Assembly (NCBI GenBank): GCA_947460825.1
Contig: CANHHA010000005.1
Span: 26,026 to 90,025, forward strand
Length of the DNA stretch: 64,000 bases
Source of the DNA: Flavobacteriales bacterium
GTDB lineage: Bacteria; Bacteroidota; Bacteroidia; Flavobacteriales_D; Crocinitomicaceae
Reading direction: 5' to 3'
How positions within the stretch are numbered: position 1 is the first letter of the stretch; every line of letters starts with the position of its first letter. Below, in pieces: positions 1 through 64,000 of the stretch. Position numbers and translations under genes: made by a program. The notes beneath the pieces are model-generated. The model searched no databases and had not been told where the DNA came from. It saw only the letters and a list, made by a program, of their open reading frames with translations.

Positions 1-1
1 T

Positions 2-2698
2 TCCAAGAATATTACCTTTACGGAAGAAGGTCCAGATAATATTGGTGGACGAACACGTGCAATACAAGTGGATCGAACCAATATCAACCGTGTTTGGGCT
101 GGAGGCGTATCAGGCGGTCTGTTTGTATCTCTAAACAAAGGAAATACATGGAACCGCGTGGAAGAATATTTTAATGCGTTAGCCAATCCGTTCATTTCAT
201 CCATGACGCAAACGATTGATGGCGTGTTGTATGTTGCAACAGGGTCAAATCAAGAGCCTTGGGGTGGAAATGGGGTTTGGTATTCAACAGATTTCGGCGC
301 AACGTGGGACAATGTTCCAAACACGACCAACTGTACACAAATCGTAAGCTCCGATGCGGACAACTACGTATTTATGGCAACTACCGGAGGCTTGAAAAAG
401 TGGAAACTCGGAGATGCAACAATGACTTCAGTACCTGTAACCGCTGGCTCATGTACCGCTTTGGAAATGTCCAAAGACGGCCAGGTGATTATTTGTGCCT
501 TTGGTGCCAACACTACCTATGTTTCGACCGATGGTGGCGCGAATTTCTCTAACAAATCAGGAACTGCAGCAAACAATTTAGTGCCGTCAAATGCACCTCG
601 AATCGAGTTTGCGGTTTCAGCGATAAAAAATAGTACTAATCGTCATTCGCTTTATGCGGTAAGAACGAATTCCAACCTATTAAGTATGCACGTTTCGCAT
701 GATGATGGGGCAACATGGACACAATTCGTAGGCGCTTCAGGGCCTCCAAGTGAGTTCGATATTTTCCGTGACCAAGGTGGTTACAATTCTATCGTAACGG
801 TAGTTCCTAATGATCCGGAGCAAATTTTGATCGGTGGAATTGATATTTGGAGATGGAAGCAAACGGTTAATAATCCACCATCCGGCGGGTTCCAAAAAAT
901 CTCTTTATGGTCTGTTCCACAAAATGCGTCGATTTATGTGCATGCTGATAACCATGAAATGAAATGGGATAGCAATAACCGTTTTTATGCTGGAAATGAT
1001 GGGGGAGTAAGCATTACAACTGATTACGGTAACACATGGTTTGTCGCAAACAGGGGATACAACGTAACACAGTTTTACGGAATCGCATTTGACCGAGACG
1101 GTGCAGTAATGGGAGGAGCACAAGATAATGGTACTTTGTATAATAATCATACCTTATCTACGTACAAAGAATTCAGAGAAGTAGGTGGTGGTGATGGTTT
1201 TGAGTGCGAAATTTCTTATTTCAACCCTGCGGTCATGATTTCCACTATTTATTACAACACCATTTCTAGATCAGGCGATAAAGGAAATACATGGAGTACC
1301 TTTGCACCACTTTTACCTGGATCATATGATCCACCGGGAACAGATGGCAGCCCGAACCACCCGTTCCATACGGAAGTTTTCTTAGCGGAGTATTTCGATC
1401 CAAATTCAGAAGACTCAGTAACTTTTGTTTCTACCAAGAATTATGACTCGGGCGATTTGATTAGAATTCCAAGTTTATCCTCAGGAGATTCAATCAACTA
1501 CTTTGCTGCAACAGACTTGTATTTTGATGATACCTTGTTATACGATCCGGCTTTAACTGCCAATGGAATTAACTATGGTCAAAATTTGGCAACGGGTGAA
1601 TTGGTTGAAATGGGAAGTGATACTGTTGTATACAACGTAGCTTGGGATACCTTGAAAGTAGCTGACCCATTCCAATCTTGGTTTTTAGTGTATGTGAATG
1701 CGAATGGCGGAGAGTTATGGGGAACACGTAACGCATTGCGTTTAGCAGTAACAAATGCGCAATGGGTTTGCGTTGCTAGAGGCATTGGAAATACAGGGGG
1801 TTATTCTAACGTAGATGGATCTTTTGATATCGAATTCTCTAAAGATTTAGAGCATTGCTATCTGGTTGCCGGAAACGGGGTTTGGAGAATTAATGGCCTA
1901 GGTAGTGTGTATTCAAGCGATCCTAATTTCACATCGAAGGTAGCCTTCGTGGGAACGGGAGCGCAAGCAACTACTCCTTCCTATACTACAGCAACAAAAA
2001 TTTCAGCTACGAACTATGAAGGCATCGCTGTTAATCCATCTGATAAAAATGATATCGTGCTGTTTGCTGGATTTAGCGGAACCAATAGAAGGTCTTTAAA
2101 TGCCACTGCTGCTGCGCCAACGTTCACTGCACTCGGAAGTATTATTCCTGGATCTCAACCTGGATGCTATGATGGTATTATTGATCGCGATGATCCAAAT
2201 ATTATCGTGGTAGGTACTTCGGAAGGAGCTTTCGTTACTGAAAATGGTGGTGCTTCTTGGGAAAATGCTTCTGCTGGATTTGAAGGTACGCCGGTGTTTG
2301 AAGTACGTCAGAGTTGGAGAACCTTTCAAGAGGGAAATAACCGACCTGGAGAAATCTATATTGGAACATACGGGCGTGGTATATGGAAAACAGAGGCATA
2401 CCTCGGAATTGGTGAACATGGTTCAAATAGTAACCCATCAATGGAGGCTAAGTTGCTAACCTATCCGAATCCGTCGAATGCAAATACCACCCTTTCGTTC
2501 GAATTGAACAAAGGAGGGGCAGTAGAGGTTTCAGTTTATTCAATTACCGGACGATTGGTTAAGCAAATTAAAAAATCAAACATGCCTTCTGGTGAAAATG
2601 AGGTGTTTATCAATTCGGAGGATTTACCAAATGGTACGTACATCATCAAATTGGTTTCTGGAAAACAAAATCAGTCTGTGAAATTCATGAAATTGTAA
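2..2698 (+). CDS. Secreted BNR/Asp-box beta-propeller repeat protein with T9SS C-terminal sorting domain (5' end outside window)
   Basis: The frame is open from nt 2, with no stop before the track's GTG at 68, so the gene is truncated by the window edge. It has six Asp-box-like motifs (STDFGATW, STDGGANF, SHDDGATW, TTDYGNTW, SGDKGNTW, TENGGASW). The last ~80 aa (LTYPNPSNANTTLSFEL...IIKLVSG...KFMKL) resemble a Bacteroidota type A Por/T9SS sorting domain. Confidence 0.7.
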   Translation, partial: SKNITFTEEGPDNIGGRTRAIQVDRTNINRVWAGGVSGGLFVSLNKGNTWNRVEEYFNALANPFISSMTQTIDGVLYVATGSNQEPWGGNGVWYSTDFGATWDNVPNTTNCTQIVSSDADNYVFMATTGGLKKWKLGDATMTSVPVTAGSCTALEMSKDGQVIICAFGANTTYVSTDGGANFSNKSGTAANNLVPSNAPRIEFAVSAIKNSTNRHSLYAVRTNSNLLSMHVSHDDGATWTQFVGASGPPSEFDIFRDQGGYNSIVTVVPNDPEQILIGGIDIWRWKQTVNNPPSGGFQKISLWSVPQNASIYVHADNHEMKWDSNNRFYAGNDGGVSITTDYGNTWFVANRGYNVTQFYGIAFDRDGAVMGGAQDNGTLYNNHTLSTYKEFREVGGGDGFECEISYFNPAVMISTIYYNTISRSGDKGNTWSTFAPLLPGSYDPPGTDGSPNHPFHTEVFLAEYFDPNSEDSVTFVSTKNYDSGDLIRIPSLSSGDSINYFAATDLYFDDTLLYDPALTANGINYGQNLATGELVEMGSDTVVYNVAWDTLKVADPFQSWFLVYVNANGGELWGTRNALRLAVTNAQWVCVARGIGNTGGYSNVDGSFDIEFSKDLEHCYLVAGNGVWRINGLGSVYSSDPNFTSKVAFVGTGAQATTPSYTTATKISATNYEGIAVNPSDKNDIVLFAGFSGTNRRSLNATAAAPTFTALGSIIPGSQPGCYDGIIDRDDPNIIVVGTSEGAFVTENGGASWENASAGFEGTPVFEVRQSWRTFQEGNNRPGEIYIGTYGRGIWKTEAYLGIGEHGSNSNPSMEAKLLTYPNPSNANTTLSFELNKGGAVEVSVYSITGRLVKQIKKSNMPSGENEVFINSEDLPNGTYIIKLVSGKQNQSVKFMKL

Positions 2699-2717
2699 CA
2701 GTACAATAAAGGTTACG

Positions 2718-2743
2718 AAAGGCGGCTTAGTCCGCCTTTTTTT
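2718..2743. terminator. Hairpin terminator between convergent genes
   Basis: The stem is GGCGG/CCGCC with loop CTTAGT, flanked by AAA on the left and a T-run on the right (aaaggcggcttagtccgccttttttt). It lies directly after the stop of the + strand gene and overlaps the last codons of the - strand gene. Confidence 0.55.
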
Positions 2744-3470
2744 GTGTTTCATTCTTTTTGCCATTGCAACATTCTATCGAGGGCTTTCCATGCATGGGGG
2801 ATAATTCTACTTTTGGACTTAGGTAGGGAATCCCTAGATTTAAACCTCGAATAATTATCATTAGTGCTACTAATGAAAGTATCCATGGTTGGAATTTTCT
2901 AGTGTTTTCTGAAGATGAGAGTTTAAGACCAATTCCTTTTAATATTATAAAAACTGGAAGCGTACTAACACCAAATCCAATCATCGAGAGTATTGAATTA
3001 CTCAAGGTTTGGGTACTCAATGCATTTAATATTGCAAAATACACAAGTCCACAGGGTAATAGTCCATTAAGAAGACCCATATTAAAAATCAAAAGATAGG
3101 ATGGATTGATGCGCATTGATTGGAAGGATGAACTCATCCATTGATGAATTTTGATCATAATCCAGGCTTTAACTTTATTGGGGTTATTCAAGCCAATCCA
3201 TGCCATAATGAGCATGATTATTCCCAGGATAATACTGGTCCACTGAAAGGATTGAAATAGGAAGAGTTGCAGACCAAGAAATCCGCTGATTACACCTATA
3301 CTGATATAAAGCATTAATCTTCCGCTATGATAAGTAATAAACTCTTTTATTCCTGCTTTTTTTCCTTTATTCATGGAGGGTACAAGCAATTGTAATGGTC
3401 CACACATACCAACGCAGTGAATGGATCCAGCAATTCCAATTAATAATCCGCTAAACAGCGAGGAAATCAT
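2727..3470 (-). CDS. TauE/SafE-like (DsbD_2-type) polytopic membrane protein, last gene of the cbb3 cluster
   Basis: The 247 aa product is very hydrophobic and has an N-terminal HCVGMCGP motif. It overlaps the upstream FixH-like gene by 4 nt. This position after FixH is typical of Flavobacteriia cco clusters. Confidence 0.6.
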   Translation of the reverse strand: MISSLFSGLLIGIAGSIHCVGMCGPLQLLVPSMNKGKKAGIKEFITYHSGRLMLYISIGVISGFLGLQLFLFQSFQWTSIILGIIMLIMAWIGLNNPNKVKAWIMIKIHQWMSSSFQSMRINPSYLLIFNMGLLNGLLPCGLVYFAILNALSTQTLSNSILSMIGFGVSTLPVFIILKGIGLKLSSSENTRKFQPWILSLVALMIIIRGLNLGIPYLSPKVELSPMHGKPSIECCNGKKNETQKKAD

Positions 3471-3898
3471 TTAATTCGTAGTGGAATATCTTGTTGACAA
3501 CTATCTCTGCCTATGGAATACCGAGCATCAACTTGATAATTTCCATATTCAAAAAAAGATTTGGGTAACGAAGCATTTTTGTCGTTACCAAAATTAATTT
3601 CAAAAGTTTTGTCTAACGCTTTGTTGTTAGGTCTCTTGAAATACAAAGAAATTACGCTAGGAGTTGAGTTTTCGCTCCAACTAAATATTAAACTATCCTT
3701 AGTTTGACTAATCTTGAATGGATTTTTAAAATGCTCAGCATTTTGAATTGCTTTCAATTCATTTTGGTATCCCCGGTCGTGCGCATAATAATCATCAGAG
3801 ACTAAATCTGATCCTTCACGTTGCATCAATATCCCTAGGGTAACAATAAATGTGATAAACAATATCATGAATATGATGATGCCGTTTCTGAATTTCAT
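3467..3898 (-). CDS. FixH family protein (CcoH-like cbb3 assembly factor)
   Basis: The 143 aa product has a single N-terminal TM (IIIFMILFITFIVTLGILM) and a soluble beta-rich remainder. It sits immediately downstream of ccoG. Confidence 0.6.
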   Translation of the reverse strand: MKFRNGIIIFMILFITFIVTLGILMQREGSDLVSDDYYAHDRGYQNELKAIQNAEHFKNPFKISQTKDSLIFSWSENSTPSVISLYFKRPNNKALDKTFEINFGNDKNASLPKSFFEYGNYQVDARYSIGRDSCQQDIPLRIK

Positions 3899-3901
3899 AA
3901 T

Positions 3902-5293
3902 TTAAATAAATGGGCCAATAATTTTGGTCTGTTTTGTTTCTATTAATTTACTGTTTCCGAATACTTGTATTTTTACTTTTAATTCACCATTTGTGAATTC
4001 ATTATTCGCAACTTTTATTAAAATACGTTCCTCTAGATGTTGTCCTGATTTCAATGTAATGTTCTTATTTACCGTCTTTATAATTACTCCCGGTTCATCG
4101 CATTTCAGTGTAAGCGTGAAATTATAATGGGTTTTATTAAGAATACTCAAATCAAATATATTCGTGATAAGACCATCTGATGTTATGGTATAGGTTGAAC
4201 CTCGTTGACGCATGATTTCAGTTTCAAAATCCTTACGAGTCACCAATAGTGTAGAAAGAACAGCAAGCAATGCAATAAGCAGCAGCGTATATGCTTTAAC
4301 TCGAGGTGTCCATTGAAATCCTGTTTTCTGTTCGATGCTGTCAATGCATTTATACCCAATTAGATCTGTTGGTAAACCTACAGCTAACATCATCTCATCG
4401 CATGCATCTATGCATGCAGTGCAATTCGTGCATTCCATCTGTGTGCCGTTTCGGATATCAATACCCGTCGGGCATACTTGAACGCAGTGGTTACAATCAA
4501 TGCAGTCTCCTTTCCCGGCAGCTAATCGGTCTTCATTTTTATGTATTTTGTCACGAGATTCTCCACGTAAATGATCATATCCAACTACCATTGAATTTCG
4601 ATCTAATAATACCCCTTGGAGCCTTCCATACGGGCAAATAGTAGTACAAACTTGTTCTCTTAACCAAGCGAATACACCGTAAAAGACAATAGAAAAAAAT
4701 GAAATGGAAATAAATCCTCCCAAATGATGCTTTATGTTACTAGTTTGTATTGACCATAAATGTTCACTACCTATTATATAAGCGAGAAATGTGTTGGCAA
4801 TAAGAAAGGAAATGAGTAAAAATGCACTGTGTTTTGCCACACGTTTAGCTACTTTAATGGTGCTCCAGGGTGCATTTTTAAGACGGATTTGTTCTTTGTT
4901 ATCTCCGTCAATCCAATATTCAAGGCTACGGAACACCATTTCCATAAAAATGGTTTGTGGGCAGGCCCATCCACAAAATAATCTACCGAAAATAATAGTG
5001 AACACGATGATGAATACGATAAATAGAATGAAACTTAATGCCAACAGATACATATCCTGCGGCCAAAAGATGTTTCCGAATATTACAAACTTTTGATCAA
5101 TAATATTAAATAATAAAAGGGGTTCATTATTTAAACGGATATGAGGTGCTGCAAATAGAAAGGTTAATAGAAAGTAACTTACAATCTTACGTTTATTATA
5201 ATAACTTCCTTTTGGACGTTTGGGAAAAATCCATACCCGTTTTCCTTCTTCGTTAACGGTGGAAATGTGATCTCGAAAGTCTTCTTTTCCCAT
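3902..5293 (-). CDS. ccoG: Cytochrome c oxidase accessory protein CcoG (polyferredoxin-like)
   Basis: Two 4Fe-4S ferredoxin-type cysteine motifs are present (CIDCNHCVQVCPTGIDIRNG and CTNCTACIDAC). The protein has multiple TM segments, is 463 aa, and lies in cco cluster context. Confidence 0.85.
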   Translation of the reverse strand: MGKEDFRDHISTVNEEGKRVWIFPKRPKGSYYNKRKIVSYFLLTFLFAAPHIRLNNEPLLLFNIIDQKFVIFGNIFWPQDMYLLALSFILFIVFIIVFTIIFGRLFCGWACPQTIFMEMVFRSLEYWIDGDNKEQIRLKNAPWSTIKVAKRVAKHSAFLLISFLIANTFLAYIIGSEHLWSIQTSNIKHHLGGFISISFFSIVFYGVFAWLREQVCTTICPYGRLQGVLLDRNSMVVGYDHLRGESRDKIHKNEDRLAAGKGDCIDCNHCVQVCPTGIDIRNGTQMECTNCTACIDACDEMMLAVGLPTDLIGYKCIDSIEQKTGFQWTPRVKAYTLLLIALLAVLSTLLVTRKDFETEIMRQRGSTYTITSDGLITNIFDLSILNKTHYNFTLTLKCDEPGVIIKTVNKNITLKSGQHLEERILIKVANNEFTNGELKVKIQVFGNSKLIETKQTKIIGPFI

Positions 5294-5301
5294 GATATTG
5301 A

Positions 5302-6711
5302 TTATTCTATAATGGTTCCTTGTTCAGGTTTAGTCCCTTTGGTATATGGTAGATTAATTACGTACGATGCAACTTGTTGAATTTGAACCGGATTTAGTTT
5401 TGATGTATGTTCAGGCATTCCTGCTGGTCGTCCTTTTTTAATTGAGGCAAATACCTCTTTAATATCAAAACCATAAATCCATGATTTATCAGTTAAATTA
5501 GGTCCAACATCTCCTTCTCCTTTACTTTTATGGCAGGTTACACAGTGTGTGGTAAATAAATTTTTACCTTCTGATAAATCTTTGCTTTCAGTAAGTAAGG
5601 TGGCATTTGTTTCATCAACATTCATAGCCTGTGCAGATAGGTACGCTGTAACTTCTTTATCAGCCTGAACCATTTCTTTTTCATAAGCCTTTATTTGTAA
5701 ATCTGAATAACCTACAATATGGTACTTTACCATATAAATTATTGCAAATACTATCGTGGCATAGAAGCCCCAAACCCACCAAGGTGGAAGATTATTGTCT
5801 AACTCACGAATTCCGTCATATTCATGGTCCATCATGATTTCGTGTTCGCGTTCTATGGGAACAGCATCCGTCAGTAAAACACTCAATTTATTTAAAGCAG
5901 GTACTCCCTCCAATGCGATTGCGTCCTTTGATTTAGTCATAGCGGCCAATCGATTGAATATATTTCGTAGATAAAGAAATATTGCAATCAGTAGGATATC
6001 TATAAAAAGAAGCAAATAGAGATCTGAATTTTCAACCAACAACCATGGCGTTTTTTCAGTTGCTTCTCCGTAGGATATAAAATTTAAAGCTAAACTTTGA
6101 GAATTGTAGCCGATATACCCGAAACTTAAGATGAGGATTGTTACTGGCATTATGCCTTGTTTTGTTGCTCTGGATTTGAAATAATCTGATTTAACATAAG
6201 TGACGATGGAGTATCCCATTACTGATATTCCGATTGCGATAATCAAACCAATAAAAAGTAACCCATAAAACAAATTTAGATTTTCTGAGTAATTAGGTTT
6301 TCCCACCAAAGCAACACTGGTTGCGGTAGAATCTACAACCGATGCTGATTTTTTTGCCGTAGCGGGTTCATACGAATCAACATATGCAAGTATGGCATCA
6401 ACTTCCTCTTTTGTTACTGTTTGAGCAGGCATTTCTGTTGGGCTATATCCTTGAATTTCTTTTGCTCTGGTGCTTTTTCCCGTTTTAATTAAGGTTGCCG
6501 AATTTTCAACCCATTGATAAATTTGTTCACCCTCTCCGGCACTTTCCCATAAAGCCTTCGCTCCTTTTAGTTTAGGACCAGTGCTATTTTTGTCCTCCAT
6601 GTGACAACTATTGCATCGAGATTTAAACAATTGTTTCCCATCTTGAGCAAAAAAAGTACTCAAGCTAATCACTATGGCAAGTATTATTGAAACACCACGA
6701 TTCGTATTCAT
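5302..6711 (-). CDS. ccoP: cbb3-type cytochrome c oxidase subunit III (CcoP/FixP-like) with an N-terminal extra cytochrome c domain
   Basis: Two CxxCH heme-c motifs are present (CNSCH near the N-terminus, CVTCH near the C-terminus). A FixP_N-like segment is present (MMDHEYDGIRELDNNLPPWWVWGFYATIVF). I place the start at the internal Met (MNTNRGV...), which avoids overlap with the upstream CcoQ-like ORF. The track ORF starts at 6747. Confidence 0.8.
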   Translation of the reverse strand: MNTNRGVSIILAIVISLSTFFAQDGKQLFKSRCNSCHMEDKNSTGPKLKGAKALWESAGEGEQIYQWVENSATLIKTGKSTRAKEIQGYSPTEMPAQTVTKEEVDAILAYVDSYEPATAKKSASVVDSTATSVALVGKPNYSENLNLFYGLLFIGLIIAIGISVMGYSIVTYVKSDYFKSRATKQGIMPVTILILSFGYIGYNSQSLALNFISYGEATEKTPWLLVENSDLYLLLFIDILLIAIFLYLRNIFNRLAAMTKSKDAIALEGVPALNKLSVLLTDAVPIEREHEIMMDHEYDGIRELDNNLPPWWVWGFYATIVFAIIYMVKYHIVGYSDLQIKAYEKEMVQADKEVTAYLSAQAMNVDETNATLLTESKDLSEGKNLFTTHCVTCHKSKGEGDVGPNLTDKSWIYGFDIKEVFASIKKGRPAGMPEHTSKLNPVQIQQVASYVINLPYTKGTKPEQGTIIE

Positions 6712-6715
6712 AAGG

Positions 6716-6907
6716 TTAAATGTTTTGGTTATCCTTGGATTGATCAATAAATGGTAAATTACTCATTTCAGCCACTGAACTTTTCGACATCTTAATCACT
6801 CGAATTACCACGAGTAAAAAAAACAGGCTAAAGAGGACTAAAGAAATGATTGGGAAATACTCCACATTACCAATAGTTGTTAAATTATGTTTAATGAAGC
6901 GCAACAT
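6716..6907 (-). CDS. CcoQ/FixQ-like small membrane subunit
   Basis: The 63 aa product has a single TM (FPIISLVLFSLFFLLVVIRVI) and sits between ccoNO and ccoP, as in other cbb3 clusters. Confidence 0.5.
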   Translation of the reverse strand: MLRFIKHNLTTIGNVEYFPIISLVLFSLFFLLVVIRVIKMSKSSVAEMSNLPFIDQSKDNQNI

Positions 6908-6911
6908 GAGA

Positions 6912-9083
6912 TTATTTTTTAATGGTTTTAATGTCTGTTCCTAGGCGTTGCAAGTAGGCAATCAATGCTATTATTTTTTTATTTTCTAGTTCTTTAACTA
7001 TGGCTTCTTTACTAATTCCTTTGAGCGCTTCCTTGGGCGAAGTTTCAACAATATCCATAGCTATAAGCGTAGCTTGTTTTTTCAAATCGGCAATGGCTAC
7101 TTTATCATATCCTTTCTTGTAAGGCACACCTAATGTTTGCATCGCTCTGATTTTCTTCGGGATCATGTCATAATCTATTTTATATCGATCACTTTTTAGC
7201 CAAGCATAGGCGGGCATGATTGATCCAGGCGAAACCACTTTGGGACGAATCAAATGTTGGTAATGCCAAAGATTTCCACGAACACCACCTTCTCGTGCTA
7301 AGTCGGGTCCAGTACGTTTTGACCCCCATTGGAATGGGTGGTCATATACAAATTCCCCCGATTTAGAGTATTCTCCGTAGCGTACGGTTTCAAAACGAAG
7401 AGGGCGAATGAGTTGAGAGTGACAATTATAACAACCTTCTGAAATGTATACATCTCGGCCTTCAAGTTCCAATGGAGTATATGGTTTAACTTCTTTGATC
7501 GTTGCGATATTACTTTTAACAATCATAGTCGGTATTATTTCTATAATTCCGCCAATGGCAACTACTACTAAACTTAAAATCATAAATTGAACAGGTTTAC
7601 GCTCAATGGCTCGGTGCCAATATTCGCCTTCGTGAATTTTTGTCTCCTTAACAAGGGCAGGTGCTTCCGCTTCTTCATTGGCCAGAAAACTACCTGCTTT
7701 TGCTGTTTTAATTAAATTATAAAACATCATGATGGCTCCAATTAAATAAAGTAACCCTCCTATTGATCTTAAATAGTAAAAGTTTTTCATTTCAATGGAT
7801 GTTCGGATAAAGTCTGCATTAACTAATGTCCCGTCCGGATTAAATTTTTGCCACATTAATCCTTGCATAAATCCGGCAATGTACATGGGGATCGCGTATA
7901 AAATTATTCCAAGTGTAGCAATCCAAAAATGCTGATTTGCCATCCGTTTAGAATATAATTCCGTACGGTACATTTTAGGGAAAAGCCAATATAATACACC
8001 GAAGGTTAACATCCCATTCCAACCTAAGCCTCCAATGTGAACGTGTGCGATGATCCAATCTGTAAAATGTGAAATCACATTGATGTTCTTCAGCGATAGC
8101 ATTGGTCCTTCGAAGGTTGACATTCCATAGGCTGTTAATGCAACTACCATAAATTTCAACATCACATCATCACGCACTTTATCCCATACGCCTCGTAGTG
8201 TTAGTAGTCCATTTAGCATACCTCCCCAAGAAGGCGCAATTAACATTACCGAGAATACAACGCCTAAACTTTGAGCCCAATCTGGAAGGGTGGAATATAA
8301 TAAATGGTGAGGCCCAGCCCAGATATACATGAAAATCAGGGACCAAAAGTGAATAATTGACAATCGATATGAATAAACAGGTCGATTGGCAGCTTTAGGT
8401 ATGAAATAATACATTAATCCTAAATAGGGAGTGGTTAAAAAGAAAGCAACTGCGTTGTGACCATACCACCATTGAACCAATGCGTCTTGTACTCCAGCAT
8501 ACCACGAATAACTTTTAAGAAAGGAAATGGGTAGCTCAAAAGAATTAAATATGTGCAACATGGCAACTGTTACAAACGTTGCAATGTAAAACCAAATGGC
8601 AACGTACAAATGTTTTACCCGTCGATTAAGAATGGTGGCAAACATATTCCATCCCCAGACCACCCATATACCTGCAATTAAAATATCAATCCACCATTCT
8701 AGTTCAGCATATTCTTTTCCCGTGGTATAACCTAAGGGTAGGGTTACTACCGCGCAGATAATGATAAACTGCCACATCCAAAAATGAAAAGTGCTAAGTT
8801 TATCGCTCCACATTCGCGCTTTTAGTAGGCGCTGTAAAGAATAATACACTCCCATAAAAATTCCATTCCCTACAAAAGCAAAGATTACAGCATTCGTATG
8901 CAATGGACGAATCCTACCGAAACTTAAAAAATCTAACGCCAGGTAATCATTAAAGAATTCAGGAAATGCTAATTGTAATGCGGCAATTAATCCGACAAGC
9001 ATACCTGTAATTCCCCAGATAACTGTCGCATAAGCGAATCTTTTAACTATTGTATTGTCGTAACTAAATTTCTGGATTTCCAT
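6912..9083 (-). CDS. ccoNO: Fused cbb3-type cytochrome c oxidase subunits I+II (CcoN-CcoO)
   Basis: The N-terminal ~480 aa are a polytopic heme-copper oxidase-like region with many conserved His/Trp (HTNAV, HHLLY, AHVHIGGLGW). The C-terminal part carries the CcoO mono-heme motif CYNCH. The likely start is the ATG at 9083 (MEIQKF...); the track's 9113 start is a TTG. Confidence 0.9.
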   Translation of the reverse strand: MEIQKFSYDNTIVKRFAYATVIWGITGMLVGLIAALQLAFPEFFNDYLALDFLSFGRIRPLHTNAVIFAFVGNGIFMGVYYSLQRLLKARMWSDKLSTFHFWMWQFIIICAVVTLPLGYTTGKEYAELEWWIDILIAGIWVVWGWNMFATILNRRVKHLYVAIWFYIATFVTVAMLHIFNSFELPISFLKSYSWYAGVQDALVQWWYGHNAVAFFLTTPYLGLMYYFIPKAANRPVYSYRLSIIHFWSLIFMYIWAGPHHLLYSTLPDWAQSLGVVFSVMLIAPSWGGMLNGLLTLRGVWDKVRDDVMLKFMVVALTAYGMSTFEGPMLSLKNINVISHFTDWIIAHVHIGGLGWNGMLTFGVLYWLFPKMYRTELYSKRMANQHFWIATLGIILYAIPMYIAGFMQGLMWQKFNPDGTLVNADFIRTSIEMKNFYYLRSIGGLLYLIGAIMMFYNLIKTAKAGSFLANEEAEAPALVKETKIHEGEYWHRAIERKPVQFMILSLVVVAIGGIIEIIPTMIVKSNIATIKEVKPYTPLELEGRDVYISEGCYNCHSQLIRPLRFETVRYGEYSKSGEFVYDHPFQWGSKRTGPDLAREGGVRGNLWHYQHLIRPKVVSPGSIMPAYAWLKSDRYKIDYDMIPKKIRAMQTLGVPYKKGYDKVAIADLKKQATLIAMDIVETSPKEALKGISKEAIVKELENKKIIALIAYLQRLGTDIKTIKK

Positions 9084-9087
9084 GGTT

Positions 9088-9240
9088 TTATTTTTGTTTA
9101 TGTTCGTCTTCAAATAGCATTCTCACAGAAGGAGTATAATCATCATCAAATTGTCCGCTACGTGTTGCCCAAATAAACATGACTAAGAAGAATAATGCAA
9201 TGATCAAACTAACCACCAGCATAATGTATATTACTCCCAT
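9088..9240 (-). CDS. ccoS: cbb3 oxidase maturation protein CcoS/FixS (50 aa, below the ORF-track cutoff)
   Basis: Hand translation of the - strand gives MGVIYIMLVVSLIIALFFLVMFIWATRSGQFDDDYTPSVRMLFEDEHKQK*. The single TM followed by SGQFDD is the CcoS signature. It lies directly upstream of ccoNO. Confidence 0.8.
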   Translation of the reverse strand: MGVIYIMLVVSLIIALFFLVMFIWATRSGQFDDDYTPSVRMLFEDEHKQK

Positions 9241-9292
9241 GCGACAAAATTCTGAACTTTAGAATTTTAAAAGAATGACGATTGTCTTGTCA

Positions 9293-9314
9293 AAAACTGA
9301 TCTATGTCAGTTTT
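9293..9314 (-). terminator. Possible weak terminator/attenuator hairpin at the ccoI stop
   Basis: An inverted repeat AAAACTGA-N6-TCAGTTTT spans the ccoI stop codon. On the - strand the distal arm is U-rich. The stem is only 8 bp and half of it is A:U. Confidence 0.3.
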
Positions 9315-11667
9315 TTAATCGTAAGTACCTAAAGTAAATCAGGAAGGTACTCAACCCAACAATGGTAATTGAGCTCATAGGCATTAGAATGGCTGCGACA
9401 AGCGGGGTGAGTTTTGCAGTAACTGCAAATAAAATCCCAACAATGTTATAAGTAATGGAAAATGCTAAGCAAACTCTTAATACCACCTTCGCAAATTTTG
9501 AAATGCCTATGAAATCTGGAATATTTTTAAGTTGATGAGCATCAAGAATGGCATCTGAGGAAGGAGTAAATTTAAACATGTCTTCTGAAATGGCTATTCC
9601 AACATTGGCTTGTGCTAATGCGGGGGCATCGTTTAACCCATCACCAACCATCATAACTCGTTTTCCCTTATTTTGTAGGAATTCAATGAAGTCTAATTTA
9701 GATTGTGGTGTTTGGTTGAAAAAAATATTTTGTTCATTAAAACCGAGGTCAATTAGTGCCGATAGCTCCTTGTTATTGTCTCCAGAGAGGACATAAATTT
9801 CGTGGTTTAATTTGATTTGATTGAGAAGAGAGCTTAACCCTTCACGGAAAGTACTTTGAACTATAAAGAAGGTTATTAATACATCGTTTTTTGTGAAAAA
9901 TACACCTTTCACACCCATATTTTGATTAGTGAAGCTAGCACTTCCTAATTTAAAAACATCGTTATTGATTGTTGCTATTAGGCCATTACCTACACGTTCA
10001 TCAAATGAATCAAAATGTACGGTTTTTTTGTTTTCATGGTTTGAGGTGAGATGAGCATAAATAGCGGATGAAATAGGATGCGTGGAGGATTCAACCATAG
10101 CGATGATTATGGATAAATCAGATGATTTTTCTATAGTTCTAACTTGTTTTACTTCAGTTAATCGGGTGTCGGTTAATGTACCCGTCTTATCTAACACGAT
10201 AACATCTATTTCCGCCAATTTTTCAACAACATCTGAATTTTTAAGGTAAAGGCCTAATTGGCCCATCTTTCTCATGGCATTTCCAAAAGCAAAGGGAGTG
10301 GATAACGCAAGGGCACAAGGACATGCAACAATCAAAACTGAAACCACCACTTTCATTATTAATGCAGGGGCAATTATTAAATAGCATAGCATACTGATTA
10401 CGCAAATAATTAGTACGGCCCATAGAAAGTAAGCAGCGACTCGGTCTTGATATCGCTGATATGTTGAAGTTTTTTTCTTGTCAAGTTGTTCATTCCATAG
10501 TTGCGTCAGATAAGAACGGTCCGTAATTTCTTTCACCTCCACGGTAATCGAAGCGTTTAATAGTTTGCCTCCTGCATAAAGCATGGAGTTTTTTACTACA
10601 GAAACGCCTACTGATTCGCCTGTAACAAAGCTATAATCAATCTCAGCCTTGTCATCCATTAAAATGGAATCACATGGAATCACTTCCTGATTCCTTATTT
10701 TGAGTAAATCGCCTATCTCGATAGTCTCTATTGGAATTATCTCTTCTGTATTTTCTTTGATTTTTCTTACTGCTAGGGGGAAATACGAGGTATAGTCTCT
10801 ATCGAAAGACAAGGATTGATAGGTACGGTTCTGAAACCATTTTCCAATTAATAAGAAAAAAACAAAACCGGCAAAACTATCCATGTAGCCCGGTCCTTCA
10901 TAATGGATGATTGAATACACGCTTTGCGCATACAAGGCAAGGATGCCGAGTGTAATAGGGATGTCTAAGTTTAAGTGTTTAGCACGTAATGATTTATAGG
11001 CAGAAATATAGTACTCACTGGCTGAATATAATAAAACAGGCAGGGAAACTAGAAATGCTAACCATGAAGTAAAATATCTAAATGAATTGTCTTCAGCACC
11101 ATTTTTTGTATACTCAGGAAAACTCCACAACATAATTGAACCAAAGGCAAATCCAGCCAATCCGAGTTTTAATATAAAAGATTTATTCGTTTCTAACGTT
11201 TCTTTTTTCTGTTGAAAATTTGGAGGATAACCAATTCGATCAAAGAATAGCGCGAGTTCACTCAATTGCATTTCCTTGGTTAAAAAGGTAATATTGGCCA
11301 ATTTTTTTGTAAAATTCACTTGAGATTGAATGATCTTTGAATTGGCTTTATGGGCATTTTCTAACAGAAAGATGCAAGAGGAACAATGAATGTTAGGTAA
11401 ACTTAAAGATACCTTGGCGATTCGGTCATCTTCGAATCTAATAAAACGTTGTCGAATTTCAGGTAAATCCAAGAATGCATATTTATCTTGTGAAGAGGTT
11501 AGAGGTTTTAGCCCAGGATTTGATTCGTAGTTATAAAAATCGGTTAAATGATTTTCTTTTAATAAAAGATAAACTCCTTTGCATCCAATGCAACAAAAGA
11601 ACTTATCGTCGAATTGTAAGGGTTTTTTACCTAAATTGTCTCCGCAATGAAAGCAAATCCGTTCCAT
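9307..11667 (-). CDS. ccoI: Heavy-metal (copper) translocating P-type ATPase, CcoI/FixI type
   Basis: The motifs seen are DKTGTLT (phosphorylation), CPC in a TM helix (VACPCALAL), GDGLNDAP (hinge), and an N-terminal CxxC-rich region (CFHCGD, CCIGC, HCSSC). The 1-nt TAATG overlap with the hemN stop suggests coupling. Confidence 0.85.
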   Translation of the reverse strand: MERICFHCGDNLGKKPLQFDDKFFCCIGCKGVYLLLKENHLTDFYNYESNPGLKPLTSSQDKYAFLDLPEIRQRFIRFEDDRIAKVSLSLPNIHCSSCIFLLENAHKANSKIIQSQVNFTKKLANITFLTKEMQLSELALFFDRIGYPPNFQQKKETLETNKSFILKLGLAGFAFGSIMLWSFPEYTKNGAEDNSFRYFTSWLAFLVSLPVLLYSASEYYISAYKSLRAKHLNLDIPITLGILALYAQSVYSIIHYEGPGYMDSFAGFVFFLLIGKWFQNRTYQSLSFDRDYTSYFPLAVRKIKENTEEIIPIETIEIGDLLKIRNQEVIPCDSILMDDKAEIDYSFVTGESVGVSVVKNSMLYAGGKLLNASITVEVKEITDRSYLTQLWNEQLDKKKTSTYQRYQDRVAAYFLWAVLIICVISMLCYLIIAPALIMKVVVSVLIVACPCALALSTPFAFGNAMRKMGQLGLYLKNSDVVEKLAEIDVIVLDKTGTLTDTRLTEVKQVRTIEKSSDLSIIIAMVESSTHPISSAIYAHLTSNHENKKTVHFDSFDERVGNGLIATINNDVFKLGSASFTNQNMGVKGVFFTKNDVLITFFIVQSTFREGLSSLLNQIKLNHEIYVLSGDNNKELSALIDLGFNEQNIFFNQTPQSKLDFIEFLQNKGKRVMMVGDGLNDAPALAQANVGIAISEDMFKFTPSSDAILDAHQLKNIPDFIGISKFAKVVLRVCLAFSITYNIVGILFAVTAKLTPLVAAILMPMSSITIVGLSTFLIYFRYLRLKN

Positions 11668-13010
11668 TAAATTGTTTTTGAAAACGTATTTTCTTTTCTT
11701 GGTTGATTAAAAAGGTGTTCATCAAAGCACATACAGACATTCCGGACAAATCCTCGAAATTCTGGTTGAATCGTAACTTGATCCTTGTTTATCTCAATGA
11801 TTCCGTCTGTTTCAAGTGGAGCTAAACGTTCAACTATTTGTATACGATGATTTTCATTATTGGGTAATGTGGTTTGAAATTTACACATTAACTCCAGAAT
11901 TTTTGTTCTGATTTCCAGGTCTTTAGCGGTTAATAAATGGCCTCTAAAAATTGGAATTTCACCTCGATTAATAGATGACAAATAGGATTCAACATGCTTG
12001 CTGTTTTGTGCAAATCCAAACCAAGCATCGGAAATAGCAGACATTCCAAGGCCAATTATACGCGTAGATTTTTGAATGGTATATCCCATGAAATTGCGGT
12101 GAAGGGTTCCATTGTTAACTGCTATAGAAAGTTCATCATGTGGAAGTGCAAAGTGATCCATGCCAATGGAAAGATATCCTTGTTTAATAAGAAAATGGGA
12201 AGCATATTCATAGCTTTCCGATTTAATAGTTTCATTGGGTAAATCAGCTTCATTATATCCGCGTTGCCCCGTACCTTTTATCCAAGGAACATGGGCGTAA
12301 CTGTAAAGTGCGATTCGGTCTGGACGCATTTCGACCGTGATGTTTAAGGTTGAAATCAATGCGTTAAGATCTTGGAATGGAAGTCCATATATTAAATCGT
12401 GGTTTATTGAGTAACCTATTTCTTTCGCCTTGTTATGAATGTTAAGTACTTGATGAACGGTTTGAATTCTATGAATTGCGGTTTGTACTTGGAGGTTGTA
12501 ATCTTGAATTCCTAAACTGATTCTTCGAAATCCCAGTTTAAAAAGGGTTTCTAGATGTTCTTCTGTAGTGTTATTCGGATGTGCTTCAAATCCCATCCGG
12601 CACTCCGAAATATTAATGCCGTCGGTGATTCCTAAAATAAGTCTATGCAATTCGTTTGGAGAAAAAAATGTTGGTGTACCTCCGCCTAAATGAATTTCTG
12701 TTAAGGTTAAATCTGCTGGTAAATGTTTTTTGTAAATGAACCATTCCTTTAATACGGCATTGATGTATGGTTCTTCTATCGCATGATTTTTCGTTATACG
12801 TTTGTGACAGCCACAAAAGGTACACAATTGCTCACAAAACGGGAGATGAATATATATAGAAATAGTATTTCCTTTTGTTTTTTTTAGCACCTTTAGCCAA
12901 TCCTTCCCAGTTAAATGCTCATTTTTCCAATAGGGTACGGTTGGGTATGATGTATACCTTGGTCCTGGTACATTGTATTTTTTTACAAGTGTTTTACTTT
13001 CCACACACAA
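11667..13010 (-). CDS. hemN: Oxygen-independent coproporphyrinogen III oxidase-like radical SAM enzyme
   Basis: The radical SAM motif CEQLCTFCGC (CxxxCxxC) is present. N-terminal VPGPRYTSYPT is typical of HemN. The product is 447 aa. Confidence 0.85.
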   Translation of the reverse strand: MCVESKTLVKKYNVPGPRYTSYPTVPYWKNEHLTGKDWLKVLKKTKGNTISIYIHLPFCEQLCTFCGCHKRITKNHAIEEPYINAVLKEWFIYKKHLPADLTLTEIHLGGGTPTFFSPNELHRLILGITDGINISECRMGFEAHPNNTTEEHLETLFKLGFRRISLGIQDYNLQVQTAIHRIQTVHQVLNIHNKAKEIGYSINHDLIYGLPFQDLNALISTLNITVEMRPDRIALYSYAHVPWIKGTGQRGYNEADLPNETIKSESYEYASHFLIKQGYLSIGMDHFALPHDELSIAVNNGTLHRNFMGYTIQKSTRIIGLGMSAISDAWFGFAQNSKHVESYLSSINRGEIPIFRGHLLTAKDLEIRTKILELMCKFQTTLPNNENHRIQIVERLAPLETDGIIEINKDQVTIQPEFRGFVRNVCMCFDEHLFNQPRKENTFSKTI

Positions 13011-13037
13011 AACTAATGTTGGTATTAATTGTAAAAA

Positions 13038-13051
13038 ATGATCATTATCAA
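13038..13051. promoter_or_regulatory. Candidate FNR/CRP-type box in the hemN / fnr-like divergent intergenic region
   Basis: ATGAT-CATT-ATCAA matches the TTGAT-N4-ATCAA consensus in 9 of 10 half-site positions. It lies between the divergent hemN and Crp/Fnr genes. Confidence 0.4.
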
Positions 13052-13100
13052 TATTTTAGTTAATCTTTGATTTTTTATCTTTGGTTTTAATCCATTTATT

Positions 13101-13790
13101 ATGCTAGAAAAGGATCCCCGAAATATTTCTTGTAGTACCTGTTTGCGTCGAAAAGAGAATTTACTTAGCGGAATAATGGGGGAGGAAGTAGAACATTTGG
13201 AGGACCATAAAACCTGTAATTATTATAAAAAAAATCAATACCTATTTGTTGAAGGCTCATTCCCAAGAGGGGTGTTCTGTATTAATGAGGGAAAGGTTAA
13301 GATTTTCAAACGGGGAGATGGGGGGAAAGAACAAATCATTCAAATCGCCAAAGGAGGAGATTTGGTAGGATTTCGTGCGATGTTTACAGAAGATGCCTAC
13401 AAAGTATCGGCGGAGACCTTAGAGGAATGCAATATATGCTTTATCCGTAAAGAAGACTTTTTACCGATGTTAGATACTAATCCGATGTTGCGAAATGGAA
13501 TATTAAAAGAACTTTCTCGTGAACTTGCCGATCGGGCAGATTTCATTACCAATATGGCTCAAAAATCTGTTCGTCAGCGTTTAGCATTTAGCCTGTTACT
13601 TTTAATGGAAATTTATAAAGATGAACCCATCAATATCTCTAGAGAAGATATGGCTAATTTCGTTGGAACGGCAACAGAAACCTTAATTCGCTTATTAAAA
13701 GATTTTAAAGAGGAAGGGATAATAGAAATTAATATACGTAAAATAAGCGTATTGGATTCTAAAAAAATGCTTTACGTTTCAGGTCATTAA
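13101..13790 (+). CDS. Crp/Fnr family transcriptional regulator
   Basis: It has a cNMP-binding-like beta-roll (VFCINEGKVKIFKRGDGGKEQIIQIAKGGDLVGF) and a C-terminal HTH (REDMANFVGTATETLIRLLKDFKEEGII). An N-terminal cysteine pair (CSTC) is present. It is adjacent to the hemN/cco genes. Confidence 0.8.
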   Translation: MLEKDPRNISCSTCLRRKENLLSGIMGEEVEHLEDHKTCNYYKKNQYLFVEGSFPRGVFCINEGKVKIFKRGDGGKEQIIQIAKGGDLVGFRAMFTEDAYKVSAETLEECNICFIRKEDFLPMLDTNPMLRNGILKELSRELADRADFITNMAQKSVRQRLAFSLLLLMEIYKDEPINISREDMANFVGTATETLIRLLKDFKEEGIIEINIRKISVLDSKKMLYVSGH

Positions 13791-14344
13791 CACCCTTCAA
13801 TAAAGTTTTCAAGTAATATATGTCCGAAATTCCCTGAAGATTCGGGATGGAACTGCACGCCATAAATTTTCTTGGATTCATGTTGCATGACCTCGTTAAT
13901 ACATTCATCGGAATTAGCAACTAATTCAAATTCTTGAGGTATAGATATGCTTTCACAATGGTCTTCTTGCATTTCAAAAATATTCGGTAAACGATTCAGC
14001 AGGGGACAATCCACGAATTGTTCAATTTCGTTCATAGAACGGCAATCTTTCATTCTTGAACCAAAAGCCTCATAACATAAGCCGATAAGTTGATGACCGA
14101 AACAAATTCCTAGAATTGGTTTTACCGTAGTTTTTATCCAAGACGCTTGTGTTAGGTATGGCTCCATATCTTCTTCAGTAATGAGAATAGGGGATCCTGA
14201 AATAATTATACCATCAAAGGAATCAGTGGTTTCTTGGGTAACTTCAAAAAATGAATATGTTTCATAATCCGCAGATTCGAAAACCATTTCTTCTAATAGA
14301 GGAACCTTACTGCTTCCGCAATCAATAATCAAAATCCGTTTCAT
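13787..14344 (-). CDS. Class I glutamine amidotransferase-like protein
   Basis: It has the nucleophile elbow GICFGHQL and the His/Glu motif FHPES. The product is 185 aa. Confidence 0.7.
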   Translation of the reverse strand: MKRILIIDCGSSKVPLLEEMVFESADYETYSFFEVTQETTDSFDGIIISGSPILITEEDMEPYLTQASWIKTTVKPILGICFGHQLIGLCYEAFGSRMKDCRSMNEIEQFVDCPLLNRLPNIFEMQEDHCESISIPQEFELVANSDECINEVMQHESKKIYGVQFHPESSGNFGHILLENFIEGC

Positions 14345-15421
14345 TTACGGATGCAAGAAATTAATGGAACAGCTGATTGGACGGTGATCTGAATAATCAA
14401 CGTCATGGGTCTTGAAATTAGAACAAGATAACTCATCCGTATGGAATACATAATCGATTCTTCCTGCGGGAATACGCCCAATATAACTTGCTCCCAACCC
14501 AAGGCTCGAAGCCAGAAATCCATCGGTCATTTTTTTATAAAATTGATGGTGGGTATAGGACATCGGGGTATCATTAAAATCTCCACATACAACGATTGGA
14601 TAGGGGGAGGTTTCCATATGCTCAATGACTCTACGCGCTTGATCAGCGCGTTTTACATACGCTATGTTCATTTTTTTCATGCCTGTTTTTAACAGGGCAA
14701 GCCTACCTTGTTCTTGTGTTTTTCCAGGTTCATGGAGTCGAATAGACTGAAGGTGTACATTATAGATCCTGAACGTATCGGTTTTACATACAATATCAGC
14801 GAAAATGCAATAATTAAAATCCATGGTGCCTTGACTTTCAAACATAACATCACCACGAGCAATCATGGGGTATTTTGAAAAAATAGCAATGCCAAAATTG
14901 CGTTTTCCTCGTTCATTATGAGCACTTCGTTCGTGGTAATCAATCGACTGCATAATGTTGCGTATAGAATCATACGTTTCAAACGAGGTGGGCTTGTCTT
15001 GGCGATAATACTCCTGAAAACAGGCTACATCTGGGCCCTCTTTTCGGATTAAATTGAAAATTTGATTTCGGCTTTCAAACGTACTATCGTCATATAAACC
15101 AAAGAGTCGAACATTATAGGTCAATAAACGAATGGAATCTTCTGAGGCGGGGTTATCGGTAAAATTGAATGCAATTAAACGTACATGAAACGAAAATCCA
15201 ATGAATAGAACAAAAACACCAATAAACTTGAATGGTAATTTACGCAGAAAAGCAAAGCCTGTGATTATCACACAAGTGAAAACCCAAATGGGGTAAAGTA
15301 ATCCAAAATATGGTAACCACGGAATACTGTCGGGATGGAAAAAGGGACTTGCATATGAAACGAGCAGTACCGCAGAACTTGCCCAAAGAGCCAACGCAAG
15401 GATTCGGTCAATCCACTTCAT
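14345..15421 (-). CDS. Membrane-anchored endonuclease/exonuclease/phosphatase (EEP) family protein
   Basis: Several N-terminal TM segments are followed by EEP motifs (LLTYNV..., CFQE, GDFNDTP, SDHRPI). Confidence 0.7.
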   Translation of the reverse strand: MKWIDRILALALWASSAVLLVSYASPFFHPDSIPWLPYFGLLYPIWVFTCVIITGFAFLRKLPFKFIGVFVLFIGFSFHVRLIAFNFTDNPASEDSIRLLTYNVRLFGLYDDSTFESRNQIFNLIRKEGPDVACFQEYYRQDKPTSFETYDSIRNIMQSIDYHERSAHNERGKRNFGIAIFSKYPMIARGDVMFESQGTMDFNYCIFADIVCKTDTFRIYNVHLQSIRLHEPGKTQEQGRLALLKTGMKKMNIAYVKRADQARRVIEHMETSPYPIVVCGDFNDTPMSYTHHQFYKKMTDGFLASSLGLGASYIGRIPAGRIDYVFHTDELSCSNFKTHDVDYSDHRPISCSINFLHP

Positions 15422-16272
15422 GAGTTACCTTGATTGAATAAAAAATCTTTCTCCTCACGAGTCAAGGATTCATACCCGGATTTCGAGATTTTATCTAAAA
15501 TCGTATCTATCCGTTCTTGCTTGACTTTTTTCTCAGCATTGTATACCTCATCCGGTTTAAATCGTCTGTTTTTAGCAGAATCAGCGCGCTGTTTCTTATG
15601 GAATAGTCCATTTAATTGATTTAATATATTGGAATTGCTATGGATCTGTTGAACGGTTAAAAATCCAAAAAAAGCACCTCCTAAATGTGCGAAATGAGCA
15701 ATTTCATCGGAGGCACCAATGCCAATTAAATCTTTTGCTAAGAAAAACAACGCAAGCACATATATTGGGATCGCAACTATCCCAAACAAATAAATCGGAG
15801 TCTGTGGTCGATATACGGCGATGGCTGTGAAAATAGCCATAATGGCTCCGCTCGCTCCTAGCACATAGTGGGGTGCGGAAAAGTCTGGAATTAGTAAGGT
15901 TGCTAATAATTCAAACAGATTGCCAATGATGCCCCCCGCGAGGTAGGTAATGAGTAACTTTTTGGATCCGAATATCTGTTCATACATAGCTCCGGCAAAG
16001 AACAAAAATAACATATTAAAAAAAAGATGCCCCAAAGATACATGGGCAAAAATACTCGTAATAAGCGTCCACGGATTGACTAAAAACTCGAAAAGACCGG
16101 TCGGAAAGGTGAAAAAACGAAGACTCCACAAGGTATTTCCAAATAATCCTTCTACAAAGCCGATGAGGTGAATGGCGGCAAAAATGAAAACATTTACAAT
16201 GATTAAACGGACGGTCATTTTGCCGTTTCGCAATTGAAATTTTATCTCATCAACAATCGTTCGCTGTTCCAT
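15418..16272 (-). CDS. Rhomboid family intramembrane serine protease
   Basis: The product is polytopic, with GASGAIMAIF (catalytic Ser) and AHLGGAFFGF (catalytic His). Confidence 0.8.
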   Translation of the reverse strand: MEQRTIVDEIKFQLRNGKMTVRLIIVNVFIFAAIHLIGFVEGLFGNTLWSLRFFTFPTGLFEFLVNPWTLITSIFAHVSLGHLFFNMLFLFFAGAMYEQIFGSKKLLITYLAGGIIGNLFELLATLLIPDFSAPHYVLGASGAIMAIFTAIAVYRPQTPIYLFGIVAIPIYVLALFFLAKDLIGIGASDEIAHFAHLGGAFFGFLTVQQIHSNSNILNQLNGLFHKKQRADSAKNRRFKPDEVYNAEKKVKQERIDTILDKISKSGYESLTREEKDFLFNQGNS

Positions 16273-16278
16273 TTGATA

Positions 16279-17046
16279 TCAATAAAAATTTGCGCGGTCT
16301 TTTTTTCTCCAATATAAAACAATGATTGCACCAGCAATTGCCCCACCTACATGTGCCAAATGCGCCACTTGGTCATTAGGGTTGTTTTGATATGCTTGAT
16401 ACACTTCGTATATAAAATAAGCACCCACTAAAAATTTTGCTTTAACAGGAATCGCAAAATACAGCATGAACTCTTGGTTTGGAAATAAAATTGCAAAGGC
16501 GGCCAATACCCCGAACACCGCACCTGAAGCGCCGAGCATGGAAGAATTAGAGACCATTACATAGTCAATGATAAGGGTGGCTTGTGCTTCGGAAAATTTT
16601 CCAATTTGATTAATTTCTGATAAGCTTTCCTGAATAGTTGAGGATTTAGAAATGTAATAATTAATAGTACTTAGATCAACCCCTGATGCTGAAATCTGCG
16701 ATTTTAAATCAAAAAGCTGGTAGGCACTCATCGCGTTTTGAAGTAAGAAGGCGCCAAATCCGCAAAGCAGAAAAAAGATAAAGAACCGCTTCGGCCCCCA
16801 TAAGCGTTCTAAGTATCCCCCAAGCATCACAAATAGCCACATGTTCATTAACAAATGAAAAAATCCAGCATGTGCAAACATATGGGTAACCACTTGGTAG
16901 GGCTTAAATAACGGAGAACCGATAGCATGAGTGCTTAATAATAGATTCAAATCCACTCCCTTGCTCCCAAGAATGAGGGTAAGAATGAAAACAAAGACGT
17001 TCAAGAGTAATAAATTCTTTGTAACCTGAGGTATGTTGTTTAACAT
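16279..17046 (-). CDS. Rhomboid family intramembrane serine protease (second copy)
   Basis: It has the GASGAVFGVL and AHVGGAIAGA motifs and HMFAHAGFFHLLMNM. It lies in tandem with the other rhomboid gene. Confidence 0.8.
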   Translation of the reverse strand: MLNNIPQVTKNLLLLNVFVFILTLILGSKGVDLNLLLSTHAIGSPLFKPYQVVTHMFAHAGFFHLLMNMWLFVMLGGYLERLWGPKRFFIFFLLCGFGAFLLQNAMSAYQLFDLKSQISASGVDLSTINYYISKSSTIQESLSEINQIGKFSEAQATLIIDYVMVSNSSMLGASGAVFGVLAAFAILFPNQEFMLYFAIPVKAKFLVGAYFIYEVYQAYQNNPNDQVAHLAHVGGAIAGAIIVLYWRKKDRANFY

Positions 17047-17050
17047 GTAG

Positions 17051-18868
17051 TTATTTTATCAATTGGTTTAATTGCTCAAACGTGAGAATCTGTAAAATGG
17101 GTTCATTTGATGGACTCAATGTGTGGGAGGTACAGCTAAACAACCGTTGTATTTGTAATTCCGCTTCTTGCTTATTTCCAATGCGGTGGTATTTCGCAGC
17201 GTTGTTCACCATTTGTACAACCAGCGCATGTGCCACATCCTCCTTATGTTGTTCACTGTAGCTTACTCGTTCCATCAATTCATCGACACATTGGACGACA
17301 CCGTTTTCATGTAATATTTCTGGTGCACCCATAATGCGTAATATCGAATCTTCTAGGACCAAGTTGAATCCAAGCTGTTCAAAGGTCTTAAAATGGTTTG
17401 TCATGATCCGCAGTTCTTGTTTTTCCAAGGGTTTTTCTATCGGAAACAAAAGCATCTGTTGATTCAGTGGGTGCTTTACAAAGGCTTCAATGCATTCATC
17501 ATACAAGATGCGTTCCATGGCTCGTTTAGAATCAATCACCATAACCCCAGTTTTTATTGGGGTAAAGATGTAACGACCAATAAGTAGAAGGTCTGTGCTA
17601 GTGCTTATACCCCCAATTCCGGGCAATTCTTGTTGTATATTCTCTGGAGTTTCCTGGATCGAATAAAAAGATTTCCAATCTTCCTCTGTGGATTTAGATG
17701 CTCCAAAGCCCTGCTCGTGAATTCCCTTTGAAAACCCATTCGATTTACTACCTTGCTGTTGTGGTTTGAATGGGTTAAAATTTGGATCTACTTGAATCGT
17801 GGGCTCAACGATGGGCTGTTTTCTAAAGCCTGCGGGAAGATCAAATGCGGTTTCTAGTTCAAAATCCAAACTGGGCATGAGGTTGAACATTCCGAGAGAT
17901 TGACGAATGGTACTGAGTAAAATGGAATAAATGAACCGTTCTTCTTCAAATTTTATTTCTGTTTTCGTGGGATGAATATTCACATCAATTTTCGCCGGGT
18001 CCACCTCCAAGAAAATAAAATAGGTTGGATGTGATTTCTCGGGAATCAATCCTTCAAACGCTTTCAAAACGGCATGATTAAAATATGAACTTTTAAAAAA
18101 CCGTTTGTTTACAAAAAAGAATTGGCTTCCTCGGGTTTTTTTTGCAGTTTCAGGTTTCCCAATAAATCCAGTTACTTTAACAATATCCGTTTCTGACGCT
18201 ATGGGGAATACACGGTCGCCCGCATTTTTTCCAAGAACATCCGTGACACGGCGTTTTAAATTAGCCGCACTGAGGTTGTAAATGGCTTGATTGTTATGAT
18301 GCAAAATGAAATTAACTTCGGGATGAGCAATTGCTACATAAAGAAAGGCATCTTCGATGTGGTTAAATTCAATGCTGTCTGATTTTAAAAAGTTACGTCG
18401 GGCTGGGACATTGAAAAATATATTTTTCACTTCGATTAATGTACCCTTTGAGCAAACTACCTCCTCGTTTTGTACAAAGGCTCCTCCCTCTATTCTGATA
18501 TGAAAACCCGTAATGTCTTCAGCTCTTTTTGTTTTTAAAGAAACATGGGCAACCGCAGCAATCGAAGCCAATGCTTCGCCCCGAAATCCCATGGTTATTA
18601 AATTGAACAGGTCGTTAATGGCATTGATTTTACTGGTCGCATGGCGCTCAAAACACAACAGCGCATCTTGGTGATTCATACCACTTCCATTATCTTGTAT
18701 GGATATGAGGGTTCGCCCCCCATCTTTAATCGTCAATGAAATCTCAGTAGCTCCGGCATCAATTGAATTTTCCATGAGTTCCTTCACCACCGAAGCTGGA
18801 CGTTGAACCACTTCACCGGCGGCTATTTGATTGGCTAATTGAGTTGGAAGGCGTTTAATCACTTGCAT
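17051..18868 (-). CDS. mutL: DNA mismatch repair protein MutL
   Basis: N-terminal GHKL ATPase motifs are present (LANQIAAGEVVQRPASVVKELMENSIDAG, DNGSGM, GFRGEAL). The likely ATG is at 18868 (MQVIKRL...); the track start at 18883 is a TTG. Confidence 0.9.
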   Translation of the reverse strand: MQVIKRLPTQLANQIAAGEVVQRPASVVKELMENSIDAGATEISLTIKDGGRTLISIQDNGSGMNHQDALLCFERHATSKINAINDLFNLITMGFRGEALASIAAVAHVSLKTKRAEDITGFHIRIEGGAFVQNEEVVCSKGTLIEVKNIFFNVPARRNFLKSDSIEFNHIEDAFLYVAIAHPEVNFILHHNNQAIYNLSAANLKRRVTDVLGKNAGDRVFPIASETDIVKVTGFIGKPETAKKTRGSQFFFVNKRFFKSSYFNHAVLKAFEGLIPEKSHPTYFIFLEVDPAKIDVNIHPTKTEIKFEEERFIYSILLSTIRQSLGMFNLMPSLDFELETAFDLPAGFRKQPIVEPTIQVDPNFNPFKPQQQGSKSNGFSKGIHEQGFGASKSTEEDWKSFYSIQETPENIQQELPGIGGISTSTDLLLIGRYIFTPIKTGVMVIDSKRAMERILYDECIEAFVKHPLNQQMLLFPIEKPLEKQELRIMTNHFKTFEQLGFNLVLEDSILRIMGAPEILHENGVVQCVDELMERVSYSEQHKEDVAHALVVQMVNNAAKYHRIGNKQEAELQIQRLFSCTSHTLSPSNEPILQILTFEQLNQLIK

Positions 18869-18951
18869 ATTGAATCTCGCCAAGGCGATTAAACAAAAAT
18901 AAGGATTATCCCTAAGAATAATCCTTACTTAACATTTCTTTACTTTATTTA

Positions 18952-20184
18952 TTACATCCGCACCACCGTGCCCATGTACTCTGATTTTTCGCCCACCTTT
19001 GGTTCGGATATGGTTACTTTCCAAACATAGGCTTTATTGGCATCCCCCATTTTTCCAAATCGACGATCAATCCCATCCCACGGTAAGGTAGCATCAGTGC
19101 TTTCAAACACAATGCCTCCATCGTTTGGATCTAAAATAATCATCCGAAAGGATGTTGCTCGCCGCGTTAGCGCATACGGCATAAATGTGTTTTTACGGGA
19201 GTCTTGAGAAGTAGGCTCAAACGCATTAACTGCTAGTAGATTATATTCCTCAGACACATGAATCATGCCTTGGATTTCCGAAGTACAACCACGGTCATCC
19301 GCTAAGGCTATTTGCACCGAGGTTGATCCCTTTTCGAATACATGCAAGGTAAAATCTTTATTGGATAATTCGCTGCGCTGTTTTCCATAGGTTACAGACC
19401 GCACATTGGCATCAGACTTCACATGAATTCCTTGAACAGGTATGCCGTTTTCATAAATCATCTCATCGATAACAAGGTCTCCTTTGGGTCCGGTAATCAC
19501 ATTCGACTGAAGAATCACACCAGTTGCTGGGTCTATAATTTCAATGTTTCCAGCACCCAATTCAACGTTGACGGAGGAGTTTGGTGCGATTGAACGTGTC
19601 ACCTGATCGTTTTTCAAGGTAACCTCAAACCCGTTGGTGTTTTTCAATTCCGAGGATATACCGGCACAGATTGGAAGAACAATTGGGTTAAATGTGAAAA
19701 GTTCTTTTGGTTTTTGGTGATCAATAGGTTCCAGCGATTTGGATTGAAGCTCCTCAACGGGCGCATCCTTCAAGGAAGGGATTTCCTGTAAAGCAACGCG
19801 TTCTTCCGTATCGGTAATAATCAACTCATTCGGTGTAGGAAGAGGGGTGTTTGTTTCCTGATACAATGCAATCTTGGGTTGATCTTCTCTGTTTGTGGCA
19901 GGGGTTTCTTTGTGGCTTACCTCTTTTTTGGATGGTTCCACTGTAGCAGCCTTAGGAGAAATAGGAGCAGATACAGGAGTTGAAGAATCCGTTAAATACC
20001 ATGTTGCAAGAGAGATTCCAATCACCAAAGCGGCGCCCGGAAGGCCCCATTTTTTGAATGGATTGGATTTAGGAGGCAGTTGGCCATCTAGGCGTTTCTC
20101 GAGGGCCTCCCAAGCCGATGGATCATAGGGTTCAACCTGTGAATCCATAGCGTTTTTGAATATTTGATCTAATTTGTCCATCAC
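18952..20184 (-). CDS. Membrane-anchored anti-sigma-like protein with C-terminal gliding-motility/T9SS type-B-like (CHU_C) domain
   Basis: It overlaps the upstream ECF sigma gene by 4 nt. A short cytoplasmic N-terminus is followed by one TM (WGLPGAALVIGISLATWYL). The C-terminal ~90 aa (NAFEPTSQDSRKNTFMPY...ILDPNDGGIVFES...WDGIDRR...VWKVTI) resemble the NAF-x-PNGDG-x-ND-x-F type-B sorting domain. Confidence 0.45.
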   Translation of the reverse strand: MMDKLDQIFKNAMDSQVEPYDPSAWEALEKRLDGQLPPKSNPFKKWGLPGAALVIGISLATWYLTDSSTPVSAPISPKAATVEPSKKEVSHKETPATNREDQPKIALYQETNTPLPTPNELIITDTEERVALQEIPSLKDAPVEELQSKSLEPIDHQKPKELFTFNPIVLPICAGISSELKNTNGFEVTLKNDQVTRSIAPNSSVNVELGAGNIEIIDPATGVILQSNVITGPKGDLVIDEMIYENGIPVQGIHVKSDANVRSVTYGKQRSELSNKDFTLHVFEKGSTSVQIALADDRGCTSEIQGMIHVSEEYNLLAVNAFEPTSQDSRKNTFMPYALTRRATSFRMIILDPNDGGIVFESTDATLPWDGIDRRFGKMGDANKAYVWKVTISEPKVGEKSEYMGTVVRM

Positions 20185-20750
20185 TGTGCGATCTTTTTAT
20201 ACGTTGTTTCTAACATTTTTTGAACATTCATTCTGGCTTTAGCTAAATTGGATTTTGACGTTCCTTCACTGATTCCGAGGATTTCTGCGATTTCTTTGTG
20301 AGAATATTCCTCGAACACGTACAGGTTGAATACCGTTCGGTAGGCTGGTGACAGTCGATTAATGCAGTCTAGCGCAACCGAGTATTTCACCTGTAATTCT
20401 TCTAAGCTTTCTCGCTCCTCCATGGTGTTTTCTGCAGGCATCTTAAAGTCGTTGTCTTGGTCAGACAAAAACGGACTCCGTTTCGCTTTGCGAATGGCAT
20501 CAATTGCGGTATTCGAAAAAATTCGCCGCATCCATCCTTCGATCGAGCCCCGAAAGTCAAATAATTCCAATTTATCAAAGACCTTTATAAAACCATCTTG
20601 AACTACTTCCTGAGCACTGTCTCGATCTTTAATATAGCGTAGACATACCGAAAGCATTTTACCGTAGTACGTTTTAAAGAACATGTGTTGGGCCTTTCGC
20701 TCCTTCCGCACACACGCTGCAACAAGTTCTTTAAGTTCTACAGTTTCCAA
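20181..20750 (-). CDS. ECF-type RNA polymerase sigma-70 factor
   Basis: It has a region 2 (AQEVVQDGFIKVF) and a region 4 HTH (YSHKEIAEILGISEGTSKSNLAKAR). Confidence 0.85.
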   Translation of the reverse strand: METVELKELVAACVRKERKAQHMFFKTYYGKMLSVCLRYIKDRDSAQEVVQDGFIKVFDKLELFDFRGSIEGWMRRIFSNTAIDAIRKAKRSPFLSDQDNDFKMPAENTMEERESLEELQVKYSVALDCINRLSPAYRTVFNLYVFEEYSHKEIAEILGISEGTSKSNLAKARMNVQKMLETTYKKIAQ

Positions 20751-20896
20751 GGGCTTTTATTGCTTAACGTACTAGTTTTTAATGTCGTTGCCTCAATTAT
20801 AATAATTAGCAAACATTTTTTGATTCGGAACGCTTAATTTAATGCAGTTATCGTAAATTCGCAAAGTAAAATTACAAATCTTTAATTAGAAAAATT

Positions 20897-21835
20897 ATGA
20901 AAGTTACTGTAGTAGGTGCTGGAAATGTGGGAGCAACGTGTGCGGATGTATTAGCTTCACGTGAAATTGCCAATGAAATTATCTTATTGGATATAAAAGA
21001 GGGCTTTGCTGAAGGTAAAGCACTTGATATTTGGCAAACTGCGCCAATAAATTTGTATGATTCAAGAACCATTGGATCTACGAATGATTATGCCATGACC
21101 AAGGATTCTGATGTAGTAGTAATCACATCGGGCTTACCGCGTAAACCAGGAATGTCTCGTGATGATTTAATCGCTACCAATGCAGGAATCGTAAAAACGG
21201 TGACGGAGAATGTGATTAAATATTCGCCAAATGCAATCATTGTGGTAGTTTCCAATCCCTTAGATGTAATGACGTATTGTGCTTATCTAAATGCCAAAAC
21301 AGATTCAAAGAAAGTATTTGGAATGGCGGGTGTTTTAGACACGGCAAGATACCGAGCGTTCCTTGCCACTGAATTGAATGTTTCACCGAAAGATATTCAA
21401 GCCGTATTAATGGGTGGACATGGTGATACCATGGTTCCACTTCCAAGATATACAACCGTTGCAGGTATTCCAGTTACCGAATTAATAGCTGAAGACAAAT
21501 TGAATGAGATTATTGAGCGCACTAAATTTGGAGGCGGTGAACTCGTTAAATTGCTAGGAACTTCTGCATGGTATGCCCCGGGGGCAGCAGCTGCCCAAAT
21601 GGTAGAAGCAATTGTACGTGACCAAAAACGAATCTTCCCAGTTTGTGCATGGCTAACTGGTGAATACGGCTTGAAAGACATTTACCTTGGAGTTCCTGTG
21701 GTATTGGGTAAAAATGGAATTGAACGAATCATTGAATTAGACTTGAACGACGCAGAGAAAGCCTTGTTAAGTGAATCAGCGGAGGCTGTTAAAGGCGTAA
21801 TGGAAGTATTGGATAACATGAATGCTACGGCATAA
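20897..21835 (+). CDS. mdh: Malate dehydrogenase (LDH-like MDH)
   Basis: MKVTVVGAGNVGATCA forms the Rossmann motif. The motifs ITSGLPRKPGMSRDDL and GGHGDTMVP are present. The product is 312 aa. Confidence 0.92.
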   Translation: MKVTVVGAGNVGATCADVLASREIANEIILLDIKEGFAEGKALDIWQTAPINLYDSRTIGSTNDYAMTKDSDVVVITSGLPRKPGMSRDDLIATNAGIVKTVTENVIKYSPNAIIVVVSNPLDVMTYCAYLNAKTDSKKVFGMAGVLDTARYRAFLATELNVSPKDIQAVLMGGHGDTMVPLPRYTTVAGIPVTELIAEDKLNEIIERTKFGGGELVKLLGTSAWYAPGAAAAQMVEAIVRDQKRIFPVCAWLTGEYGLKDIYLGVPVVLGKNGIERIIELDLNDAEKALLSESAEAVKGVMEVLDNMNATA

Positions 21836-21862
21836 GTAGAATCCAAATAATATAAATAGATT

Positions 21863-21888
21863 AAATCCCGCATTTGCGGGATTTTTTT
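21863..21888 (+). terminator. Rho-independent terminator after mdh
   Basis: The stem is ATCCCGC/GCGGGAT with loop ATTT, followed by a T7 run. Confidence 0.75.
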
Positions 21889-21896
21889 ATGCCCAG

Positions 21897-23297
21897 TTAG
21901 GGCAGTTCGATGGCACCAATGTCCGGTGGGTTATTCCGTGGATTACCCAAGATGTCGGTGAAAATCGGGGAATTAATTCCAGCGCCGTTTAATGGAGAAT
22001 TCTGAAGAAATAGAAAATCTCCCTGTGCAGTATTTTCAAAAAGCGGATTTTCATTCCAGAGAATGTTCGTGTAGAATGGATCCGTATAGATGCTTTCACT
22101 GCGAATAAGGCTGTGTGTGAAATTAAAATTCAACGTTACACCAGGAGCATTTATGGTGTCGATGGCTAATTCGTAATCTAGGTTGCCGGCAATTACACAA
22201 TTCCGCAATACGCCTTCGTTGATGGAAGATACGGTTGTAACCCCTGTCGCCGTTTTGTAATAGTAATTACTTATTCCAACCGCAGGAACTTGCGAATTAC
22301 CATAGCCTACCAGATTGCAATGATTAAAGTTAAAATCGCCGCCTTCTAACACCAATAAGGCATGGCTTTCGTTCCTAGAAATGATGCAGTTTTCCGCCTT
22401 AACCTTGGCCCCCGCATAAATAAATACCCCGTATCTCGAGGTATTAAAAATTCGGGTATTAGTTAATTCTAAGGTGTATCCTACATTATTAGGGTCTTCG
22501 TGATACAAATGCACCCCGACCGTACCATTTTTTAAAATGGCATAATCGATGGTGGAAGGGAGGGCTTCGTGAAAGTAGATTCCATAGTACTGACCCGCCA
22601 CATTGCTATACATCGACTCTAAACGATCTCCTTGAAATACCACCTCATTGTTTTGCATGCCTTGTACATGTAACGCGCCCTTGTACACGTATAAAATGGA
22701 ATTTTTATGAAGGTGAATGTTTGTTCCCGCTTGGATGGTTAACGATTTGGAAGAATCAACCGCAGCATATCCATAGATCACGTGGGGTTTATCATTGGGC
22801 CATGTCCCTTCATTTAAGTCTTTGTAATGAAAATAGGCGTCTTGTCCCCACACCGCGAGTTTCACATATTGGTCTTTTCCGTTGGTTCTAAAGCGGATAG
22901 AATCTTCAATAATCAACGGTTGGTTTTGTGCATTGGCGGCAAGGGTAACCTCTACAAACGCATATAAACTGTCTTTTCCTTCAAGAACCATGTTTTCTAA
23001 AAACGTTCCTTTTTCACCATCTACGTTCAAGCGAAATGGAGATTGTTCACCACCCATTAATTCAATTTCATCAATTTGAATTGATTTTGAAGAAGGATTA
23101 TAAATCTTAAATTGTTGGGTAGTAGATCCAACGGTGGTAAAAACAGTATCAAACACCACCGTGTCTAACGAAAAACTTAAGTTTTCTTTTGAGAAGCCTT
23201 TCATTTTATTACAGCTGTTCAAGGGAATCAATCCAATGAGTATTGCTATGGTACTAAGAAAGCATATTAGATTTTTCACAGGTGACTTAACGCACAA
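21897..23297 (-). CDS. Lipoprotein with right-handed parallel beta-helix (PbH1) repeats
   Basis: It has a signal peptide with a lipobox-like LNSC. Repeated N-C-x-I/V-x-x-N turns are present (NCIISRN, NCNLVG, NCVIAGN). The exact start codon is uncertain. Confidence 0.5.
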   Translation of the reverse strand: MCVKSPVKNLICFLSTIAILIGLIPLNSCNKMKGFSKENLSFSLDTVVFDTVFTTVGSTTQQFKIYNPSSKSIQIDEIELMGGEQSPFRLNVDGEKGTFLENMVLEGKDSLYAFVEVTLAANAQNQPLIIEDSIRFRTNGKDQYVKLAVWGQDAYFHYKDLNEGTWPNDKPHVIYGYAAVDSSKSLTIQAGTNIHLHKNSILYVYKGALHVQGMQNNEVVFQGDRLESMYSNVAGQYYGIYFHEALPSTIDYAILKNGTVGVHLYHEDPNNVGYTLELTNTRIFNTSRYGVFIYAGAKVKAENCIISRNESHALLVLEGGDFNFNHCNLVGYGNSQVPAVGISNYYYKTATGVTTVSSINEGVLRNCVIAGNLDYELAIDTINAPGVTLNFNFTHSLIRSESIYTDPFYTNILWNENPLFENTAQGDFLFLQNSPLNGAGINSPIFTDILGNPRNNPPDIGAIELP

Positions 23298-23378
23298 ACT
23301 TACATATTATTTGTCTTAGGTAAATACTTAACTTCGTTAAATGAACTTTTTCCTTTGATGCATGTAGAGGGTGTCGTT

Positions 23379-24512
23379 ATGAAACTAAATTTACTTATCT
23401 TTTTTGGAGTTATGGTTGCTGTTCATTCATTTGCTCAGCCTCCACAAACCAACAGTATTTCAAACGGTATTAATTTTAATGCCGTTGAAAAATCACCTCA
23501 ATTACTGGATAGTACGCAATTGATTATTATCAACAAGGACGAAGAATCTAGAACTGTAGGTACGGATGATGTCAAGTCATTACAGGAACAAAGTTATTTT
23601 AAAAAAGAGGCGGAAACTTATAAGTCAAGTAAAGCACGGATTAAGAGCAATTCTTCCTCGCGCTCTGCTTCCCCTGCCGAGGACAAGCAACTACAACAAT
23701 CCGTAACGAAATTAAAAGGGGTCGCTCAAACACTTTCAGAGCAAATTGAAGCGAATATACTTTATTACGACCAAGGGAATTACAATGCCGAAAGAGCACC
23801 TCAACTTATAGAGGCCTTACGTTTAAATCCAAATCATCCGGAAGGCTTGACCTTATTGTTAGCCAATTCAATGGTTACTGGTGATACGTTAATGGTTTTG
23901 AATACCTTAAATAAGATAAAAACACTGGGTTTGATTCCCGATGCAATGACCTGTTATGCCGTCGACCTAATCAAATCGGTTCCCGAGAACACTACGCTTA
24001 TTACACACGGAACACTAGACACGTACAGCGCCATTCAAGAACAAGTTGCTCTGCGTAGAAATTCCATTGATATTATTTCCTTGGATTTATTGCAAAGTGA
24101 GCAGTATCGCGCCCTATTATTGAAAAAAGGGTTTACCATTCCTGTCCAATCCATCGTAGATGTGACTTATCTCGGAGATTTAATTCGAGTGAATCCATCA
24201 AAACGTTTTGCCTTTTCGATGACAATCCCTAGCGATTACTTGGTTCAATTCGAAGAGGATTTGGCACCCAATGGATTGGTTTTCTTATACCCAAACAGCC
24301 GAAGTAATGAGCAGATTCTCCAAACGAACGAGAAATTTATGGATTCATTTTCCTACATGGATTGTGGAGTTGAACCGGATGAATCGCTCGCAGGGCTCAA
24401 GCAAAATTATTTGCCAATGATTTTAACAGTAGAGACCTTAAGTTCGGATAAAAGCAAGGAAAAACGATCCAAAATCGAAAGTAGAAAAATTAAAATCAGA
24501 CAAAAAAAGTAA
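23379..24512 (+). CDS. Secreted hypothetical protein upstream of an ECF sigma/anti-sigma pair
   Basis: A signal peptide MKLNLLIFFGVMVAVHSFAQ starts at the internal Met (track ORF starts at 23355). I recognise no family. Confidence 0.45.
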   Translation: MKLNLLIFFGVMVAVHSFAQPPQTNSISNGINFNAVEKSPQLLDSTQLIIINKDEESRTVGTDDVKSLQEQSYFKKEAETYKSSKARIKSNSSSRSASPAEDKQLQQSVTKLKGVAQTLSEQIEANILYYDQGNYNAERAPQLIEALRLNPNHPEGLTLLLANSMVTGDTLMVLNTLNKIKTLGLIPDAMTCYAVDLIKSVPENTTLITHGTLDTYSAIQEQVALRRNSIDIISLDLLQSEQYRALLLKKGFTIPVQSIVDVTYLGDLIRVNPSKRFAFSMTIPSDYLVQFEEDLAPNGLVFLYPNSRSNEQILQTNEKFMDSFSYMDCGVEPDESLAGLKQNYLPMILTVETLSSDKSKEKRSKIESRKIKIRQKK

Positions 24513-24519
24513 GATACAC

Positions 24520-25104
24520 ATGCGCGGATTGAAGTCAGGTTTTTCTCATTTCTCCGATGAAGAGCTCATGTTAGCGATTCGTCAAGGGGAGAAGACTGCC
24601 TTTAATGAATTGTATCAGCGCTATTCGGGTAAGCTGTATGGATATATACTAAAGCTACTCTGGTATAACGAAGTTCGTGCGCAAGATTTATTACAGGATT
24701 TGTTTACCAAGATCATTACGCAACCCCATTTGTTTGATACCAATCGGAGTTTTAAAACATGGGTTTATACCATTGCCTCTAATTTATGCAAGAATGAGTT
24801 TAAGCGAAATGAAGTTAGAAAGAATACCAGCAATGGATTGGATAATCATTACCACTTGAGTGGAACTGAGGATGTAGCGCAGACGGTAACGGATTGGGAA
24901 TTTAAAGAGGCTTTGGATCAGGAACTTATAAAGTTAGATGATAAACACCGGGAAGTTTTTGTTTTAAAACATATGGATGGCCTTTCGATTAAAGAAATTT
25001 CAGTGATCGTTGGAATCAATGAAGGTACCGTAAAGTCACGCTTATTTTATGCCATAAAGAAATTAGCCACAGAATTAAAAATGTTTGAACTCGTAGAACG
25101 ATGA
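24520..25104 (+). CDS. ECF-type RNA polymerase sigma-70 factor
   Basis: It has region 2 (AQDLLQDLFTKI) and a region 4 HTH (LSIKEISVIVGINEGTVKSRLFYAIKKL). Confidence 0.85.
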   Translation: MRGLKSGFSHFSDEELMLAIRQGEKTAFNELYQRYSGKLYGYILKLLWYNEVRAQDLLQDLFTKIITQPHLFDTNRSFKTWVYTIASNLCKNEFKRNEVRKNTSNGLDNHYHLSGTEDVAQTVTDWEFKEALDQELIKLDDKHREVFVLKHMDGLSIKEISVIVGINEGTVKSRLFYAIKKLATELKMFELVER

Positions 25105-25865
25105 AGCAGATAGACGATTTATTTTTAAACGCACATTACAGCGATTTGACGCCAAGTGAGCAATCCTTAATTGAGGACTTATGTTCTGATGAAGTTAGTT
25201 TTCAGCAGGTTAAGGTCCTTGTAACACGAAGCAAGGAGGTATTACCCGTAAATCCTCCAGCGCATTTATTGGAAGCGCTAAATCAAACATTTGATCAAAC
25301 GTATTCTCAACCCTCAGTGCAGCGTATGCGTCCAAAGATGTTCAATTTATTCACTGCCTCTGCCGTTGCTGCTTCGGTGTTAATTTTCTTGACGATTTAT
25401 TTCTTTGGGACAGCCAATGCACCTCAAAAACAAGTTGCTACGGTTGAAAAGAAGGAACAAAAAAAGAAAAACAATCAATCAACCTTACCACGTACTTCGG
25501 AACAAAAGCAAACGCCACAAGTGGCAGCTATAGATCCAATTCCCTCCTCTCGTACCGCGTTGGACCGTGAGGTACCGTCTGAAATATTGATGGATGAACC
25601 TGCGGTTATTGCCTCGATTGAAATGGAAGATGCAAAGCCGGAACGGGTTAGAGGTTCAAGATCGGATGAGGATGCCGTGCCAGTAGAGGAGAATGTTGCG
25701 AGCAATGCGCCGAAAAGCAATACGTATATGTGGACATCCAAGGATAAAAATTTAGCGTCGGAACAGGCAGTCTTAGCTGAAGTATCGATGAAAAAACAAA
25801 ACAAATCGGACTCAAAACGCCTGAATACCTCATTCATGTTAAAACAGATAAAGCCTGTCTATTAA
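25101..25865 (+). CDS. Putative anti-sigma factor (single-pass membrane protein)
   Basis: It overlaps the sigma gene by 4 nt. It has one central TM (LFTASAVAASVLIFLTIYFF) and a low-complexity periplasmic tail. Confidence 0.5.
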   Translation: MKQIDDLFLNAHYSDLTPSEQSLIEDLCSDEVSFQQVKVLVTRSKEVLPVNPPAHLLEALNQTFDQTYSQPSVQRMRPKMFNLFTASAVAASVLIFLTIYFFGTANAPQKQVATVEKKEQKKKNNQSTLPRTSEQKQTPQVAAIDPIPSSRTALDREVPSEILMDEPAVIASIEMEDAKPERVRGSRSDEDAVPVEENVASNAPKSNTYMWTSKDKNLASEQAVLAEVSMKKQNKSDSKRLNTSFMLKQIKPVY

Positions 25866-26635
25866 AAGGTCAACATAAAATGTTCCTTTGCCTGTGTTGG
25901 CCGCCGACTTAACACCCCCATTCTGAAAAAATCAATGCTCACATGAAACCGCTCATCTGCGATGAGTTTATTCCAGGCCTTGAACATATCGTCATTCCAT
26001 CGGATGTCATCTAATAGAAAAAGGGTTTGCTCATGGGTGTGGGGCATTATTTGGTCAAGGTAGCCGCATAGCGCTTCCCCTTCATGATGGCCATCAATAT
26101 AAACGAGATCAAAGGTCTTGTTATCCAAATTTGATAAATAGGTACTGAATGAACTTACTACCAAGTCAATGCTGCTGGGATTCGTGGCAAATTCATTCAT
26201 GTTTTCACGTGCAATAGCCGCAATTTCAGGGGAACCTTCAATGCTGATTATTTCTGCCTTTTGATATCCAAGATGCATGGCCAAGGTTCCTCTGCCTAGG
26301 GAGGTTCCTAATTCAAGGATTCGTGCGGGTTCGAAGTGTTTGCACAGGCGATAGAGTAAGGTGCCATAGCGTTTTCCCGAGCTGCTGGTCTTATGAATTT
26401 GCTTGATTGAACGTTGTTTACCTAAGGTTTTTGAGCCAGCTCCTAAATCGTTTATCGTTAAAGTCCGTCGGTCCGTACGCTGTTTTTGATCGAAGGAAAA
26501 TAACATATGTTGGTGTTCCTTTTCTATGTTTAATTGAAGTCCGTTATCAGCCAGTCGATAAACAAAAGGAGAATGAATTCCTTGCCGTTTTTTGGCGTGT
26601 AATTGATATTTTATACCTTCGACGATTAGATTCAC
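25862..26635 (-). CDS. Class I SAM-dependent (O-)methyltransferase
   Basis: It has motif I ILELGTSLGRGT and a downstream acidic motif LVYIDGHH. Confidence 0.7.
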   Translation of the reverse strand: MNLIVEGIKYQLHAKKRQGIHSPFVYRLADNGLQLNIEKEHQHMLFSFDQKQRTDRRTLTINDLGAGSKTLGKQRSIKQIHKTSSSGKRYGTLLYRLCKHFEPARILELGTSLGRGTLAMHLGYQKAEIISIEGSPEIAAIARENMNEFATNPSSIDLVVSSFSTYLSNLDNKTFDLVYIDGHHEGEALCGYLDQIMPHTHEQTLFLLDDIRWNDDMFKAWNKLIADERFHVSIDFFRMGVLSRRPTQAKEHFMLTF

Positions 26636-26662
26636 ACTGCAAAGTAAAACTATTTATCTCGG

Positions 26663-28045
26663 ATGGAGAAGGATATTCAAGAAGCGATTGATAAACAGCG
26701 TAACCGCTTGTTCTCTTCCTTGGCGTCTCCAAACATCGTAGAGGCTTGCACGGTTGGACATGGAATCCTACAATTTGCTCCGGAAGAAATCAATAAATTC
26801 CAAGAAGCTTTTGTTGTGTACAATGGTTCGATTTCGTTCTTTATTCCCGCCTCAGGAGTTGGTTCGCGCATGTTTGATTTTCTTCAGCAATTCCTGGGTT
26901 CCATGGGACATGAGCAAGGGGATGAGGTCCGTTTATTTTTAAGTAACATCGAGTCCTTTGCATTCTACCATGAAGCGAATGAAGAATGGCGTCAATTATT
27001 AATGGATCCTTCGGTAGATTTATTGGCACTTTGTGATTATTTACTGGGTCCACAAGGGTTGGATTTTTCAGGGACTCCCAAAGCCTTGTTCCCCTTTCAT
27101 CGGATGTCAGGACGGAATATTACTCCCTTTGAAGGCCACCTAAGACAAGGATTTAACGCAGGGAAGTCCATTGAACGGTTTCATTTCACCCTACAGCAAG
27201 AACATTTAAATCAATTAATCTCCGAACGCGAGGGCTTAGGAGATTCGTTCGTTGGTGAAATCGATTTTTCCACACAAGCATCTGAAACAGATTCGTATGT
27301 GTTTGACGAGTTCATGCAACCCCTGAGTAATCAATCGGGTTCGTATGTGAGGCGTCCTGCAGGCCATGGCGCGATTCTTTCAAATCTGAATGGCTTAGCA
27401 TCAGACCTTATTTTTATCAAGAACATTGACAACATTCAATGTCCTGTGCAAGATGAACTTGTGAATCAAACATGGGGATTACTGGGTGGGGTATTGGTGA
27501 GTCTGCGCGCAAAGCTTTTAAATGCATATTCAGCAAAGGATATGCCTGAGTTTATGCGTGTTTGTTATGATTTTCAATTGCTTGATGTATCCGCTGGGAT
27601 GATACCTTGGGAAGATATATCAACCATGCTTCAGCGACCGTTTCGTGTGTGTGGTATGGTAAAGAATGAGGGCATGCCTGGGGGAGGTCCTTTTTGGGTT
27701 TCTCATGAAGGGAATATAACAAAGCAAATTATAGAGAAGTCACAAATTGATTCGATTCACTTGGCTAAGCTTACTGAAAGTTCTCATTTTAACCCGGTCA
27801 TGATGGCAATATCACCCTACGACTTAATGGGAAATAAATTAGATCTCACCCAGTATGTTCGGGAAGACCTTTCCATGGCTGTAAAAAAGAACCATTTAGG
27901 TAAAACCGTATACTATCTTGAAAAACCCGGATTATGGAATGGTTCGATGTATCATTGGAATACGGTGTTCGTTGAAATCCCTTCCAATGTGTTTAGTCCG
28001 GTAAAAAATGTGATGGATTTATTAAACCCATCACATTGCTGTTAA
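26663..28045 (+). CDS. Hypothetical protein, possibly DUF4301 / UDPGP-like nucleotidyltransferase fold
   Basis: The 460 aa product has PASGVGSRM and RRPAGHGA motifs reminiscent of sugar-nucleotide pyrophosphorylases. The family assignment is from memory only. Confidence 0.4.
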   Translation: MEKDIQEAIDKQRNRLFSSLASPNIVEACTVGHGILQFAPEEINKFQEAFVVYNGSISFFIPASGVGSRMFDFLQQFLGSMGHEQGDEVRLFLSNIESFAFYHEANEEWRQLLMDPSVDLLALCDYLLGPQGLDFSGTPKALFPFHRMSGRNITPFEGHLRQGFNAGKSIERFHFTLQQEHLNQLISEREGLGDSFVGEIDFSTQASETDSYVFDEFMQPLSNQSGSYVRRPAGHGAILSNLNGLASDLIFIKNIDNIQCPVQDELVNQTWGLLGGVLVSLRAKLLNAYSAKDMPEFMRVCYDFQLLDVSAGMIPWEDISTMLQRPFRVCGMVKNEGMPGGGPFWVSHEGNITKQIIEKSQIDSIHLAKLTESSHFNPVMMAISPYDLMGNKLDLTQYVREDLSMAVKKNHLGKTVYYLEKPGLWNGSMYHWNTVFVEIPSNVFSPVKNVMDLLNPSHCC

Positions 28046-28046
28046 A

Positions 28047-31000
28047 CTAACCTTCATTAAATTCTTCAGACAGGCGTTTCGCTATTTTTCGATTCGAAAA
28101 CCACTCTTTTATCGAATCCACCATGCTATACATAATCGGAACTACGATGATGGTAAGGAACATCGATGAGGTTAACCCACCGATTAATACCCACGCCAAT
28201 CCATTTTTCCATTCTGCTCCGGATCCTTTGCCTATAGCGATTGGAATCATCCCAAATACCATCGCTATCGTTGTCATTAATATTGGACGCATCCGTGTTC
28301 TAACGGCTTCTAATAAGGCTTCTCGAGTTTTTACCCCAGTGGTTTTTAGATGGTTGGTAAAGTCGACAATGAGTATGGCATTTTTTGCGACCAATCCCAA
28401 GAGCATAAGCATTCCAAGCATCGTGAAAATCCCCATGTTTGACGCCGACAAGCTCAAGGCGAGTATGGCTCCGATTAACGATACGAGAATCGAGAATAAT
28501 ACCACAAACGGATACACAAAATTATCATACAAGACCACCATAATGAGGTACACTAAAATTAATCCAATGCCCATGGCTGTCCCAAGTGCGCCCATGGATT
28601 CTTTTTGGCGTTTAACTTCACCTCCCCATTTCATGCGTACTTGGTCGTTCAGTGGGTTGTCGGCCAAATAGGTGTCAATATCCTGTGCGACATTTCCAGC
28701 GGCTCTTCCGAGTACCCAACATCTGAGGGTAGTATTATTTGCCCGATTTTTTCGCTCGAGGGTTCCGTTTCCATTTTCCATAGTAACCGTACCAAATTCT
28801 TCCAATCGAACCAATTTGCCGTCGTTTGTTGTAAATGCCATAGATTCCACATCTTCAATACTTTTTCGGTCGTATTTATCTGCCATTACGCGGATTCCGT
28901 ATTCATTCCCGTTATCATCGAATTTCACATCATCATTTCCGGTTAAGGCATTTTGAAGTTGCATTCCAATGACAGCAACTGGAAGCCCGAGTTGTCCCAT
29001 TTTGTCGCGGTCTAGTTCAATTCGGATTTCTGGGGTCACATCATCGGTGGAGATGTAAGCATCCTTCGCTCCTTTGATACTTTCCATATATGCTTTTAGC
29101 CTTCTTGCTTCATTGATGAGTAATTCATTATCGTCTGATGAAAGGAAAATTTCAATGGGTGCTTCTTCCGATTCAATCATTCCAATGTTCATGGCCCTAA
29201 CCTCAAGTCCCGGATAGGTTTGTTCAATGTTCTCACGGATTTTGGTCATGAATTTAATGGTTGGATAGCGTTTTTGCATACCAGGTTTCATCTTAATGGT
29301 AATCTCCGATCGATATTCAGATCCGAATGAAAGTGCACCCATGCCCGAACTTGGTCCACCTATATTAGAAAATACCACCGAATTCACTTCTTTTTGATCG
29401 TTAAGCATGTCTTCAATGGCCAGGGTTACCCGGTTATTTTCCTCAATGGTCGTGCTTTTGTCAAATTTCAATTTAAGCATGAACTTCCCTTGATCTCCTT
29501 GCGCCACAAATTCTTGTCCTACAATGCCTAGGGCCATGGTGCCAAAACTTGCAATAAATAATACCAAAATAGATAGTCCAGTAATGATTTTATGTCTGAG
29601 CGACCAATTCACTAGTGAAACATAGCCCTCGGTAAATCGGGAAAGGCGTATTTCAAACCAATGTAAAAACCTATAGAAAATTCCTTTTTTCTCTTCCAGT
29701 TTAACTTCTTTTGCCATACGTGAAGCGAGCCATGGTGTAAGGGTAAAACTGACAAAAAGCGACATTAAGGTAGAAATCACTACCACAATAGAAAATTGTT
29801 CAAGGATGTCAGAAATAACCCCTTCAATGAATACGACAGGGGAGAATACCACCACATCAACTAAGGTAATTGCAAGGGCTGTAAAACCGATTTCATTCCG
29901 GCCATCTAAGGCTGCTTGTTTTCTGTTTTTTCCCATTTGAAGGTGCCTGTAGATGTTCTCTAGTACCACGATGGAGTCATCTACGAGGATTCCGATTACC
30001 AGCGACATCGCGAGTAGCGTCATTAAGTTGAGGGTGTAGCCTAAGGCATACATGACAATAAACGTAGATACCAAGGAGGCTGGAATAGCGATCAATACGA
30101 TCATGGCATTGCGCAGCGTGTGTAAGAATAAGAGCATAACAATCGCAACTAAGGCGATAGCCAACTCGAGGTCATGAAGTACGGCATGAACAGAATCTAG
30201 GGTTACCGTGGAAGTGTCGGTTGCCACCGTAAATTCGATTCCTTCCTTCTTGTATTTATCTTCTAATTCCTCAATGCGTTTGCGCGTAAGTTCTGACATT
30301 TCAACTGCATTGGCATCGCTTTGTTTTTTAATTCGAAGTCCGATTCCTTCCTTCCCGTTTAAGCGGCATAAGGAAAGCTGGTCCGTAGAGCCATCGGCGA
30401 CCTCTGCAACATCCGCCAAGCGAACCACGGATGTCCCGTTGGAGAATAAAATCAGGTTCTTAATTTCGTCTACAGATTTAAACTTACCAGAAAGACGAAC
30501 GGTCATCTGCTCCTCGGTACTTTTAACCTTGCCTGTAGGAAACTCAACATTGGATGATGCAATCGCTTGGTTTACATTGGAGAGGGATAACCCGTATGAC
30601 TTTAATTTTTCTTTGTCTACATTTACTCGGATTTCCCGTTTTTCCCCACCAATTACCTGCACTTCGGCTACTCCTTTTACTTGTTTGATTTGCGGAAGAA
30701 TTTGGTCATCCATCAAGGTCATGAATTCCTTGCCTCCCATGTTCTTAGCCGTTGCAATTACTTGCAATACCGGGGTGGCATTGGGTTCAATTTTGGCTAA
30801 AACAGGTCTTGTGGAATTATCGGGTAGGACCGATTCAATGGTATTGATTTTTCGCTGCGCCTCTTGCAAAGCCAAGTTGATGTCTACTCCGTCTTTGAAT
30901 TCAAGAAGTACAATGGAGGCATTTTCTAGAGAGAAGGTCGTTACCTCTGACAGGTTTTTAATACCACTAAGCCCATCCTCGAGGGGTTTAGACACTTGAG

Positions 31001-31181
31001 ATTCAACGGTGGCAGGAGAAGCTCCAGGATACGTGGTGGTTACCGTGAGAACAGGAGGAGAAAAGTCGGGCATTAATTCGTAGCTCAACTGCTGATAACA
31101 CAGCATCCCACCACCAATCAGAATCGTGAATATTACGATTATGAAAGACGGTCTTTTGATCGATAATTCGGTAAGTGTCAT
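28047..31181 (-). CDS. RND efflux transporter permease (AcrB/HAE1-like)
   Basis: The 1044 aa product shows the 12-TM/2 large loop architecture. It has an N-terminal LSIKRPSFIIV and a conserved VLENIYRH motif region. Confidence 0.9.
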   Translation of the reverse strand: MTLTELSIKRPSFIIVIFTILIGGGMLCYQQLSYELMPDFSPPVLTVTTTYPGASPATVESQVSKPLEDGLSGIKNLSEVTTFSLENASIVLLEFKDGVDINLALQEAQRKINTIESVLPDNSTRPVLAKIEPNATPVLQVIATAKNMGGKEFMTLMDDQILPQIKQVKGVAEVQVIGGEKREIRVNVDKEKLKSYGLSLSNVNQAIASSNVEFPTGKVKSTEEQMTVRLSGKFKSVDEIKNLILFSNGTSVVRLADVAEVADGSTDQLSLCRLNGKEGIGLRIKKQSDANAVEMSELTRKRIEELEDKYKKEGIEFTVATDTSTVTLDSVHAVLHDLELAIALVAIVMLLFLHTLRNAMIVLIAIPASLVSTFIVMYALGYTLNLMTLLAMSLVIGILVDDSIVVLENIYRHLQMGKNRKQAALDGRNEIGFTALAITLVDVVVFSPVVFIEGVISDILEQFSIVVVISTLMSLFVSFTLTPWLASRMAKEVKLEEKKGIFYRFLHWFEIRLSRFTEGYVSLVNWSLRHKIITGLSILVLFIASFGTMALGIVGQEFVAQGDQGKFMLKLKFDKSTTIEENNRVTLAIEDMLNDQKEVNSVVFSNIGGPSSGMGALSFGSEYRSEITIKMKPGMQKRYPTIKFMTKIRENIEQTYPGLEVRAMNIGMIESEEAPIEIFLSSDDNELLINEARRLKAYMESIKGAKDAYISTDDVTPEIRIELDRDKMGQLGLPVAVIGMQLQNALTGNDDVKFDDNGNEYGIRVMADKYDRKSIEDVESMAFTTNDGKLVRLEEFGTVTMENGNGTLERKNRANNTTLRCWVLGRAAGNVAQDIDTYLADNPLNDQVRMKWGGEVKRQKESMGALGTAMGIGLILVYLIMVVLYDNFVYPFVVLFSILVSLIGAILALSLSASNMGIFTMLGMLMLLGLVAKNAILIVDFTNHLKTTGVKTREALLEAVRTRMRPILMTTIAMVFGMIPIAIGKGSGAEWKNGLAWVLIGGLTSSMFLTIIVVPIMYSMVDSIKEWFSNRKIAKRLSEEFNEG

Positions 31182-31182
31182 G

Positions 31183-32241
31183 TTATTGAGCGATTTTAAC
31201 GTTTTTGTTGTCTCTTAAGTTGATTTGACCACGAACGACAATTTTATCTCCTGCGCGTAATCCGCTGCGCACTTCGATCACGTCTCCTTCCGAAAGTCCA
31301 ATGGCGAATGAAACGAGTTTGGCTTTTCCATCTCGCACCACATATACTTGTGGGTTTTTAAGGGATCCAACAATGGCTTTTCTTGGTATTGATAGGTTGG
31401 CTACGCTGTAATCACTTTGAATAACGGCTGAGCCATACATGCCTGCCCGAAGGGCTTTGTTTGCGTTATTCACGGTAATTTGCACCTTGAAATTGTGAGA
31501 TTTGTCTGCTTGCACTGAAATGTTGGAAATTTTCCCACTAAGGGTGGAAGTTGCTTGGTCACTGCTAATGCTTATTGCTTGATTCAATTTGAATTTTTGA
31601 ATATCGCGCTCAGGGATATTCACCGTAAGTTTCAGTTTTGAAATATCTGTAATTTCAACAACGGGTGATCCCGCACCAATAACAGACCCTAAGTCGATTA
31701 ATTTTTTTGTGATTACCCCTGCAAACGGCGCTTTTATTACGGTGGCTCTCAGTTGTTTTTCCAGTTGTTTTTTCTGGATTTTTGCTGCTTTTATACCCAG
31801 TTTTGCTTTTTCAGCTTGTACCGCTGGTGCTGCATTTTGATTAGAAAGTGTCGTGTAGCGGTCGTCATCTTTTTCTTGACCTTCAATGCTGACCTCTAAA
31901 TTTTCAATTTGAAGTTTGATCATTTCGTCATCGAGTTTCGCGATTACACTGCCCTGACCAACTTGGTCTCCTTCTGAAACATTCATGGAAATTACGCGAC
32001 CGTTTCCTTCTGCGCCAATTAAATTCTGACGAAAGGGTTCAAAGGTTCCTAGGTAGGAAAACTCGTCTTCAAAGGTGTGCATGGTAGGACTAACTACTTC
32101 CACCAAGACTGGCGCGTCAATGTTTGGAATGTAAATTTTTTCTTCTACTGATTTTTTGTTTGACATCAATTTTACTACAATAAATGCAATTAAAAAGAGT
32201 GCAATTCCAATTCCTGTAAGGATGCTTTTGTTTATTTTCAT
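31183..32241 (-). CDS. RND efflux periplasmic adaptor (MFP/HlyD family)
   Basis: It has an N-terminal TM, a lipoyl/hairpin/beta-barrel pattern and a VVRGQ..L.D C-terminus. It lies between the TolC-like and RND genes. Confidence 0.85.
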   Translation of the reverse strand: MKINKSILTGIGIALFLIAFIVVKLMSNKKSVEEKIYIPNIDAPVLVEVVSPTMHTFEDEFSYLGTFEPFRQNLIGAEGNGRVISMNVSEGDQVGQGSVIAKLDDEMIKLQIENLEVSIEGQEKDDDRYTTLSNQNAAPAVQAEKAKLGIKAAKIQKKQLEKQLRATVIKAPFAGVITKKLIDLGSVIGAGSPVVEITDISKLKLTVNIPERDIQKFKLNQAISISSDQATSTLSGKISNISVQADKSHNFKVQITVNNANKALRAGMYGSAVIQSDYSVANLSIPRKAIVGSLKNPQVYVVRDGKAKLVSFAIGLSEGDVIEVRSGLRAGDKIVVRGQINLRDNKNVKIAQ

Positions 32242-32247
32242 GGGTAC

Positions 32248-33543
32248 TTATTTGAGTTGACTTATAGATTTTAAATAACTTAATTCGGCTTGACGCAGCG
32301 AAAGGTATGCGCCAACCAGACTTGATTGGGCTTGTTGAAGTCCATTATCAGCTTGGAGCAATTCGTTGGTGCTAATCGTACCGGCTTTGAATTGGGCTTT
32401 TGCTGCATCATAAACTCGCTCCGATAGCCTTAATTGTTCCTTGTTCATTTCCAAATTAGCGGTTTGTAATTCCGCCTCACGTTTCGCGTTGGCCGAAGCT
32501 AAATTCAATTGCTGAGTAGCTAACAATTCTTGATTTTGGATTTTCTCTTTGTTGTAGGCGTTAACTTTTAGCTTATTCTTTTTTTCAAACCCATCGAATA
32601 GGGTCCAATCCAAACGAAGTCCAAGAAATGCGGATGGAATTCCCGTTCTGAAATCGTCTTCAGGTTTCATGTTGTAATTGTAATTGTAAGCACCATAGAA
32701 AGAGAGGGTAGGCAGGTAGGCCATGTAGGTGCCTTTGCGTTCTTCGACGTTCATTTGTTTTTGCAGCTGAATTAATTCTAATTCAGGACGAAGCGTATTA
32801 GTTTGCTCTGTGACGGTCGGATTAGAAATAATTTCATCGCTGGCAATGGTCAGTGTAATTCCTTCCGGGAACCCAACCAAGATTGAAAGCAGTTGATTCA
32901 ATTGTAACCGAGTATTTTCAAGTTTAATGAGGCCATTGGTAATGCTATTCCGGTTGATTTTTAGTTTATCAACTTCCGTGGGGATGATTAAGCCTTGTTG
33001 CTGCATCAATTCCATGTTACGGATGAGCTCATTCATATTTTTTTCATTTTTCTGGAGGTAAGCCAACTGTTGGTTGATGGCTTGTAACGCGAAAAACGTA
33101 TTTGATACTTGATAGTGAACCTCTTGGAATGCCATTTTCTCTTGTACTGCTACAATTTGAGCATTTATCGCTAAGGCATTTAGACCATAATTTAACTGCG
33201 GGTTGAAAATAAATTGAGTGAGTTGAACGGTATTACTCAGGTTGATGGGAACACCAAATTGAACTTCGGCAAAGGTGCCTGGAGGGCCACCGAAAAAGTC
33301 TGCGGGAATGATTTGTCCCGGAATAATAGCATTATATCGGTAATCACCGTTCGCTGTTATTTTGGGGTACTGACTAGCCAGGAAGGCCTTGCGTTGATTG
33401 ATGTTAGAGGTAACATCCAGCCTAGCATTTTTTAGTGTAAGGTTCGCTGTATCCGCCATTTTCAATAGGTCGGTGAGGGAATATACCTGTGCGCTTACCC
33501 AGGTTGAAAGAAATAAGAAGAGAAACAGGAAAGCTTTATTCAT
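32248..33543 (-). CDS. TolC family outer membrane efflux protein
   Basis: It has a signal peptide and two repeat halves with long coiled-coil heptads. It lies in operon context. Confidence 0.85.
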   Translation of the reverse strand: MNKAFLFLFLFLSTWVSAQVYSLTDLLKMADTANLTLKNARLDVTSNINQRKAFLASQYPKITANGDYRYNAIIPGQIIPADFFGGPPGTFAEVQFGVPINLSNTVQLTQFIFNPQLNYGLNALAINAQIVAVQEKMAFQEVHYQVSNTFFALQAINQQLAYLQKNEKNMNELIRNMELMQQQGLIIPTEVDKLKINRNSITNGLIKLENTRLQLNQLLSILVGFPEGITLTIASDEIISNPTVTEQTNTLRPELELIQLQKQMNVEERKGTYMAYLPTLSFYGAYNYNYNMKPEDDFRTGIPSAFLGLRLDWTLFDGFEKKNKLKVNAYNKEKIQNQELLATQQLNLASANAKREAELQTANLEMNKEQLRLSERVYDAAKAQFKAGTISTNELLQADNGLQQAQSSLVGAYLSLRQAELSYLKSISQLK

Positions 33544-34159
33544 GAGGAGTTATTTGATCGTTTGGGAAAAGATACCCAAGCACCATGGCTACCGCATGGT
33601 CTTTGTGGGCGATGAGATGTTCTTTATAGGTTTCATTGCTAACCCCATGAATTACCTTCATTAAAGGTTGGGCCATAAATGGGTATTGGCAATTAGACAT
33701 AATCAGTAGGGTGATTTGTACGATATCCATCTGCCGCATGTCGCCTTGCTCTTGAAGTTTTCGGGCTTCGTCAAAAACACCCGATTCATTGACCATCTGC
33801 AAAACGGGAATAATGCCGTGAATCGCTTCCGGATTTCGAGCCAATTCGTTGATTACAAAATTTGGGATATCAGGGTGTTTTCCTAAGAACTCGAATTCAC
33901 GCTCAATAAGAATTTTTATTTTTTCGCGAATGGGTAATTCTGAGCTGAATACTTGAACCATAGATTTCAAGAAATCCTGCATCACCGATTCAAAAATCAG
34001 GGCAAATAATTTACTTTTCGAACGAAAATAGTAATTCACCAAGGCTACATTCATCCCTGCTTCACGCGCAATTTCGCGTGAGGTGCAGTTGGCGGAGCCT
34101 TTTTGAATAAAGACGCTTAGCGCTGCCTGTTTAATTTTTTCTTCTGTGGACTGGTTCAT
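33536..34159 (-). CDS. TetR/AcrR family transcriptional regulator of the efflux operon
   Basis: The N-terminal HTH is TSREIAREAGMNVALVNYYFRSK. The ATG at 34159 gives MNQSTEEKI...; the track start at 34189 is a GTG. It overlaps the TolC gene by 8 nt. Confidence 0.85.
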   Translation of the reverse strand: MNQSTEEKIKQAALSVFIQKGSANCTSREIAREAGMNVALVNYYFRSKSKLFALIFESVMQDFLKSMVQVFSSELPIREKIKILIEREFEFLGKHPDIPNFVINELARNPEAIHGIIPVLQMVNESGVFDEARKLQEQGDMRQMDIVQITLLIMSNCQYPFMAQPLMKVIHGVSNETYKEHLIAHKDHAVAMVLGYLFPNDQITPHE

Positions 34160-34194
34160 CTTTGCATTTCGCGACGCAAAGTTAAACACATATA

Positions 34195-34210
34195 TTAAAC
34201 AGTTGTTTAA
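34195..34210. promoter_or_regulatory. Perfect 16-bp palindrome, candidate TetR operator
   Basis: TTAAACAGTTGTTTAA (TTAAACA / TGTTTAA arms) lies ~36 nt upstream of the tetR ATG. An extra TTAAACA half-site is at 34182-34188. Confidence 0.45.
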
Positions 34211-34264
34211 AACAGATGTGAAAAAAGCCTAAATTTTATCGAATTTTTAAAAAAAACAAGAGTG

Positions 34265-35188
34265 CTAGCTGATTTTCTGACTTTTATCAGTCATCATTGC
34301 TTGAATCTGACGCATGGTGTTTTCCATGCCCTGTGGGCTACCGTCTAGAAATATAGTATTTCCTTTACCGTATTCTGCAAAGTTCTTAATGGCTTCGGTC
34401 CACATGGAAAACAAGATAACATTGGTATCGAGGTTGGCTTGCTGCATTTGTTCTGCTGCTTCGGTCATACCCTTTGCCACTTCTTGACGGAACAAGGCTA
34501 CTCCTTGTCCACGGAGCATTGCTGCTTCTTTTTCTGCCATGGCCGCAATTTTAATCGCATTTCCTTCTGCTTCAGCAGCCTTTGTTTTGGTGATGAGTAG
34601 GGCCTGACCTTCATTCTCCGCTGCTGCCTTCAGGTTATTGGATGCAACCACCTTGCTCATGCTTTCCATGATTGCTGCATCAAAGGTGATGTCATTGATT
34701 TGTAAGTCCAATAAGTGATAACCCCATGTTTCTAAGGTTTGGTCAATTTGACCTTTAACACTATCTACCAATTCATGGCGTCGACCCAGGATTTCGGATT
34801 GTTTTTGACTTGCGACATACGAGCGAATGGATCCTTCGATAGTACGAATGAGTGCTTGCATTAAGTCCTTGTTGCTAATAAACTTGAAGGCAACTTTTTT
34901 TATGGTCTCTTCTTTTTCATCCATGACTGAATACAGAAGCATACTCTTGAAATACACATTGGCTTGGTCAATAGTAACCGCTTGAAATTCCATTTCAATG
35001 CTTTGATTTTGTGAAGAAATGCGCTTGTACACTTTCTCTATAAACGGAATTTTTAAGCGTAAACCTGGAGCTGCAGTTCGTTTATATTTTCCAAAGAGGG
35101 TAATAACCGCGATAGTACCTTGGTTTACGGTGTATAGGCCGCTAAGAATGACAACAAGTATCCCTCCTAAAATGTAATAAATGGGCAT
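34265..35188 (-). CDS. SPFH/band 7 (stomatin-prohibitin) domain protein
   Basis: An N-terminal TM is followed by an SPFH core (GTIAVITLFGKYKRTAAPGLRLKIPFIEKV) and an Ala/Glu-rich coiled coil. Confidence 0.85.
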   Translation of the reverse strand: MPIYYILGGILVVILSGLYTVNQGTIAVITLFGKYKRTAAPGLRLKIPFIEKVYKRISSQNQSIEMEFQAVTIDQANVYFKSMLLYSVMDEKEETIKKVAFKFISNKDLMQALIRTIEGSIRSYVASQKQSEILGRRHELVDSVKGQIDQTLETWGYHLLDLQINDITFDAAIMESMSKVVASNNLKAAAENEGQALLITKTKAAEAEGNAIKIAAMAEKEAAMLRGQGVALFRQEVAKGMTEAAEQMQQANLDTNVILFSMWTEAIKNFAEYGKGNTIFLDGSPQGMENTMRQIQAMMTDKSQKIS

Positions 35189-35299
35189 GTTAATTAGTTA
35201 TTTAAAGTGATTTTTGCTTTTGCACAGTTGCATCCACTGGAGGACTTACATGCAAAGAGACACAGCGAAAGTAGGAAAATTATTACTATATATTTCATA

Positions 35300-35794
35300 T
35301 CAATAGGGTTTTTGTCCCATAAAATTTCCGGGAGGGTCATAATTACATACGAAGAAAAAGGCTCCTGACTGACTGATTGCACAGCCACAGCCCACTTGGG
35401 TGGTGTTTTTCCAAATTACTTGTGTGTAATGTCCCGCTTTCGCCCAGTCGTTTCCGATGGGTTTGTATTTGAAATAGACTTTCTCCTCATTCCACATGGA
35501 AACGCCCTCAGAAATATCATCCGGCATATTGGAGATCCAAGAGATGTTTTCCCCATAATTATCACCACTGCGGTGATGTATGCTGTTATCTTCTTCTGCC
35601 AGTTGAAGCGCCCATTCTTCGGCGTATGCAGCAATCTCATCATTCCATATAAGGTTGGGGATATTCAATAATTTACGCTCCTTATTGTGTTCAATGAGAA
35701 TATTGCGTTGAATTGCCGAATCAATGGTAACCGTGTTCTGAGCAGTAAGGCTAGAAATTATCACAAAAGACAGAAGGAAGAGTGTGCTTTTCAT
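35300..35794 (-). CDS. Secreted CAP/SCP/PR-1 family protein
   Basis: It has a signal peptide and the CAP motifs GHYTQVIWKNTTQVGCG and VCNYDPPGN. Confidence 0.8.
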   Translation of the reverse strand: MKSTLFLLSFVIISSLTAQNTVTIDSAIQRNILIEHNKERKLLNIPNLIWNDEIAAYAEEWALQLAEEDNSIHHRSGDNYGENISWISNMPDDISEGVSMWNEEKVYFKYKPIGNDWAKAGHYTQVIWKNTTQVGCGCAISQSGAFFFVCNYDPPGNFMGQKPY

Positions 35795-35874
35795 GGCTTA
35801 AAGATATTAAAAGTTTATGGTCTTTACGGCCGATTACGTAAATATCATCATCTTTACAGCACGAAAATTGAGCC

Positions 35875-36723
35875 ATGCATATTACTAGAATACTACTTTT
35901 CATTTTTGTTACCTCTTCAATAGTGGCTCAGCGAAAATCGAACGCGTTTAACAAAGGTTCTTTTTATTTCTACTGGGGCTGGAATCGATCTTTTTATTCT
36001 CCATCAACAATACATTTCAGCGGTAACACCTATGATTTTCAATTGTATGATGTTGTTGCCGTAGACCGCCAATCTCCGTTCTCAGCTGACCTTTACTTGA
36101 ATCCAAAAAGTATGACCATTCCGCAATACAATGTTAGGATGGGGTATTATTTCAAAAATGACTTACAGATTTCCTTCGGTGTCGACCACATGAAATACGT
36201 GATGTTGCACGACCAACCCAGCACGATTAATGGGTATATCTACAACAGCAATACTGTCTATGATGGGGTTTATGACAATGAGCCAATTACGATTGCACAG
36301 GATTTTTTGAAATTTGAACATACGGATGGTTTAAATTATATCAATGCTGAACTTCGGAAGTCTATGAGAATGTTAGGAGTGAAACATTTTCAATCTACGT
36401 TTTTATTCGGCGGAGGGGTAGGGATGCTTTTACCAAAAACCAATACTACCTTGTTGGCAAATTCAAGGTATGATGAATTTCACCTGGCTGGGTATGGGGT
36501 AAATGGCGTTATGTCTGTACAACTTAATTTTTTTAAGTACTTCTTTGTTCAGGGGGAGGCAAAAATTGGATTCATCCACATGCCTGACATCCGCACCACC
36601 ATGAACGCGAGTGATCGGGCATCACAAATGTTCCTGTATAACCAATTTAATGTCAATTTTGGGGTACAATTTTCGCTCATAAAATACAGTGAGGCGAAGA
36701 TTCCGAAATTACCTACGGATTAA
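35875..36723 (+). CDS. Secreted hypothetical protein, probably an outer-membrane beta-barrel
   Basis: It has a signal peptide (ILLFIFVTSSIVAQ) and alternating aromatic/hydrophobic beta-strand patterns. I recognise no family. Confidence 0.4.
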   Translation: MHITRILLFIFVTSSIVAQRKSNAFNKGSFYFYWGWNRSFYSPSTIHFSGNTYDFQLYDVVAVDRQSPFSADLYLNPKSMTIPQYNVRMGYYFKNDLQISFGVDHMKYVMLHDQPSTINGYIYNSNTVYDGVYDNEPITIAQDFLKFEHTDGLNYINAELRKSMRMLGVKHFQSTFLFGGGVGMLLPKTNTTLLANSRYDEFHLAGYGVNGVMSVQLNFFKYFFVQGEAKIGFIHMPDIRTTMNASDRASQMFLYNQFNVNFGVQFSLIKYSEAKIPKLPTD

Positions 36724-36725
36724 TC

Positions 36726-36863
36726 TTACGGCAACCAAGCACCACCCACAGTGATTACATTGGATAGGCTGAGGTATTGTTCGTAGGTTTCTGCGTTAAT
36801 ACCTCTGGTTGGACAAAACTTTAACTGTGGGAACACGTGTCCGTAGGTTTTTAGGGCATCTAC
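36726..36863 (-). pseudogene. Orphan 3' fragment (last 44 codons plus stop) of an eda homolog
   Basis: The 138 nt align to eda 38629-38766 with about 15 mismatches by hand. The - strand reads DALKTYGHVFPQLKFCPTRGINAETYEQYLSLSNVITVGGAWLP*, against eda DALKTYGQVFPQVKFCPTGGIKAETYEQYLSLSNVISVGGSWLQ*. No upstream coding continuation exists. Confidence 0.8.
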
Positions 36864-36972
36864 AATTACATAAAGATGATCAGGGGCACACGGCTATTTA
36901 TCATGAAAATTATTGTTATATATAAATTCCACTATCTTTGCGAGATAAGTGTAAAATTTTAGATTTAAAAAC

Positions 36973-38394
36973 ATGAAAAATGTTAGAATAATTATTTTGG
37001 CTATCATAATGGTTCAAATGACTTCCTTTGTAGCTCAGGACAACAACAATGTTTATTTATTGGGCCAAACGGAGGATGGAACTAAATATGCGTTTCGGGG
37101 TAGTTGGGTAAGGGGTGAGTTGGGTGACATTTATCTAAAAAATTATTGTTTTTCAAGAATTCCTGGAAAATTTGCACTTGATACATCCCGATGGGAAAAA
37201 TGTGATGACTATACAGCGAGTGGAGGTATATTGGAATATCAAATTTTAAGGAAAAAATTTATTGACCCGAATGACTCAACTAAGTTTCTGAAATCAATGG
37301 TTAATGCAACAGAAGATTCAATTGTACTAGTTCAATATACTACATCCAAGTTTAATGTTTATATCGAATCTAGTCTTTATGCGTCTGGGGAATTTTATAA
37401 TTACGAAAACGGAGTTACCGTTGAATTAAAATCTTTACCAAACTCACTTACAAAAAGTAAAGAGTATGTTTTGAGTGAGCTTCAAAATGAGATACAAGAA
37501 ATCAAATATACACCCTACCTATCCCTGTCAACGGGAGAAGTGGAATATTCCACAACTACATCAACTTCTTTTTTTGAGCCGAATAATTTAGGATTAGTAA
37601 ATGCCTTTTCAAAAAGTTTTAAAATAATTTCTCAGAATAATGGCACAAAAACCCTAATCCCTGTGGTAACTATAGGAAATCAATTGTGGATGGCTGAAAA
37701 TTTATCAACGAACGAGTTTGCTAACAAGGTAGTAATTCCGAAACACGAGGATTGGAATACTTGGTCGGCCTTGTCAACAAGTGCATACTTTTTCCATGAA
37801 GGAAATAAGTACTACAATCAAGCTGCACTCATTGATAATCGAAATATTTGTCCTGTTGGCTTTCGTGTACCTAACGAAAACGATTTAATTGAATTAGTTA
37901 AAACGATATCTCCAGACCAAAGAAATTATGTAATGCTGAATAAGAAAAATAAATTAACCTTTAACCTTAAATCCAACGACTTGAATTTAAATGGATTAAT
38001 TAGTAACGATAGCAAGACAAATAGTAAAAAGAGTAATAAATCTGAGGTTGAATTTTCTGTACCTACCAATGAGTATTTACTTGGATTAAATACAACAAAT
38101 AAGATTCTTATTGGGAACACTAGAATTGATACGAAGCATACGGGTGTTTATCTACCATTCATTTATGGAACCTTGGCTGCGAAACAGATACTTTGCCTGA
38201 ATTATAGTTTTTATGCTGTAAAGATCTTTGACGAGCAATCCAATGAAAGAATACTACTTCCTTATTCAACGGTATCAAATGAAAATATCGTCTATTTTAC
38301 AAGTGAAACATCGCGTAATACGAATAATTTAAGATATATTCCGAATATTGAAAATAAAATCGGCTATGCCGTTAGATGTATCTCTGATAAATAA
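36973..38394 (+). CDS. FISUMP (Fibrobacter succinogenes major paralogous) domain protein
   Basis: It has a signal peptide. VTIGNQLWMAENL is the hallmark start of the FISUMP domain, and the C-terminal GYAVRCISDK is its hallmark end. The gene is A/T-rich and lies between the two eda 3' copies. Confidence 0.7.
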   Translation: MKNVRIIILAIIMVQMTSFVAQDNNNVYLLGQTEDGTKYAFRGSWVRGELGDIYLKNYCFSRIPGKFALDTSRWEKCDDYTASGGILEYQILRKKFIDPNDSTKFLKSMVNATEDSIVLVQYTTSKFNVYIESSLYASGEFYNYENGVTVELKSLPNSLTKSKEYVLSELQNEIQEIKYTPYLSLSTGEVEYSTTTSTSFFEPNNLGLVNAFSKSFKIISQNNGTKTLIPVVTIGNQLWMAENLSTNEFANKVVIPKHEDWNTWSALSTSAYFFHEGNKYYNQAALIDNRNICPVGFRVPNENDLIELVKTISPDQRNYVMLNKKNKLTFNLKSNDLNLNGLISNDSKTNSKKSNKSEVEFSVPTNEYLLGLNTTNKILIGNTRIDTKHTGVYLPFIYGTLAAKQILCLNYSFYAVKIFDEQSNERILLPYSTVSNENIVYFTSETSRNTNNLRYIPNIENKIGYAVRCISDK

Positions 38395-38628
38395 AATTGT
38401 CTCCGTTAACATATTAGTATCAGGGATTCGTTGAGGGCCATTAAACTGGCTCATTACCTTGGGTATTCTGGAGTTTATAATTTTTACACCTAGCATTGAG
38501 GTGATCGTGGAAGATTGTAGCGCCCCAAATCATAGGTCAAAAACCCAAGAACACGACTATATGAAATGGAATTGTTGGTGTTATAAGGGTCAATGTGTAT
38601 CAGCGAATTTATCGAATAAGTAGGCTAA

Positions 38629-39189
38629 TTACTGCAACCAAGAACCACCCACAGAGATTACATTGGATAGGCTGAGATATTGCTCGTAGGTTTCGGCTTT
38701 GATTCCACCTGTTGGACAAAACTTCACCTGTGGGAACACTTGTCCGTAGGTTTTTAGGGCATCTAATCCACCAAAGAGATGGGCGGGAAAAAACTTAAAG
38801 GTATCCCAACCAAGCTCCAGTCCGGTAATAATTTCACTGGGTGTAGCTACGCCCGGGATAAATGGAATTCCACAGGATTCAAAGGTAGGGGCAAGGGCTT
38901 TACTGATTCCAGGACTTACCATGAAATCAACGCCTAATGCAGCCGCTTTCTCAATTTGTTCATTGGTAACTAGGGTCCCCACACCAATGTCCATGCGTTG
39001 TCCGAAAGCGCGTTTAGCCTCCGCGATTGCGTCAAAAGAAATGGGAGTTCGAAGGGTGATTTCGATGCAGGTTACGCCTTGAGATTCAAGTTTTTCCAAT
39101 TGGGGTACCACCTCAGATAATTCATGGAAGGTAACCACCGGAATGATCGGATGTTTTTCTAAAATGGCACGTATGTTATGCTGTTTCAT
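38629..39189 (-). CDS. eda: KDPG/KHG aldolase (Eda family)
   Basis: The 186 aa product has the motifs IEITLRTP, VGTLV, FMVSPG, KFFPA and CPTGG. It overlaps the bshC end by 14 nt. Confidence 0.8.
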   Translation of the reverse strand: MKQHNIRAILEKHPIIPVVTFHELSEVVPQLEKLESQGVTCIEITLRTPISFDAIAEAKRAFGQRMDIGVGTLVTNEQIEKAAALGVDFMVSPGISKALAPTFESCGIPFIPGVATPSEIITGLELGWDTFKFFPAHLFGGLDALKTYGQVFPQVKFCPTGGIKAETYEQYLSLSNVISVGGSWLQ

Positions 39190-40756
39190 GGGCTTTTACA
39201 AAAATATGAATATCCTGAGAAAAGGGATCGATTTGGTGTTTTAGTGCTTCAACCCATTCGTGAATGCTATATTTTCCACAAAAATGAAGCAGGTTCATTT
39301 GTCGTTCTTGAGGTACCTTATTGGGATACAATTCCCGATGAATCCGTTCAAGCCGCTTAATTTGTGTATCCAAGTGTTGTTTTTCTTCTTTCTGCCAACG
39401 TTGCTTGTAATGGTTTATGCTTGAATCAATGCTTGCCAGTTGTGCTCCACACCATTTATTCGCTTCGTTACCAAAGGATGAAATCCCTTCCGACATGCGG
39501 AGTTTTAAACGGGTAACTTCTTCATCGAGTGCATTAAAAACTGTATCTCGATTGGATTCCTTGGAGAGAAGGGTTTCGATTTGGGTTGATAAGTCGCTGA
39601 AATAGGAAGGTAATACCGATTCATCGATGTAATCAGGTGCAATAATGGCACTTACCCGTGTTTGGATTAAGGGAAATTCCACATTCACCGCTGTAAATGT
39701 TGCTTTGAGTTGAGCCCAATATGCCATTTCGCCACTTCCACCTACATAGCAAATGTTGGGCAAAATACACTCTTGATATAAAGGTCGGAACAGCACATTC
39801 GGAGAAAATCGTTCCGGGAACTGTGTTAATTCCTTAAATAATAGATCTTTCTTCCATGCTATTTCATCAATAAGAAACCCCTCTGATGAGGGAATAATTC
39901 GCGACCTTTTGCCCTCGGTCATGTAAAACAGGTTAATTGGTCGTACATGGGCTTGTACTTTTTGACCAGCATCCAGTAAGGCTTGATTCGTTGTATTAAC
40001 GTGCTCAAAAACGAATTGACGTTCGAGTTCTTTTTGCATTAGAGGGATAAACAACCGCTTAAGCTCCTGATTATCGCCGTCCATGATGAGCAAGCCATAG
40101 GACCCAAACACTTTGTTTAAAAGGGTTTTATAGTGCTCTACATACCTACCTTCTCCGACTTGAAAGAGGCCTGTTAATTCTTCCCGTGCGTCCTCTTGGA
40201 ACAGCGCTAACATTGCCTGGTAGGTCTCTGTTAAGCCTGAGGTTTCAAACCTACCTACCGGACCTGTTTGATTCGATTCCCAAGCAAAATCTTTATGAAA
40301 AAACTGGGTGGATTTGATCTCTTCAAAATCGTGGTCTTCCGAGGCCAACCAAAAAACAGGAACAAGTTGGAAATCGGTTTGTTCCTTATTCAGTTGTTCG
40401 CAGAGATTAATTACATGCAGCGCTTTGTAGATCAAGAAAAGTGGGCCAAGACCTAAAGAAAGTTGATGGCCTGTGGTGATGGTAAACGTGTTGTCTTTGG
40501 CAAGGCGTGCCAGGTTTATTTCTTGTGCTTCGGTGGTGGAACTTTTCGAATAATGATCGTTTAGGTGCGAATAAAGGATTTTTCTATGCTCGCTTGAATA
40601 GTTGATGGATTTAGTGTTACATTGTTCAAGAAGGCTAGCCCTTGAGACTTCCCCATTCAAAAATGTGTGTGTGTTTTGGCTAGACCATTGTTCAATCGCA
40701 GTTCCAAACCCATCGACATCTGTTCTGGGTAGCAGGTGCCGTTTTAAGGGAATCAT
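39176..40756 (-). CDS. bshC: Bacillithiol biosynthesis cysteine-adding enzyme BshC
   Basis: The 526 aa product has TGHQLSLGLGPLFLIYKALHVINL and PVFWLASEDHDFEEI, matching the BshC N-terminal signature. A C-terminal coiled coil is present. Confidence 0.75.
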   Translation of the reverse strand: MIPLKRHLLPRTDVDGFGTAIEQWSSQNTHTFLNGEVSRASLLEQCNTKSINYSSEHRKILYSHLNDHYSKSSTTEAQEINLARLAKDNTFTITTGHQLSLGLGPLFLIYKALHVINLCEQLNKEQTDFQLVPVFWLASEDHDFEEIKSTQFFHKDFAWESNQTGPVGRFETSGLTETYQAMLALFQEDAREELTGLFQVGEGRYVEHYKTLLNKVFGSYGLLIMDGDNQELKRLFIPLMQKELERQFVFEHVNTTNQALLDAGQKVQAHVRPINLFYMTEGKRSRIIPSSEGFLIDEIAWKKDLLFKELTQFPERFSPNVLFRPLYQECILPNICYVGGSGEMAYWAQLKATFTAVNVEFPLIQTRVSAIIAPDYIDESVLPSYFSDLSTQIETLLSKESNRDTVFNALDEEVTRLKLRMSEGISSFGNEANKWCGAQLASIDSSINHYKQRWQKEEKQHLDTQIKRLERIHRELYPNKVPQERQMNLLHFCGKYSIHEWVEALKHQIDPFSQDIHIFVKAHETA

Positions 40757-42555
40757 GCCTCGGAAAGGTTTTGTAACTCTACAAATCGTGCATAGGCACC
40801 GTTGAGCGCAATCAACGTTTCATGGTTACCTTCTTCCATGATCTTCCCCTCTTGAAGCACGATGATTTTATCCGCTTTACGAATGGTGGAAAGTCTATGT
40901 GCGATAACGATTGCGGTACGATTGGTCATTAACCGATCAAGCGCATCTTGAACCAATTTTTCAGATTCAGAATCGAGTGCAGAGGTAGCTTCATCGAGTA
41001 TAAGAATAGCCGGATTTTTCAAAATTGCCCGAGCAATCGCGATGCGTTGTTTTTGTCCACCAGATAATTGTATTCCGCGATCTCCCACTTGGGTATTCAT
41101 GCCCTCCGGAAAACTTTGTATGAATTCTAAGGCATTGGCGGCTTTTGCGGCATCCTCAATCTCTTGGGTGCTTGCTTCGGGTCTGCCAAAGCGAATGTTC
41201 TCTTGAATGGTATCCGCAAAAAGCATAACTTCTTGGGGTACGATTGCAATGTGTGCACGTAAATATTCTAAGTCAATCTCACGGGTGTTCGTATCATCGA
41301 AAAACACAGCACCGGATTGGGGTTCATAATACCGAAGTAGTAAGCTGGCTAAGGTTGATTTCCCAGCACCGGAGCCTCCAACTACAGCAAGGGTTTGGTT
41401 TCTGCCAATGCTGAAATTTATTCCACTGAGTACGGGCACATCTAAGCGTTGAGGGTATTGGAAATGAACATCTTCCAAGCGGATATTACCTGATAACGTT
41501 GGTTTTTTCGTCCCGTCAACTAATTCTCTTTCAGTGGCTGTATTCATTATCTCAACTAGGTTTTCTACTGCACCTAGAGCCTTTTGAATGTTTGCATATA
41601 ATTCCGGCAAGGAACCGATACTCGCCCCCATCAAGATGGTGAAGAGAATAAACTGATAAAACCCTTCTTTGGGTAGCGTAGGATGCGCTCCTTGTGTCAT
41701 GATCATTCCTTGCCAGATGATAAACACAATGGCTCCGAACAGACAGAAAATGATAAAGGATACAAAGACTCCCCGCCAAATGCCACTCTTAACATTCAGG
41801 TCGCGCATTTTTTGGGTATTTACTCTAAAGCGATTTAGGTTGAATACTTCATTCGTGAAGGCTTTAACATTGGCGATGCCACTTAGGGCTTCTTCAATGA
41901 TTGAATTGGATTCGGCGGTGAAATCTTGTGCATTCTTACTTAATTTACGAATGTACCGACCAAAAATCACAGCGATAATTGCCATTACAGGAACAGTCCC
42001 AAGCATGATTAGGGAAAGCTTCCATGAGATGAATACTAAAAACGTGATTCCACCAACAACAATTACCAATTGCCTAAAAAATTCAGCAATGGTGGTGCGC
42101 ATGGTTTCTTGGATTTGTGTGATGTCTGAGGCAATGCGGCTGGTTAATTCACCTACTTTGTGCGTATTGAAAAAATCCATGGGCATGTATATCATGCGCT
42201 CAAATGCATCATTACGTAAATCTCGTAACGCGTTTTCTGTAACGTTGTTAAATAATACTACCCTGAAAAAAGAGAAAAGGGATTGAATTCCGAAAAGAAT
42301 AAACAGCGCAAAGGCTATTCCGTTGACGGAGTTTTTAGATAAGACTTGTCCAATGGTATCCACGGAGCTTCCTCCAGAATCTGCGCCCAGTAATCCACCC
42401 ATCAAATATGGAAATACAAGTCCAGCAAGGGTTGAAAGCACAAGAAAAATCCACCCAATGCTGTAGGTAAAGAGGTAGGGTTTTAAATAGGAAAGTAAAA
42501 AGCGTAGTTTCTTTGAAGCGCTAATCTTCTTGGTGTTTTTTGGATTCGATGACAA
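40753..42555 (-). CDS. ABC transporter, fused permease/ATPase exporter (MsbA/multidrug type)
   Basis: A six-TM domain is followed by Walker A GGSGAGKST, signature LSGGQKQR and Walker B ILILDEATSALD. Confidence 0.9.
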   Translation of the reverse strand: MSSNPKNTKKISASKKLRFLLSYLKPYLFTYSIGWIFLVLSTLAGLVFPYLMGGLLGADSGGSSVDTIGQVLSKNSVNGIAFALFILFGIQSLFSFFRVVLFNNVTENALRDLRNDAFERMIYMPMDFFNTHKVGELTSRIASDITQIQETMRTTIAEFFRQLVIVVGGITFLVFISWKLSLIMLGTVPVMAIIAVIFGRYIRKLSKNAQDFTAESNSIIEEALSGIANVKAFTNEVFNLNRFRVNTQKMRDLNVKSGIWRGVFVSFIIFCLFGAIVFIIWQGMIMTQGAHPTLPKEGFYQFILFTILMGASIGSLPELYANIQKALGAVENLVEIMNTATERELVDGTKKPTLSGNIRLEDVHFQYPQRLDVPVLSGINFSIGRNQTLAVVGGSGAGKSTLASLLLRYYEPQSGAVFFDDTNTREIDLEYLRAHIAIVPQEVMLFADTIQENIRFGRPEASTQEIEDAAKAANALEFIQSFPEGMNTQVGDRGIQLSGGQKQRIAIARAILKNPAILILDEATSALDSESEKLVQDALDRLMTNRTAIVIAHRLSTIRKADKIIVLQEGKIMEEGNHETLIALNGAYARFVELQNLSEA

Positions 42556-42639
42556 GGCGTTCTACTTTTATGGATTGCAATACAAAAATACCTACTTTTA
42601 AGGGAGTGAGGAATAATTTCATTTTTTTTATCAAAACAA

Positions 42640-42669
42640 TTTGAATTGGCGAAAAATATCGTATATTTG
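42640..42669 (+). promoter_or_regulatory. Bacteroidota sigma-A type promoter for rpmH
   Basis: A TTTG (-33-like) at 42640-42643 is followed after 18 nt by TATATTTG at 42662-42669. This is a perfect match to the TAnnTTTG -7 consensus. It ends 36 nt before the rpmH ATG. Confidence 0.45.
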
Positions 42670-42705
42670 CACTCCGTTTTTCGGTAGATATTTAAAGATA
42701 AGACG

Positions 42706-42864
42706 ATGAAAAGAACATTTCAACCTTCACAAAGAAAACGAAGAAACAAACATGGTTTCCGAAGTAGAATGGCTTCCAAAAATGGTCGTCGTTTATTAGC
42801 TGCACGTCGCAAAAAAGGCAGAAAGAAATTAACCGTTTCTGACGAGCCACTTCACAAAAGATAG
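42706..42864 (+). CDS. rpmH: 50S ribosomal protein L34 (below the ORF-track cutoff)
   Basis: Hand translation gives [52 protein letters not shown], the canonical L34 sequence. Confidence 0.92.
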
Positions 42865-42883
42865 ATTTAACCGCTTTATATCA

Positions 42884-42914
42884 AACCCTGACCGCAGCGT
42901 CAGGGTTTTTTTTT
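42884..42914 (+). terminator. Rho-independent terminator after rpmH
   Basis: The stem is AACCCTGAC/GTCAGGGTT with loop CGCAGC, followed by a T9 run. Confidence 0.8.
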
Positions 42915-42935
42915 GCACTTTTGGGGAAATTATGA

Positions 42936-43991
42936 ATGATGATTAGAAATACCCTTGGCTTTATAGTACTTTTTACAGCGTTTAATGTGTATTCCCAAGG
43001 ATTAACGATAGCCTCTAAAAACAAGAAATCCAGCTTCAAGCTTTCGGGGTATGGTGATTTATATCTCGGTAAGCAATGGGGTGAATCGAATAAAAAAGAA
43101 TCCTTTTTTTATAATCACAAGGTAAATAATGCGTTGCGCACCAATCTTTTGATGCTTAAAGGAGAATTGACAACAACGCGTATCCGGGCGACCCTTGCCT
43201 TAATGACGGGGGATTATAGTCAATATAATTTAGCTGCAGAGCCGAAATGGGCTAAACCATTAAATGAAGCTTTTGTAGGATTCAAACTTTCAAAAACAAA
43301 AAATCTTTGGTGGGATGCTGGTGTTTACAGTTCATACATCGGAATTGAATCTTCTATTTCATCGGATTGTCCAACCTTAACGCGCAGTATGGTTGCTGAG
43401 AACTCGCCCTATTATTTGAGTGGAACACGTATTGTGTTTGTTAGTGATAATAAAAAACATGAAGCTGGGTTGCATGTGTTAAATGGATGGCAGCGTATTG
43501 GATGGGATCCATCTATCGTTAAACCGAGTTTAGGAGCGCATTATAAATATACCATCAAAGAAAATCTTTCGCTCATGTATGGCGCTTTTTATGGGTCAAT
43601 TTATCCAGATAGTTTATCAATAAATCGGTTTTATCAGCATGTGAATGTTGCTTGGAAGAACGGGAAATGGGAAACATGGGGAACGCTTGATTTAGGGATA
43701 GAATCTGGAAAGATTTGGGGTGCTGCGCAGGTTATGAATCGCTACACCTTTAACGCGCATTGGAGCTTGGCACAACGCGTAGAAGTATTTTACGATCCGG
43801 ATAACCGCTGCGCTCGAATTGGTGCCACAAAAGAAACAGTAATTGGTGGATTCACCCTTTGTCCTACCTATCAGTTAAGTGATCAAATTGCTATACGGCT
43901 CGATACCAAATTCCTTAAGTCTACAGAAAACATCTTGAAAGGAGAGAATTGGGATATGCAATTCAACGCGGGAGTGGCGTTTAAATTCTAG
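42936..43991 (+). CDS. Outer-membrane beta-barrel (porin-like) protein
   Basis: It has a signal peptide, alternating beta-strand patterns and a C-terminal GVAFKF with terminal Phe, typical of OMPs. Confidence 0.5.
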   Translation: MMIRNTLGFIVLFTAFNVYSQGLTIASKNKKSSFKLSGYGDLYLGKQWGESNKKESFFYNHKVNNALRTNLLMLKGELTTTRIRATLALMTGDYSQYNLAAEPKWAKPLNEAFVGFKLSKTKNLWWDAGVYSSYIGIESSISSDCPTLTRSMVAENSPYYLSGTRIVFVSDNKKHEAGLHVLNGWQRIGWDPSIVKPSLGAHYKYTIKENLSLMYGAFYGSIYPDSLSINRFYQHVNVAWKNGKWETWGTLDLGIESGKIWGAAQVMNRYTFNAHWSLAQRVEVFYDPDNRCARIGATKETVIGGFTLCPTYQLSDQIAIRLDTKFLKSTENILKGENWDMQFNAGVAFKF

Positions 43992-44102
43992 GCTATAAAT
44001 GGCTAAATATACTTCTGATTTATTTAGTTAAGGGTGTGGTTTACATGTTCATCAATCTATAATTCCGTTAATTAGTATTAATTTTCACAAAAAAAAGTCA
44101 GT

Positions 44103-44645
44103 ATGGAACATTTTAAAACCGTCAAAGATTCCGAAACAATTTTTACCGAATTAATGACTCCTGGCTATGCCAATTTTGGGGATAAGGTTCATGGAGGGGT
44201 AATTCTCTCTATTATGGATAAAGTAGCATACGCTACGGCGGTTAAGCACTGCGGAGGTTATGTGGTTACCATTTCGGTGGATGGGGTAGATTTTCATGCG
44301 CCAGCTGAAATCGGGAATTTGTTAACCTTAAAATCGCGAGTAAACTATGTAGGGGAAACTTCCATGATTGTTGGAATTAGGGTAGAATCTACCGATATTA
44401 AAACCGGGATCATCAAACACACCAATACGGCTTTTTTTACCATGGTGATGACCAATGCGCCTGAAAATCAATTTGTTCCCGGCTTAATTCTAGAAACAGA
44501 CGAAGACATTCGGCGCTTTGCGGAAGGTTTGTATCTTCGCGACCTAGGTCGGGAGAAACGCAAGACCCTTCGAGGAGATTTGTCAGATAAAACAACGAAT
44601 CAACTCATTGATTTGCTTAAAGATCAGCGCGTTCAAGTTGTTTAA
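44103..44645 (+). CDS. Acyl-CoA thioesterase (hotdog fold, YciA-like)
   Basis: The motif NFGDKVHGGVILSIMDKVAYATA is present and the product is 180 aa. Confidence 0.8.
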   Translation: MEHFKTVKDSETIFTELMTPGYANFGDKVHGGVILSIMDKVAYATAVKHCGGYVVTISVDGVDFHAPAEIGNLLTLKSRVNYVGETSMIVGIRVESTDIKTGIIKHTNTAFFTMVMTNAPENQFVPGLILETDEDIRRFAEGLYLRDLGREKRKTLRGDLSDKTTNQLIDLLKDQRVQVV

Positions 44646-44700
44646 GGCTCTATCCGAGTCAATTTCATCGTAATGGGATTTAAGGGTGCAATCTCGCTAA

Positions 44701-44979
44701 CTAATCAATGACCTCTTCTTCTAATGTATTCTTGTTTGGTAGCCAATTAACAATCGTCTTAAGAAGTAGGAATCCACACACGGCACCGACTATTGCAAAA
44801 ATGTAAAACAGGAACCCCGTATTTCCAAAAAGTAAGATGCCAATTACCGCACCAATCACCTCAAATACAAACCAAAAAAGGAAGGTTAAGAATCTATATA
44901 ACCCCGAGGAATAGCCTTTCGATGAGGCTAATTCTCCAATCGTTCTTGAAGCGAAATATATCCCAATGATTTCGAGCAT
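44701..44979 (-). CDS. Small three-TM membrane protein, last gene of the DUF262 cluster
   Basis: The 92 aa product is almost entirely hydrophobic. It starts 3 nt after the stop of the upstream DUF262/DUF1524 gene. Confidence 0.4.
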   Translation of the reverse strand: MLEIIGIYFASRTIGELASSKGYSSGLYRFLTFLFWFVFEVIGAVIGILLFGNTGFLFYIFAIVGAVCGFLLLKTIVNWLPNKNTLEEEVID

Positions 44980-44982
44980 ATT

Positions 44983-47049
44983 CTAATCTTTTATTCCTAA
45001 AAGGAACACCTTTTCATCTTCGTTCCCAAGCGTAACTTCCCATCGTTTTTCCATGAATTCGAGTAATTTTAGTCCCCGTGTCCTAATTTGTTCCGGATTC
45101 CATTCGTTAAGCTGCGCAACTTCCTGTTCTGAATAACTACCATTCATATACCCATTCCGTTTAACGTGTCCATCAGCATGGTAAATCACGTGTTTCTTAC
45201 CCTCGAAACAGTCATTCTGTAAACTCGAATTAATGGAAGAAGATAGGGGTAATAAATTCCCAAGGCTTCCATTATACCGCTTTTTTACGCCTTCCGTAAG
45301 CGTTCCGAAATGAGTTTCCCAACACGCTGCATTTGCCGTTTGCGGATAAATGTGTTCGATTGATATTCGGTCATGTTCACTTCGAATAAAAAGTTGCCAG
45401 CTTACCTTAGGTTGGTTTCGAGCACGCATTAATTCTTCCTCGTATTCGTATAGGAAATACCTCAACCCATTCCATCCGTAATAACCCGTTCCATCCGAAT
45501 TGAATTTCCGGTCTAAATAATCAAGAAACGAGGTTGTTTTTAAGGTACCATTTTCATTTCTTGTCCATCGCGTGTTTTCCGCTAATGCACTGAGTATGGA
45601 GTCGATGGGAAGTTCATTCCTATAGATTCCACGTGCCAGGTTGTAATATTTACTGTTCCCGTAATTTGACTGGGCCCTACATACACGAAACGCAACGAAT
45701 ATAAATCGTTCTATTTCTTGGAGTGCGGTAATACGTTCAGCCTGGCTAATATGCTTGGCAGAAAACAGCGCAGTTATTAAGGGCCGAAAATATCCGATCC
45801 CAATCCGATTTAAGCGATCCATCCATAACTTCTCTGCTGCAGAGAAGTTATCCGTATCCGGATTAAAGGTGTTATACCAATGACCTACCACTTCTCTTAA
45901 ACTGTCTACATAGGCTTTGATATCCGTTAAACTTAAGCTGGAGGTAAATGTTGGTGTATCCTCCAGGTCATCGTCATCCTCTTGTTCTGTTTCTAGATCT
46001 CGTTGTTCTTTAATGATTTCAATCCCGGCAGCCTGAACAGCTACTTTTTTCAGTACTACTTTAGGATTGAATTCTTCATCCAGTAAATATCGAATGTAAT
46101 CGTCGCCACGCTTTCGAGAATATTTGAAATACATGATCCAATGGGTTCGAAGAAAATCATCATCGTTTAATGGGTTTTTCTTATTTCGTCCGAGTTGATA
46201 ATAGATTTCTTTCCAGGTTTGATTGACCGAATTTCGAACCACTTTTCGTTCTTCTTCGCTTACTTCAGTGGATGGGTAAAGCGTCGTTAAATAAATTAAG
46301 CGGTTCTTGAGTAGTTCGAGGTCTGATAGTTTTTTTCCACGATTATTCATGGTTTCAAAGGCCACAAACACATCAAAGTCGTCTGAAATCTCATAGAGAT
46401 TGAACATCAAGCGTTGTGTAAGTTTTTTAAACAACTCGGATAATATGTCTGGCCCCTCTTCTTCAACCTGTGTTTTTAGATTCTCAAGAAAAAAAGCTTT
46501 GGCATGTTCTAGATTGAGCGTGTAATATGTTTCTTCTAATCGGTTAGATGTGTCATGATTAAAGATTCTATGAATCAAAAATTCATAGGAGGGATTATCC
46601 ACTTCATACCCGAATTTATAGGTTTTAATAAGCTTGTTTGGCCCTTGGACCTCAACCAGGTATTGGGATAGTATGTCACTTAGCGAATAGCTGCTAATGA
46701 ATGATTCGTGATCCGATTTCGTTGGGTTTATGGCCCTGCATGTTTCGATCAAACACTGAATGAAAATAGATATTGTTGTAAGTCGTTGCTGCCCGTCTAC
46801 AATATGGCAAGGGGCATATCCGCGGTCTTCGATGAGCCATTTAGCATCTTCCCACTGCTTCGCAATGTCAGCAGAAAACGTTTTAATGGATAATACTCCG
46901 GTATAGTGGTAACGTTCGGCATCAAGGTTGATTAAATCCTCCCAAAAATCAGTGAGTTGTTTTTCTTTCCATGCATAGCCTCTTTGGTAATCAGGAATTC
47001 TGAATACCCGGTGATTAAAGATGGAATGCAAGGTTTGTAATTCTTTCAT
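44983..47049 (-). CDS. DUF262 + DUF1524 (GmrSD/BrxU-like) putative type IV restriction/DNA-modification-dependent nuclease
   Basis: The N-terminal FRIPDYQRGYAW and IVDGQQRLTTISIF are the DUF262 ParB-like NTPase signature. The C-terminal SIEHIYPQ...NLLPLSSSINSSLQN is DUF1524 His-Me finger-like. The product is 688 aa. Confidence 0.8.
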   Translation of the reverse strand: MKELQTLHSIFNHRVFRIPDYQRGYAWKEKQLTDFWEDLINLDAERYHYTGVLSIKTFSADIAKQWEDAKWLIEDRGYAPCHIVDGQQRLTTISIFIQCLIETCRAINPTKSDHESFISSYSLSDILSQYLVEVQGPNKLIKTYKFGYEVDNPSYEFLIHRIFNHDTSNRLEETYYTLNLEHAKAFFLENLKTQVEEEGPDILSELFKKLTQRLMFNLYEISDDFDVFVAFETMNNRGKKLSDLELLKNRLIYLTTLYPSTEVSEEERKVVRNSVNQTWKEIYYQLGRNKKNPLNDDDFLRTHWIMYFKYSRKRGDDYIRYLLDEEFNPKVVLKKVAVQAAGIEIIKEQRDLETEQEDDDDLEDTPTFTSSLSLTDIKAYVDSLREVVGHWYNTFNPDTDNFSAAEKLWMDRLNRIGIGYFRPLITALFSAKHISQAERITALQEIERFIFVAFRVCRAQSNYGNSKYYNLARGIYRNELPIDSILSALAENTRWTRNENGTLKTTSFLDYLDRKFNSDGTGYYGWNGLRYFLYEYEEELMRARNQPKVSWQLFIRSEHDRISIEHIYPQTANAACWETHFGTLTEGVKKRYNGSLGNLLPLSSSINSSLQNDCFEGKKHVIYHADGHVKRNGYMNGSYSEQEVAQLNEWNPEQIRTRGLKLLEFMEKRWEVTLGNEDEKVFLLGIKD

Positions 47050-47059
47050 GCTTGATTAT

Positions 47060-47479
47060 TTAAAGCGCTACCTGATAGATGTCTGATGCATTACGTTGAA
47101 TCCCGTGTTTTACAAATCCATGGTCTTCAGGAATATCTTCAATTAGTGAAAATTGTTTGCAATCCAAGGGGAGACCGGTGAAAATTAAGGTAAATCGGGT
47201 GAATTCCTCTCTAGAAGGCATCCATTGGGGAGCGAGCGTGATTCCATTCCATGTTACTAAGGGACAGTGTTGACCGCTTTCTGTTTTCAAATACGTACTT
47301 TTCCAAATGCGAACATAGGTGCCGTCGGGGCTATGTAAGGAACAATGAACAATCACCTGTTTTTCGGTGACTTCAAAGGTTTTTATTTGTTCATCAACAG
47401 CAATCTTTTCCTTGACTTTAGTACATTCTAACGGAGCGCTCATCTTGGGATTTCTACAAAAATAAAGGTAATGTTGCAA
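47060..47479 (-). CDS. Hypothetical protein, first gene of the DUF262 cluster
   Basis: The product is 139 aa, or 127 aa from the internal MSAPLE start. It lies 10 nt upstream of the DUF262 gene on the same strand. I recognise no motif. Confidence 0.35.
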   Translation of the reverse strand: MQHYLYFCRNPKMSAPLECTKVKEKIAVDEQIKTFEVTEKQVIVHCSLHSPDGTYVRIWKSTYLKTESGQHCPLVTWNGITLAPQWMPSREEFTRFTLIFTGLPLDCKQFSLIEDIPEDHGFVKHGIQRNASDIYQVAL

Positions 47480-47514
47480 TGTGGCGAGAATTACAAATTG
47501 TATTTTTGAACATC

Positions 47515-47649
47515 ATGGATTCACTAACACAAATTGTATTAGGAGGTGCAATTGGGGAATTAGTTGCCGGAAGAAAAATGGGGAATCGCGCCGTGCTCTG
47601 GGGAGCGATCGCCGGAACTATTCCAGACTTGAATGTGTTCTTCAGAGTC
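47515..47649 (+). pseudogene. Orphan 5' fragment (first 45 codons) of a homolog of the 49696-50709 hydrolase gene
   Basis: The 135 nt align to 49696-49830 with about 14 mismatches by hand. The peptide MDSLTQIVLGGAIGELVAGRKMGNRAVLWGAIAGTIPDLNVFFRV differs from the full gene at a single residue (N vs D). Similarity then ends and the frame stops soon after. Confidence 0.8.
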
Positions 47650-47809
47650 AATATGATATCAGGATATTTGCTGAAGGCCTGTATATGAATCAGTTAGGCT
47701 CTAAAAAAAACGGAAAATTATAAAAAGCGATTTCGTTTAAAAAACTCAGGAGGAAATTCTAGTTCAGATTGCAACGGAGCACATGCAGTTAGCGATGTAG
47801 ATTATTTTT

Positions 47810-49555
47810 TTAATCAAGTGTTTTGATCTGTTCAATTATATTGCCTACGGCTGTTGCAGCGCTGTAATATAGATTGTCTTCACCAGTTAATATGCGAATG
47901 TTAACGTAAAGAGTAATTACATTGGCCTGTGTTTTTTTATGAATCAAGCGTTGAAGTGAGTTGTCCATATTGAGTCCAATGGTATTTTGATCTAAACTAA
48001 AATCTTGAGTGACTTTAATTTGATTTGACCCTGTATATTGAACTTTGGATAATCCTTCTGTTACTTGATTTATCACCTTATTTAATAAAGTTTCTGACGA
48101 TAAAGTAGTTTTTTCAGGGTCCCATCCGACAGTGTTTATATCATTTCCATATTCGAGAATAATATCTTTTCTACCCGAAGCCGCGGAGGATAAAATAATA
48201 AAAAATGTATTTTCATTAAATGAATCAATGTCCTGAAGAAATTCTAACAGTGTTGGATTGAACGTTGTGATATTATTTGCTAGAAAACGTTCATATTCTT
48301 TGGAAGAGTTTCCCCCGATACTTGCACCTGATTTATTTAAAAGTTCGAATTCCCGTGCGATGAAGTTTAGATTTAATCCATTAGCTAAGGTATAAGAGAA
48401 ATGAGAAATCCCACGTTCATTATGTCCAATCGCATTAATTAGCACGATATTACTTTCATCATTGAATTGACGGTATCCATATGCGCAATTCGATTTGAAT
48501 GATTCAATAATGCGAATATCAGAAACGCTGCGTTCAGGGCTTGATTTTAATGCCCGAAATCTCAAACATTGCGCTTCTCGGATGCATTCAAATAATTCAC
48601 TTTCACTCAACAAAAATTTGCTTTGAATGTAGTCCGTTGAGGCATAGCGTGGATGAGTTTTGTATTTAAATTGCTTTCCTCCACCGGTGAGTTTAGCAAA
48701 GTGTTTTTCAATTTTTTTGATGCGTTCATTAATTGCTTGCATTTTTCGTTTTTCTTCCAATTGCTCAATAAAAGCTGAGGCAAGAAGACCTGCTGGGAGT
48801 GCGAAGAGAGCAATTCCAAGCAGTCCATTAACCGTGGCTATAACTTTGCCCATTTCACTAATTGGGTTTTTTACGGCAATGGCTCCATAATCTCCCGTAT
48901 ACTTACCAATAGACCAGATGAATACTTCCAAAATATTTTTGAATGAACTTTCTGTATATGCGTTTTCAAAATGGAATATTAGTGCAGAAAGGGTCAAAGA
49001 CAAGAGTAGAACCCCCAATAGAGAAGTAATTATATCCTCTTTGCGTGCATTGAATGCATTTGAAATTACGTTAAATGAGGGAATGTAACGCGCGATACGC
49101 CATAAACGAAGAATTCTCAATGCACTTAAGCTACTAATAAATGGGATTTCAAAAATGTCTAAGAGAATTGGCGTTAGGCTAAGAAGATCAATAATTCCTA
49201 CAAACGAGAGTAAATAAGATATTTGAGCATTTTTAACATATCCCAAAGATTTTGCATAGAAAAGGCGTAAGGAAAATTCAATTAAAAAGAAAAAGGCAAG
49301 TCCCCACTTCAAGAGCACATGGTTATCAATATAAGAATTACCGCCACTACTTAGAATATAATCCAATGTGCTTACTAAAATTGCGCAAATAATTAATGCG
49401 TTACCAATAAAACTAACCTTAGATCCCCAGATTTCATCATCGAGAATATCAAGTACAATGCGGCCAAATAAGGATTGTTTCGACGTAGAATTTGTTTTTT
49501 CTGATAATTCTGTAAAAGGAAGTGAAAAGAAATCTCGTATTATAGTAAAAATCAT
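47810..49555 (-). CDS. Voltage-gated-like 6-TM ion transport protein fused to a ~300 aa uncharacterised cytoplasmic domain
   Basis: It has S1-S6-like helices, an S4-like LRILRLWRIARY, and a pore region FIWSIGKYTGDYGAI. The filter TGDYG replaces the K+ channel TVGYG. The remaining ~300 aa have no motif I recognise. Confidence 0.7.
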   Translation of the reverse strand: MIFTIIRDFFSLPFTELSEKTNSTSKQSLFGRIVLDILDDEIWGSKVSFIGNALIICAILVSTLDYILSSGGNSYIDNHVLLKWGLAFFFLIEFSLRLFYAKSLGYVKNAQISYLLSFVGIIDLLSLTPILLDIFEIPFISSLSALRILRLWRIARYIPSFNVISNAFNARKEDIITSLLGVLLLSLTLSALIFHFENAYTESSFKNILEVFIWSIGKYTGDYGAIAVKNPISEMGKVIATVNGLLGIALFALPAGLLASAFIEQLEEKRKMQAINERIKKIEKHFAKLTGGGKQFKYKTHPRYASTDYIQSKFLLSESELFECIREAQCLRFRALKSSPERSVSDIRIIESFKSNCAYGYRQFNDESNIVLINAIGHNERGISHFSYTLANGLNLNFIAREFELLNKSGASIGGNSSKEYERFLANNITTFNPTLLEFLQDIDSFNENTFFIILSSAASGRKDIILEYGNDINTVGWDPEKTTLSSETLLNKVINQVTEGLSKVQYTGSNQIKVTQDFSLDQNTIGLNMDNSLQRLIHKKTQANVITLYVNIRILTGEDNLYYSAATAVGNIIEQIKTLD

Positions 49556-49695
49556 ATCAATGTCTCTGGATGTTGTGAGTTATTTTTTCCTTACAAAGGT
49601 AATTCAATCAAGAATAACTGATGATTATGTAAGTAATTAATTAAAAATTCAGTCATATAATTCGCCCAAAGTAAACGAACTACTACCTTTATTTC

Positions 49696-50709
49696 ATGGA
49701 TTCGTTAACACAGATTGTATTAGGAGGCGCAATTGGGGAATTAGTTGCCGGAAGAAAAATGGGGAATAGGGCAGTGCTCTGGGGAGCGATCGCCGGAACT
49801 ATTCCAGACTTAGATGTATTCTTTCGCGTGTTCTATCATCCGATTGAGGCGGCATTGGTTCACCGTGGATTTTCCCACTCCTTACTTTTTTCCCTGTTAC
49901 TATCGCCATTGCTTGGTTTGATATTAAATAGGGTTACGAAGGGAACCCTCGGATTTTGGTTGTGGACGCAGCTGTTTTTTTTGGGAATTGTAACCCACCC
50001 AATTCTCGATATGTTTACCAATTATGGAACTCAATTCCTGTGGCCATTTGAATCAAGAATAACCTTCAATTCAGTATTTGTAATTGACCCCTTATACACG
50101 GTTCCATTTATGGTGCTACTCATTTGGGCGATGCGATTGGATAGAAATAGCGCAACAAGAAGAAGACTAAATCGAATCGGATTGATTTATTCTACCGCTT
50201 ATTTGTTCTTGGGTCTACTGATTAAATGGTTTGTTTGGACGGAATCTCAGGCCTATGTAAAAGCACATCACTTGAAGGTGAATCGCATGATGGTTACGCC
50301 AATGCCTTTTACGTGTTTTTATTGGTATGTGTTAGGGGAGAATAATGATCAATACGTGGTGATGCACCGATCAATTTTTAATGATCAAATCACAGATAAG
50401 CCCGTGGTCATTGACCGTGGACCTTGGAGAATCCGGCATTTATCGTGGGCAGGAACTAATCACAACCGGGACTTACATCGGTTTACTTCGGATTTTTGCT
50501 TAATTCAGGAACAAGGACAAAGGTTGCGTGCCTATGATTTGCGCTTCGGGTATACCGGTAAGTTCACCCAGGAAATAATAAATATCCCGATAATGGGCTA
50601 TGAATTTGCGTTGCGTGATCAGAAGATTGTGAATACCAAGATGCTGCGATTGGCGCCTTGGGGGGCACTCGATTTTAATTATTATTGGAGTAAGGTATTA
50701 GGGAATTAA
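49696..50709 (+). CDS. Membrane-bound metal-dependent hydrolase (YbcI/DUF457 family)
   Basis: The family signature is MDSLTQIVLGGAIGE...GTIPDLDVFF...HRGFSHS. Several TM segments are present. Confidence 0.7.
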   Translation: MDSLTQIVLGGAIGELVAGRKMGNRAVLWGAIAGTIPDLDVFFRVFYHPIEAALVHRGFSHSLLFSLLLSPLLGLILNRVTKGTLGFWLWTQLFFLGIVTHPILDMFTNYGTQFLWPFESRITFNSVFVIDPLYTVPFMVLLIWAMRLDRNSATRRRLNRIGLIYSTAYLFLGLLIKWFVWTESQAYVKAHHLKVNRMMVTPMPFTCFYWYVLGENNDQYVVMHRSIFNDQITDKPVVIDRGPWRIRHLSWAGTNHNRDLHRFTSDFCLIQEQGQRLRAYDLRFGYTGKFTQEIINIPIMGYEFALRDQKIVNTKMLRLAPWGALDFNYYWSKVLGN

Positions 50710-50719
50710 ACGATTATCG

Positions 50720-51253
50720 TTACTCAACTGCTTCTATATATGCTTTGATAGTCGTTAAGTATTCTTTAAATCTAGGGAGGCGATGGGTATCGTTGACTTG
50801 GAGCACCTGTAGTTTATTCGTCGCGTCTGATTTCCATGTTGAATGATTAATAAGTTCATCTTGCATGGGACAAATTAATAGGGCATGCGTAGGGTATTCA
50901 ATCTTAATTAATTGAGGGATTAAGCGTTTGGGGAAATTGAAGTCAATGATTCGTTTTGAAAGATCCAGTAAGGGAGCTGATAAAATTAATTTCGTTTGTA
51001 GTCCATTCAAGGTACGTTTATCCCTCAGCTGATAAGCGAAATTAGCCCCAGTGGAATCTCCAAAAACGATGAGTTGGTTGTTGTTTTCAAATGAGGTGTA
51101 GGTTTGTGATATAAGGCGTTCAATATTTGAATGTTCCGTCCATTCCATGCAATGAAAATCAAACATATCAGGGAAGAAAGCCTGCAAAGCCAGAAATTTA
51201 GTGGAGTTCCGATCAGAGCCTAATCCGTGTATGTATAGCAAGGGTGGGGGCAT
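50720..51253 (-). CDS. YqiA-like small alpha/beta-hydrolase (esterase), gene 10 of the operon
   Basis: It has LLYIHGLGSDRNS, the nucleophile elbow G-D-S-T-G (FGDSTGANFA) and a C-terminal NDTH. The product is 177 aa. Confidence 0.55.
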   Translation of the reverse strand: MPPPLLYIHGLGSDRNSTKFLALQAFFPDMFDFHCMEWTEHSNIERLISQTYTSFENNNQLIVFGDSTGANFAYQLRDKRTLNGLQTKLILSAPLLDLSKRIIDFNFPKRLIPQLIKIEYPTHALLICPMQDELINHSTWKSDATNKLQVLQVNDTHRLPRFKEYLTTIKAYIEAVE

Positions 51254-51262
51254 GTCTTTATG

Positions 51263-51733
51263 TTAATTTGACATATTTGAGTACCCGATCATGGTATTAG
51301 CAAGAATCGTAATTGGTGAACTTAACACGTAACACAACAATACAAAAACGACTCCATGGGTTAAGGCTAAAATGATGTTGTTTTTTCCTAATTCAGCTTT
51401 TTCATTTTCTGGTGTTGTCAAATTCATTAAAAGAAAACTGAAGCGAAATAAAAGAAACGAAAAAACAAAGGCGATCAAGGCAAAAAGTAAATAGAATGCA
51501 ATTGCATTAAACCAATTCCCTGAACTTGTATAAAAAAAGAAGGAACTGACGGCAATTTCTGAAAAATCATGTAAGTTGATTCCAAAACCGATTAAGGTAC
51601 ATATTAACAGAATTCCTGTGGCGTGATTGAGTGGGTTAGTTATTTTTCGAAAAAAAGAGGAGAGAATCCTTGTGGCTAACATCAGGTAGAAAATGGTTAC
51701 CAGTGCCGCAATTATTACATTTAGTGTTTCCAT
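51263..51733 (-). CDS. Small 4-TM membrane protein, gene 9 of the operon
   Basis: The 156 aa product has four hydrophobic helices. I recognise no family. Confidence 0.4.
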   Translation of the reverse strand: METLNVIIAALVTIFYLMLATRILSSFFRKITNPLNHATGILLICTLIGFGINLHDFSEIAVSSFFFYTSSGNWFNAIAFYLLFALIAFVFSFLLFRFSFLLMNLTTPENEKAELGKNNIILALTHGVVFVLLCYVLSSPITILANTMIGYSNMSN

Positions 51734-51745
51734 AGTTATTTATTT

Positions 51746-52669
51746 TTAATTATAAGTTACTTCCCAATTAATCCATACCGACCACATGCGCATATTCCCA
51801 AGTTGAAAGGTGGTAGAATAATTTGTTGTCTCCCAAGGATAATACATTTCACCCCGAAAGGTAAGATGTTTACTAGGAATTACCGGTGGATAACCTGCGA
51901 CCCCTAGCATGGCATGACCGCCTGGAGTTTCATTGTTTGAGTAGGCCGCTATTCCCGTAAGCATTGCCGCACGAACCCCTTGCATTTTTAGCAATGCATA
52001 ACATATCAATGATTTTGTATCGCAATCCCCTGTTCTCGCAAAAATAAATTCTGTTGGAGTATATATAGCAAACGGATGAATGTATCCGCAACATCCACCA
52101 GGTTGACAAGAGCCCTGATTACCACAGCCTTGGCTTTCGATGTAGGTATACTTCGGGGTTTGTATGGCGGTAATCACAAAATCTAATCGTTCCTGTCCCG
52201 TTAACCCTCTTAGGTTCATTTCTTTTACTAATGCCTCATTGAGTCTATACAGTGGGATTTTACATGCACTTATGAAATCACGATAAAGTTGAGCTTCTCC
52301 CGTAAAAATATATCCTTCTCTAAAACCTTTAGCCTTTTGAAGTTCTTCTTCAGGAACGCTAAAAGACACATCGCAAGAATTCCCATCATAGTCTACCCAT
52401 TTCCAATGGATGAATTTCATTTTTCTTCTAAGCGTATCTTTTCTTATTTTATTGGTATCAATAACATCAATAAAATTCGAGGTGTCTTTTGCGATATAGA
52501 ACGAATCAACTGCGACAATGGTAGTATCAAAACGATTATACCAGCGATCGAAATCTTGATCACTAAAAAAGGGGTTATTGAACATAGGGAATACATAAAG
52601 TATTATTAATCCTAAGGTTAACCAAAAGAGCAAATTCAATGACCTGAAAAGTGATTTCTTTTCTTTCAT
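51746..52669 (-). CDS. N-terminally anchored protein with transglutaminase-like Cys-His-Glu core, gene 8 of the operon
   Basis: It has an N-terminal TM (LLFWLTLGLIILYVF) and a Cys-rich stretch (GCGNQGSCQPGGCCG). The motifs GDCDTKSLICYALLKMQG, then GGHAMLGV, then YYPWETT follow. These are shared with the 57961-58911 product. Confidence 0.5.
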   Translation of the reverse strand: MKEKKSLFRSLNLLFWLTLGLIILYVFPMFNNPFFSDQDFDRWYNRFDTTIVAVDSFYIAKDTSNFIDVIDTNKIRKDTLRRKMKFIHWKWVDYDGNSCDVSFSVPEEELQKAKGFREGYIFTGEAQLYRDFISACKIPLYRLNEALVKEMNLRGLTGQERLDFVITAIQTPKYTYIESQGCGNQGSCQPGGCCGYIHPFAIYTPTEFIFARTGDCDTKSLICYALLKMQGVRAAMLTGIAAYSNNETPGGHAMLGVAGYPPVIPSKHLTFRGEMYYPWETTNYSTTFQLGNMRMWSVWINWEVTYN

Positions 52670-53640
52670 TTTGAGCCTAGGGTTTCGGAGTAATTGTATT
52701 CCGTTTCTATGTTGTGTTTAACCCGTTGTATTTCTCGGGTTGAAAGCAAATGCATGAGTAAGCTGGTACTAATTGCATCAATGGTAACATGTTTTAATAA
52801 TTCGCCACCTGATATTTCATCACTTTTCTTCACTAAAATGTAAGGAATTAGAAACACACAAGCAAATAATAAGTCGATCAGTACTTTCGTATTCCCGATA
52901 CCCGCCATTAACACATCAAATGTCATAAGTAAGGAATGGCAATGAATGAGTTTGAACGCTTCTCCCGTTGAATTATCTACCATCTTTAGTGTCCAATAAG
53001 CTTCCATTTTTTGCTCATTAAACGTTGTGTTTCCTTGTTGTTGGTAGTCTTTTGCTAGATGATTCAATTCAGTTGAATGTTTAATTTCTTGAAATTTTTC
53101 ATTGAGTGAGTGTCGGAACATCCAAATTTCAATAGCACTGGCAACAATGAATGATAACAATAAGGCAAGGGAAACAATGGACGCCGAAATTAATAACTGA
53201 GAGAGATGGAACGGATTGGGTTCAGTTTTAATGTGAGATGCACTGGCAGTTATTCTATAATTACTTACAATCTCTAACGCTTCTTCATCTGATAAGGTCG
53301 TCATGTTTAGCCCTTTATAGTCATTGTATAAACTTTCCATATCAGAAAGCTGTTCTTTTAAATTTCTATATCGAGTTTGTAATGAAAGGAATAAAAGTAA
53401 TTGAAGCAATAAAAAAAACACACCACCTAAGAAAATTCCGCAGGCGATTGCCAGTCCCCAATGGTTGAATAAAACAAGACCAAAGATTAGACCCGATGCA
53501 GTACCTAATAACGCTAAAACGATCAACATTAGCCCCAACATATTGAAGATGAATGTTTGCCTGCGCGCTACTTCCTCAGGTAAATGGTTTAGAAGCTCCT
53601 TCCGTATGCCGAATATGTAAGTTCCGATTATCATGGGCAA
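52666..53640 (-). CDS. Polytopic membrane protein, divergent DUF4407-like, gene 7 of the operon
   Basis: It has two N-terminal TMs, a coiled-coil linker and further TMs. FIVASAIEIWMFRHSL parallels LTISAPLETYIFKREI of the 55832-57199 product. It lacks the NLDRF motif. Confidence 0.4.
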   Translation of the reverse strand: MPMIIGTYIFGIRKELLNHLPEEVARRQTFIFNMLGLMLIVLALLGTASGLIFGLVLFNHWGLAIACGIFLGGVFFLLLQLLLFLSLQTRYRNLKEQLSDMESLYNDYKGLNMTTLSDEEALEIVSNYRITASASHIKTEPNPFHLSQLLISASIVSLALLLSFIVASAIEIWMFRHSLNEKFQEIKHSTELNHLAKDYQQQGNTTFNEQKMEAYWTLKMVDNSTGEAFKLIHCHSLLMTFDVLMAGIGNTKVLIDLLFACVFLIPYILVKKSDEISGGELLKHVTIDAISTSLLMHLLSTREIQRVKHNIETEYNYSETLGSK

Positions 53641-54737
53641 AAAATATCAATAGTCCATTCTGTGGTTTCGAATTCCCTACTCGGTATAACCCGCACTAGC
53701 AATTCAGTAGGTTTGTTTTTATTGTAATGGTAATCGAATTTCAATTCACCATTGCCTTGTGCGTACCCCATGGGAACTAAATAATCCAAATTATATTTTT
53801 TCCTATTTACAGTAATTGGATTAAAACGCTGATCGTTAGTAAGGGCAACGAGTTTGCCATCATAAATCACTTCAATCCGATCCGGAATTTCATACATTTC
53901 ATAACGTAAACGCAAAGTGCCGCTCTGTTGACCTAAATCAAAGGTGTACGATTTGGGCGTATTTTTTCCATTGGGATCACTGATTTTACCACACGGTGTT
54001 GTTTCTTTTTTAGTCTTTTCAATCTTTTCTAGGAGTTTGTCTTTCTTTTCCTGAAGTTTTGAAATTTCTTTTTTTTCTTTCCAAGCATCGTAGTAACAAT
54101 GTAAGGTACGCCCGAATTGAGTGCACTGACCGAGCAATCCCAATAGTAGCAGCAATAGTAATAAGTAAAGCAACCATTTTAAGCACCCAGAAGGCGTATT
54201 ACAGCCTCCCGGAGAACATCCGCTAAGGGAGTTTTGGATGCCCTTTCCTAACCCTCGATTACACCCGCCATTCTTTGACCACTTTTGATCGTTCCACTGA
54301 TTTTTAGCATATCTATTTTCCTCGGGCTCATCGCGCGTACCAACGGATTCGTCAAAGTCCATTTGACTCACTTTTGAGAAAACTGTTCCTTTGAGCGTAG
54401 CAATGGTTTTATCATTCATCCGAGTTACTTGGCAAACCTCAACATCCGCTAGTTTCATGCCGTGTAGCGAAAAGATGGCATCATTCGTTAAAGGCCAATA
54501 GGGTGAGCGTTGAATTTCTATGTTTTTTACTTCATTGAAGTTCAATGAGCTCAATGCTTGTTGGTATTCTTCTTCAGTAATTTGTGTGGAATGAGAAATG
54601 ATTCCTCTATGAATCGTGATTTTATGCTCGTTACCAGCGGGGATGATTGATGAAGTAGTCAATGGTTCTTCTTGAAGGGTAGTAAATGTTCCTTCAAATG
54701 CACCTTTAACTAGATATTTATATGCTCCTATTCCCAT
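53631..54737 (-). CDS. Bitopic protein: N-terminal domain, Cys/Gly-rich segment, poly-Leu TM, coiled coil, unknown beta-rich C-terminal domain. Gene 6 of the operon
   Basis: It is a paralog of 54740-55804 over the first ~230 aa. The key segment is GCSPGGCNTPSGCLKWLLYLLLLLLLLGLLGQC followed by KEKKEISKLQEKKDKLLEKIEKTKKE. The C-terminal domain is unrecognised. Confidence 0.5.
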   Translation of the reverse strand: MGIGAYKYLVKGAFEGTFTTLQEEPLTTSSIIPAGNEHKITIHRGIISHSTQITEEEYQQALSSLNFNEVKNIEIQRSPYWPLTNDAIFSLHGMKLADVEVCQVTRMNDKTIATLKGTVFSKVSQMDFDESVGTRDEPEENRYAKNQWNDQKWSKNGGCNRGLGKGIQNSLSGCSPGGCNTPSGCLKWLLYLLLLLLLLGLLGQCTQFGRTLHCYYDAWKEKKEISKLQEKKDKLLEKIEKTKKETTPCGKISDPNGKNTPKSYTFDLGQQSGTLRLRYEMYEIPDRIEVIYDGKLVALTNDQRFNPITVNRKKYNLDYLVPMGYAQGNGELKFDYHYNKNKPTELLVRVIPSREFETTEWTIDIFCP

Positions 54738-54739
54738 GC

Positions 54740-55804
54740 TTATTGCTTTCTTACTCTGATGGTAACTTTCATGTTCTGATTGTATTCACGGGTTCCCCTA
54801 TCATCCATAAATTTGTACAAGGGCATGGGGATTGCATCTTTGTTTTGTCTTCCAACGACAGTAATTCGTTGTTCATCAATACCTTTTAAGGTCAGAATAT
54901 GTTTGATTTTTTCAGCGCGTTTAATATCCAATCCTGTTGATTCAATAGATTTGTCATCTTGATGACCTTCTAACACAAAAGATTTATCGTCATAGGTTTC
55001 AATAACTTCTGCTAGACGATCTACGGTGCCGTTCATTCCTGTGGAATTAATATGGATATCGGTTGAATTTCTATAAAAATAAATGGTAGATACATTTGCT
55101 AAGGCATTTTTTAGATTCAAATCATATTGCTGTTTTGTTTCTTTAACTTCTTTTTCCTTTTCTATTCTTTCCTTTTTGGCAAGATCAGCATTAACACAGG
55201 CCTGCTTATCATTTGCAATGTGATTGCATGCACGAATCAACCCCAAAAGCAAAAGCAACAGGAGAAGTAACCCCAGGATTTTCCAAAAATTCGTTTTACA
55301 CCCCTGATACAACGTGCCACACCCATTAATACCGCTGTTTACGCATCCATTATTCGATTGATACCATGGTTGATTGTCGCTATATCCTGAATCGTTAAAT
55401 GGATCTGGCCTAAGTTTCTTTAGTTGTGGCGAAGCATAGGTTTTACCATAAGCCATCGATTCTACCTCCCCATAGGTTTCGCCATCGATGTCGTAGGTTT
55501 TGATAATCTTAGGTTCTACCAAGATTAATTGAGTAAAGGTAAAAAGTTGATTTCCAATGAACGGGCCATGTTGCCCGGGGTTTATGGTAACGTTTGGGAC
55601 ATTAGAGAGCACAAAACTTTTGAGTTTCCGATAATCTTGAGGTTTGAATTCAGTAAAAAACTCTGAAGCATCAAGGGTTCCTTGATATACTTGTACCGTA
55701 TGGGTGTTATCGGTTGGCGGGCTATCTGCCCGTCCTAAGAACCCACGTTGTTTAGTTTTAAAGTTACCTCTAAACTTACCGTAGACGATATGAGGACCAG
55801 TCAT
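54740..55804 (-). CDS. Bitopic protein with C-terminal OmpA/MotB-like peptidoglycan-binding domain, gene 5 of the operon
   Basis: The central segment is NNGCVNSGINGCGTLYQGCKTNFWKILGLLLLLLLLLGLIRAC followed by a coiled coil. The C-terminal part is OmpA_C-like (IYFYRNSTDI...VLEGHQDD...RAEKIKHILTLKGIDEQRITVVGRQNKD). Confidence 0.6.
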   Translation of the reverse strand: MTGPHIVYGKFRGNFKTKQRGFLGRADSPPTDNTHTVQVYQGTLDASEFFTEFKPQDYRKLKSFVLSNVPNVTINPGQHGPFIGNQLFTFTQLILVEPKIIKTYDIDGETYGEVESMAYGKTYASPQLKKLRPDPFNDSGYSDNQPWYQSNNGCVNSGINGCGTLYQGCKTNFWKILGLLLLLLLLLGLIRACNHIANDKQACVNADLAKKERIEKEKEVKETKQQYDLNLKNALANVSTIYFYRNSTDIHINSTGMNGTVDRLAEVIETYDDKSFVLEGHQDDKSIESTGLDIKRAEKIKHILTLKGIDEQRITVVGRQNKDAIPMPLYKFMDDRGTREYNQNMKVTIRVRKQ

Positions 55805-55831
55805 TTAATCAAAATATAGGGATGACTTCGC

Positions 55832-57199
55832 TTAATCGTTCTTCACAAATTTATTTGGGTCCTTATCAATTTCCTCCTTTTCTTTGGCGGCATACAGGCT
55901 CATCGCATGTTTCGCATTTTCCTTTTCCAAATCATTTTGATGTTTTGCAACCTCGGCAATACGCATGGCATTATAGTTTTCACGATATCTGTGCATGTTA
56001 TTGTTCTCATCAATTACTTCATGCAAGGAAATTCCTTGCTTAGCTTCAAGAATTTGTTCAACATTTTGTTGCATCCAATCATATGAAGACTTGTTCAACA
56101 TGAATTTGAAAATTACAGGAGCCACCTCAATAATCATGAAAAGAATTCGGACTAACCAAATCGGTGCAGAAGCTTTACCGTAGATTTCATCCTCCTTTCC
56201 TTTGATTACTTCATTGGTAACAGGATCAAATTTGGCAACTTTTTTACCAGTATGTGCCAAGCGTTCAAGCATCATGATTTGATCCAAAAAACCAGGTTTT
56301 GAAGCTAAGACCTCTTTCGTTGATTTTTCTTTTTGTTTTTCAACTTCAGCCTTGAATTTTTCTTTTTCTTTTTCAATTGTTGCAAGCTCCTCTCTAAGTC
56401 TGTTTAACTCTTGAAGTTCCAAATCTTTAATCCGCTCTTTCTTTTTTGCTACGGGGCCGTCTCCCCAACCATTACCTGTATTTTTACCGCTCAATTCATC
56501 CTGATATTCCTGATTTGCCTTGTCGTACTTTTCTTGTTGTAACTTTACTTGTTTATCTTTTTCTTCAAATTGAGAATGAGTTCGTTTATTAAGGTTTATG
56601 TTCTCTTGTTCAATACGATACTCTTCGCTTAGCGCAAGTTGCTTCATAGATAACTTCCATTCTCGGTATATTTCGCGTTTAAAGATATAGGTTTCCAAAG
56701 GCGCTGAAATGGTTAATCCAATCACAATAGCCATAAAAAGCCTCGGTGCCATTGCTAATAGTTCGCTTGATTTTCCTTTTTTAGGTAGGATGGTTATATT
56801 CTCTGTTCCATCGCCTTTAACCGTGGAAACAATGAATCGGTCTAGGTTAAAAATAATTAGCCCCCAAATAAGAGCAACGGGGACAGTAATCCATAGATTA
56901 CCTTTGAGTGCAACCTCCCCAGTAATGGGGTCAATAGCACCGCTGGGATCCGGACTAGCAAAAATTGTTTGCATCGCAAATCCCATCGCCAACACAGCCA
57001 TTACCGTAGTAGCAAGAACCACTCCACCAATTCCCGCATGTTTTATATGGTCAGAATACGGCGCGAATTCCAGGATTTTTTTGTCAGAACCTCCACATTT
57101 CCATAAAGTTTCCATGATGAATTTCATGAAAGGACTGTATTCTGTTTTTTTGTAATCAACTAGTTCATTCATCTCAATGGATTTATTGTTCTCGCTCAT
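55832..57199 (-). CDS. DUF4407-like polytopic membrane protein with long central coiled coil, gene 4 of the operon
   Basis: The N-terminal part reads CGGSDKKILEFAPYSDHIKHAGIGGVVLATTVMAVLAMGFA...GLIIFNLDRFIVS. A ~130 aa Lys/Glu-rich coiled coil follows, then a C-terminal TM. The family assignment is from memory of the DUF4407 pattern. Confidence 0.6.
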   Translation of the reverse strand: MSENNKSIEMNELVDYKKTEYSPFMKFIMETLWKCGGSDKKILEFAPYSDHIKHAGIGGVVLATTVMAVLAMGFAMQTIFASPDPSGAIDPITGEVALKGNLWITVPVALIWGLIIFNLDRFIVSTVKGDGTENITILPKKGKSSELLAMAPRLFMAIVIGLTISAPLETYIFKREIYREWKLSMKQLALSEEYRIEQENINLNKRTHSQFEEKDKQVKLQQEKYDKANQEYQDELSGKNTGNGWGDGPVAKKKERIKDLELQELNRLREELATIEKEKEKFKAEVEKQKEKSTKEVLASKPGFLDQIMMLERLAHTGKKVAKFDPVTNEVIKGKEDEIYGKASAPIWLVRILFMIIEVAPVIFKFMLNKSSYDWMQQNVEQILEAKQGISLHEVIDENNNMHRYRENYNAMRIAEVAKHQNDLEKENAKHAMSLYAAKEKEEIDKDPNKFVKND

Positions 57200-57968
57200 T
57201 TGTTTTATTTTTAAAAGGTTTATTCTCGGTAATTAAGGTGCCGTTGTATTTGGAAGGGTTGAAATTATACCCTTTTACAATTTTTTGCTCTCGAATGTAG
57301 CTATTTATTTCATTTTTAATTGGATTATCTACCATTTTAAGTTGTAAACGTTTTGAAACATCGCTCATTCGTTTGTACTTAGGCACCAATTTCTTGAAAA
57401 GCGAAAAAGTATATGAAGTAGTATGAGATTTACCGTTGAATTTCGAGTACCCTGTTTTATTTACTAGAACCCTAGATTCAGGTTGGTTAAACGCGTTTGA
57501 GCCCCCCAAATGACGTGTGTTTAAGCGTACCACTAACTCATCTGGAATACATAGTTTTTGCGCTATTTTCCCTTTGAAGGTATAGGCATACAAGGTATAA
57601 ATATTTCCTTTTTCTCGAATTACGGTTATTAAACTGTTTTGTTTAAGTTTAGCATAATCGGGATTGATATCAATTCGATAGGCTCCCTTTACTTGCCATG
57701 TTAAAATAATGGGACAGCCGATGTACACTAAGCCTTGACTTGGATGATAGTAGTATTCCTTCTCTTCTGCTTGATGGATTAAATAATCTGGAGCTATTCG
57801 CCAACTGAAATCTACGATTTCCGGAGATTCATTCGTGAAAAATATAATTAGAATCCGTTTTATTAAACCATAATACGGAATAATCGCCATGAACAAGCAT
57901 AAACCAATAAAAATAGCCCACCCCTCCATGGGAGAAAAGGTCCCGAACCACTTGAATACCTCAACCAT
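57183..57968 (-). CDS. N-terminally membrane-anchored hypothetical protein, gene 3 of the operon
   Basis: It has a TM (GWAIFIGLCLFMAIIPYYGLI) followed by a ~200 aa soluble domain with no motif I recognise. It overlaps both neighbours, by 8 nt and 17 nt. Confidence 0.4.
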   Translation of the reverse strand: MVEVFKWFGTFSPMEGWAIFIGLCLFMAIIPYYGLIKRILIIFFTNESPEIVDFSWRIAPDYLIHQAEEKEYYYHPSQGLVYIGCPIILTWQVKGAYRIDINPDYAKLKQNSLITVIREKGNIYTLYAYTFKGKIAQKLCIPDELVVRLNTRHLGGSNAFNQPESRVLVNKTGYSKFNGKSHTTSYTFSLFKKLVPKYKRMSDVSKRLQLKMVDNPIKNEINSYIREQKIVKGYNFNPSKYNGTLITENKPFKNKTNEREQ

Positions 57969-58911
57969 GGAATGTTAAGTTAAAAACATGAATATTCTCA
58001 AAATTGATTTGTTGTTGTTTTTCTAAGGATATCGGAGCGGTTGTTTCTAGCAATAAATAGGATTTTCCGTTGTGGAGGTGTGTTCTACCAGGGAAATTTA
58101 ATCCATGAACCCCTACAATCATATGATGCACTTCTTCCATGGTACAATGAACCATGATTATATTTTCAGATGCATTATCAATTAACTCTTTTAAAATACC
58201 ACAGAACAATACGGACTTGCTGTCGCAATCGCTATATGAAATTACAAATGATTCATGCGGCATGGATACCCCAAAATATGCATATGCTCCGGCGTTAAAA
58301 TTTGGTTGGCCATAGGGTATAAATTGAACAAAATTCAATGCAGCCATAACTCGGTTATCATAAGAATCATTGGAGCCAAGTTCCTGAACGATAAATGTTG
58401 CGATTTCTTTAGATAAATTTACGGACAATCGAATGATCTCGTTAAAATCCACCCCATAATCGTACGTTTGATTAGATCGATAAAAAAAACCATCGCGATT
58501 CATGTGTTCATGCAAATATTGTTCATCCGTGGTTTGAATTGCATAGTATCCATCAGATACAGGCGCAAAGCAAGAGTTGTGAACACCAAAACCACTAACT
58601 AATTCGGACATTTCTGCTGTTGATATTTCTGTTCGAAAGGTTACATTAGCTTTATTCGTAAAAGGAAAGGTATATCTAAATGTAGCCTTTTCACCCAAAA
58701 TACTGCCTTCTACATTATATCCATAGCTAGCGTAGGAACCTGGAGCTGTCCGATAATTTTTAGGCTTACTTGCCTTGGTAGTTAGTTGCTCAATAATTAA
58801 AAGATTATCATGTCCAGCAATGGAAGCACCTTTTATTTTGAATGTAAAGCCCGTGTTCAAGTAGATAACACAGGCAACTAACATTAACATATAAATATTG
58901 AGTTCTGACAA
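57961..58911 (-). CDS. N-terminally anchored protein with transglutaminase-like Cys-His-Glu core, gene 2 of the operon
   Basis: It has a signal/TM (IYMLMLVACVIYL). The motifs SDCDSKSVLFCGILKELI, then VHHMIVGV, then YLLLETT follow. They are in the same order and spacing as in the 51746-52669 product. Confidence 0.5.
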   Translation of the reverse strand: MSELNIYMLMLVACVIYLNTGFTFKIKGASIAGHDNLLIIEQLTTKASKPKNYRTAPGSYASYGYNVEGSILGEKATFRYTFPFTNKANVTFRTEISTAEMSELVSGFGVHNSCFAPVSDGYYAIQTTDEQYLHEHMNRDGFFYRSNQTYDYGVDFNEIIRLSVNLSKEIATFIVQELGSNDSYDNRVMAALNFVQFIPYGQPNFNAGAYAYFGVSMPHESFVISYSDCDSKSVLFCGILKELIDNASENIIMVHCTMEEVHHMIVGVHGLNFPGRTHLHNGKSYLLLETTAPISLEKQQQINFENIHVFNLTFHG

Positions 58912-58927
58912 AATGAATTTCGATCGA

Positions 58928-59140
58928 TTAATCTTCCCATTTCACTTGAAACTCTAGTTCGTGAGACCCCTCAGAACGTTCGTGCTCAATGGAAAAGGTT
59001 GCACCGTCAGGAACATAAACAGCCTCACCTGCAACGGAGATTCTGAAATTCTCATTTTTTTCGATGCAATCCGCGAGTCTTCTTAATTTACTTACAAACT
59101 CTTCTTTGGTGTAGGTTTTTTCAACGTCTCTTTCTTCCAT
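58928..59140 (-). CDS. Amphi-Trp domain small protein, gene 1 of the operon
   Basis: The 70 aa acidic product has the pattern (E/K)..S.EEF...LR.LAD.IE....F...V.GE.V.VP.......E.E.......ELEF.VKW, which matches the amphi-Trp domain as I remember it. Confidence 0.6.
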   Translation of the reverse strand: MEERDVEKTYTKEEFVSKLRRLADCIEKNENFRISVAGEAVYVPDGATFSIEHERSEGSHELEFQVKWED

Positions 59141-59205
59141 ATTTGTGTTTTTACGAAAATAAGATAATTATTAGGATGTTATGTATCTTCACGAAAAAAA
59201 TCAGT

Positions 59206-60099
59206 ATGTACGACATCATCGGAGACATTCACGGACATGGGGACGAATTGGAAATCTTGCTCCAAAAATTAGGTTATCAACGATTGAATGGAGTTTATCA
59301 GCATCCCTCACGTCAAGCTATTTTTCTGGGTGACTTCATTGATCGTGGACCTAACATTCGAGGGGTATTGCACATCGTAAAGGATATGGTGGATTCAGGA
59401 TTTGCCCAGGCCATCATGGGAAACCATGAGTTTAATGCGGTTTGTTTTGCTACAAAAAACAAAATAGAGGGTGGTTATTTTCGCGAACATAGTGTAGAAA
59501 AGATAAAACAGCACTTAAGAACCTTAGAACAATTCCGACCATTCCCCAAAGAATGGGATATGTTCTTAACTTGGTTCAAACACCTTCCCATGTTCTTGGA
59601 ATTAGATCACTGTAAAATGGTACATGCGTATTGGAATGATGATAATATCACATGGTTGAAGAAAAATTATCGTCCAACGGAAGAGGGATTAAGTCATGAA
59701 TTTTTAGCCAACTGTTATCAAAAAGAATTGCCTGGATTTAAGCCCGTAGAAGAATCCTTAAAAGGACCTGAACATAAGCTCCCAGAAGGGCAATACATGG
59801 TTGATAAGGAAGGAATTTTACGCGAGGAGTGTCGTTTACGCTGGTGGGCCACAGAAAAAGAGACCATGGGGCAGGGCGTCATGGAATGTCCGGAAGCCTT
59901 AGTGGATGACCCCATACCGGATGGTGTAGATCGTTCTGTTTTTACTTCAGATAGACCTGTTTTTTTTGGTCATTATTGGTTGAGCGGAATTCCCGAAATT
60001 GTTAATGAGCATGCCATCTGTTTGGATTATTCTGTAGCAAAGGGGGGGAGATTAGTGGCTGCGCGAATCACTGAAGGAAAAATTAGTTTGATTTATTAA
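59206..60099 (+). CDS. Calcineurin-like metallophosphoesterase (PrpA/PrpB / ApaH-like Ser/Thr or dinucleotide phosphatase)
   Basis: MYDIIGDIHGHGDEL, GDFIDRGP, GNHEFN and FFGHYW form the PPP-family motif set. The start is placed at the ATG giving MYDIIGDIHG; the track ORF starts at 59143. It is divergent from the ten-gene operon. Confidence 0.8.
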   Translation: MYDIIGDIHGHGDELEILLQKLGYQRLNGVYQHPSRQAIFLGDFIDRGPNIRGVLHIVKDMVDSGFAQAIMGNHEFNAVCFATKNKIEGGYFREHSVEKIKQHLRTLEQFRPFPKEWDMFLTWFKHLPMFLELDHCKMVHAYWNDDNITWLKKNYRPTEEGLSHEFLANCYQKELPGFKPVEESLKGPEHKLPEGQYMVDKEGILREECRLRWWATEKETMGQGVMECPEALVDDPIPDGVDRSVFTSDRPVFFGHYWLSGIPEIVNEHAICLDYSVAKGGRLVAARITEGKISLIY

Positions 60100-60123
60100 G
60101 CTAATATAATTGTAAGAATTGTT

Positions 60124-60131
60124 TATTTTTG
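60124..60131 (+). promoter_or_regulatory. Candidate -7 promoter box upstream of the tRNA leader
   Basis: TATTTTTG is a perfect TAnnTTTG match. I see no convincing -33 TTTG at canonical spacing. If used, the transcript would include both repeat units and the tRNA. Confidence 0.3.
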
Positions 60132-60178
60132 CAGTCCGTTAGCGGTAAAATTGAAATACGTTGCTGTAAAGTAACTTT

Positions 60179-60259
60179 GGTCCTATAGCTTCCCGACGAT
60201 CACTGCGTTCGGCCGGGACAGTCCCCGAAGAGTCGGGACAGGCGAATTCGCTAATAGGA
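60179..60259 (+). repeat. tRNA-5'-end-derived structured repeat, unit 1 (81 nt)
   Basis: It starts with GGTCCTATAGCT, identical to tRNA nt 1-12. An inner hairpin TCCCGAC...GTCGGGA follows, and the unit ends GCTAATAGGA, complementary to its own 5' end with one bulge. Relative to unit 2 it has a ~20 nt internal insertion (GGCCGGGACAGTCCCCGAAGA). Confidence 0.7.
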
Positions 60260-60293
60260 AAAAAAGAATATGAATGTTATCTTCGGATAATTT

Positions 60294-60354
60294 GGTCCTA
60301 TAGCTTCCCGACGATCACTGCGTTCTGTCGGGACAGGCGAACTCGCTATAGGAC
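60294..60354 (+). repeat. tRNA-5'-end-derived structured repeat, unit 2 (61 nt)
   Basis: The sequence is GGTCCTATAGC-T-TCCCGAC-GATCACTGCGTTCT-GTCGGGA-CAGGCGAACTC-GCTATAGGAC. It has a 10-bp closing stem and a 7-bp inner hairpin. It is preceded by the same ~30-nt leader that precedes the real tRNA (TATGAWTGTTATCTTCGGATAATTT, containing a TTATC-TTCG-GATAA hairpin). Confidence 0.7.
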
Positions 60355-60388
60355 AATAAATAATATGATTGTTATCTTCGGATAATTT

Positions 60389-60462
60389 GGTCCTATAGCT
60401 CATTCGGTTAGAGCAACTGACTCATAATCAGTAGGTGCTTGGTTCGATTCCAAGTGGGACCA
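60389..60462 (+). tRNA. tRNA with CAT anticodon (elongator Met, or Ile2 read via lysidine)
   Basis: A hand-folded 74-nt cloverleaf gives acceptor GGTCCTA/TGGGACC, D arm GCTC/GAGC and anticodon arm ACTGA-CTCATAA-TCAGT. The T arm is CTTGG-TTCGATT-CCAAG and the discriminator is A. No CCA is encoded. It is not an initiator, since the anticodon stem has no GGG/CCC. The C4:G69 and C5:G68 pairs are the E. coli TilS determinants, so Ile2 is possible. Confidence 0.85.
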
Positions 60463-60472
60463 CACCACCCTA

Positions 60473-60498
60473 AAAGCCCCTAAAAAAGGGGCTTTTTC
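60473..60498 (+). terminator. Rho-independent terminator after the tRNA
   Basis: The stem is AAAGCCCC/GGGGCTTT with loop TAAAAAA, followed by a T-run. Confidence 0.6.
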
Positions 60499-60578
60499 AA
60501 TTTTAATTCACCTTTTTTATTTTCAAATCGAATTAGTAAATTGTCACAAATATTTCCTATTTTTGTGACAGATTAAAA

Positions 60579-61199
60579 GTGAAATTAGAAATGAAAAGTA
60601 TTGAAAAACAAATAGAAAAGTCGATTACAACCAAGCGTAAAGGTACTTTGTTTCTTCCCGATGATTTTTTAAGTTATGGTTCATCCGAAGCAATTCGTAA
60701 AGCCCTAGGACGTTTGGAAGATAAAAAGATAATTATCAGAGTTTCCCAAGGTATTTATGTACAGCCTAAGATAAGTAAACTGATTGGACCTCTATCACCT
60801 TCAGCGGAGGAAGTCGCCGAAGCCATAGCAAAAAGAGATAAAATCAGAACCATACCGACAGGAAGTTACGCTTTGAATGCTTTGGGATTAAGTTCTCAAG
60901 TACCTATGAAAATTGTTTTACTTACAGATGGTTCGCCAAGAGAAATCAAAGTCGGAAAGCGAACAATAAAATTCAAAAGAACTACACCAAAAAACTTGAT
61001 GGCAAAAGGAAAAATAAGTCGCCTTGTCATACAAGCACTAAAAGAAATAGGTATTGGCAAGATAAAAATAGAGGAAGAGCATAAAATACTTGAATTGTTG
61101 AAAAAAGAAAACATTATAGACCTTAAACACGACATTGCCTTAGCACCGGTATGGATTCAAAAACTAATGAAAAAAGCATTGACTGATGGCCAAAATTGA
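60579..61199 (+). CDS. AbiEi-like antitoxin (DUF6088-type) of a type IV toxin-antitoxin pair
   Basis: The pattern KRKGTLFLPDDFLSYGSSEAIRKALGRLEDKKIIIRVSQGIYVQPK...LLTDGSPREIKVGKRTIKFK matches DUF6088/AbiEi-family antitoxins. It overlaps the AbiEii gene by 14 nt. The start may be the ATG at 60591. Confidence 0.6.
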   Translation: MKLEMKSIEKQIEKSITTKRKGTLFLPDDFLSYGSSEAIRKALGRLEDKKIIIRVSQGIYVQPKISKLIGPLSPSAEEVAEAIAKRDKIRTIPTGSYALNALGLSSQVPMKIVLLTDGSPREIKVGKRTIKFKRTTPKNLMAKGKISRLVIQALKEIGIGKIKIEEEHKILELLKKENIIDLKHDIALAPVWIQKLMKKALTDGQN

Positions 61200-62232
61200 T
61201 TTTCACAAATTAAAACAATCTGAGAGAGAAGCAATTTTCAATGAGATAGCAACCTTTGAAGGTATGAAACCCTTTGCCGTCGAAAAAGACTGGTGGGTAA
61301 GCCTAACGTTAGAAATTATTTTTCAGATGGGGATTTCAAAACACTTGGTGTTTAAAGGAGGAACCTCATTGAGTAAAGCCTGGAAATTGATAAATCGTTT
61401 TTCCGAAGATATCGATTTAGCAATCGATATGGACTTTTTTATAACTCCAACGAAAAACTGGTCAAAAAGTGAACGAACTCAGCTAAGAAAGAAAGCAGGC
61501 AAATACTCAACAGAAATTTTCTTTCAACAATTACAACAAGAGTTCAATCAAAGAGGATACAGTGAACTTAAATTTAACATAATTGAAACAAACGAAAGCG
61601 ATAAAGATCCGAGAATATTAGAGATTTTTTATCCGAATATCATTGGACTTGAAACAGATTATATTTTACCTCGTGTACAAATAGATGTAAGTTGCCGCTC
61701 ATTAAGAGAACCATATACTATAAAAATGTTAGGTTCATTAGTCGATGAAGTATATAAAGATAAAGATTTTGCAGAACCATTATTTGCCGTTCCTACAGTC
61801 ATTCCAGAACGTACCTTTCTGGAAAAACTTTTCCTTCTTCACGAAGAATTTCATCGTCCTGCAGAAAAAATGCGCGTAGACAGATTGAGCAGACACATAT
61901 ACGATGTATATCATCTCTCAAAAGCAGGAATTGCTATAAACGCTATTAGTGATCAAGAGTTGTATGAAACAATTGTTCAACATAGATATAAATTTTCAAA
62001 AATTGGCGGCGTTAATTACAATGCTCATAATCCAAAAACAGTTAACCCTATTCCCCCTGAAAATGTAATTAGTGATTGGGAGTCGGATTACACAAAAATG
62101 AGAGAGGATATGATTTACGAGCAAAATCCGCCAACTTTTGTCGATTTAATTGATTGTTTAAAAGAAATTCGAGAACAACTTAAAAGTGTGAATTGGGAAT
62201 TTGACTTAAGTTTTCCCAATACTGAAATTTAA
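61186..62232 (+). CDS. Nucleotidyltransferase AbiEii/AbiGii family toxin (DUF1814)
   Basis: The motifs EKDWWVS, LVFKGGTSLSKAW..INRFSEDIDL and SRHIYDVYHL are typical of AbiEii. Confidence 0.85.
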   Translation: MAKIDFHKLKQSEREAIFNEIATFEGMKPFAVEKDWWVSLTLEIIFQMGISKHLVFKGGTSLSKAWKLINRFSEDIDLAIDMDFFITPTKNWSKSERTQLRKKAGKYSTEIFFQQLQQEFNQRGYSELKFNIIETNESDKDPRILEIFYPNIIGLETDYILPRVQIDVSCRSLREPYTIKMLGSLVDEVYKDKDFAEPLFAVPTVIPERTFLEKLFLLHEEFHRPAEKMRVDRLSRHIYDVYHLSKAGIAINAISDQELYETIVQHRYKFSKIGGVNYNAHNPKTVNPIPPENVISDWESDYTKMREDMIYEQNPPTFVDLIDCLKEIREQLKSVNWEFDLSFPNTEI

Positions 62233-62534
62233 TTTTTATCAAACGCATTTACAACACTAAATGAAATCATCACTCGAAAACCTCTCAATATCCTCCTTCA
62301 GCTGGTTCGATAATTCAGAACTTCGGCCCACAAAACAGAGTGACCCTTCGATCAACTCGGGGCGAGAAGTGAAGTGCGAGGGCGCTGAAAATTCACTTTG
62401 TTATACTTCGCTTCCATTCTCATTCTCGCTCCTCTGTTAGGATCACCAATTATAACTTCCATTCGGTAACTTCTTTCAAATCCTCCCTCAATAGGTTCCA
62501 TAATTCAGAACATCCGCATAATAAATGCAATAAG

Positions 62535-62555
62535 AGGCTAAAAGCCTTTTTTTTT
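62535..62555 (+). terminator. Orphan + strand hairpin/T-run about 300 nt after the AbiEii stop
   Basis: The stem is AGGCT/AGCCT with loop AAA, followed by a T9 run. No convincing + strand gene ends here. Confidence 0.35.
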
Positions 62556-62641
62556 AAAACTATATTTAGAAGGAAAATAGAATTAACGCCTATTTTAGGT
62601 GTAAAGTCCCTAGACATTATCGATACTATGCTGTTCAGTTT

Positions 62642-63976
62642 TTACTGCACCGTGAGTTTTTTAATAAAAATCTTTTCGTTTAAATTAAATTGGAGCATGT
62701 ACATTCCACTTGGGTAATTCGAAACATCTAGTGTGTATAAGGTGATTCCGGCAAGAATTTCGATTTGTTTCGTTTCTAGTAATTTGCCTTCCGGACTGAT
62801 CAGTGTATAGTCCAAATCCGTTGGTTTTTTTGAAGCAATAGAAATGCTAACTTCTGTTTCGCAAGGATTGGGATGCAAGCCAATGTTGGTGGATTGGATA
62901 GCACAATCTGTTTTCAGGGGGCCATACATTTCAAAAGCTCCATTGAAATCGAATTGCTTTAAGCGGTAGTACTTTTGCTTCCTTGATGCATCGTGATCTA
63001 CCGAATAATAATTTATTAGCTCTTGCGAAAACCCAGCCGCAGGAAGCGTTTTCCTTATTTCCCAATTTACACCATCTAAACTTGATTCCAATTGGAAGTA
63101 ATCGCTGTTGTGTTCCGAAGAAGTTTGCCAAATTAGTTCAACATCTTCTTCCTCACAATTCAATTTAAAAGAGGACATAGTTACTGGTAAAGCCGAGCCT
63201 CCATTGAACGCAAATGTTCCGTCGGCTGTAAATTTATGAACTTGATACATGACTCCATTTGTACCATTGGTGCCGTTGCCAGTGTAAGAAGTTATCGTTC
63301 CTCCAGTGGCTAAAGCCGATGAACTTGCATATCTAATGATTACAGTGCCAGCAGTTGCTGATCCAGGGCCTCCAACACCACCACTTCTTGCATTTTGTCC
63401 CCTTGCGCCTGCACCAATACTTCCAAGCCCTGAATTTCCAAATCCGCCAGGAGAACCACTCCAATTTCCTCCTCCTCCTCCTCCTCCATAATATGTTGCA
63501 GTATCCAGTATAACAATTAGTTGACCATTACCGCCATTGTTAGGGGTGGTTCCAGCCAAGCCATTACCTCCATTACCATATAATGTTCCATTAGAACCAC
63601 CTGTGCCAGACGTACTACCTGAAGCGTTAGAACCTTTAGATCCTCCAGCAGCTGTAATGGTTGAAAAACCAGAAGCGCTAATTGAAGAAGGATTCCCATT
63701 AGTACCGTTATTCGTAGTGCCCCAAGCAGGACTTGCTCCTCCCCCCCCTATGGTTATGTTATAAACTATTGTAGTAAAGGTTGTTGTTCCCGATACTACT
63801 GAACCTCCTGAACCACCACCTCCTCCTTTTTGGGACGCACTTGCCGTTCCCGCTCCACCGCCACCACCAACAACAACATAATCAACCGAAATTTGCGCAT
63901 GCGAAATCACCGAAAAGAAGCCACATAGAATAAGGAACATTGCTGCACGAAAAAAAACAGTTGCATTTTTGGTCAT
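62642..63976 (-). CDS. Secreted glycine-rich protein with T9SS type A C-terminal sorting domain
   Basis: It has a signal peptide. About 230 aa of Gly-rich repeats follow (GGGGGAGT, GGGGGSGGS, GGSKGSNASGSTSGTGGSNG, YYGGGGGGGNW). A beta-rich domain and a C-terminal LHPNPCETEVSISI...KKLTVQ tail complete the protein. Confidence 0.7.
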   Translation of the reverse strand: MTKNATVFFRAAMFLILCGFFSVISHAQISVDYVVVGGGGGAGTASASQKGGGGGSGGSVVSGTTTFTTIVYNITIGGGGASPAWGTTNNGTNGNPSSISASGFSTITAAGGSKGSNASGSTSGTGGSNGTLYGNGGNGLAGTTPNNGGNGQLIVILDTATYYGGGGGGGNWSGSPGGFGNSGLGSIGAGARGQNARSGGVGGPGSATAGTVIIRYASSSALATGGTITSYTGNGTNGTNGVMYQVHKFTADGTFAFNGGSALPVTMSSFKLNCEEEDVELIWQTSSEHNSDYFQLESSLDGVNWEIRKTLPAAGFSQELINYYSVDHDASRKQKYYRLKQFDFNGAFEMYGPLKTDCAIQSTNIGLHPNPCETEVSISIASKKPTDLDYTLISPEGKLLETKQIEILAGITLYTLDVSNYPSGMYMLQFNLNEKIFIKKLTVQ

Positions 63977-64000
63977 TATATGTTTAGAGAAAATTGAATT

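Follow-up and report, generated by a model that had tools for sequence, protein, structure and literature searches.

The interval between an acyl-CoA thioesterase gene and ydjM in a Flavobacteriales bacterium appears, on comparison with related loci, to carry two alleles of a variable hotspot in tandem, a defence-gene version and an ion-channel version, joined at one illegitimate junction. The locus lies within a stretch of DNA of 64,000 nucleotides that was analysed as a whole (the window). In a freshwater Crocinitomicaceae group the thioesterase–ydjM interval seems to be a replacement-type hotspot with at least two alternative alleles. Type A has the order thio(A)–[sm92–gmrsd]–p139–ydjM and type B the order thio(B)–channel–ydjM, where thio is the thioesterase gene. 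We consider it likely that the window holds the product of an additive merger of type A and type B by a single illegitimate join, and that this product was later reshuffled.

Organization of the locus

The left conserved flank of the hotspot is the acyl-CoA thioesterase (4HBT) gene (44103–44645, + strand; Pfam PF03061, E 4.9e-18). This is a type-A allele with its own C-terminal tail; at the amino acid level it is 88–93% identical to the thioesterases of L019 and L020-22 (L numbers denote compared loci), and 70% identical to the type-B thioesterase of L017. The type-A cargo follows on the − strand, comprising sm92 (44701–44979), encoding a small membrane protein, and the gene of a GmrSD-family DUF262/DUF1524 nuclease (44983–47049; Pfam GmrSD_N and GmrSD_C). 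The nuclease gives PADLOC matches of the HEC-06/Orf5/SspE-like kind and is a recognised defence gene within the hotspot cargo. Both sm92 and gmrsd are missing from the genomes L020-22, where the order is thio–p139–ydjM. The gene p139 (47060–47479, − strand) is the divergent neighbour of ydjM in type-A genomes, and encodes a protein of no assigned family and no Pfam match. PADLOC returned no defence-family match for p139, sm92 or the channel, so these are rejected as members of a defence system.

The type-A intergenic region between p139 and ydjM (47480–47514) is collinear with L021 and L016 into the start of ydjM, and is still joined to an orphan 5′ stub of that gene (47515–47642, + strand) that consists of codons 1–42 and 2 nt of codon 43. 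Beyond the stub and a short thioesterase fragment lies the channel gene (47810–49555, − strand), encoding 581 amino acids with an Ion_trans domain (Pfam, E 8e-13). The divergent intergenic region between channel and ydjM (49556–49695) is of a type that we call B2, being 92–96% identical to L110 and 35–50% identical to L019 and L017. It leads into the intact ydjM (49696–50709, + strand), encoding a DUF457/YdjM membrane protein of 337 amino acids (Pfam PF04307, E 3.8e-35). The first 128 nt of this gene (49696–49823) form the right copy of the repeat.

A repeat search of the window gave a sole two-copy family, a direct repeat of 130 nt at 92% identity (47513–47642 and 49694–49823). A core of 39 nt is present at exactly two places in the window, and none of 100 shuffles contained any match, so the repeated 5′ end of ydjM recognised in the original prediction is real. 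The spacing between the 128–130-nt repeats is 2181 nt, and the inserted DNA is flanked by the two copies. Homology had been taken to begin at the ATG; this is nearly so, the true start lying 2 nt 5′ of it. Its end had been placed after codon 45, but sequence comparison (L017, L019 and L023) puts the end of the match to ydjM at 47642, inside codon 43.

The junction and a thioesterase fragment

Alignment of the junctions of the window and L019 with the intact thioesterase (L017 and L023) and intact ydjM places an illegitimate junction at 47637–47642. A microhomology of 6 nt, ATTCTT, is common to ydjM codons 41–43 and thioesterase codons 129–130, with 9 of 11 positions matching when the flanks are included. 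ATTCTT is the ancestral state, and the window today has GTTCTT. The junction parents are ydjM …GATGTATTCTT/TCG… and thio …TTAATTCTT/CAGAGTC… (the slash marking the point of joining), a short microhomology between otherwise unrelated sequences. From 47643 onward the sequence is that of the thioesterase, reading …ATT CTT CAG AGT CAA GAT GAT, i.e. I L Q S Q D D, by comparison with L017, L019 and L023. Codons 44 and 45 of the stub (AGA GTC) are therefore thioesterase DNA that reads R-V by chance in the ydjM frame.

The fragment (47643–47800, + strand; 158 nt) is the orphan 3′ end of a type-B thioesterase from codon 131 to the stop, and is frameshifted and decaying. It is 88–90% identical in nucleotide sequence to the 3′ end of the intact L017 gene, with an A-run that is 2 nt longer than in L017 and has an A7/A8 length polymorphism in the population; in L019 the fragment contains an in-frame stop. 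The orphan tail and the tail of the intact thioesterase are very different alleles. The insert had been described as a single-gene cassette, which is correct in that it carries one opposite-strand gene, but the thioesterase pseudogene fragment was overlooked. The DNA between the repeats has the order thioesterase 3′ end–channel–channel/ydjM intergenic region, and therefore the layout of the alternative allele thio–channel–ydjM.

On the right side the channel block passes unbroken into ydjM, as it does in type-B loci, and there is therefore no second illegitimate joint. The single illegitimate junction expected of a Campbell-type or homology-facilitated mechanism, as originally proposed, is found, and that class of mechanism fits. 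The same junction is present in L019, L105, L107, L108 and L111 and in every contig of the same population. A metagenome-wide scan with the junction motif gave one contig, of that population, and no further lineages; the motif was confined to this population and its relatives.

Two alleles of the hotspot in related genomes

In the compared genomes the flanks bbp2–thio and ydjM bracket p139, gmrsd with p139, the channel, nothing (L023), or both kinds of cargo. The close relatives L013, L015 and L016 (YdjM 86–93% identical in amino acid sequence) have an empty site with the order …gmrsd–p139–ydjM, in which positions 47060–47642 and 49695 onward of the window are one continuous stretch. An empty site in relatives had been anticipated and exists, but the adjacency is p139–ydjM and not thioesterase–hydrolase; p139 adjoins ydjM directly in these three loci and in L018 and L020-22. 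Some of the apparent empty sites could be secondary deletions between repeats.

Intact type-B loci, thio–channel–ydjM with no repeat, are found in L017, L093/94 and L110. The channel at this locus without a repeat had been named as a finding that would refute the insertion reading; it is a long-standing neighbour of ydjM in the clade, and not just foreign cargo. The divergent channel–ydjM pair is kept in several lineages and contexts (L017, L093/94, L097-100, L101-104 and L110). Within 10 kb of most ydjM orthologs there is no channel gene, and we reject a universally linked functional pair since channel homologs of 41–47% identity occur in unrelated contexts. The plot of GC content that had been suggested does reveal a dip, the insert being the lowest-GC 2-kb stretch of the window (34.0% compared with 38.8 ± 2.4%). 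The channel gene is equally low in GC in L017 and L019, so that the dip is no proof of, and is uninformative on, foreign origin.

The thioesterase fragment is absent from the loci L101-104. They contain p139, a degraded ydjM remnant of 30–45 nt that lacks the ATG, the channel and a ydjM gene, which could mean that the composite is of greater age or arose more than once. GmrSD has been exchanged on its own: in L101-104 it is 93% identical in amino acid sequence, compared with 62% for the channel, 69% for ydjM and 77% for bbp2. The block comprising the thioesterase fragment, channel and intergenic region is 91–97% identical between L019 and L017, compared with ~79% for the backbones, and its left edge is the junction. 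These identities point to an ancestry of the block that is distinct from that of the recipient backbone.

Divergence of the repeat copies and a crossover within the channel gene

A recount over 135 nt (codons 1–45) gave 14 differences and one amino acid change (N40 versus D40), the same as had been counted by hand. Corrected to the 128 nt of ydjM, the tally is 10 differences, of which 9 are synonymous and 1 is nonsynonymous on a parsimonious path. The formal alignment and dN/dS calculation that had been called for were performed on 42 codons by the Nei-Gojobori method, giving Sd 8, Nd 2, dS 0.318, dN 0.021 and dN/dS 0.067. Neutrality is rejected for this comparison (binomial P = 3.6e-4), and nearly all of the changes are synonymous.

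Six of the differing nucleotides (in codons 3, 4, 6 and 11, with two in codon 25) make up a haplotype shared with the functional ydjM of L019, and 4 of these 6 are also present on the ydjM of L018 and L020-22. This agrees with the earlier view of the copies as orthologous alleles whose divergence took place in separate lineages under purifying selection, and not as a fresh duplication in situ. A correction concerns which copy departs from the empty-site relatives L013, L015 and L016. This is the stub and not the intact gene, whose right copy differs from these at only 6–7 of 135 nt, and matches the 29 nt of the ydjM start available on L110. Both copies differ from the ydjM of L017 at 26–33 of 135 nt, and an L017-like donor is thereby rejected as the source of the present 5′ copies.

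In L019, which has the same junction, the stub is identical to the right copy at 128 of 128 nt, while there are 8–10 differences in the window and the L105 group. Hence the synonymous divergence probably does not date from the insertion, as had been supposed. The channel gene is itself recombinant, L019-like on the left (with the stub and junction) and L110-like on the right (with the right repeat copy). The 3′ two-thirds of the gene is 96–100% identical to L019 and the 5′ third is 92–98% identical to L110. Sliding identities over 120 nt change across a homologous-recombination breakpoint at approximately 48770–48830, from 96 through 85 to 78% with L019, and from 78 through 88 to 93% with L110. 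The parent type came from P0018/L110; the near-identical channel variants P0005, P0014 and P0015 were rejected as non-composite parents because all are composites. The crossover would have brought in the L110-like right half, and this would explain the synonymous-only divergence of the copies. All the compared genomes are MAGs or metagenome contigs, and assembly chimeras of co-occurring strains could mimic part of the mosaicism. Against this, both the junction and the breakpoint are found again in independent assemblies, from ENA, JGI, NCBI and Logan.

Probable origin of the composite locus

The junction and its presence in other loci, the two parental arrangements, the empty site, the mosaic breakpoint and the nonsynonymous changes specific to stubs are shown by the sequence comparisons, whereas how recombination proceeded, which way the founding event ran and in what order the steps followed are inferred. 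Type A and type B would normally be exchanged via homologous recombination in the conserved flanks. On one occasion, DNA of one allele would have entered a cell with the other allele, one end recombining homologously and the other being joined illegitimately at ATTCTT, between ydjM codons 41–43 and thioesterase codons 129–130. Either a linear fragment would have been integrated by HFIR (defined below), or a fragment would first have recircularised at the ATTCTT joint and then entered by one crossover. The additive product would be thio(A)–sm92–gmrsd–p139–ydjM(1-43)/thio(B)(131-end)–channel–ydjM, leaving the orphan 5′ stub of ydjM and the orphan 3′ stub of the thioesterase back to back. The repeats were probably identical or nearly so at birth, as they still are in L019, where the identity could stem from gene conversion instead of being the original state. 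The composite would then have spread and been reshuffled by ordinary homologous recombination. In the lineage of the window, the crossover in the channel gene at ~48.77–48.83 kb would have connected an L019-like left part (junction and stub) with an L110-like right part (channel N-terminus, intergenic region and ydjM). The outcome would be a stub and an intact gene holding different ydjM alleles that differ almost only synonymously. Later recombination or conversion has overwritten the founding crossover point.

Entry of type B into a type-A genome from an L017-like donor should have left L017-like ydjM sequence in one repeat copy, but neither L019 copy is L017-like (32–33 of 135 differences). 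On this direction, therefore, the donor would have shared the ydjM allele of the recipient, or gene conversion would have followed. A founding event in the reverse direction is possible, if rather unlikely. The resident would then be type B, and an incoming defence allele, thio(A)–sm92–gmrsd–p139–ydjM 1-43, would have been anchored upstream (in bbp2 or the 5′ part of thio) and joined illegitimately into the resident thioesterase at codons 129–130, in which case the channel would be the native part, and the GmrSD block with the stub would be the 'insert'. Such an event has the canonical topology of HFIR, with no topological difficulty. It is also consistent with the retention of the channel–ydjM pair in several lineages, with the ability of GmrSD to move alone, and with the match of the right half of the window (channel N-terminus, intergenic region and ydjM) to the uninterrupted type-B locus L110. 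By contrast, it is the thioesterase fragment–channel–intergenic block, bounded by the junction, that looks recently exchanged in L019, and the nearest relatives by ydjM (L013, L015 and L016) are type A. Moreover the intact thioesterase is type A over its full length, so that the left crossover would necessarily lie farther upstream.

Tandem duplications at microhomologies are common. The segment thio(129)…ydjM(43) might have been duplicated in situ in a type-B genome, by unequal illegitimate sister-chromosome exchange at ATTCTT, the left channel copy being replaced homologously by type-A cargo thereafter. This would account directly for the identical repeats of L019, and the illegitimate step would need one genome only. 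Against this, a second event is needed, with a right crossover inside the 128 nt of the stub; none of 116 loci was seen to have two copies of the channel; and the intact and orphan thioesterase tails are of quite different allelic type. We regard this origin as improbable.

The stub

After an additive merger of type A and type B the stub would be a leftover, and the pattern of substitution indicates that it is a non-functional pseudogene fragment in slow decay. In the window the stub carries D40N, a change at a position where 73 of 74 orthologs have D, and in a sister population it carries A18P, where proline is never found in the 74 orthologs. These changes arose after the junction, and count against the stub being a maintained small gene (a one-helix membrane peptide of 57 amino acids, or a regulatory leader), in which purifying selection in place has given rise to the synonymous excess. 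Retention of the ATG and the native upstream region, annotation as an ORF of 69–72 amino acids with a weak YdjM Pfam match, and 96% identity between the window and L019 would all be consistent with such a gene. However, the synonymous differences are the allelic haplotype found on functional genes of L019, L018 and L020-22, the ORF ends in a C-terminal tail of out-of-frame thioesterase sequence that varies with lineage, and L101-104 keep just the degraded remnant. Maintenance is therefore very doubtful.

The channel and the question of mobility

The predicted fold of the channel protein has a Kv-type six-transmembrane N-terminal half and a C-terminal alpha/beta domain, and Foldseek matches it to Kv1/Kv2/Kv4 channels (E about 1e-8). 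The C-terminal domain has no Pfam or PDB sequence match. Its sole similarity is a weak one to M14-carboxypeptidase/amidase-like alpha/beta folds, at a TM score of 0.35–0.45, and the domain is therefore left unassigned. The domain is near-identical across species, at 97–100% on backbones of 79–90%.

A site-specific, integrase-mediated cassette directed at the 5′ end of ydjM, bringing with it a replacement 5′ end, would accord with direct repeats from the gene start around a small single-gene insert of lowest GC content in the window, but it is most implausible in view of the absence of any integrase, transposase or recombinase from the insert and ~10 kb on either side (Pfam, as predicted) and of inverted repeats or attC-like structures at 47.6–47.8 and 49.55–49.7 kb (repeat search), a left end that is a thioesterase fragment collinear with the alternative allele, a right 'end' that is continuous with type-B loci and so no junction, the low GC content of the channel gene in L017 and L019, and the borders of channel homologs elsewhere (L097-100 and L112-116). 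These borders have no ydjM or thioesterase fragments, so that the search for the cassette at other flanks, which had been advised, did not find its ends. Nor are there tRNA genes near the locus. An integrase-borne element or integron cassette is rejected, there being no recombinase, att or attC, and the ends of the insert being gene fragments of the alternative allele. Short channel-only contigs were considered as circular forms and rejected, since they are assembly breaks at identical 38–39-nt repeat tracts; in contig L106 a 19-nt end overlap falls inside such a tract. Those contigs give no distinct sign of a circular or excised form, which is weak negative evidence.

There is a slim chance that the stacked stubs serve as portable homology arms. 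The channel block (or reciprocally the GmrSD block) would then be a recombinase-free, RecA-dependent 'plug-in' cassette, in which recombination between the repeats excises a 2181-bp circle and restores a perfect ydjM, and the circle re-enters relatives that have ydjM. If so, the near-identity of the channel C-terminal domain would reflect active spread of the unit, and replacement-type hotspots would have a general way of turning additive and accumulating cargo.

Relation to known processes

The locus is a natural example of a known process, and not a new mobile element. Homology-facilitated illegitimate recombination (HFIR) couples a homologous exchange at one end with an illegitimate join, usually at a microhomology of 3–10 bp, as summarised in PMC3240628 from de Vries and Wackernagel 2002, Prudhomme et al. 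2002 and Meier and Wackernagel 2003. The resemblance lies in one homologous anchor and one illegitimate joint (6 nt here), and in the addition of non-homologous DNA beside a conserved gene with no recombinase. HFIR in experiments usually couples insertion with deletion in the recipient, whereas here there is a net duplication of gene ends; this would be because homologs of the two flanks were present on the incoming DNA and the illegitimate joint formed 'early'.

In E. coli, recircularised fragments that integrate by a single crossover give duplications of the homologous locus of 109–950 bp (PMC3240628). Such Campbell-type integration likewise leaves a direct repeat of part of a homologous gene around the insert, with 128 nt falling within the reported range and the joint corresponding to the circularisation point. 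It differs in that no circular intermediate was detected among the short channel-only contigs (a weak negative), and in that the L019 copies lack the donor/recipient chimerism expected of an L017-like donor.

The orphan-gene arrays of T6SS effector-immunity, Rhs and CDI loci are attributed to homologous plus illegitimate recombination (PMC5361080, V. cholerae model). There too incoming alleles are added and do not replace, remnants of old alleles are displaced and gene ends are orphaned. Toxin-immunity logic selects retained immunity genes in those arrays, whereas the orphans here, the 5′ end of ydjM and the 3′ end of the thioesterase, have no evident function and come from one stacking event. 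Replacement-type flexible islands and core defence hotspots (PMC10872708, PMC10250203) are similar in having core flanks (here bbp2 and thio, and ydjM) around alternative cargo in close relatives, a GmrSD-type defence nuclease among the cargo, and exchange by flank recombination. In contrast, the present locus is very small, with 1–3 genes per allele, an ion channel makes up one of the alleles in place of defence or glycosylation genes, and the window would be a rare additive merger of two alleles.

For annotation, the 'YdjM-like' ORF of 57–69 amino acids is a pseudogene fragment with a thioesterase fragment hidden behind it, and the synonymous-only pattern is no evidence for a functional stub. 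Later homologous exchange can disguise the scar of a duplication as a foreign orthologous fragment. Laboratory work has characterised HFIR and additive integration of the Campbell type well, and clean natural examples are scarcer, above all examples in which the two parental alleles, the empty site, the precise junction with its microhomology and the later reshuffling are all readable from environmental genomes, here of uncultured freshwater Bacteroidota. The locus suggests that a small replacement-type hotspot can turn additive, keeping a defence allele and a channel allele together.

Two copies of the ydjM start flank a channel gene

A repeat search found the 5′ end of ydjM in two copies only within the window, at 47513–47642 and 49694–49823, each of 130 nt, with 92% identity and a spacing of 2181 nt. 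The 39-nt core of the repeat occurs twice in the window and was absent from 100 shuffled sequences. By Pfam, the gene between the repeats (47810–49555, minus strand) encodes an Ion_trans protein, and that downstream of them a full-length YdjM/DUF457 protein. We refer to the left copy as the stub.

Comparison codon by codon over 135 nt reproduced the 14 nucleotide differences and single amino acid change (N40 versus D40) of the original prediction. The homology was expected to run from the ATG to the end of codon 45. It does start close to the ATG (2 nt upstream), but it stops at 47642, inside codon 43; stub codons 44 and 45 (AGA GTC), previously counted as synonymous, are thioesterase sequence read out of frame. 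The corrected divergence is 10 in 128 nt, comprising nine synonymous changes and one nonsynonymous change on a parsimonious path. The formal alignment and dN/dS calculation proposed at the outset gave a ratio of 0.067 between the copies (Nei-Gojobori; binomial comparison with neutrality, P = 3.6e-4).

The junction hides a thioesterase fragment

Translation past the stub (QYDIRIFAEGLYMNQLGSKK…) yields a diverged version of the C-terminal part of the acyl-CoA thioesterase (thio) encoded 3 kb upstream. The joint was mapped by aligning the window and L019, a related locus of the same layout, to the intact thioesterase genes of the related loci L017 and L023. The ydjM side reads …GAT GTA TTC TT/T CGN GTG… and the thioesterase side …GGA TTA ATT CTT/ CAG AGT CAA GAT GAT… (I129 L130 Q131…), where the slash marks the joint; the fusion point is the hexamer ATTCTT common to both genes. 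From alignment to the intact genes, the orphan thioesterase 3′ fragment extends over 47643–47800. It is decaying, with an A-run 2 nt longer than that of L017 and, in L019, a stop codon. This run (47683–47690) is A8 in the window, L001 and L005 and A7 in L002–4, L006 and L105–108, a length polymorphism within the population that fits neutral decay or sequencing slippage.

Related genomes contain both parental alleles and an empty site

The host is a freshwater member of the Crocinitomicaceae (Flavobacteriales), itself known from MAGs and metagenomes only. Species-representative genomes were scanned for ydjM, with 80 loci recovered, and mapping of the neighbouring genes showed that the interval from bbp2 (a conserved gene) and thio to ydjM is a small variable hotspot. 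In allele A, p139, encoding a small protein, directly abuts ydjM, with or without sm92 (another small gene) and the GmrSD-family nuclease gene gmrsd; this is found in L013, L015 and L016, the nearest relatives (YdjM 86–93%), all of which carry it, and in L018 and L020–22. Allele B is thio-channel-ydjM with no repeat (L017, L093/94 and L110); its thioesterase is intact and ends in the C-terminal tail that the orphan fragment also has. Allele C is simply thio-ydjM (L023). The composite layout of the window, with an identical junction, is present in L019, L105, L107, L108 and L111 and in all contigs of the same population.

Window segments 46130–47642 and 49695–50751 form one continuous stretch in L016, whose p139-ydjM arrangement is the empty site. 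Relatives were thus correctly expected to have such a site, but it brings together p139 and ydjM, not thioesterase and hydrolase as predicted. The inter-repeat DNA (thioesterase 3′ end, channel gene and channel-ydjM intergenic region) is collinear with the type-B loci, with 85% nucleotide identity to L017 over 47638–49459, and therefore the window holds alleles A and B in tandem, with a single illegitimate junction. The right side of the inter-repeat DNA is without a second junction.

Further variation was observed on the allele A side. In L014 (4523–5054) gmrsd is present only as fragments (aa 599–686 and 172–260) beside sm92, and is undergoing erosion. The segment 47400–47550 (p139 5′ end, intergenic region and first ~35 nt of the stub) is near-identical to L021-type genomes (thio-p139-ydjM) and clearly more diverged from L016, even though over ydjM itself no relative is closer than L016; the pattern adds to the fine-scale mosaicism, here left of the junction.

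A probable crossover within the channel gene

The right copy, at the start of the intact gene, differs from the empty-site relatives L013, L015 and L016 at only 6–7 of 135 positions, an unexpected resemblance, while the stub differs from them at 16–18. Six differing nucleotides (in codons 3, 4, 6 and 11, and two in codon 25) are common to every stub and to the functional ydjM of L019, where stub and right copy are identical (128/128 nt); the first four are present also in the intact ydjM of L018 and L020–22. The six are an allelic haplotype, and not the product of decay after duplication.

In sliding windows the identity to L019 is 96–100% from 47.87 to ~48.77 kb, falling to 57–70% over the channel N-terminus and 35–50% in the intergenic region, where that to L110 is 92–98%, although identities in short windows are noisy. 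L110 is an uninterrupted type-B locus with the right-copy haplotype at its ydjM start. An L019-like left and an L110-like right point to a homologous crossover within the channel gene at ~48.77–48.83 kb, so that junction and stub differ in ancestry from the right copy. The copies had been read as two orthologous alleles whose divergence was shaped by purifying selection. That is correct for the present sequence, but the synonymous divergence most probably came with this later allelic exchange and not with the founding insertion.

The segment 47860–48770, coding for the channel C-terminal domain, is 97–100% identical to L019 (8160–9070) and 94–98% identical to L017 over the same range, where the backbones are only about 90% (L019) and 79% (L017) identical. 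It looks like a segment that has spread across species recently. The channel has a predicted Kv-type six-transmembrane fold (Foldseek E about 1e-8), with YTGDYG in place of the canonical TxGYG pore motif; T220, D222 and Y223 are invariant in 38 homologs. Its C-terminal alpha/beta domain of ~290 aa is confidently predicted (pLDDT 92.9) and had no Pfam or PDB sequence match; its model resembles known folds only weakly (TM 0.35–0.45), the matches being M14 carboxypeptidase/amidase-like proteins. Two residues of the channel, H385 and D442, are invariant.

The stub, and the DNA beyond the repeats

The stub behaves as a pseudogene. D40N is private to stubs of the window population; 73 of 74 orthologs have D at residue 40. 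The stubs of L105, L107 and L108 have A18P, a proline never seen there in orthologs (n = 74). The tail of the stub reading frame is out-of-frame thioesterase sequence.

A more divergent lineage, L101–104 (e.g. L101, 9779–12375), has the layout gmrsd-p139-channel-ydjM. Between p139 and channel only ~30–45 nt of a degraded ydjM 5′ remnant are left (ATG to TTG, 2-nt deletion), and the thioesterase fragment is absent from this locus, so that the composite either has an earlier origin and has since decayed or arose independently. Amino acid identity with the window is 93% for GmrSD, against 62% for the channel and 69% for YdjM, from which it follows that GmrSD was exchanged on its own.

Over the 3′ third of ydjM (50343–50709) nucleotide similarity to L018, L019 and L020–22 ends near 50343, and L013–16 are similar throughout; ydjM is thus modular, with alternative modules for the C-terminal ~120 aa. 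Just downstream, an alpha/beta-hydrolase-like gene of 177 aa (50720–51253, minus strand; weak UPF0227/Hydrolase_4 matches) is a presence/absence polymorphism, absent in the otherwise collinear composites L019, L105, L107 and L108; L002–L004 have a 155-aa variant. The co-directional run of mostly uncharacterised genes that follows (51263–58911, minus strand), including DUF350-like, transglutaminase-like, two DUF4407-like and OmpA-like genes, is 93–94% conserved at the nucleotide level in L019.

Mechanism and direction of the founding event

The search for an integrase, a transposase, a tRNA target, inverted repeats and attC-like features at the locus was negative, and channel homologs in other contexts are without ydjM or thioesterase end fragments. 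The locus has a single joint, formed at a microhomology; its other side is homologous and unbroken, and the end of a gene is directly repeated. This matches two known pathways. In homology-facilitated illegitimate recombination one end is homologous and the other is joined illegitimately, usually at 3–10 bp of microhomology; alternatively, a fragment that has recircularised at an illegitimate joint enters by a single crossover, a route that gave 109–950-bp duplications in E. coli (PMC3240628). The orphan modules stacked at T6SS and Rhs loci are a natural analogue (PMC5361080). All the sequences are metagenome-derived, and in principle some of the mosaicism seen in MAG contigs could come from chimeric assembly, although junction and breakpoint both recur in independent assemblies.

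The order of events given here rests on parsimony, and the direction of the founding event is only partly resolved. Import of the channel block is suggested by its left edge, which is the junction, and by 91–97% identity of thio′ (the orphan fragment), channel and intergenic region between L019 and L017, whose backbones are ~79% identical; yet neither ydjM copy of L019 is L017-like, which argues against a simple import. Import of the GmrSD block, the reverse direction, is suggested in turn by the channel-ydjM adjacency kept in several lineages and with the independent exchange of GmrSD (93% aa in L101–104). The composite may also have formed in two steps, a tandem duplication and then a replacement. 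It is very improbable that the orphan ends are portable homology arms of a RecA-dependent, excisable 2181-bp cassette; a circle signature of the 2181-bp unit was sought and none was found.

The locus adds a natural example of an already described process, acting here on a small flexible island of the replacement type or defence hotspot; it does not represent a novel class of mobile element. It serves as an illustration, since both parental alleles, the empty site, the junction and the subsequent mosaicism are visible in the data, and it is of practical use for annotation as well.

What the first reader, a model, noticed from the sequence alone, without database searches (positions are those of the whole stretch)
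50720..59140. Ten-gene, translationally coupled operon of uncharacterised membrane/envelope proteins: candidate undescribed system
Ten same-strand ORFs are packed with overlaps (57961-57968, 57183-57199, 53631-53640, 52666-52669) or gaps of 27 nt or less, so they look like one operon. The order is as follows. (1) An amphi-Trp small protein. (2) An anchored Cys-His transglutaminase-like protein. (3) An anchored 261 aa unknown. (4) A DUF4407-like polytopic coiled-coil protein. (5) A bitopic OmpA-like protein. (6) A paralog of 5 with a different C-terminal domain. (7) A second DUF4407-like polytopic protein. (8) A second Cys-His protein. (9) A small 4-TM protein. (10) A YqiA-like esterase. Eight of the ten products have predicted TM or signal segments. 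I see no Walker A motif, nuclease, methylase, integrase or known secretion-system signature. Three paralog pairs lie roughly mirror-wise (2..4-5 | 6-7-8), which suggests an internally duplicated two-module envelope machine. The operon lies in a mosaic accessory stretch, between an insertion scar at 47.5-49.8 kb and a tRNA followed by an AbiE toxin-antitoxin pair. A coiled-coil polytopic membrane protein combined with an OmpA-like peptidoglycan anchor is conceptually reminiscent of stator-like defence systems such as Zorya (ZorA/ZorB). No MotA/ExbB-type motif is visible, so this would be something different. Any function (phage defence, envelope stress sensing, antagonism) is inference.
Basis: partly seen in the sequence, partly recalled or inferred. 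Interest (0 to 1): 0.85.

Follow-up and report, generated by a model that had tools for sequence, protein, structure and literature searches.

The report
Uncharacterised eight-gene envelope membrane cassette
Eight of the ten genes form a conserved, previously undescribed set of cell-envelope membrane proteins that, in sister lineages of freshwater Flavobacteriales, sits in one gene array with the motor ATPase and small helical proteins typical of type VII protein secretion, so it may be the unknown membrane machinery of a type VII-like export system in a two-membrane bacterium.

Summary
The ten co-directional, overlapping ORFs exist as described. The conserved unit is eight genes (g2–g9, 51263–58911, minus strand), and these are exactly the eight with TM segments. 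They keep the same order in more than 40 loci at 26–95% identity. g10 is a local flank gene. g1 (amphi-Trp) is often linked to the cassette but has a different history.

Two of the three claimed paralog pairs hold (g5/g6 and g2/g8). The g4/g7 pair is supported only by position. No known defence family matches, and nothing supports a Zorya-like stator.

New findings:
- In the sister clade, the cassette usually lies in one array with an EssC/EccC-type ATPase and WXG100-like proteins. This is the type VII secretion signature.
- The window's own clade lacks that array within the available flanks, yet all eight genes are under purifying selection.
- The central coiled-coil of g4 is hypervariable and exchanged by recombination.
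- g8 and g2 are transglutaminase-like Cys-His enzymes.
- The periplasmic domain of g6 is a β-sandwich also found in phage virion proteins.

Best reading (about 0.4): it is the membrane and periplasm apparatus of an undescribed type VII-like system, here as a stand-alone copy. Rivals are an autonomous envelope defence system or an envelope-maintenance system.

The parts
57961..58911 (-). g2: N-terminally anchored transglutaminase-like Cys-His protein (316 aa; catalytic-type core at about 58036-58278). It is predicted N-out/C-in, so the enzyme domain would be cytoplasmic.
   Evidence: Invariant D228-C229-D230-S-K-S ... H263 ... E289-T-T in 10 orthologues. hhalign to g8: 96.6%, E 4.8e-10. One TM at residues 4-26. 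Topology follows from the positive-inside rule: no K/R before the TM, K/R-rich after it. This is inference.
57183..57968 (-). g3: anchored 261-aa protein with a conserved ~110-aa beta-type domain (DFSWR...ILSW.V.GAYRIDI) and a basic, variable tail. No family could be assigned.
   Evidence: No Pfam, NCBIfam or PADLOC hit. The alignment shows the conserved core. TM at residues 11-44. Always found between g2 and g4.
55832..57199 (-). g4: DUF4407 protein with 4 TM segments, strongly conserved N- and C-terminal parts, and a central charged coiled-coil-type region predicted to be periplasmic.
   Evidence: PF14362 at 2.9e-54. TM segments at 52-81, 98-127, 146-173 and 343-370, with loop charges consistent with N-in. 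Alignment.
56180..56674 (-). Hypervariable, recombining central segment of g4 (aa 176-340).
   Evidence: Window vs L013: N part 97%, C part 100%, centre 44% identical. Window vs L010: centre 99% while the rest of the cassette is 50-70%. L019 vs L020: 93/95% against 29%. dS in the centre is 1.34 against 0.16-0.31 in the flanks (window vs L013). Nucleotide identity is 93.7% in the centre against 80-82% in the flanks (window vs L010).
54740..55804 (-). g5: bitopic protein. It has an N-terminal ~130-aa beta domain (cytoplasmic by inference), a Cys/Gly linker, one TM, a coiled coil and a C-terminal OmpA-like domain (about 54836-55081).
   Evidence: OmpA PF00691 at 8.5e-7, 29.7 bits, above the cutoff. 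Pal/YiaD/MotD-type hits in NCBIfam. TM at 169-198. Alignment: R296 is invariant, while the Asp I recall from the canonical GHTD-type motif is not conserved.
53631..54737 (-). g6: paralog of g5 with the same N-terminal domain and TM, but a different C-terminal periplasmic beta-sandwich (about 53640-53990) bounded by two invariant Cys.
   Evidence: BLASTP to g5: 2e-10. AF2 model: pLDDT 80-87 in the C-terminal domain. Foldseek vs PDB: GOLD/PPC/CBM/CUB jelly-rolls. Foldseek vs BFVD: phage virion proteins at E 5e-8, rmsd 1.7-2.3 A, 23-25% identity. The same domain occurs in a secreted Gordonia protein.
52666..53640 (-). g7: 4-TM protein with the same topology pattern as g4 but a short (~70 aa) extracytoplasmic helical loop. 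Probably a strongly diverged DUF4407 paralog.
   Evidence: TM segments at 27-60, 60-89, 143-176 and 243-273. Sub-threshold DUF4407 (3e-4) and SLATT_1 (2e-3) hits. hhalign to g4 is negative. Proteins in the equivalent position in distant modules are clear DUF4407.
51746..52669 (-). g8: N-in anchored, Cys-rich (periplasmic by inference) transglutaminase-like Cys-His enzyme (core at about 51821-52066).
   Evidence: Invariant G-D-C216-D-T-K ... H252 ... W-E280-x-T, plus four further invariant Cys in the nine-orthologue alignment; with more distant members added C216 and C193 stay invariant and C188, C194 are near-invariant. AF2 model: pLDDT 74, pTM 0.68. Foldseek: 3ISR, PeiP pseudomurein endoisopeptidase, TglA, TGases, PNGase, NAT and vasohibin, all with E >= 1.9e-3. 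The family has 1,160 representative clusters.
51263..51733 (-). g9: small polytopic DUF350 (YjfL-type) membrane protein. It is the last gene of the conserved cassette and is tandemly duplicated in many clade II loci.
   Evidence: PF03994 at 7.4e-6, 26.5 bits against a cutoff of 26. TM segments. Duplication seen.
58928..59140 (-). g1: amphi-Trp protein. It is often linked to the cassette but is not part of the unit that moves. It lies 16 nt upstream of g2, so it is probably co-transcribed here.
   Evidence: TIGR04354 at 2e-12. It is 80-97% identical in loci whose cassettes are only 28-59% identical. pS is 0.79 against cassette dS of 0.11-0.40. It is absent or displaced in many loci.
50720..51253 (-). 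g10: small alpha/beta-hydrolase-like protein. It is a local flank gene, not part of the conserved cassette.
   Evidence: Only weak Hydrolase_4/UPF0227 hits. Present only in window-type strains and L019, where it is frameshifted. Absent from L013 and all other loci. No TM segment.

Best explanation
g2-g9 encode one eight-protein complex of the inner membrane and periplasm.

Predicted layout (inferred from topology):
- Cytoplasmic face: the g2 transglutaminase-like domain, the g3 domain, the conserved termini of g4, and the paired N-terminal beta domains of g5 and g6.
- Periplasmic face: a long variable coiled-coil hairpin (g4), two envelope-binding modules (the OmpA-like domain of g5 and the phage-type beta-sandwich of g6), and a membrane-tethered Cys-His enzyme (g8).
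- Polytopic membrane core: g4, g7 and g9.

Proposed function: in the sister clade this cassette is encoded in one co-oriented array with a soluble EssC/EccC-type ATPase and three or four WXG100-like helical-hairpin proteins. The most likely function is therefore the membrane and periplasm apparatus of a type VII-like export pathway specific to Flavobacteriales. The ATPase would dock on the cytoplasmic domains and drive WXG-like cargo through the polytopic core. g5 and g6 would anchor the machine to the wall. g8 would cut or remodel peptidoglycan or cargo, as EssH or MycP do in known type VII systems. The g4 hairpin would reach across the periplasm.

The window carries a stand-alone copy (clade I). 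It has no ATPase or WXG genes within 64 kb, so it either uses a driver encoded elsewhere or has kept an ATPase-independent function of the same complex.

Shown: the gene unit, its conservation, the domain identities, the linkage in the sister clade, purifying selection and the recombining g4 segment. Inferred: topology, complex formation, export function, and the role of each protein.
For: - Unit: g2-g9 keep the same order in all loci with enough DNA.
- Selection: dN/dS is 0.10-0.37 for all eight genes.
- Membrane proteins: all eight have TM segments and the two non-core genes have none.
- Linkage: the array FtsK-like ATPase, WXGa, WXGb, WXGa, p239, p81, FibS precedes g2 on the same strand with small gaps in L028-32, L037-40, L047, L048, L050, L061 and L063.
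- Linkage survives rearrangement: the ATPase/WXG block is downstream of the cassette in L042 and L051, and convergent in L024.
- ATPase identity: its best PDB matches are EccC (4nh0, 2.7e-21), YukB/EssC (1.2e-18) and EccC5 (5e-13), against FtsK at 1e-4. It has one Walker A motif and no TM segment, so it needs membrane partners.
- WXG identity: p96 hits WXG100 at 30.1 bits, above the 27.3 cutoff. The WXGb profile hits HP0062 (3.5e-5) and S. aureus EsxA (2.3e-3). It has the W-x-D motif described for HP0062, which also clusters with an FtsK/SpoIIIE gene (PMC3397514).
- Analogy: T7SSb needs a Cys-His wall hydrolase (EssH) that co-purifies with the core complex and allows EsaA to span the wall (PMC13059805). 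Here g8 is a periplasmic Cys-His enzyme whose structural neighbours include the pseudomurein endoisopeptidase PeiP.
- Binding modules: g5 is OmpA-like. The g6 C-terminal domain is a beta-sandwich shared with phage virion proteins.
Against: - The window has no EssC-like ATPase, WXG-like, p239, p81 or cassette-linked FibS gene in 64 kb.
- None of the ten clade I loci has these genes within 5-8 kb.
- Three clade II loci with 5 kb or more on both sides also lack them (L019, L021, L041).
- Distant relatives of the core (DUF4407 x2, g8, DUF350) pair with other partners instead: TPR proteins, or a STAND NTPase plus TPR. Some lie beside restriction systems.
- No component is homologous to EssA/EssB/EsaA or EccB/D/E/MycP.
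- No outer-membrane component was found for a two-membrane host.
- Linkage is association only. No secretion data exist.
- The structure-based assignments are weak: Foldseek E >= 1e-3 against PDB, and AF2 models built from only 9-18 sequences.
Confidence: 0.4

Rival explanations
1. It is an autonomous envelope-based conflict system (anti-phage defence or superinfection exclusion). The complex would sense or block an invader in the periplasm through the hypervariable g4 coiled-coil and the g6 phage-type binding domain. It would respond through its Cys-His enzymes (wall cleavage or protein processing) and/or by ion leakage through the polytopic proteins g4, g7 and g9. The ATPase/WXG array of the sister clade would be an optional add-on.
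For: - g4 has a hypervariable, horizontally exchanged segment.
- Divergent cassettes replace each other between conserved flanks: L019 vs the window has flanks 86-97% identical and a core 28-51% identical.
- Real defence genes lie nearby at several independent sites: GmrSD and AbiE in the window; GmrSD abutting the cassette in L020 and L050; a TIR protein in L009; Type I R-M plus GmrSD directly upstream in L069, and STAND NTPase plus TPR in L109; DpdF, MTase and KAP NTPase among distant neighbours.
- The g6 domain is shared with phage virion proteins.
- The cassette is maintained without any ATPase in clade I.
- g7 has a weak SLATT_1 hit.
Against: - None of the ten proteins hits PADLOC.
- Most neighbours in most loci are housekeeping or envelope genes.
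- The apparent MADS hits are ordinary ABC transporters.
- No nuclease, NADase or other classic effector is present.
- Eight membrane proteins is an unusually heavy build for a defence system.
- The strong linkage to an EssC-type ATPase and WXG100-like proteins in clade II points to export.
- No enrichment statistic could be computed.
Confidence: 0.25
2. It is an envelope maintenance or stress system. The complex would be wall-anchored and remodel peptidoglycan or cross-link envelope proteins (transglutaminase-type chemistry on both faces). It would stabilise the inner membrane, with DUF350 proteins as found next to PspA-type genes in other bacteria. It would have no dedicated cargo or enemy.
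For: - It has an OmpA-like domain and DUF350.
- It has transglutaminase-like enzymes whose structural relatives include a wall endoisopeptidase.
- Neighbours often encode envelope functions: MMPL, SpoIIM, PrsW and acyltransferase.
- It has no ATPase or toxin.
- The link between DUF350 and the PspA-type yjf operon rests on my own knowledge and was not tested here.
Against: - The distribution is patchy and accessory.
- Cassette alleles are swapped between close relatives.
- The g4 module is hypervariable and recombining. This is not expected for a housekeeping function.
- In clade II the cassette is linked to the secretion-type ATPase and WXG genes.
Confidence: 0.15
3. It is not one functional unit. 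The genes would be independent membrane-protein genes that happen to be adjacent.
For: There are no transcript data. The sigma-70-type promoter scan is uninformative for this phylum.
Against: The eight genes keep the same order, with overlaps or short gaps, in more than 40 loci down to 26% identity and in different genomic contexts.
Confidence: 0.02

Closest known systems
Type VIIb secretion system (Ess/Yuk) of Bacillota
   Same: In sister-clade loci:
- There is an EssC/YukB-like FtsK/SpoIIIE ATPase.
- Several ~90-aa WXG100-like helical hairpins follow it.
- A set of bitopic and polytopic membrane proteins is encoded in the same array.

By analogy:
- g4 is a polytopic protein with a long extracytoplasmic helical part, like EsaA.
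- g8 is a Cys-His enzyme acting outside the membrane, like the CHAP hydrolase EssH (PMC13059805).
   Different: - No homologue of EssA, EssB, EsaA or EsaB is present.
- The ATPase has no TM segments or FHA domains, and only one clear P-loop domain.
- The host has two membranes.
- The small proteins carry W-x-D, not W-x-G.
- The window copy lacks both the ATPase and the WXG genes.
ESX / type VIIa secretion of Actinobacteria
   Same: It has an EccC-type ATPase (best PDB hit 4nh0). It has a membrane-anchored protease facing outwards (MycP there, g8 here, by analogy). It has multiple membrane subunits with cytoplasmic and extracytoplasmic domains.
   Different: There are no EccB, EccD, EccE or subtilisin-type MycP homologues. 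The enzyme here is transglutaminase-like. Two paralogous enzymes are predicted to sit on opposite faces of the membrane.
HP0062 / FtsK-SpoIIIE cluster of Helicobacter pylori (WXG100-like protein in a Gram-negative bacterium)
   Same: It is the best PDB sequence match of the WXGb profile (3.5e-5). It has the same W-x-D hairpin motif and also clusters with an FtsK/SpoIIIE-domain gene (PMC3397514).
   Different: The function of HP0062 is itself unknown. No DUF4407, transglutaminase-like, OmpA or DUF350 cassette is reported with it.
Zorya (ZorAB) and other MotAB/ExbBD/TolQR-type stator systems
   Same: Conceptually, both combine a polytopic membrane protein carrying a long helical extension with a bitopic partner carrying an OmpA-like wall-binding domain. 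g4 has conserved acidic residues in or near its TM segments (D120, E169, E358).
   Different: - There is no MotA/ExbB or ZorA-D similarity in Pfam, NCBIfam or PADLOC.
- The g4 helical region is predicted to be periplasmic, not cytoplasmic.
- g5 has a 170-aa cytoplasmic domain that MotB/ZorB lack.
- There is no ZorC/ZorD-type effector.
DUF4407 (PF14362) family proteins
   Same: g4 is a clear member (2.9e-54). Distant modules carry two DUF4407 genes in tandem.
   Different: The family has no assigned function and almost no literature. The fixed partnership with g8-type enzymes and DUF350 shown here does not appear in the literature I searched.

Membership tests
Type VII secretion system (T7SSa/ESX or T7SSb/Ess) | EccC/EssC-type FtsK/SpoIIIE ATPase encoded with the system | tested here: not met
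   The window has no hit in 64 kb by tblastn with the L028 ATPase or by HMM. Ten clade I loci also have none within 5-8 kb. The feature is met only in sister-clade loci.
Type VII secretion system (T7SSa/ESX or T7SSb/Ess) | WXG100-family small helical-hairpin proteins encoded with the system | tested here: not met
   The window has none. In sister-clade loci, p96 scores 30.1 bits against WXG100, above the cutoff, and the profile hits HP0062 and EsxA.
Type VII secretion system (T7SSa/ESX or T7SSb/Ess) | Canonical membrane subunits (EssA/EssB/EsaA, or EccB/EccD/EccE/MycP) | tested here: not met
   Pfam and NCBIfam scans of all ten products found no such family.
Type VII secretion system (T7SSa/ESX or T7SSb/Ess) | ATPase-dependent export of WXG100-type substrates | not testable with these tools
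   This needs secretome analysis of wild type against ATPase and cassette mutants.
Zorya anti-phage system | ZorA (MotA/ExbB-like) plus ZorB (MotB-like) and ZorC/D or other effector genes | tested here: not met
   PADLOC gave zero hits at E <= 0.1 for all ten proteins. Pfam found no MotA_ExbB. Only the OmpA-like domain of g5 resembles part of ZorB.
Any catalogued anti-phage defence system (PADLOC-DB v2) | Profile match of at least one component | tested here: not met
   no family matched any of the ten proteins.
DUF4407 (PF14362) | Profile match above the gathering score | tested here: met
   g4 scores 184.8 bits against a cutoff of 31.3.
DUF4407 (PF14362), for g7 | Profile match above the gathering score, or profile-profile similarity to g4 | tested here: inconclusive
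   g7 scores 20.5 bits, below the 31.3 cutoff, over 47 aa only. hhalign between the g4 and g7 profiles gives 17%. Positional equivalents in distant modules are clear DUF4407 (best 1.1e-40), and the g7-like protein of L027 has a weak precomputed DUF4407 hit.
Transglutaminase-like cysteine peptidase/transferase superfamily (g2, g8) | Conserved Cys-His-acid triad in the order and spacing of the fold | tested here: met
   C229/H263/E289 in g2 and C216/H252/E280 in g8 are invariant across orthologues.
Transglutaminase-like cysteine peptidase/transferase superfamily (g2, g8) | Significant profile or fold match | tested here: inconclusive
   Transglut_core scores 17.3 bits, below the 23 cutoff. The Foldseek hit list is uniformly of this superfamily, but the best E is 1.9e-3 and TM-scores are about 0.3. 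The PDB sequence-profile search found nothing.
OmpA-like peptidoglycan-binding domain (g5) | Profile match above the cutoff, and conserved wall-binding Asp/Arg residues | tested here: inconclusive
   PF00691 scores 29.7 bits against 27.2. R296 is invariant, but the Asp I recall from the canonical G-H-T-D-type motif is replaced in most orthologues. The motif is cited from my own knowledge.
DUF350 (PF03994, YjfL-type) (g9) | Profile match above the gathering score | tested here: met
   26.5 bits against a cutoff of 26. This is marginal, but it recurs in orthologues.

The most novel reading that the evidence does not exclude
The DUF4407 x2 + transglutaminase-like enzyme + DUF350 core, expanded here to eight genes, is a previously unrecognised trans-envelope machine of two-membrane bacteria. 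It would serve as a modular membrane chassis for different cytoplasmic drivers: an EssC-type ATPase with WXG100-like cargo in freshwater Flavobacteriales, STAND NTPase or TPR partners in marine relatives, and none in the window's clade. In its ATPase-linked form it would be a new type of protein secretion system: a type VII analogue built from entirely different membrane parts. Its specificity would be set by a swappable periplasmic coiled-coil.
Probability: 0.3. Interest if true: 0.9.

Novelty: new variant of a known kind. Interest (0 to 1): 0.78.

Why it matters
Type VII secretion is regarded as a feature of Gram-positive bacteria and mycobacteria, and its membrane machinery is known only there. 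WXG100-like genes next to FtsK/SpoIIIE genes have been noticed in a few Gram-negative bacteria (for example HP0062), but no apparatus has been identified.

This work defines a conserved eight-protein envelope module that travels with such genes in Flavobacteriales. That gives a concrete, testable candidate for how a two-membrane bacterium could run a type VII-like pathway. It also gives a first functional context to three families without assigned function: DUF4407, a family of about 1,160 transglutaminase-like clusters, and DUF350 in this setting.

The hypervariable g4 segment is exchanged between lineages, and whole cassettes are swapped between conserved flanks. Both point to strong diversifying pressure from phages or competitors, which makes the system relevant to microbial conflict even if the export model is wrong.

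Tried and rejected
- **Known defence system.** PADLOC gave no hit for any product. Apparent MADS (mad3/mad8) and AriA hits among neighbours turned out to be ordinary ABC transporters.
- **Zorya-like stator.** No test supported it.
- **Direct g4/g7 paralogy.** BLASTP and hhalign were both negative. Only positional evidence remains.
- **PDB sequence-profile searches.** The profiles for g8, g2 and the shared g5/g6 N-terminal domain found nothing useful.
- **Foldseek for the g6 N-terminal domain.** It gave no assignment, because hits to the full-length model were dominated by the C-terminal domain.
- **"Very rare family" conclusion.** The word-indexed searches found 10 clusters for g6 and 18 for g8. 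This was an artefact of limited sensitivity. The g4-based metagenome scan found at least 428 relatives, and the exhaustive HMM search found 1,160 g8-type clusters.
- **Plasmid or phage carriage.** g4 had no plasmid match. Among phages, only the Lak megaphages carry a DUF4407 homologue.
- **Promoter and terminator scan.** The sigma-70-type scan was uninformative: fewer promoter-like sites than in shuffles, and this phylum uses another promoter type.
- **g1 and g10 as system components.** g10 is rejected. g1 is downgraded to a frequent neighbour with a separate history.
- **Literature.** Searches for DUF4407, amphi-Trp, and type VII secretion or WXG100 in Bacteroidota found no description of this system.

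Full report
**1. What is in the window**

Ten minus-strand ORFs lie at the stated coordinates:

| Gene | Coordinates | Length |
|---|---|---|
| g1 | 58928-59140 | 70 aa |
| g2 | 57961-58911 | 316 aa |
| g3 | 57183-57968 | 261 aa |
| g4 | 55832-57199 | 455 aa |
| g5 | 54740-55804 | 354 aa |
| g6 | 53631-54737 | 368 aa |
| g7 | 52666-53640 | 324 aa |
| g8 | 51746-52669 | 307 aa |
| g9 | 51263-51733 | 156 aa |
| g10 | 50720-51253 | 177 aa |

Library scans gave these results:
- Above threshold: amphi-Trp (g1), DUF4407 (g4, 2.9e-54), OmpA (g5) and DUF350 (g9).
- Weak: Transglut_core (g8) and alpha/beta-hydrolase/UPF0227 (g10).
- No assignment: g2, g3 and g6.
- For g7, only sub-threshold DUF4407 and SLATT_1 hits.
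- No PADLOC hit for any product.

A hydropathy scan finds TM segments in g2-g9 and none in g1 or g10. No product has a Walker A motif.

**2. Paralogs**

- g5 and g6 share their first ~130 residues (BLASTP 2e-10; alignment).
- g2 and g8 share the Cys-His core (BLASTP 2e-4; hhalign 96.6%, E 4.8e-10). The motifs D-C-D-S-K-S...H...E-T-T and G-D-C-D-T-K...H...W-E-x-T are invariant.
- g4 and g7 are not related by BLASTP or hhalign (17%).
- However, in distant relatives the gene in the g7 position is a clear DUF4407. Two DUF4407-type genes per module is therefore the old layout, and g7 is probably a diverged copy.

**3. The real unit is eight genes**

tblastn and HMM mapping on 112 related loci show g2-g3-g4-g5-g6-g7-g8-g9 in this order wherever enough DNA is present. 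Identities go down to 26-30% and the genomic contexts differ.

g10 occurs only in window-type strains and in L019, where it is frameshifted. It is missing even from the closest relative, L013.

g1 is often close by, sometimes displaced or inverted, and it usually forms a divergent pair with a Metallophos gene. It is 80-97% identical where the cassette is 28-59% identical. Against L013 its synonymous sites are saturated (pS 0.79), while g2-g9 have dS of 0.11-0.40. The boundary of the exchanged unit therefore lies between g1 and g2.

In L019 the flanks are 86-97% identical to the window (g1, g10, YdjM), but the cassette is only 28-51% identical. This indicates that a divergent cassette allele replaced the original at one chromosomal site.

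All eight genes are under purifying selection (dN/dS 0.10-0.37, window vs L013).

**4. Distribution**

Word-indexed searches suggested a tiny family: 10 clusters for g6 and 18 for g8. The genome scan found about 10 species-level MAGs, all freshwater Flavobacteriales (Crocinitomicaceae/Cryomorphaceae type), out of 185,579 species. That makes the cassette accessory, not a core locus.

More sensitive searches enlarged the picture:
- g4 has more than 120 clusters at 52-71% identity.
- The metagenome scan confirmed at least 428 relatives.
- An exhaustive HMM search found 1,160 g8-type representative clusters, 240 of them at E <= 1e-30, in short and long forms.

**5. Protein features**

- **g4.** It has four TM segments. 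Loop charges fit an N-in topology, which puts the central ~165 charged residues in the periplasm (inference). That central segment is hypervariable and mosaic. Window vs L013 gives 97% (N part), 44% (centre) and 100% (C part). Window vs L010 gives 99% in the centre while the rest of the cassette is 50-70%. L019 vs L020 gives 93%, 29% and 95%. Synonymous divergence and nucleotide identity show that this comes from recombination with divergent donors.
- **g8.** The AF2 model (pLDDT 74, pTM 0.68) finds only transglutaminase-like superfamily members in the PDB: 3ISR, the pseudomurein endoisopeptidase PeiP, TglA, TGases, PNGase, NATs and vasohibin. The E-values are weak (>= 1.9e-3). Its basic N-terminus and five invariant Cys (two of them only near-invariant once more distant members are added) fit a periplasmic location.
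- **g2.** It has no basic residues before its TM, a basic stretch after it, and few Cys. This fits a cytoplasmic enzyme domain (inference).
- **g6.** The AF2 model has an N-terminal beta domain, a disordered Cys/Gly linker, a TM helix continuing into a long helix, and a confident C-terminal beta-sandwich. The sandwich resembles GOLD, PPC, CBM and CUB jelly-rolls in the PDB. It matches large phage virion proteins significantly (E 5e-8, rmsd 1.7-2.3 A, 23-25% identity). It also occurs in a small secreted Gordonia protein. It is most likely a binding module.
- **g5.** It carries a divergent OmpA-like domain in the position where g6 has the sandwich.

**6. The key lead**

Contexts of g4 relatives and the HMM map show that many cassettes are preceded, on the same strand and with short gaps, by this array:
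- a ~1,085-aa FtsK/SpoIIIE-family ATPase
- three small helical proteins (WXGa, WXGb, WXGa)
- p239 and p81
- sometimes p265 and amphi-Trp
- a Fib_succ_major-domain protein (FibS) that overlaps g2

The ATPase matches type VII secretion ATPases far better than FtsK: EccC 2.7e-21, YukB/EssC 1.2e-18 and EccC5 5e-13, against FtsK at 1e-4. It has one Walker A motif and no TM segment.

WXGb passes the Pfam WXG100 threshold (30.1 bits against 27.3). Its profile hits HP0062 (3.5e-5) and S. aureus EsxA (2.3e-3). It shares the W-x-D hairpin motif reported for HP0062, which also clusters with an FtsK/SpoIIIE gene (PMC3397514).

The link survives rearrangement. The ATPase/WXG block lies downstream of the cassette in L042 and L051, and convergent to it in L024.

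**7. Where the window fits**

A g7 tree splits the close relatives into two clades.
- **Clade I** contains the window, L013, L010/14, L018/52 and L015/16/17/54. It has no FibS, a single g9, and no ATPase/WXG array in any of ten loci within 5-8 kb of flank. For the window itself, none is found within 51 kb on one side and 5 kb on the other.
- **Clade II** has the array adjacent in 13 loci (about 10 lineages). It is absent despite 5 kb or more on both sides in three loci (L019, L021, L041). The remaining loci are truncated.

The window therefore carries a stand-alone derivative.

**8. Deeper relatives**

At about 30% g4 identity, many of them from marine samples, the module is smaller: DUF4407, DUF4407, a long g8 and DUF350. 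It usually has a ~780-aa and a ~636-aa protein (both TPR-containing in L077, where they were scanned) and a ~140-aa protein around it. Examples of other settings are L109, which follows a STAND NTPase plus a TPR protein, and L069, which follows a Type I R-M system with an embedded GmrSD.

Defence genes are scattered among the neighbours of both the close and the distant loci: GmrSD, AbiE, TIR, DpdF, a methyltransferase, KAP NTPase/PifA and SNase. Most neighbours, however, are housekeeping or envelope genes. I could not compute a proper enrichment statistic.

**9. Interpretation**

The shown facts are:
- an eight-gene unit under purifying selection
- proteins placed on both faces of the inner membrane
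- two wall- or surface-binding modules
- two Cys-His enzymes
- a recombining periplasmic coiled-coil
- strong linkage, in one clade, to the two hallmark genes of type VII secretion

The best-supported model is that the cassette is the membrane and periplasm apparatus of a type VII-like pathway. By analogy, g4 corresponds to EsaA, and g8 to the Cys-His wall hydrolase EssH (PMC13059805) or to MycP. The window copy either works with a driver encoded elsewhere or has an ATPase-independent role. I put this at about 0.4.

The main rival is an autonomous envelope conflict system (about 0.25). It explains the hypervariability, the allele swapping, the defence neighbours and the ATPase-less clade better. 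It explains the ATPase/WXG linkage worse. An envelope-maintenance role (about 0.15) fits the domains but not the evolutionary pattern.

**10. Comparison and novelty**

The locus cannot be filed as a type VII system. The ATPase and WXG genes are absent from the window, and no canonical membrane subunit is present. It is not Zorya or any system in PADLOC.

The literature searches found nothing describing this cassette, a type VII-like system in Bacteroidota, or a function for DUF4407 or amphi-Trp.

I rate it as a new variant of a known kind: type VII-like export with a wholly different membrane apparatus. About 0.3 of the probability goes to the stronger reading that it is a new kind of modular trans-envelope machine.

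Noticed in passing
window 47479-47688 (+), 47810-49555 (-), 49696-50709 (+): A 69-aa ORF repeats the first ~45 residues of YdjM (44/45 identical). An Ion_trans channel gene lies between the two copies, which suggests an insertion that duplicated the 5' end of ydjM. L013 shows the same arrangement. Ion_trans genes also recur near distant modules (3 of 103 neighbours).
   Followed up: partly
window 44983-47049 (-), 60389-60463 (+), 60579-62232 (+): A GmrSD type IV restriction gene lies on one side of the cassette. On the other side is tRNA-Met followed by an AbiEi(DUF6088)/AbiEii pair. GmrSD directly abuts clade II cassettes in L020 and L050, and a GmrSD_N protein lies upstream of the distant module in L069.
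   Followed up: partly
Prevotella Lak megaphage records (e.g. MK250019.1 485070-485666): All 15 Lak megaphage records encode a DUF4407 homologue, 30-37% identical to the N-terminal half of g4. The records are unannotated. No plasmid carries one.
   Followed up: no
L023 9671-10222 (Gordonia sinesedis); BFVD entries A0A0K2CPJ7, S5WBF6, A0A6B9LG64: The C-terminal beta-sandwich of g6 (C...IPDRIEVIY...CP) occurs in a 183-aa secreted actinobacterial protein. It is also a module of large phage virion proteins, including one from a Flavobacterium phage.
   Followed up: partly
L064-L112 (e.g. L077 3106-12091, L083, L068, L074): A distinct, mostly marine architecture recurs: a ~780-aa protein (TPR-containing in L077), a ~140-aa protein, DUF4407, DUF4407, a long g8-type enzyme (470-630 aa), DUF350, and a ~636-aa protein (TPR-containing in L077). 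L109 instead has a STAND NTPase plus a 1,180-aa TPR protein upstream.
   Followed up: partly
L019 13957-14477: The g10 homologue is split by a frameshift at about residue 128/129. It is probably a pseudogene there, which fits g10 being dispensable for the cassette.
   Followed up: no
L024 11415-15220 (-): An ATPase carrying both FtsK_SpoIIIE and FtsK_gamma domains lies convergent to the end of the cassette, together with a WXGb-like 96-aa gene. It is unclear whether this is the housekeeping FtsK or a system ATPase.
   Followed up: no
window 58928-60099; L013, L019, L021, L033, L042, L051: The amphi-Trp gene and a Metallophos phosphoesterase gene form a conserved divergent pair. The pair stays near cassettes of both clades even when it is rearranged.
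   Followed up: partly
L028 16410-21115; L019 735-4468: A PrsW-family membrane protease, a 7-TM ~670-aa protein, a ~320-aa membrane protein and an Acyl_transf_3 gene recur beside clade II cassettes, in different orientations.
   Followed up: no
window 62642-63976 (-): A Gly-rich repeat protein with a Por_Secre_tail (T9SS C-terminal sorting) domain lies next to the AbiE pair. It is unrelated to the cassette.
   Followed up: no

Follow-up and report, generated by a model that had tools for sequence, protein, structure and literature searches.

Fold-back repeats upstream of a Flavobacteriales tRNA gene as candidate members of a tRNA-matched leader RNA family

A tRNA gene with the anticodon CAT in a Flavobacteriales genome is preceded by two tandem units which begin as the tRNA itself begins and then fold back on their own 5' ends. 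This locus raises the question of whether such units are scars of DNA rearrangement or a functional RNA. A sequence-only reading of the window, by which we mean the whole 64-kb stretch of DNA that was analysed, had offered recombination or integration scars, minihelices that mimic an acceptor stem and are processed by RNase P, and an undescribed small RNA co-transcribed with the tRNA. The last of these now appears to be the best supported, given a conserved module with covarying stems that is located between a promoter and the tRNA.

All features of the locus lie on the plus strand. A Bacteroidota-type -7 promoter box, TATTTTTG (TAnnTTTG), was confirmed at 60124-60131 and is likely to mark the start of one single transcript. 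It is followed by a leader hairpin (GUUGC-UGUAAA-GUAAC, 60160-60175) which ends 3 nt 5' of unit 1 and matches in form the spacer hairpins of related genomes, where compensatory changes were observed (GUUAC/GUAAC, GUUGC/GCAAC, GUUGU/ACAAC and UUAUC/GAUAA). Unit 1 (60179-60259; repeat families D1 and D2) consists of a sense copy of tRNA nt 1-12 (60179-60190), two copies of a conserved hairpin (60191-60218 and 60222-60238), a J segment CAGGCGAATTC (60239-60249) containing CGAAT, the antisense of tRNA nt 14-18, and a degenerate antisense arm (60250-60259). The partial duplication noted earlier in this unit corresponds to 20 extra nucleotides that form the second hairpin copy, and the same double-hairpin form recurs at loci L014, L115 and L195. 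Spacer 1 (60260-60293) comprises an A-rich linker and the hairpin GUUAUC-UUCG-GAUAAU (60276-60291). Unit 2 (60294-60354) contains its own sense copy of tRNA nt 1-12 (60294-60305), the conserved hairpin P2 (60306-60333) with the inner stem TCCCGAC...GTCGGGA as described, a J segment CAGGCGAACTC (60334-60344) and an antisense arm (60345-60354) that forms inverted repeat I4 with the 5' arm of the unit. Spacer 2 (60355-60388) is an A/U-rich linker followed by a hairpin (60371-60386) that ends 2 nt 5' of the tRNA. The UUCG hairpin of the proposed shared leader is present in both spacers, but the spacers are 34 nt long rather than about 30. An intrinsic terminator, AAAAGCCCCU...AGGGGCUUUUU (60472-60501; inverted repeat I5 and then a T run), closes the transcription unit.

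The tRNA at 60389-60463 was called by ARAGORN and scores 69.5 bits with the Rfam tRNA model. It is probably a tRNA-Ile2 of the lysidine type; its closest E. coli relatives, with 76% identity over the full length, are annotated as tRNA-Ile, and it carries the pairs C4-G69 and C5-G68 as read from the sequence. Its first 12 nucleotides, GGTCCTATAGCT, are indeed found at 60179, 60294 and 60389, with a direct-repeat period of 95-115 nt, and nt 1-18 are copied by the units both in sense and in antisense. The 10-bp closing stem that had been proposed for both units is perfect in unit 2 (GTCCTATAGC/GCTATAGGAC) but imperfect in unit 1, where the arm GCTAATAGGA carries one inserted A. In addition, complementarity between the tRNA and the 3' part of each unit extends far past this 10-nt stem, a feature missed in the sequence-only reading. 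As an example, 60338-60354 in unit 2 and 60390-60406 in the tRNA form inverted repeat I1, with arms of 17 nt that are 82% complementary. Unit 2 folds with -25.2 kcal/mol (z = -3.2); unit 1 folded alone was observed to be no better than its shuffles (z = -1.35).

The units do not belong to a catalogued RNA family. Rfam 15 gave no match over the window units at E <= 10, and units at four canonical loci were also unmatched at E <= 1; apart from the tRNA, only noise was returned. A tRNA or tRNA pseudogene identity (RF00005) was rejected as only 60389-60463 is called and homology of the units to the tRNA stops at nt 12. We found no description of such a tRNA-leader element in the literature. Pattern scans and a covariance model nevertheless recovered the module in front of tRNAs of at least 20 isoacceptor types in approximately 140 species-level genomes, mostly of Bacteroidota and Marinimicrobia, with tRNA-Ala as the commonest host and variant forms in records labelled Patescibacteria, Omnitrophota and others. 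Among the carriers are Thermobacterium salinum TK19130 (L025), Saccharicrinis sp. 156 (L046), Carboxylicivirga fragile N1Y90 (L070), Flavobacteriaceae bacterium 14752 (L095) and Allomuricauda sp. CAU 1633 (L181). The idea of a duplication scar confined to one lineage fails on this distribution. Scans in which the stems were left free still returned same-strand modules upstream of tRNAs. The covariance model, R1, was built solely from units of other genomes, and on the 64-kb window it finds exactly the two unit sites: 60180-60260 for unit 1 (34.5 bits, E = 8e-9) and 60294-60355 for unit 2 (44.4 bits, E = 4e-12), which goes beyond what chance would give. In the fetched loci it gave 129, 74 and 21 matches. 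We conclude that the units are copies of a conserved and apparently structured leader element that is absent from Rfam and was not met with in the literature searched.

The module has a fixed order. A sense copy of nt 1-12 of its own tRNA (A') is followed, exactly after nt 12, by the inserted hairpin P2 (UCCCG...CGGGA) and CARG, and then by a continuous antisense strand composed of J and a*. J comprises the complement of D-loop nt 18-14 and then "UC", and a* is the complement of tRNA nt 11 to about nt 4. The P2 segment varies in length between 14 and 58 nt, with no fixed step. Its apex AC-UNC-GU recurs, and the unpaired CARG and UC are conserved and common to different tRNA families. In two of the scans parts of the core were fixed, so that these bases are conserved partly by construction. 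A' is identical to the cognate tRNA at 12/12 positions in 148 of 165 units (90/103 and 58/62), and its mean identity with non-cognate tRNAs is 8.0/12.

When the cognate tRNA changes, all three tRNA-derived segments of the module were observed to change with it. Five D-loop variants were found, each with a matching antisense segment. The D-loop CAGTTGG occurs with J CAACTTC at 63 of 69 loci, and CAGCTGG occurs with a CAGCTTC-type J at all ten loci of a scan in which J was left free; the further pairs are CAATTGG/CAATTTC, CATTCGG/CGAAYTC and CATCTGG/CAGATTC. Within each of the His, Ala, Met and Arg families, both states are present. All scored cells of alignment A4 show J paired with tRNA nt 14-18, and at nt 16 the J:tRNA pairs comprise 15 A-U and 5 G-C, with antiJ, a D-loop-like spacer segment, lagging behind (3 G-C and 2 G-U).

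Pairing of a* with A' forms helix P1, which gives a self-contained state of the unit. P1 spans nt 4-11, including nt 8-11, and nt 1 and nt 2 are unpaired in 69 and 38 of 97 units respectively. Cells of P1 and P2 are paired in 88.9-89.7% of cases as compared with 72% in shuffles and 29-44% with a slid partner, and 86 and 294 cells are changed on both sides. In many genomes, J is also paired with antiJ (GAAGUUGC) to form helix P3, where 95.6% of the cells are paired and compensations include CAGCUUC/GGAAGCUG, CGCUU/AAGCG and CAGAUUC/GAAUCUG. In this antiJ-bearing subset the predicted helices cross and both are supported by covariation, consistent with an H-type pseudoknot. AntiJ was not found in the window spacers; the window units represent a variant in which the local spacer hairpin takes its place, and the pseudoknot assignment does not extend to them. 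A three-way junction replaces the pseudoknot in some other phyla. Furthermore, a D-arm-like alternative pairing (GCUU/ARGC) is seen around P2 in the minimum-energy fold, and its columns are invariant.

The module also appears to be transcribed from the promoter of its tRNA. TAnnTTTG is present within 80 nt 5' of the first unit at 68 of 91 loci as against 3.8% of background windows, and it occurs in just 3 of 80 unit-to-tRNA spacers. Because the units lie downstream of the Bacteroidota promoter box and ahead of the tRNA, we regard them as putative leader RNA. The minus strand was rejected as the functional strand on the basis of orientation, promoter position and the G-U versus A-C counts at nt 2-3. 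A9-C mismatches were noticed in 12 of 97 units, with which the plus-strand assignment is not airtight.

Several other identities were considered and are not supported. A protein or small-peptide gene does not agree with the P2 length steps of any size, and one chance antisense ORF of 50 aa overlaps the region. Small ribozymes (hammerhead, HDV-like, pistol, hatchet and twister) were dismissed from the Rfam results and strand topology. An rRNA-type leader-trailer stem is represented in the window by an 11-nt perfect pair, which is absent at 67 other loci. The units are also not type III toxin-antitoxin repeats of the ToxI kind, as the array leads to a tRNA and terminator; a ToxI-like link to AbiE is contradicted by the absence of DUF6088/AbiEii from the other unit-carrying loci. 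A mimic of the AlaRS microhelix is not consistent with unpaired nt 1-2, nor with the retention of G3-U70 in no more than roughly half the Ala units. The anatomy likewise speaks against the RNase P minihelix put forward earlier and against t-element or mascRNA identities, since nt 1-3 are mostly unpaired, the helix is formed by nt 4-11, and neither a T-arm nor a T-loop motif is present.

A real and selected RNA element that is matched to its tRNA is, in our judgement, a probable explanation of these observations. The best explanation overall, proposed tentatively, is that this conserved and tRNA-tailored leader module acts in cis as a conformational device. The antisense strand would pair with nt 1-18 of the real downstream tRNA instead of with A', and A', once freed, would pair with the 3' acceptor strand of the tRNA. 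The decoy sense segments and the tRNA would thus compete for the antisense strand, and this competition would decide if and when the tRNA body adopts its cloverleaf and RNase P cuts. In the window, the unconstrained minimum-energy fold of unit 2 with the tRNA is the tRNA-bound conformer (-58.2 kcal/mol), with hairpin plus cloverleaf at -54.0 kcal/mol. Over 62 loci, duplexes of the antisense strand have a mean energy of -19.3 for the tRNA as partner, against -14.1 for A' and -12.0 for non-cognate tRNAs. These complementarities and nearest-neighbour energies, from which the switch is inferred, ignore the tertiary structure of the tRNA.

Several observations count against this specific switch mechanism, which we regard as somewhat less likely than not. 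As A' is transcribed before a*, the self-contained state should form first. At some loci (L090, L095 and L082) the spacer measures 0-5 nt, too short for a* to fold back over the 5' strand of the neighbouring tRNA. The conserved "UC", which faces nt 12-13, makes pairing of the antisense strand weaker with the tRNA than with antiJ, and type II units (L113, L120 and L187) lack the antisense arm altogether. The tracking of the tRNA sequence could also come from templated mutation between inverted repeats together with gene conversion and not from selection on pairing. A still broader proposal is speculative: a general, programmable class of cis-acting tRNA-gene riboregulators in several phyla, in which an antisense guide and a sense decoy for nt 1-18 of the module's own tRNA, linked by a junction hairpin, would let the precursor alternate between a cloverleaf open to processing and a masked form. 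The conserved junction hairpin may bind a factor.

Other readings account for parts of the data. An unlikely one is that the units are excised, with RNase P cutting at the following 5' end and RNase E-type cleavage taking place in the A/U-rich linkers, and persist as stable trans-acting small RNAs of 50-110 nt, which might bind a protein through the junction or P2 apex or might capture 5' fragments or unfolded copies of the cognate tRNA. The compact fold with its covariation support would suit such RNAs, as would the presence of the linkers, the conservation of CARG, UC and the P2 apex among tRNA families, and the increase in dose that tandem copies would bring. However, a hairpin acting in trans needs no match to the neighbouring tRNA unless that tRNA is its target, and flanking genes vary between loci with no co-occurring partner gene. 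Somewhat less likely is a duplication of the tRNA 5' end, folded back and without function, which is kept and spread by DNA mechanics alone, where unequal crossing-over and gene conversion hold A' identical and template switching holds the arm complementary. Copy number, which ranges from 1 to 4 units per locus, does shift through unequal crossing-over, and this part of the recombination reading stands. The decay of upstream copies (window unit 1, L007 unit 2 and L013), the chimeric unit of L207 with arms from different variants, and a unit of L068 that is now a perfect 18-nt antisense, as expected from template switching, also agree with it. A scar is insufficient as a full account, however, with the module at many different tRNAs and kept at the window locus among relatives whose flanking protein is only 60-70% identical. 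DNA mechanics alone would leave unexplained this retention at one syntenic locus, the conservation across phyla of the P2 flanks, of CARG and of a UC mismatch that persists, and the compensations seen in P2 and in P3/antiJ, which are not copied from the tRNA. Moreover, single-copy loci offer only a 12-nt direct repeat for conversion, yet 12/12 identity is usual there.

It is less probable again that the hairpin is a small mobile or intron-like insertion at a universal D-arm site (UAGCU|CAG) and that the units are disabled, decaying tRNA copies. At L113, L120, L138, L185 and L187 the hairpin does lie between nt 12 and 13 of a continuing sense tRNA, its insertion point is invariably 12/13, and it is present in several phyla. 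Against this, each hairpin-bearing copy seen is followed downstream by the same tRNA in intact form, and no lone interrupted gene was seen; removal of the hairpin from type II units gives no restored tRNA; and the antisense arm and antiJ are unaccounted for. The hairpin was not found away from the tRNA in the window or in viral, phage and plasmid collections, and no transposase or other enzyme is linked to it. The remaining suggestion, attachment-site scars left by integration and excision of a mobile element tied to the downstream AbiE island, is already contradicted and very improbable. It has in its favour that tRNA genes are frequent integration sites and that a DUF6088/AbiEii pair lies 3' of the window tRNA. 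This pair is missing from every related locus, where the upstream gene and the units are retained, and from all other unit-bearing loci; it is unrelated to the units. The repeat corresponds to the 5' 12 nt of the tRNA and not to its 3' part, at the short period given above, with no integrase or other ORF between copies, and the module recurs beside many tRNAs whose surroundings are unrelated. The unit region had no BLAST match among plasmids and phages, and scanning viral contigs for the core pattern likewise gave nothing. A phage or plasmid origin is dropped, and the mobile-DNA link proposed earlier is not supported.

The candidate leader module can be compared with several known systems. The leaders of bacterial rRNA operons, such as E. 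coli rrn, engage both the 5' end of mature 16S rRNA and the trailer in transient pairing (RNase III stems), and their alternative pairings are thought to guide folding and processing. The module resembles them as a cis leader complementary to the 5' part of a mature RNA in the same transcript; it differs in that its product is a tRNA, in adding a sense decoy and a conserved inserted hairpin, and in being tandem and re-tailored to over 20 different tRNAs with no general leader-trailer stem. The E. coli tyrT locus carries 178-bp tandem repeats, each starting with the last 19 nt of tRNA-Tyr. These repeats are similarly tandem, tRNA-adjacent, provided with a piece of tRNA and variable by unequal recombination, but unlike the module they are downstream, species-specific copies of the 3' end and show neither fold-back nor covarying structure. 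Plant mitochondrial t-elements, mascRNA and viral tRNA-like structures, which are read by tRNA-processing enzymes, also place tRNA-derived or tRNA-resembling sequence beside another RNA. All of these mimic the tRNA shape (acceptor and T arm), whereas what the units reproduce is just the sequence of nt 1-12. T-box leaders share with the module a match to one particular tRNA, but they regulate mRNAs, read the anticodon and 3' NCCA in trans and have an Rfam model, none of which applies here.

Bacterial tRNA leaders are usually viewed as disposable sequence removed by RNase P, and the known control of tRNA supply operates at promoters. We know of no gene-by-gene control of tRNA maturation by such a precursor switch in bacteria. 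In synthetic RNase P riboswitches, a designed 5' leader hides or exposes the pre-tRNA leader, and no natural counterpart is reported in these studies (PMC7897497, PMC8925977). The proposed likeness is that alternative leader structures 5' of a tRNA would decide RNase P processing; the synthetic devices are engineered, ligand-controlled and act on the single-stranded leader, whereas the module would act on the tRNA 5' strand and has no evident ligand pocket. Because the element is re-tailored for each tRNA, with three segments following the tRNA sequence, our results suggest that the precursor itself carries information for folding, processing or turnover in some large bacterial groups. Even as selfish DNA, the element would be a fold-back repeat of an unusual kind, evolving in concert with a host gene. 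If it is functional, it would constitute a new class of RNA, programmable through a simple sense/antisense logic, and a natural counterpart of the synthetic RNase P riboswitches. If the riboregulator reading is true, it would provide gene-by-gene control or quality control of tRNA maturation, and a functional module would open a new way into tRNA homeostasis in lineages that are abundant in the environment, namely freshwater and marine Flavobacteriales, Saprospiraceae, Marinimicrobia and CPR bacteria.

A tRNA gene with anticodon CAT is located at 60389-60463 on the forward strand and was the sole tRNA of the window called by both ARAGORN and Rfam. Its best relatives in E. coli are annotated as tRNA-Ile (full-length identity 76%) and its acceptor stem holds the C4-G69 and C5-G68 pairs, which together point to a lysidine-type tRNA-Ile2 as its probable identity. 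On the reverse strand the same stretch scores 43.6 bits to the Rfam Plastid-ycf2 5'UTR, under the family threshold. That element presumably sits opposite plastid trnI-CAU, which we take to be the probable cause of the score; the match agrees with the Ile2 type.

Nucleotides 1-12 of this tRNA (GGTCCTATAGCT) are repeated at 60179 and 60294, where each copy opens a fold-back unit on the forward strand. In unit 2 (60294-60354), the sense copy A' (60294-60305) is followed by hairpin P2 (UCCCGAC...GUCGGGA, 60306-60333), segment J (CAGGCGAACUC, 60334-60344) and antisense arm a* (GCUAUAGGAC, 60345-60354), which forms a perfect 10-bp helix (P1) with A' nt 2-11. Unit 1 (60179-60259) is alike, except that it has a second hairpin copy (60222-60238) and that its a* (GCUAAUAGGA) is decayed. 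A small hairpin lies 2-3 nt 5' of both A' copies and of the tRNA itself, and the forward strand also carries a TAnnTTTG box (60124-60131) and an intrinsic terminator (60472-60501). The sequence-only reading had described the repeats correctly: the tRNA nt 1-12 copies, fold-back arms, hairpins and box are all present. Of 91 loci, 68 have the box no more than 80 nt 5' of their first unit (background rate 3.8%), usually ending 6-50 nt before nt 1; of 80 unit-to-tRNA spacers, only 3 contain it. This placement upstream of the first unit, together with its rarity in spacers, suggests that the tRNA transcript carries the units as its 5' leader. A perfect 11-nt inverted repeat, TAAAATTGAAA at 60146-60156 and TTTCAATTTTA at 60495-60505, flanks the whole leader-units-tRNA-terminator block and could pair leader with trailer. 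Since comparable complementarity was not found in 67 other loci, the repeat is probably local or a product of chance.

Further loci were collected with patterns all derived from this module family, two of the scans fixing core parts of it. With the two stem arms fixed and any interior allowed, scan 1 (one genome per species) gave 17 Flavobacteriales/Crocinitomicaceae loci with one to three units directly 5' of the same tRNA, their interiors different yet related. In scan 2 the stems were unconstrained and only the conserved interior (GCUUCC...GGACARGCAACUUCGC) was fixed; its 94 stretches, except for four chance ORF matches, are all upstream of a same-strand tRNA, and the hosts beyond CAT include Ala-GGC (the commonest), Ala-CGC, His, Val-TAC, Val-GAC, Arg, Thr, Lys and Pro. 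Leaving J unconstrained, scans 3 and 4 added Arg-CCG, ACG and CCT, Phe, Asn, Asp, Ile-GAT, Lys-TTT, Thr-TGT and Pro-GGG. A metagenome scan that fixed nothing except the arms of one tRNA-Ala returned 11 matches, of which six lie upstream of tRNA-Ala, all with the conserved hairpin and J, and five are unrelated. Furthermore, a covariance model built from 38 short units, all from other genomes, found exactly the two units in the 64-kb window (E = 4e-12 and 8e-9) and 129, 74 and 21 matches in the fetched loci. The carriers number at least about 140 species-level genomes, about ten assemblies supplying two loci each, and several genomes hold the module at two different tRNA genes with arms matching each, as in a Polaribacter MAG (His, L104, and Ala, L136). 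A duplication scar private to one lineage, an alternative that had been offered from the sequence, does not fit this spread. Taxon names are those of the database records and certain MAG labels look wrong: the loci labelled Chryseobacterium gleum (L005) and Polynucleobacter (L009) carry the Crocinitomicaceae-type locus nearly unchanged, and their contigs are probably mis-binned.

The module is tailored to its own tRNA at three places, A', a* and J. In 90/103 and 58/62 units, A' agrees with nt 1-12 of the tRNA that follows at every position; the remaining units match at 9-11 of 12 positions, with the differences mostly at nt 1-4, and the mean identity to non-cognate tRNAs is 8.0 of 12. Pairing of a* with A' at nt 4-11 was observed in 74-97 of 97 units per position, while nt 1 is mostly unpaired. 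In alignments A1 and A2, paired cells make up 88.9% and 89.7% of the total, against 72% when shuffled and 29-44% when the partner is slid (kinship ignored), and 86 and 294 cells changed on both sides, counts that likewise ignore kinship. Because the stems were left unconstrained in scans 2-4, we consider this covariation to be real.

J is antisense to the tRNA D-loop (nt 14-18) and continues with an invariant UC. For example, tRNAs with CAGTTGG at nt 13-19 have J CAACTTC (63/69 loci) and those with CAGCTGG have the CAGCTTC type (10/10 loci where J was free); similarly, CAATTGG goes with CAATTTC, CATTCGG (the type of the window) with CGAAYTC, and CATCTGG with CAGATTC. The U16 and C16 states both occur, each with a matching J, within the His, Ala, Met and Arg families, so this change happened repeatedly. 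Every scored cell of alignment A4 has J paired to tRNA nt 14-18. At L136 and L162, J moved with the tRNA (G-C with C16) while its spacer partner, antiJ, stayed behind (G-U), which argues that J tracks the tRNA directly. In one unit (L068, 176-225), J reads CAACUGAGC and the antisense is perfect across tRNA nt 1-18, nt 12-13 among them; this was the sole unit seen without the usual UC mismatch.

In every case P2 follows nt 12 directly. It has conserved flanks (U-CCCG or CCUCC ... CGGG or GGCGG-A, then CARG) and an interior that can be as small as a 3-nt loop or drawn out into long extensions. The apex AC-UNC-GU is common to many of these extensions. AntiJ, GAAGUUG(C), was found in the spacer of 16 of 42 loci with spacers of at least 24 nt, located 7-15 nt 5' of the tRNA (mostly 9-13) or, in the longest spacers, farther upstream. 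It co-varies with J, as in CAGCUUC/GGAAGCUG (L114), CGCUU/AAGCG (L143) and CAGAUUC/GAAUCUG (L207), and 95.6% of the cells of this helix (P3) are paired on A4, kinship ignored. Together, P1 and the antiJ:J helix are predicted to make up an H-type pseudoknot, with J and a* joined in a single uninterrupted strand. The arrangement differs in records that bear the names Patescibacteria, Omnitrophota, Gammaproteobacteria and others. There the unit itself contains the D-loop partner: sense nt 13-19 is followed by a loop, then by antisense nt 19-14, UC and a*, and the whole makes a three-way junction (L141, L144, L174, L197, L198, L101). A few units (L113, L120, L138, L185, L187) have a longer sense pseudo-tRNA after the hairpin, without an antisense arm. 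The lineage of the window has lost antiJ and carries a local spacer hairpin in its place, which shows compensatory changes among relatives.

Related hairpins were also noticed elsewhere. The 16-nt perfect palindrome CCCGATAGCTATCGGG, or a near copy, occurs at L070 (1619-1684, nested in another P2), L081 (P2), L134 and in the L036 spacer; in these unrelated genomes it sits either in a spacer or at the apex of P2. Its core TAGC/GCTA is tRNA nt 8-11 plus complement. Partial tRNA 3'-half copies lie downstream of tRNAs at L159, L134, L128, L163 and L187, with a UCCCG...CGGGA hairpin replacing the anticodon arm or T loop, so the P2-type hairpin also decorates 3'-side tRNA fragments. Matches without a tRNA (L133, L172, L109, L149) resemble intrinsic terminators, AGCUUCCCG...CGGGACAGGCU then a U run, some with an A run in front. 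The shape of P2 plus flanks doubles as a terminator hairpin, and the second hairpin of the L113 unit is nearly the same as the terminator hairpin of its tRNA.

The metallophosphoesterase gene upstream (59143-60099) also adjoins units and tRNA at L004, L015, L055 and L030 (60-70% protein identity). Directly after the tRNA terminator, DUF6088 (AbiEi-like) and AbiEii nucleotidyltransferase toxin genes overlap by 14 nt (60579-62232); this pair was absent from all related loci compared. Retention of the upstream gene, units and tRNA, with the pair in no relative, suggests that the module is old at this site and that the pair would be a small defence island inserted separately at the tRNA 3' side. 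These comparative data contradict an attachment-site scar tied to AbiE and do not support the link to mobile DNA that had seemed plausible from the sequence, as the pair is missing from related loci that keep the units. A reverse-strand ORF (62642-63976) with a glycine-rich domain and a Por_Secre_tail (type IX secretion) sorting domain supports the Bacteroidota origin of the window.

Several other readings of the units were weighed. As neutral fold-back DNA, they would be kept uniform by crossing-over and template switching, and the dynamics of arrays support this. In a four-unit array on a metagenome contig (L207, Ga0256827_10010816, 2556-2885), units 1-2 have antisense arms suited to a tRNA variant with C5, whereas units 3-4 have arms suited to G5, the state of the tRNA, and unit 2 is chimeric. 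Unequal crossing-over within arrays is directly evident here; the perfect L068 antisense fits as well. This reading fails on the conserved parts that are not tRNA-derived, the covariation of P2 and P3 and the long retention. Insertion of a mobile hairpin at nt 12/13 would account for the type II units, which lack an antisense arm, but the loci examined showed neither free hairpin copies nor an enzyme nor an interrupted sole-copy tRNA. Release of the units as a stable small RNA is consistent with their compact fold and leaves the match to the neighbouring tRNA unexplained.

No matching family was found in Rfam 15 and no description of such a tRNA leader element in the open-access literature, and against this background we regard the module as an element of a new kind. 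In function it comes closest to the rRNA leader, which pairs transiently with the 5' end of 16S rRNA, and to synthetic RNase P riboswitches (PMC7897497). Single features are also shared with tRNA-like processing signals, T-boxes and tyrT repeats, but the module was not found to belong to any of these.

The antisense strand is complementary both to the leader decoys (A' and antiJ) and to tRNA nt 1-18, apart from two constantly mismatched nucleotides, nt 12-13. When unit 2, spacer and tRNA of the window were folded without constraint, the minimum-energy structure (-58.2 kcal/mol) paired a* with tRNA nt 2-11 and A' with the tRNA 3' acceptor strand; the alternative hairpin plus cloverleaf reached -54.0 kcal/mol. 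Over 62 loci, mean duplex energies were -19.3 (antisense:tRNA), -14.1 (antisense:A') and -12.0 kcal/mol (non-cognate tRNAs), P3 where present giving about -11 to -14 kcal/mol extra. Leader-bound and tRNA-bound antisense states would be expected to compete in this model. Points against a switch are the order in which the segments are made, very short spacers at some loci and variants that have no antisense arm. If the switch operates, the leader could mask or release the tRNA 5' strand, which would influence cloverleaf folding and RNase P cleavage, and a putative factor may tip the balance by acting at the conserved junction or at the apex of P2.
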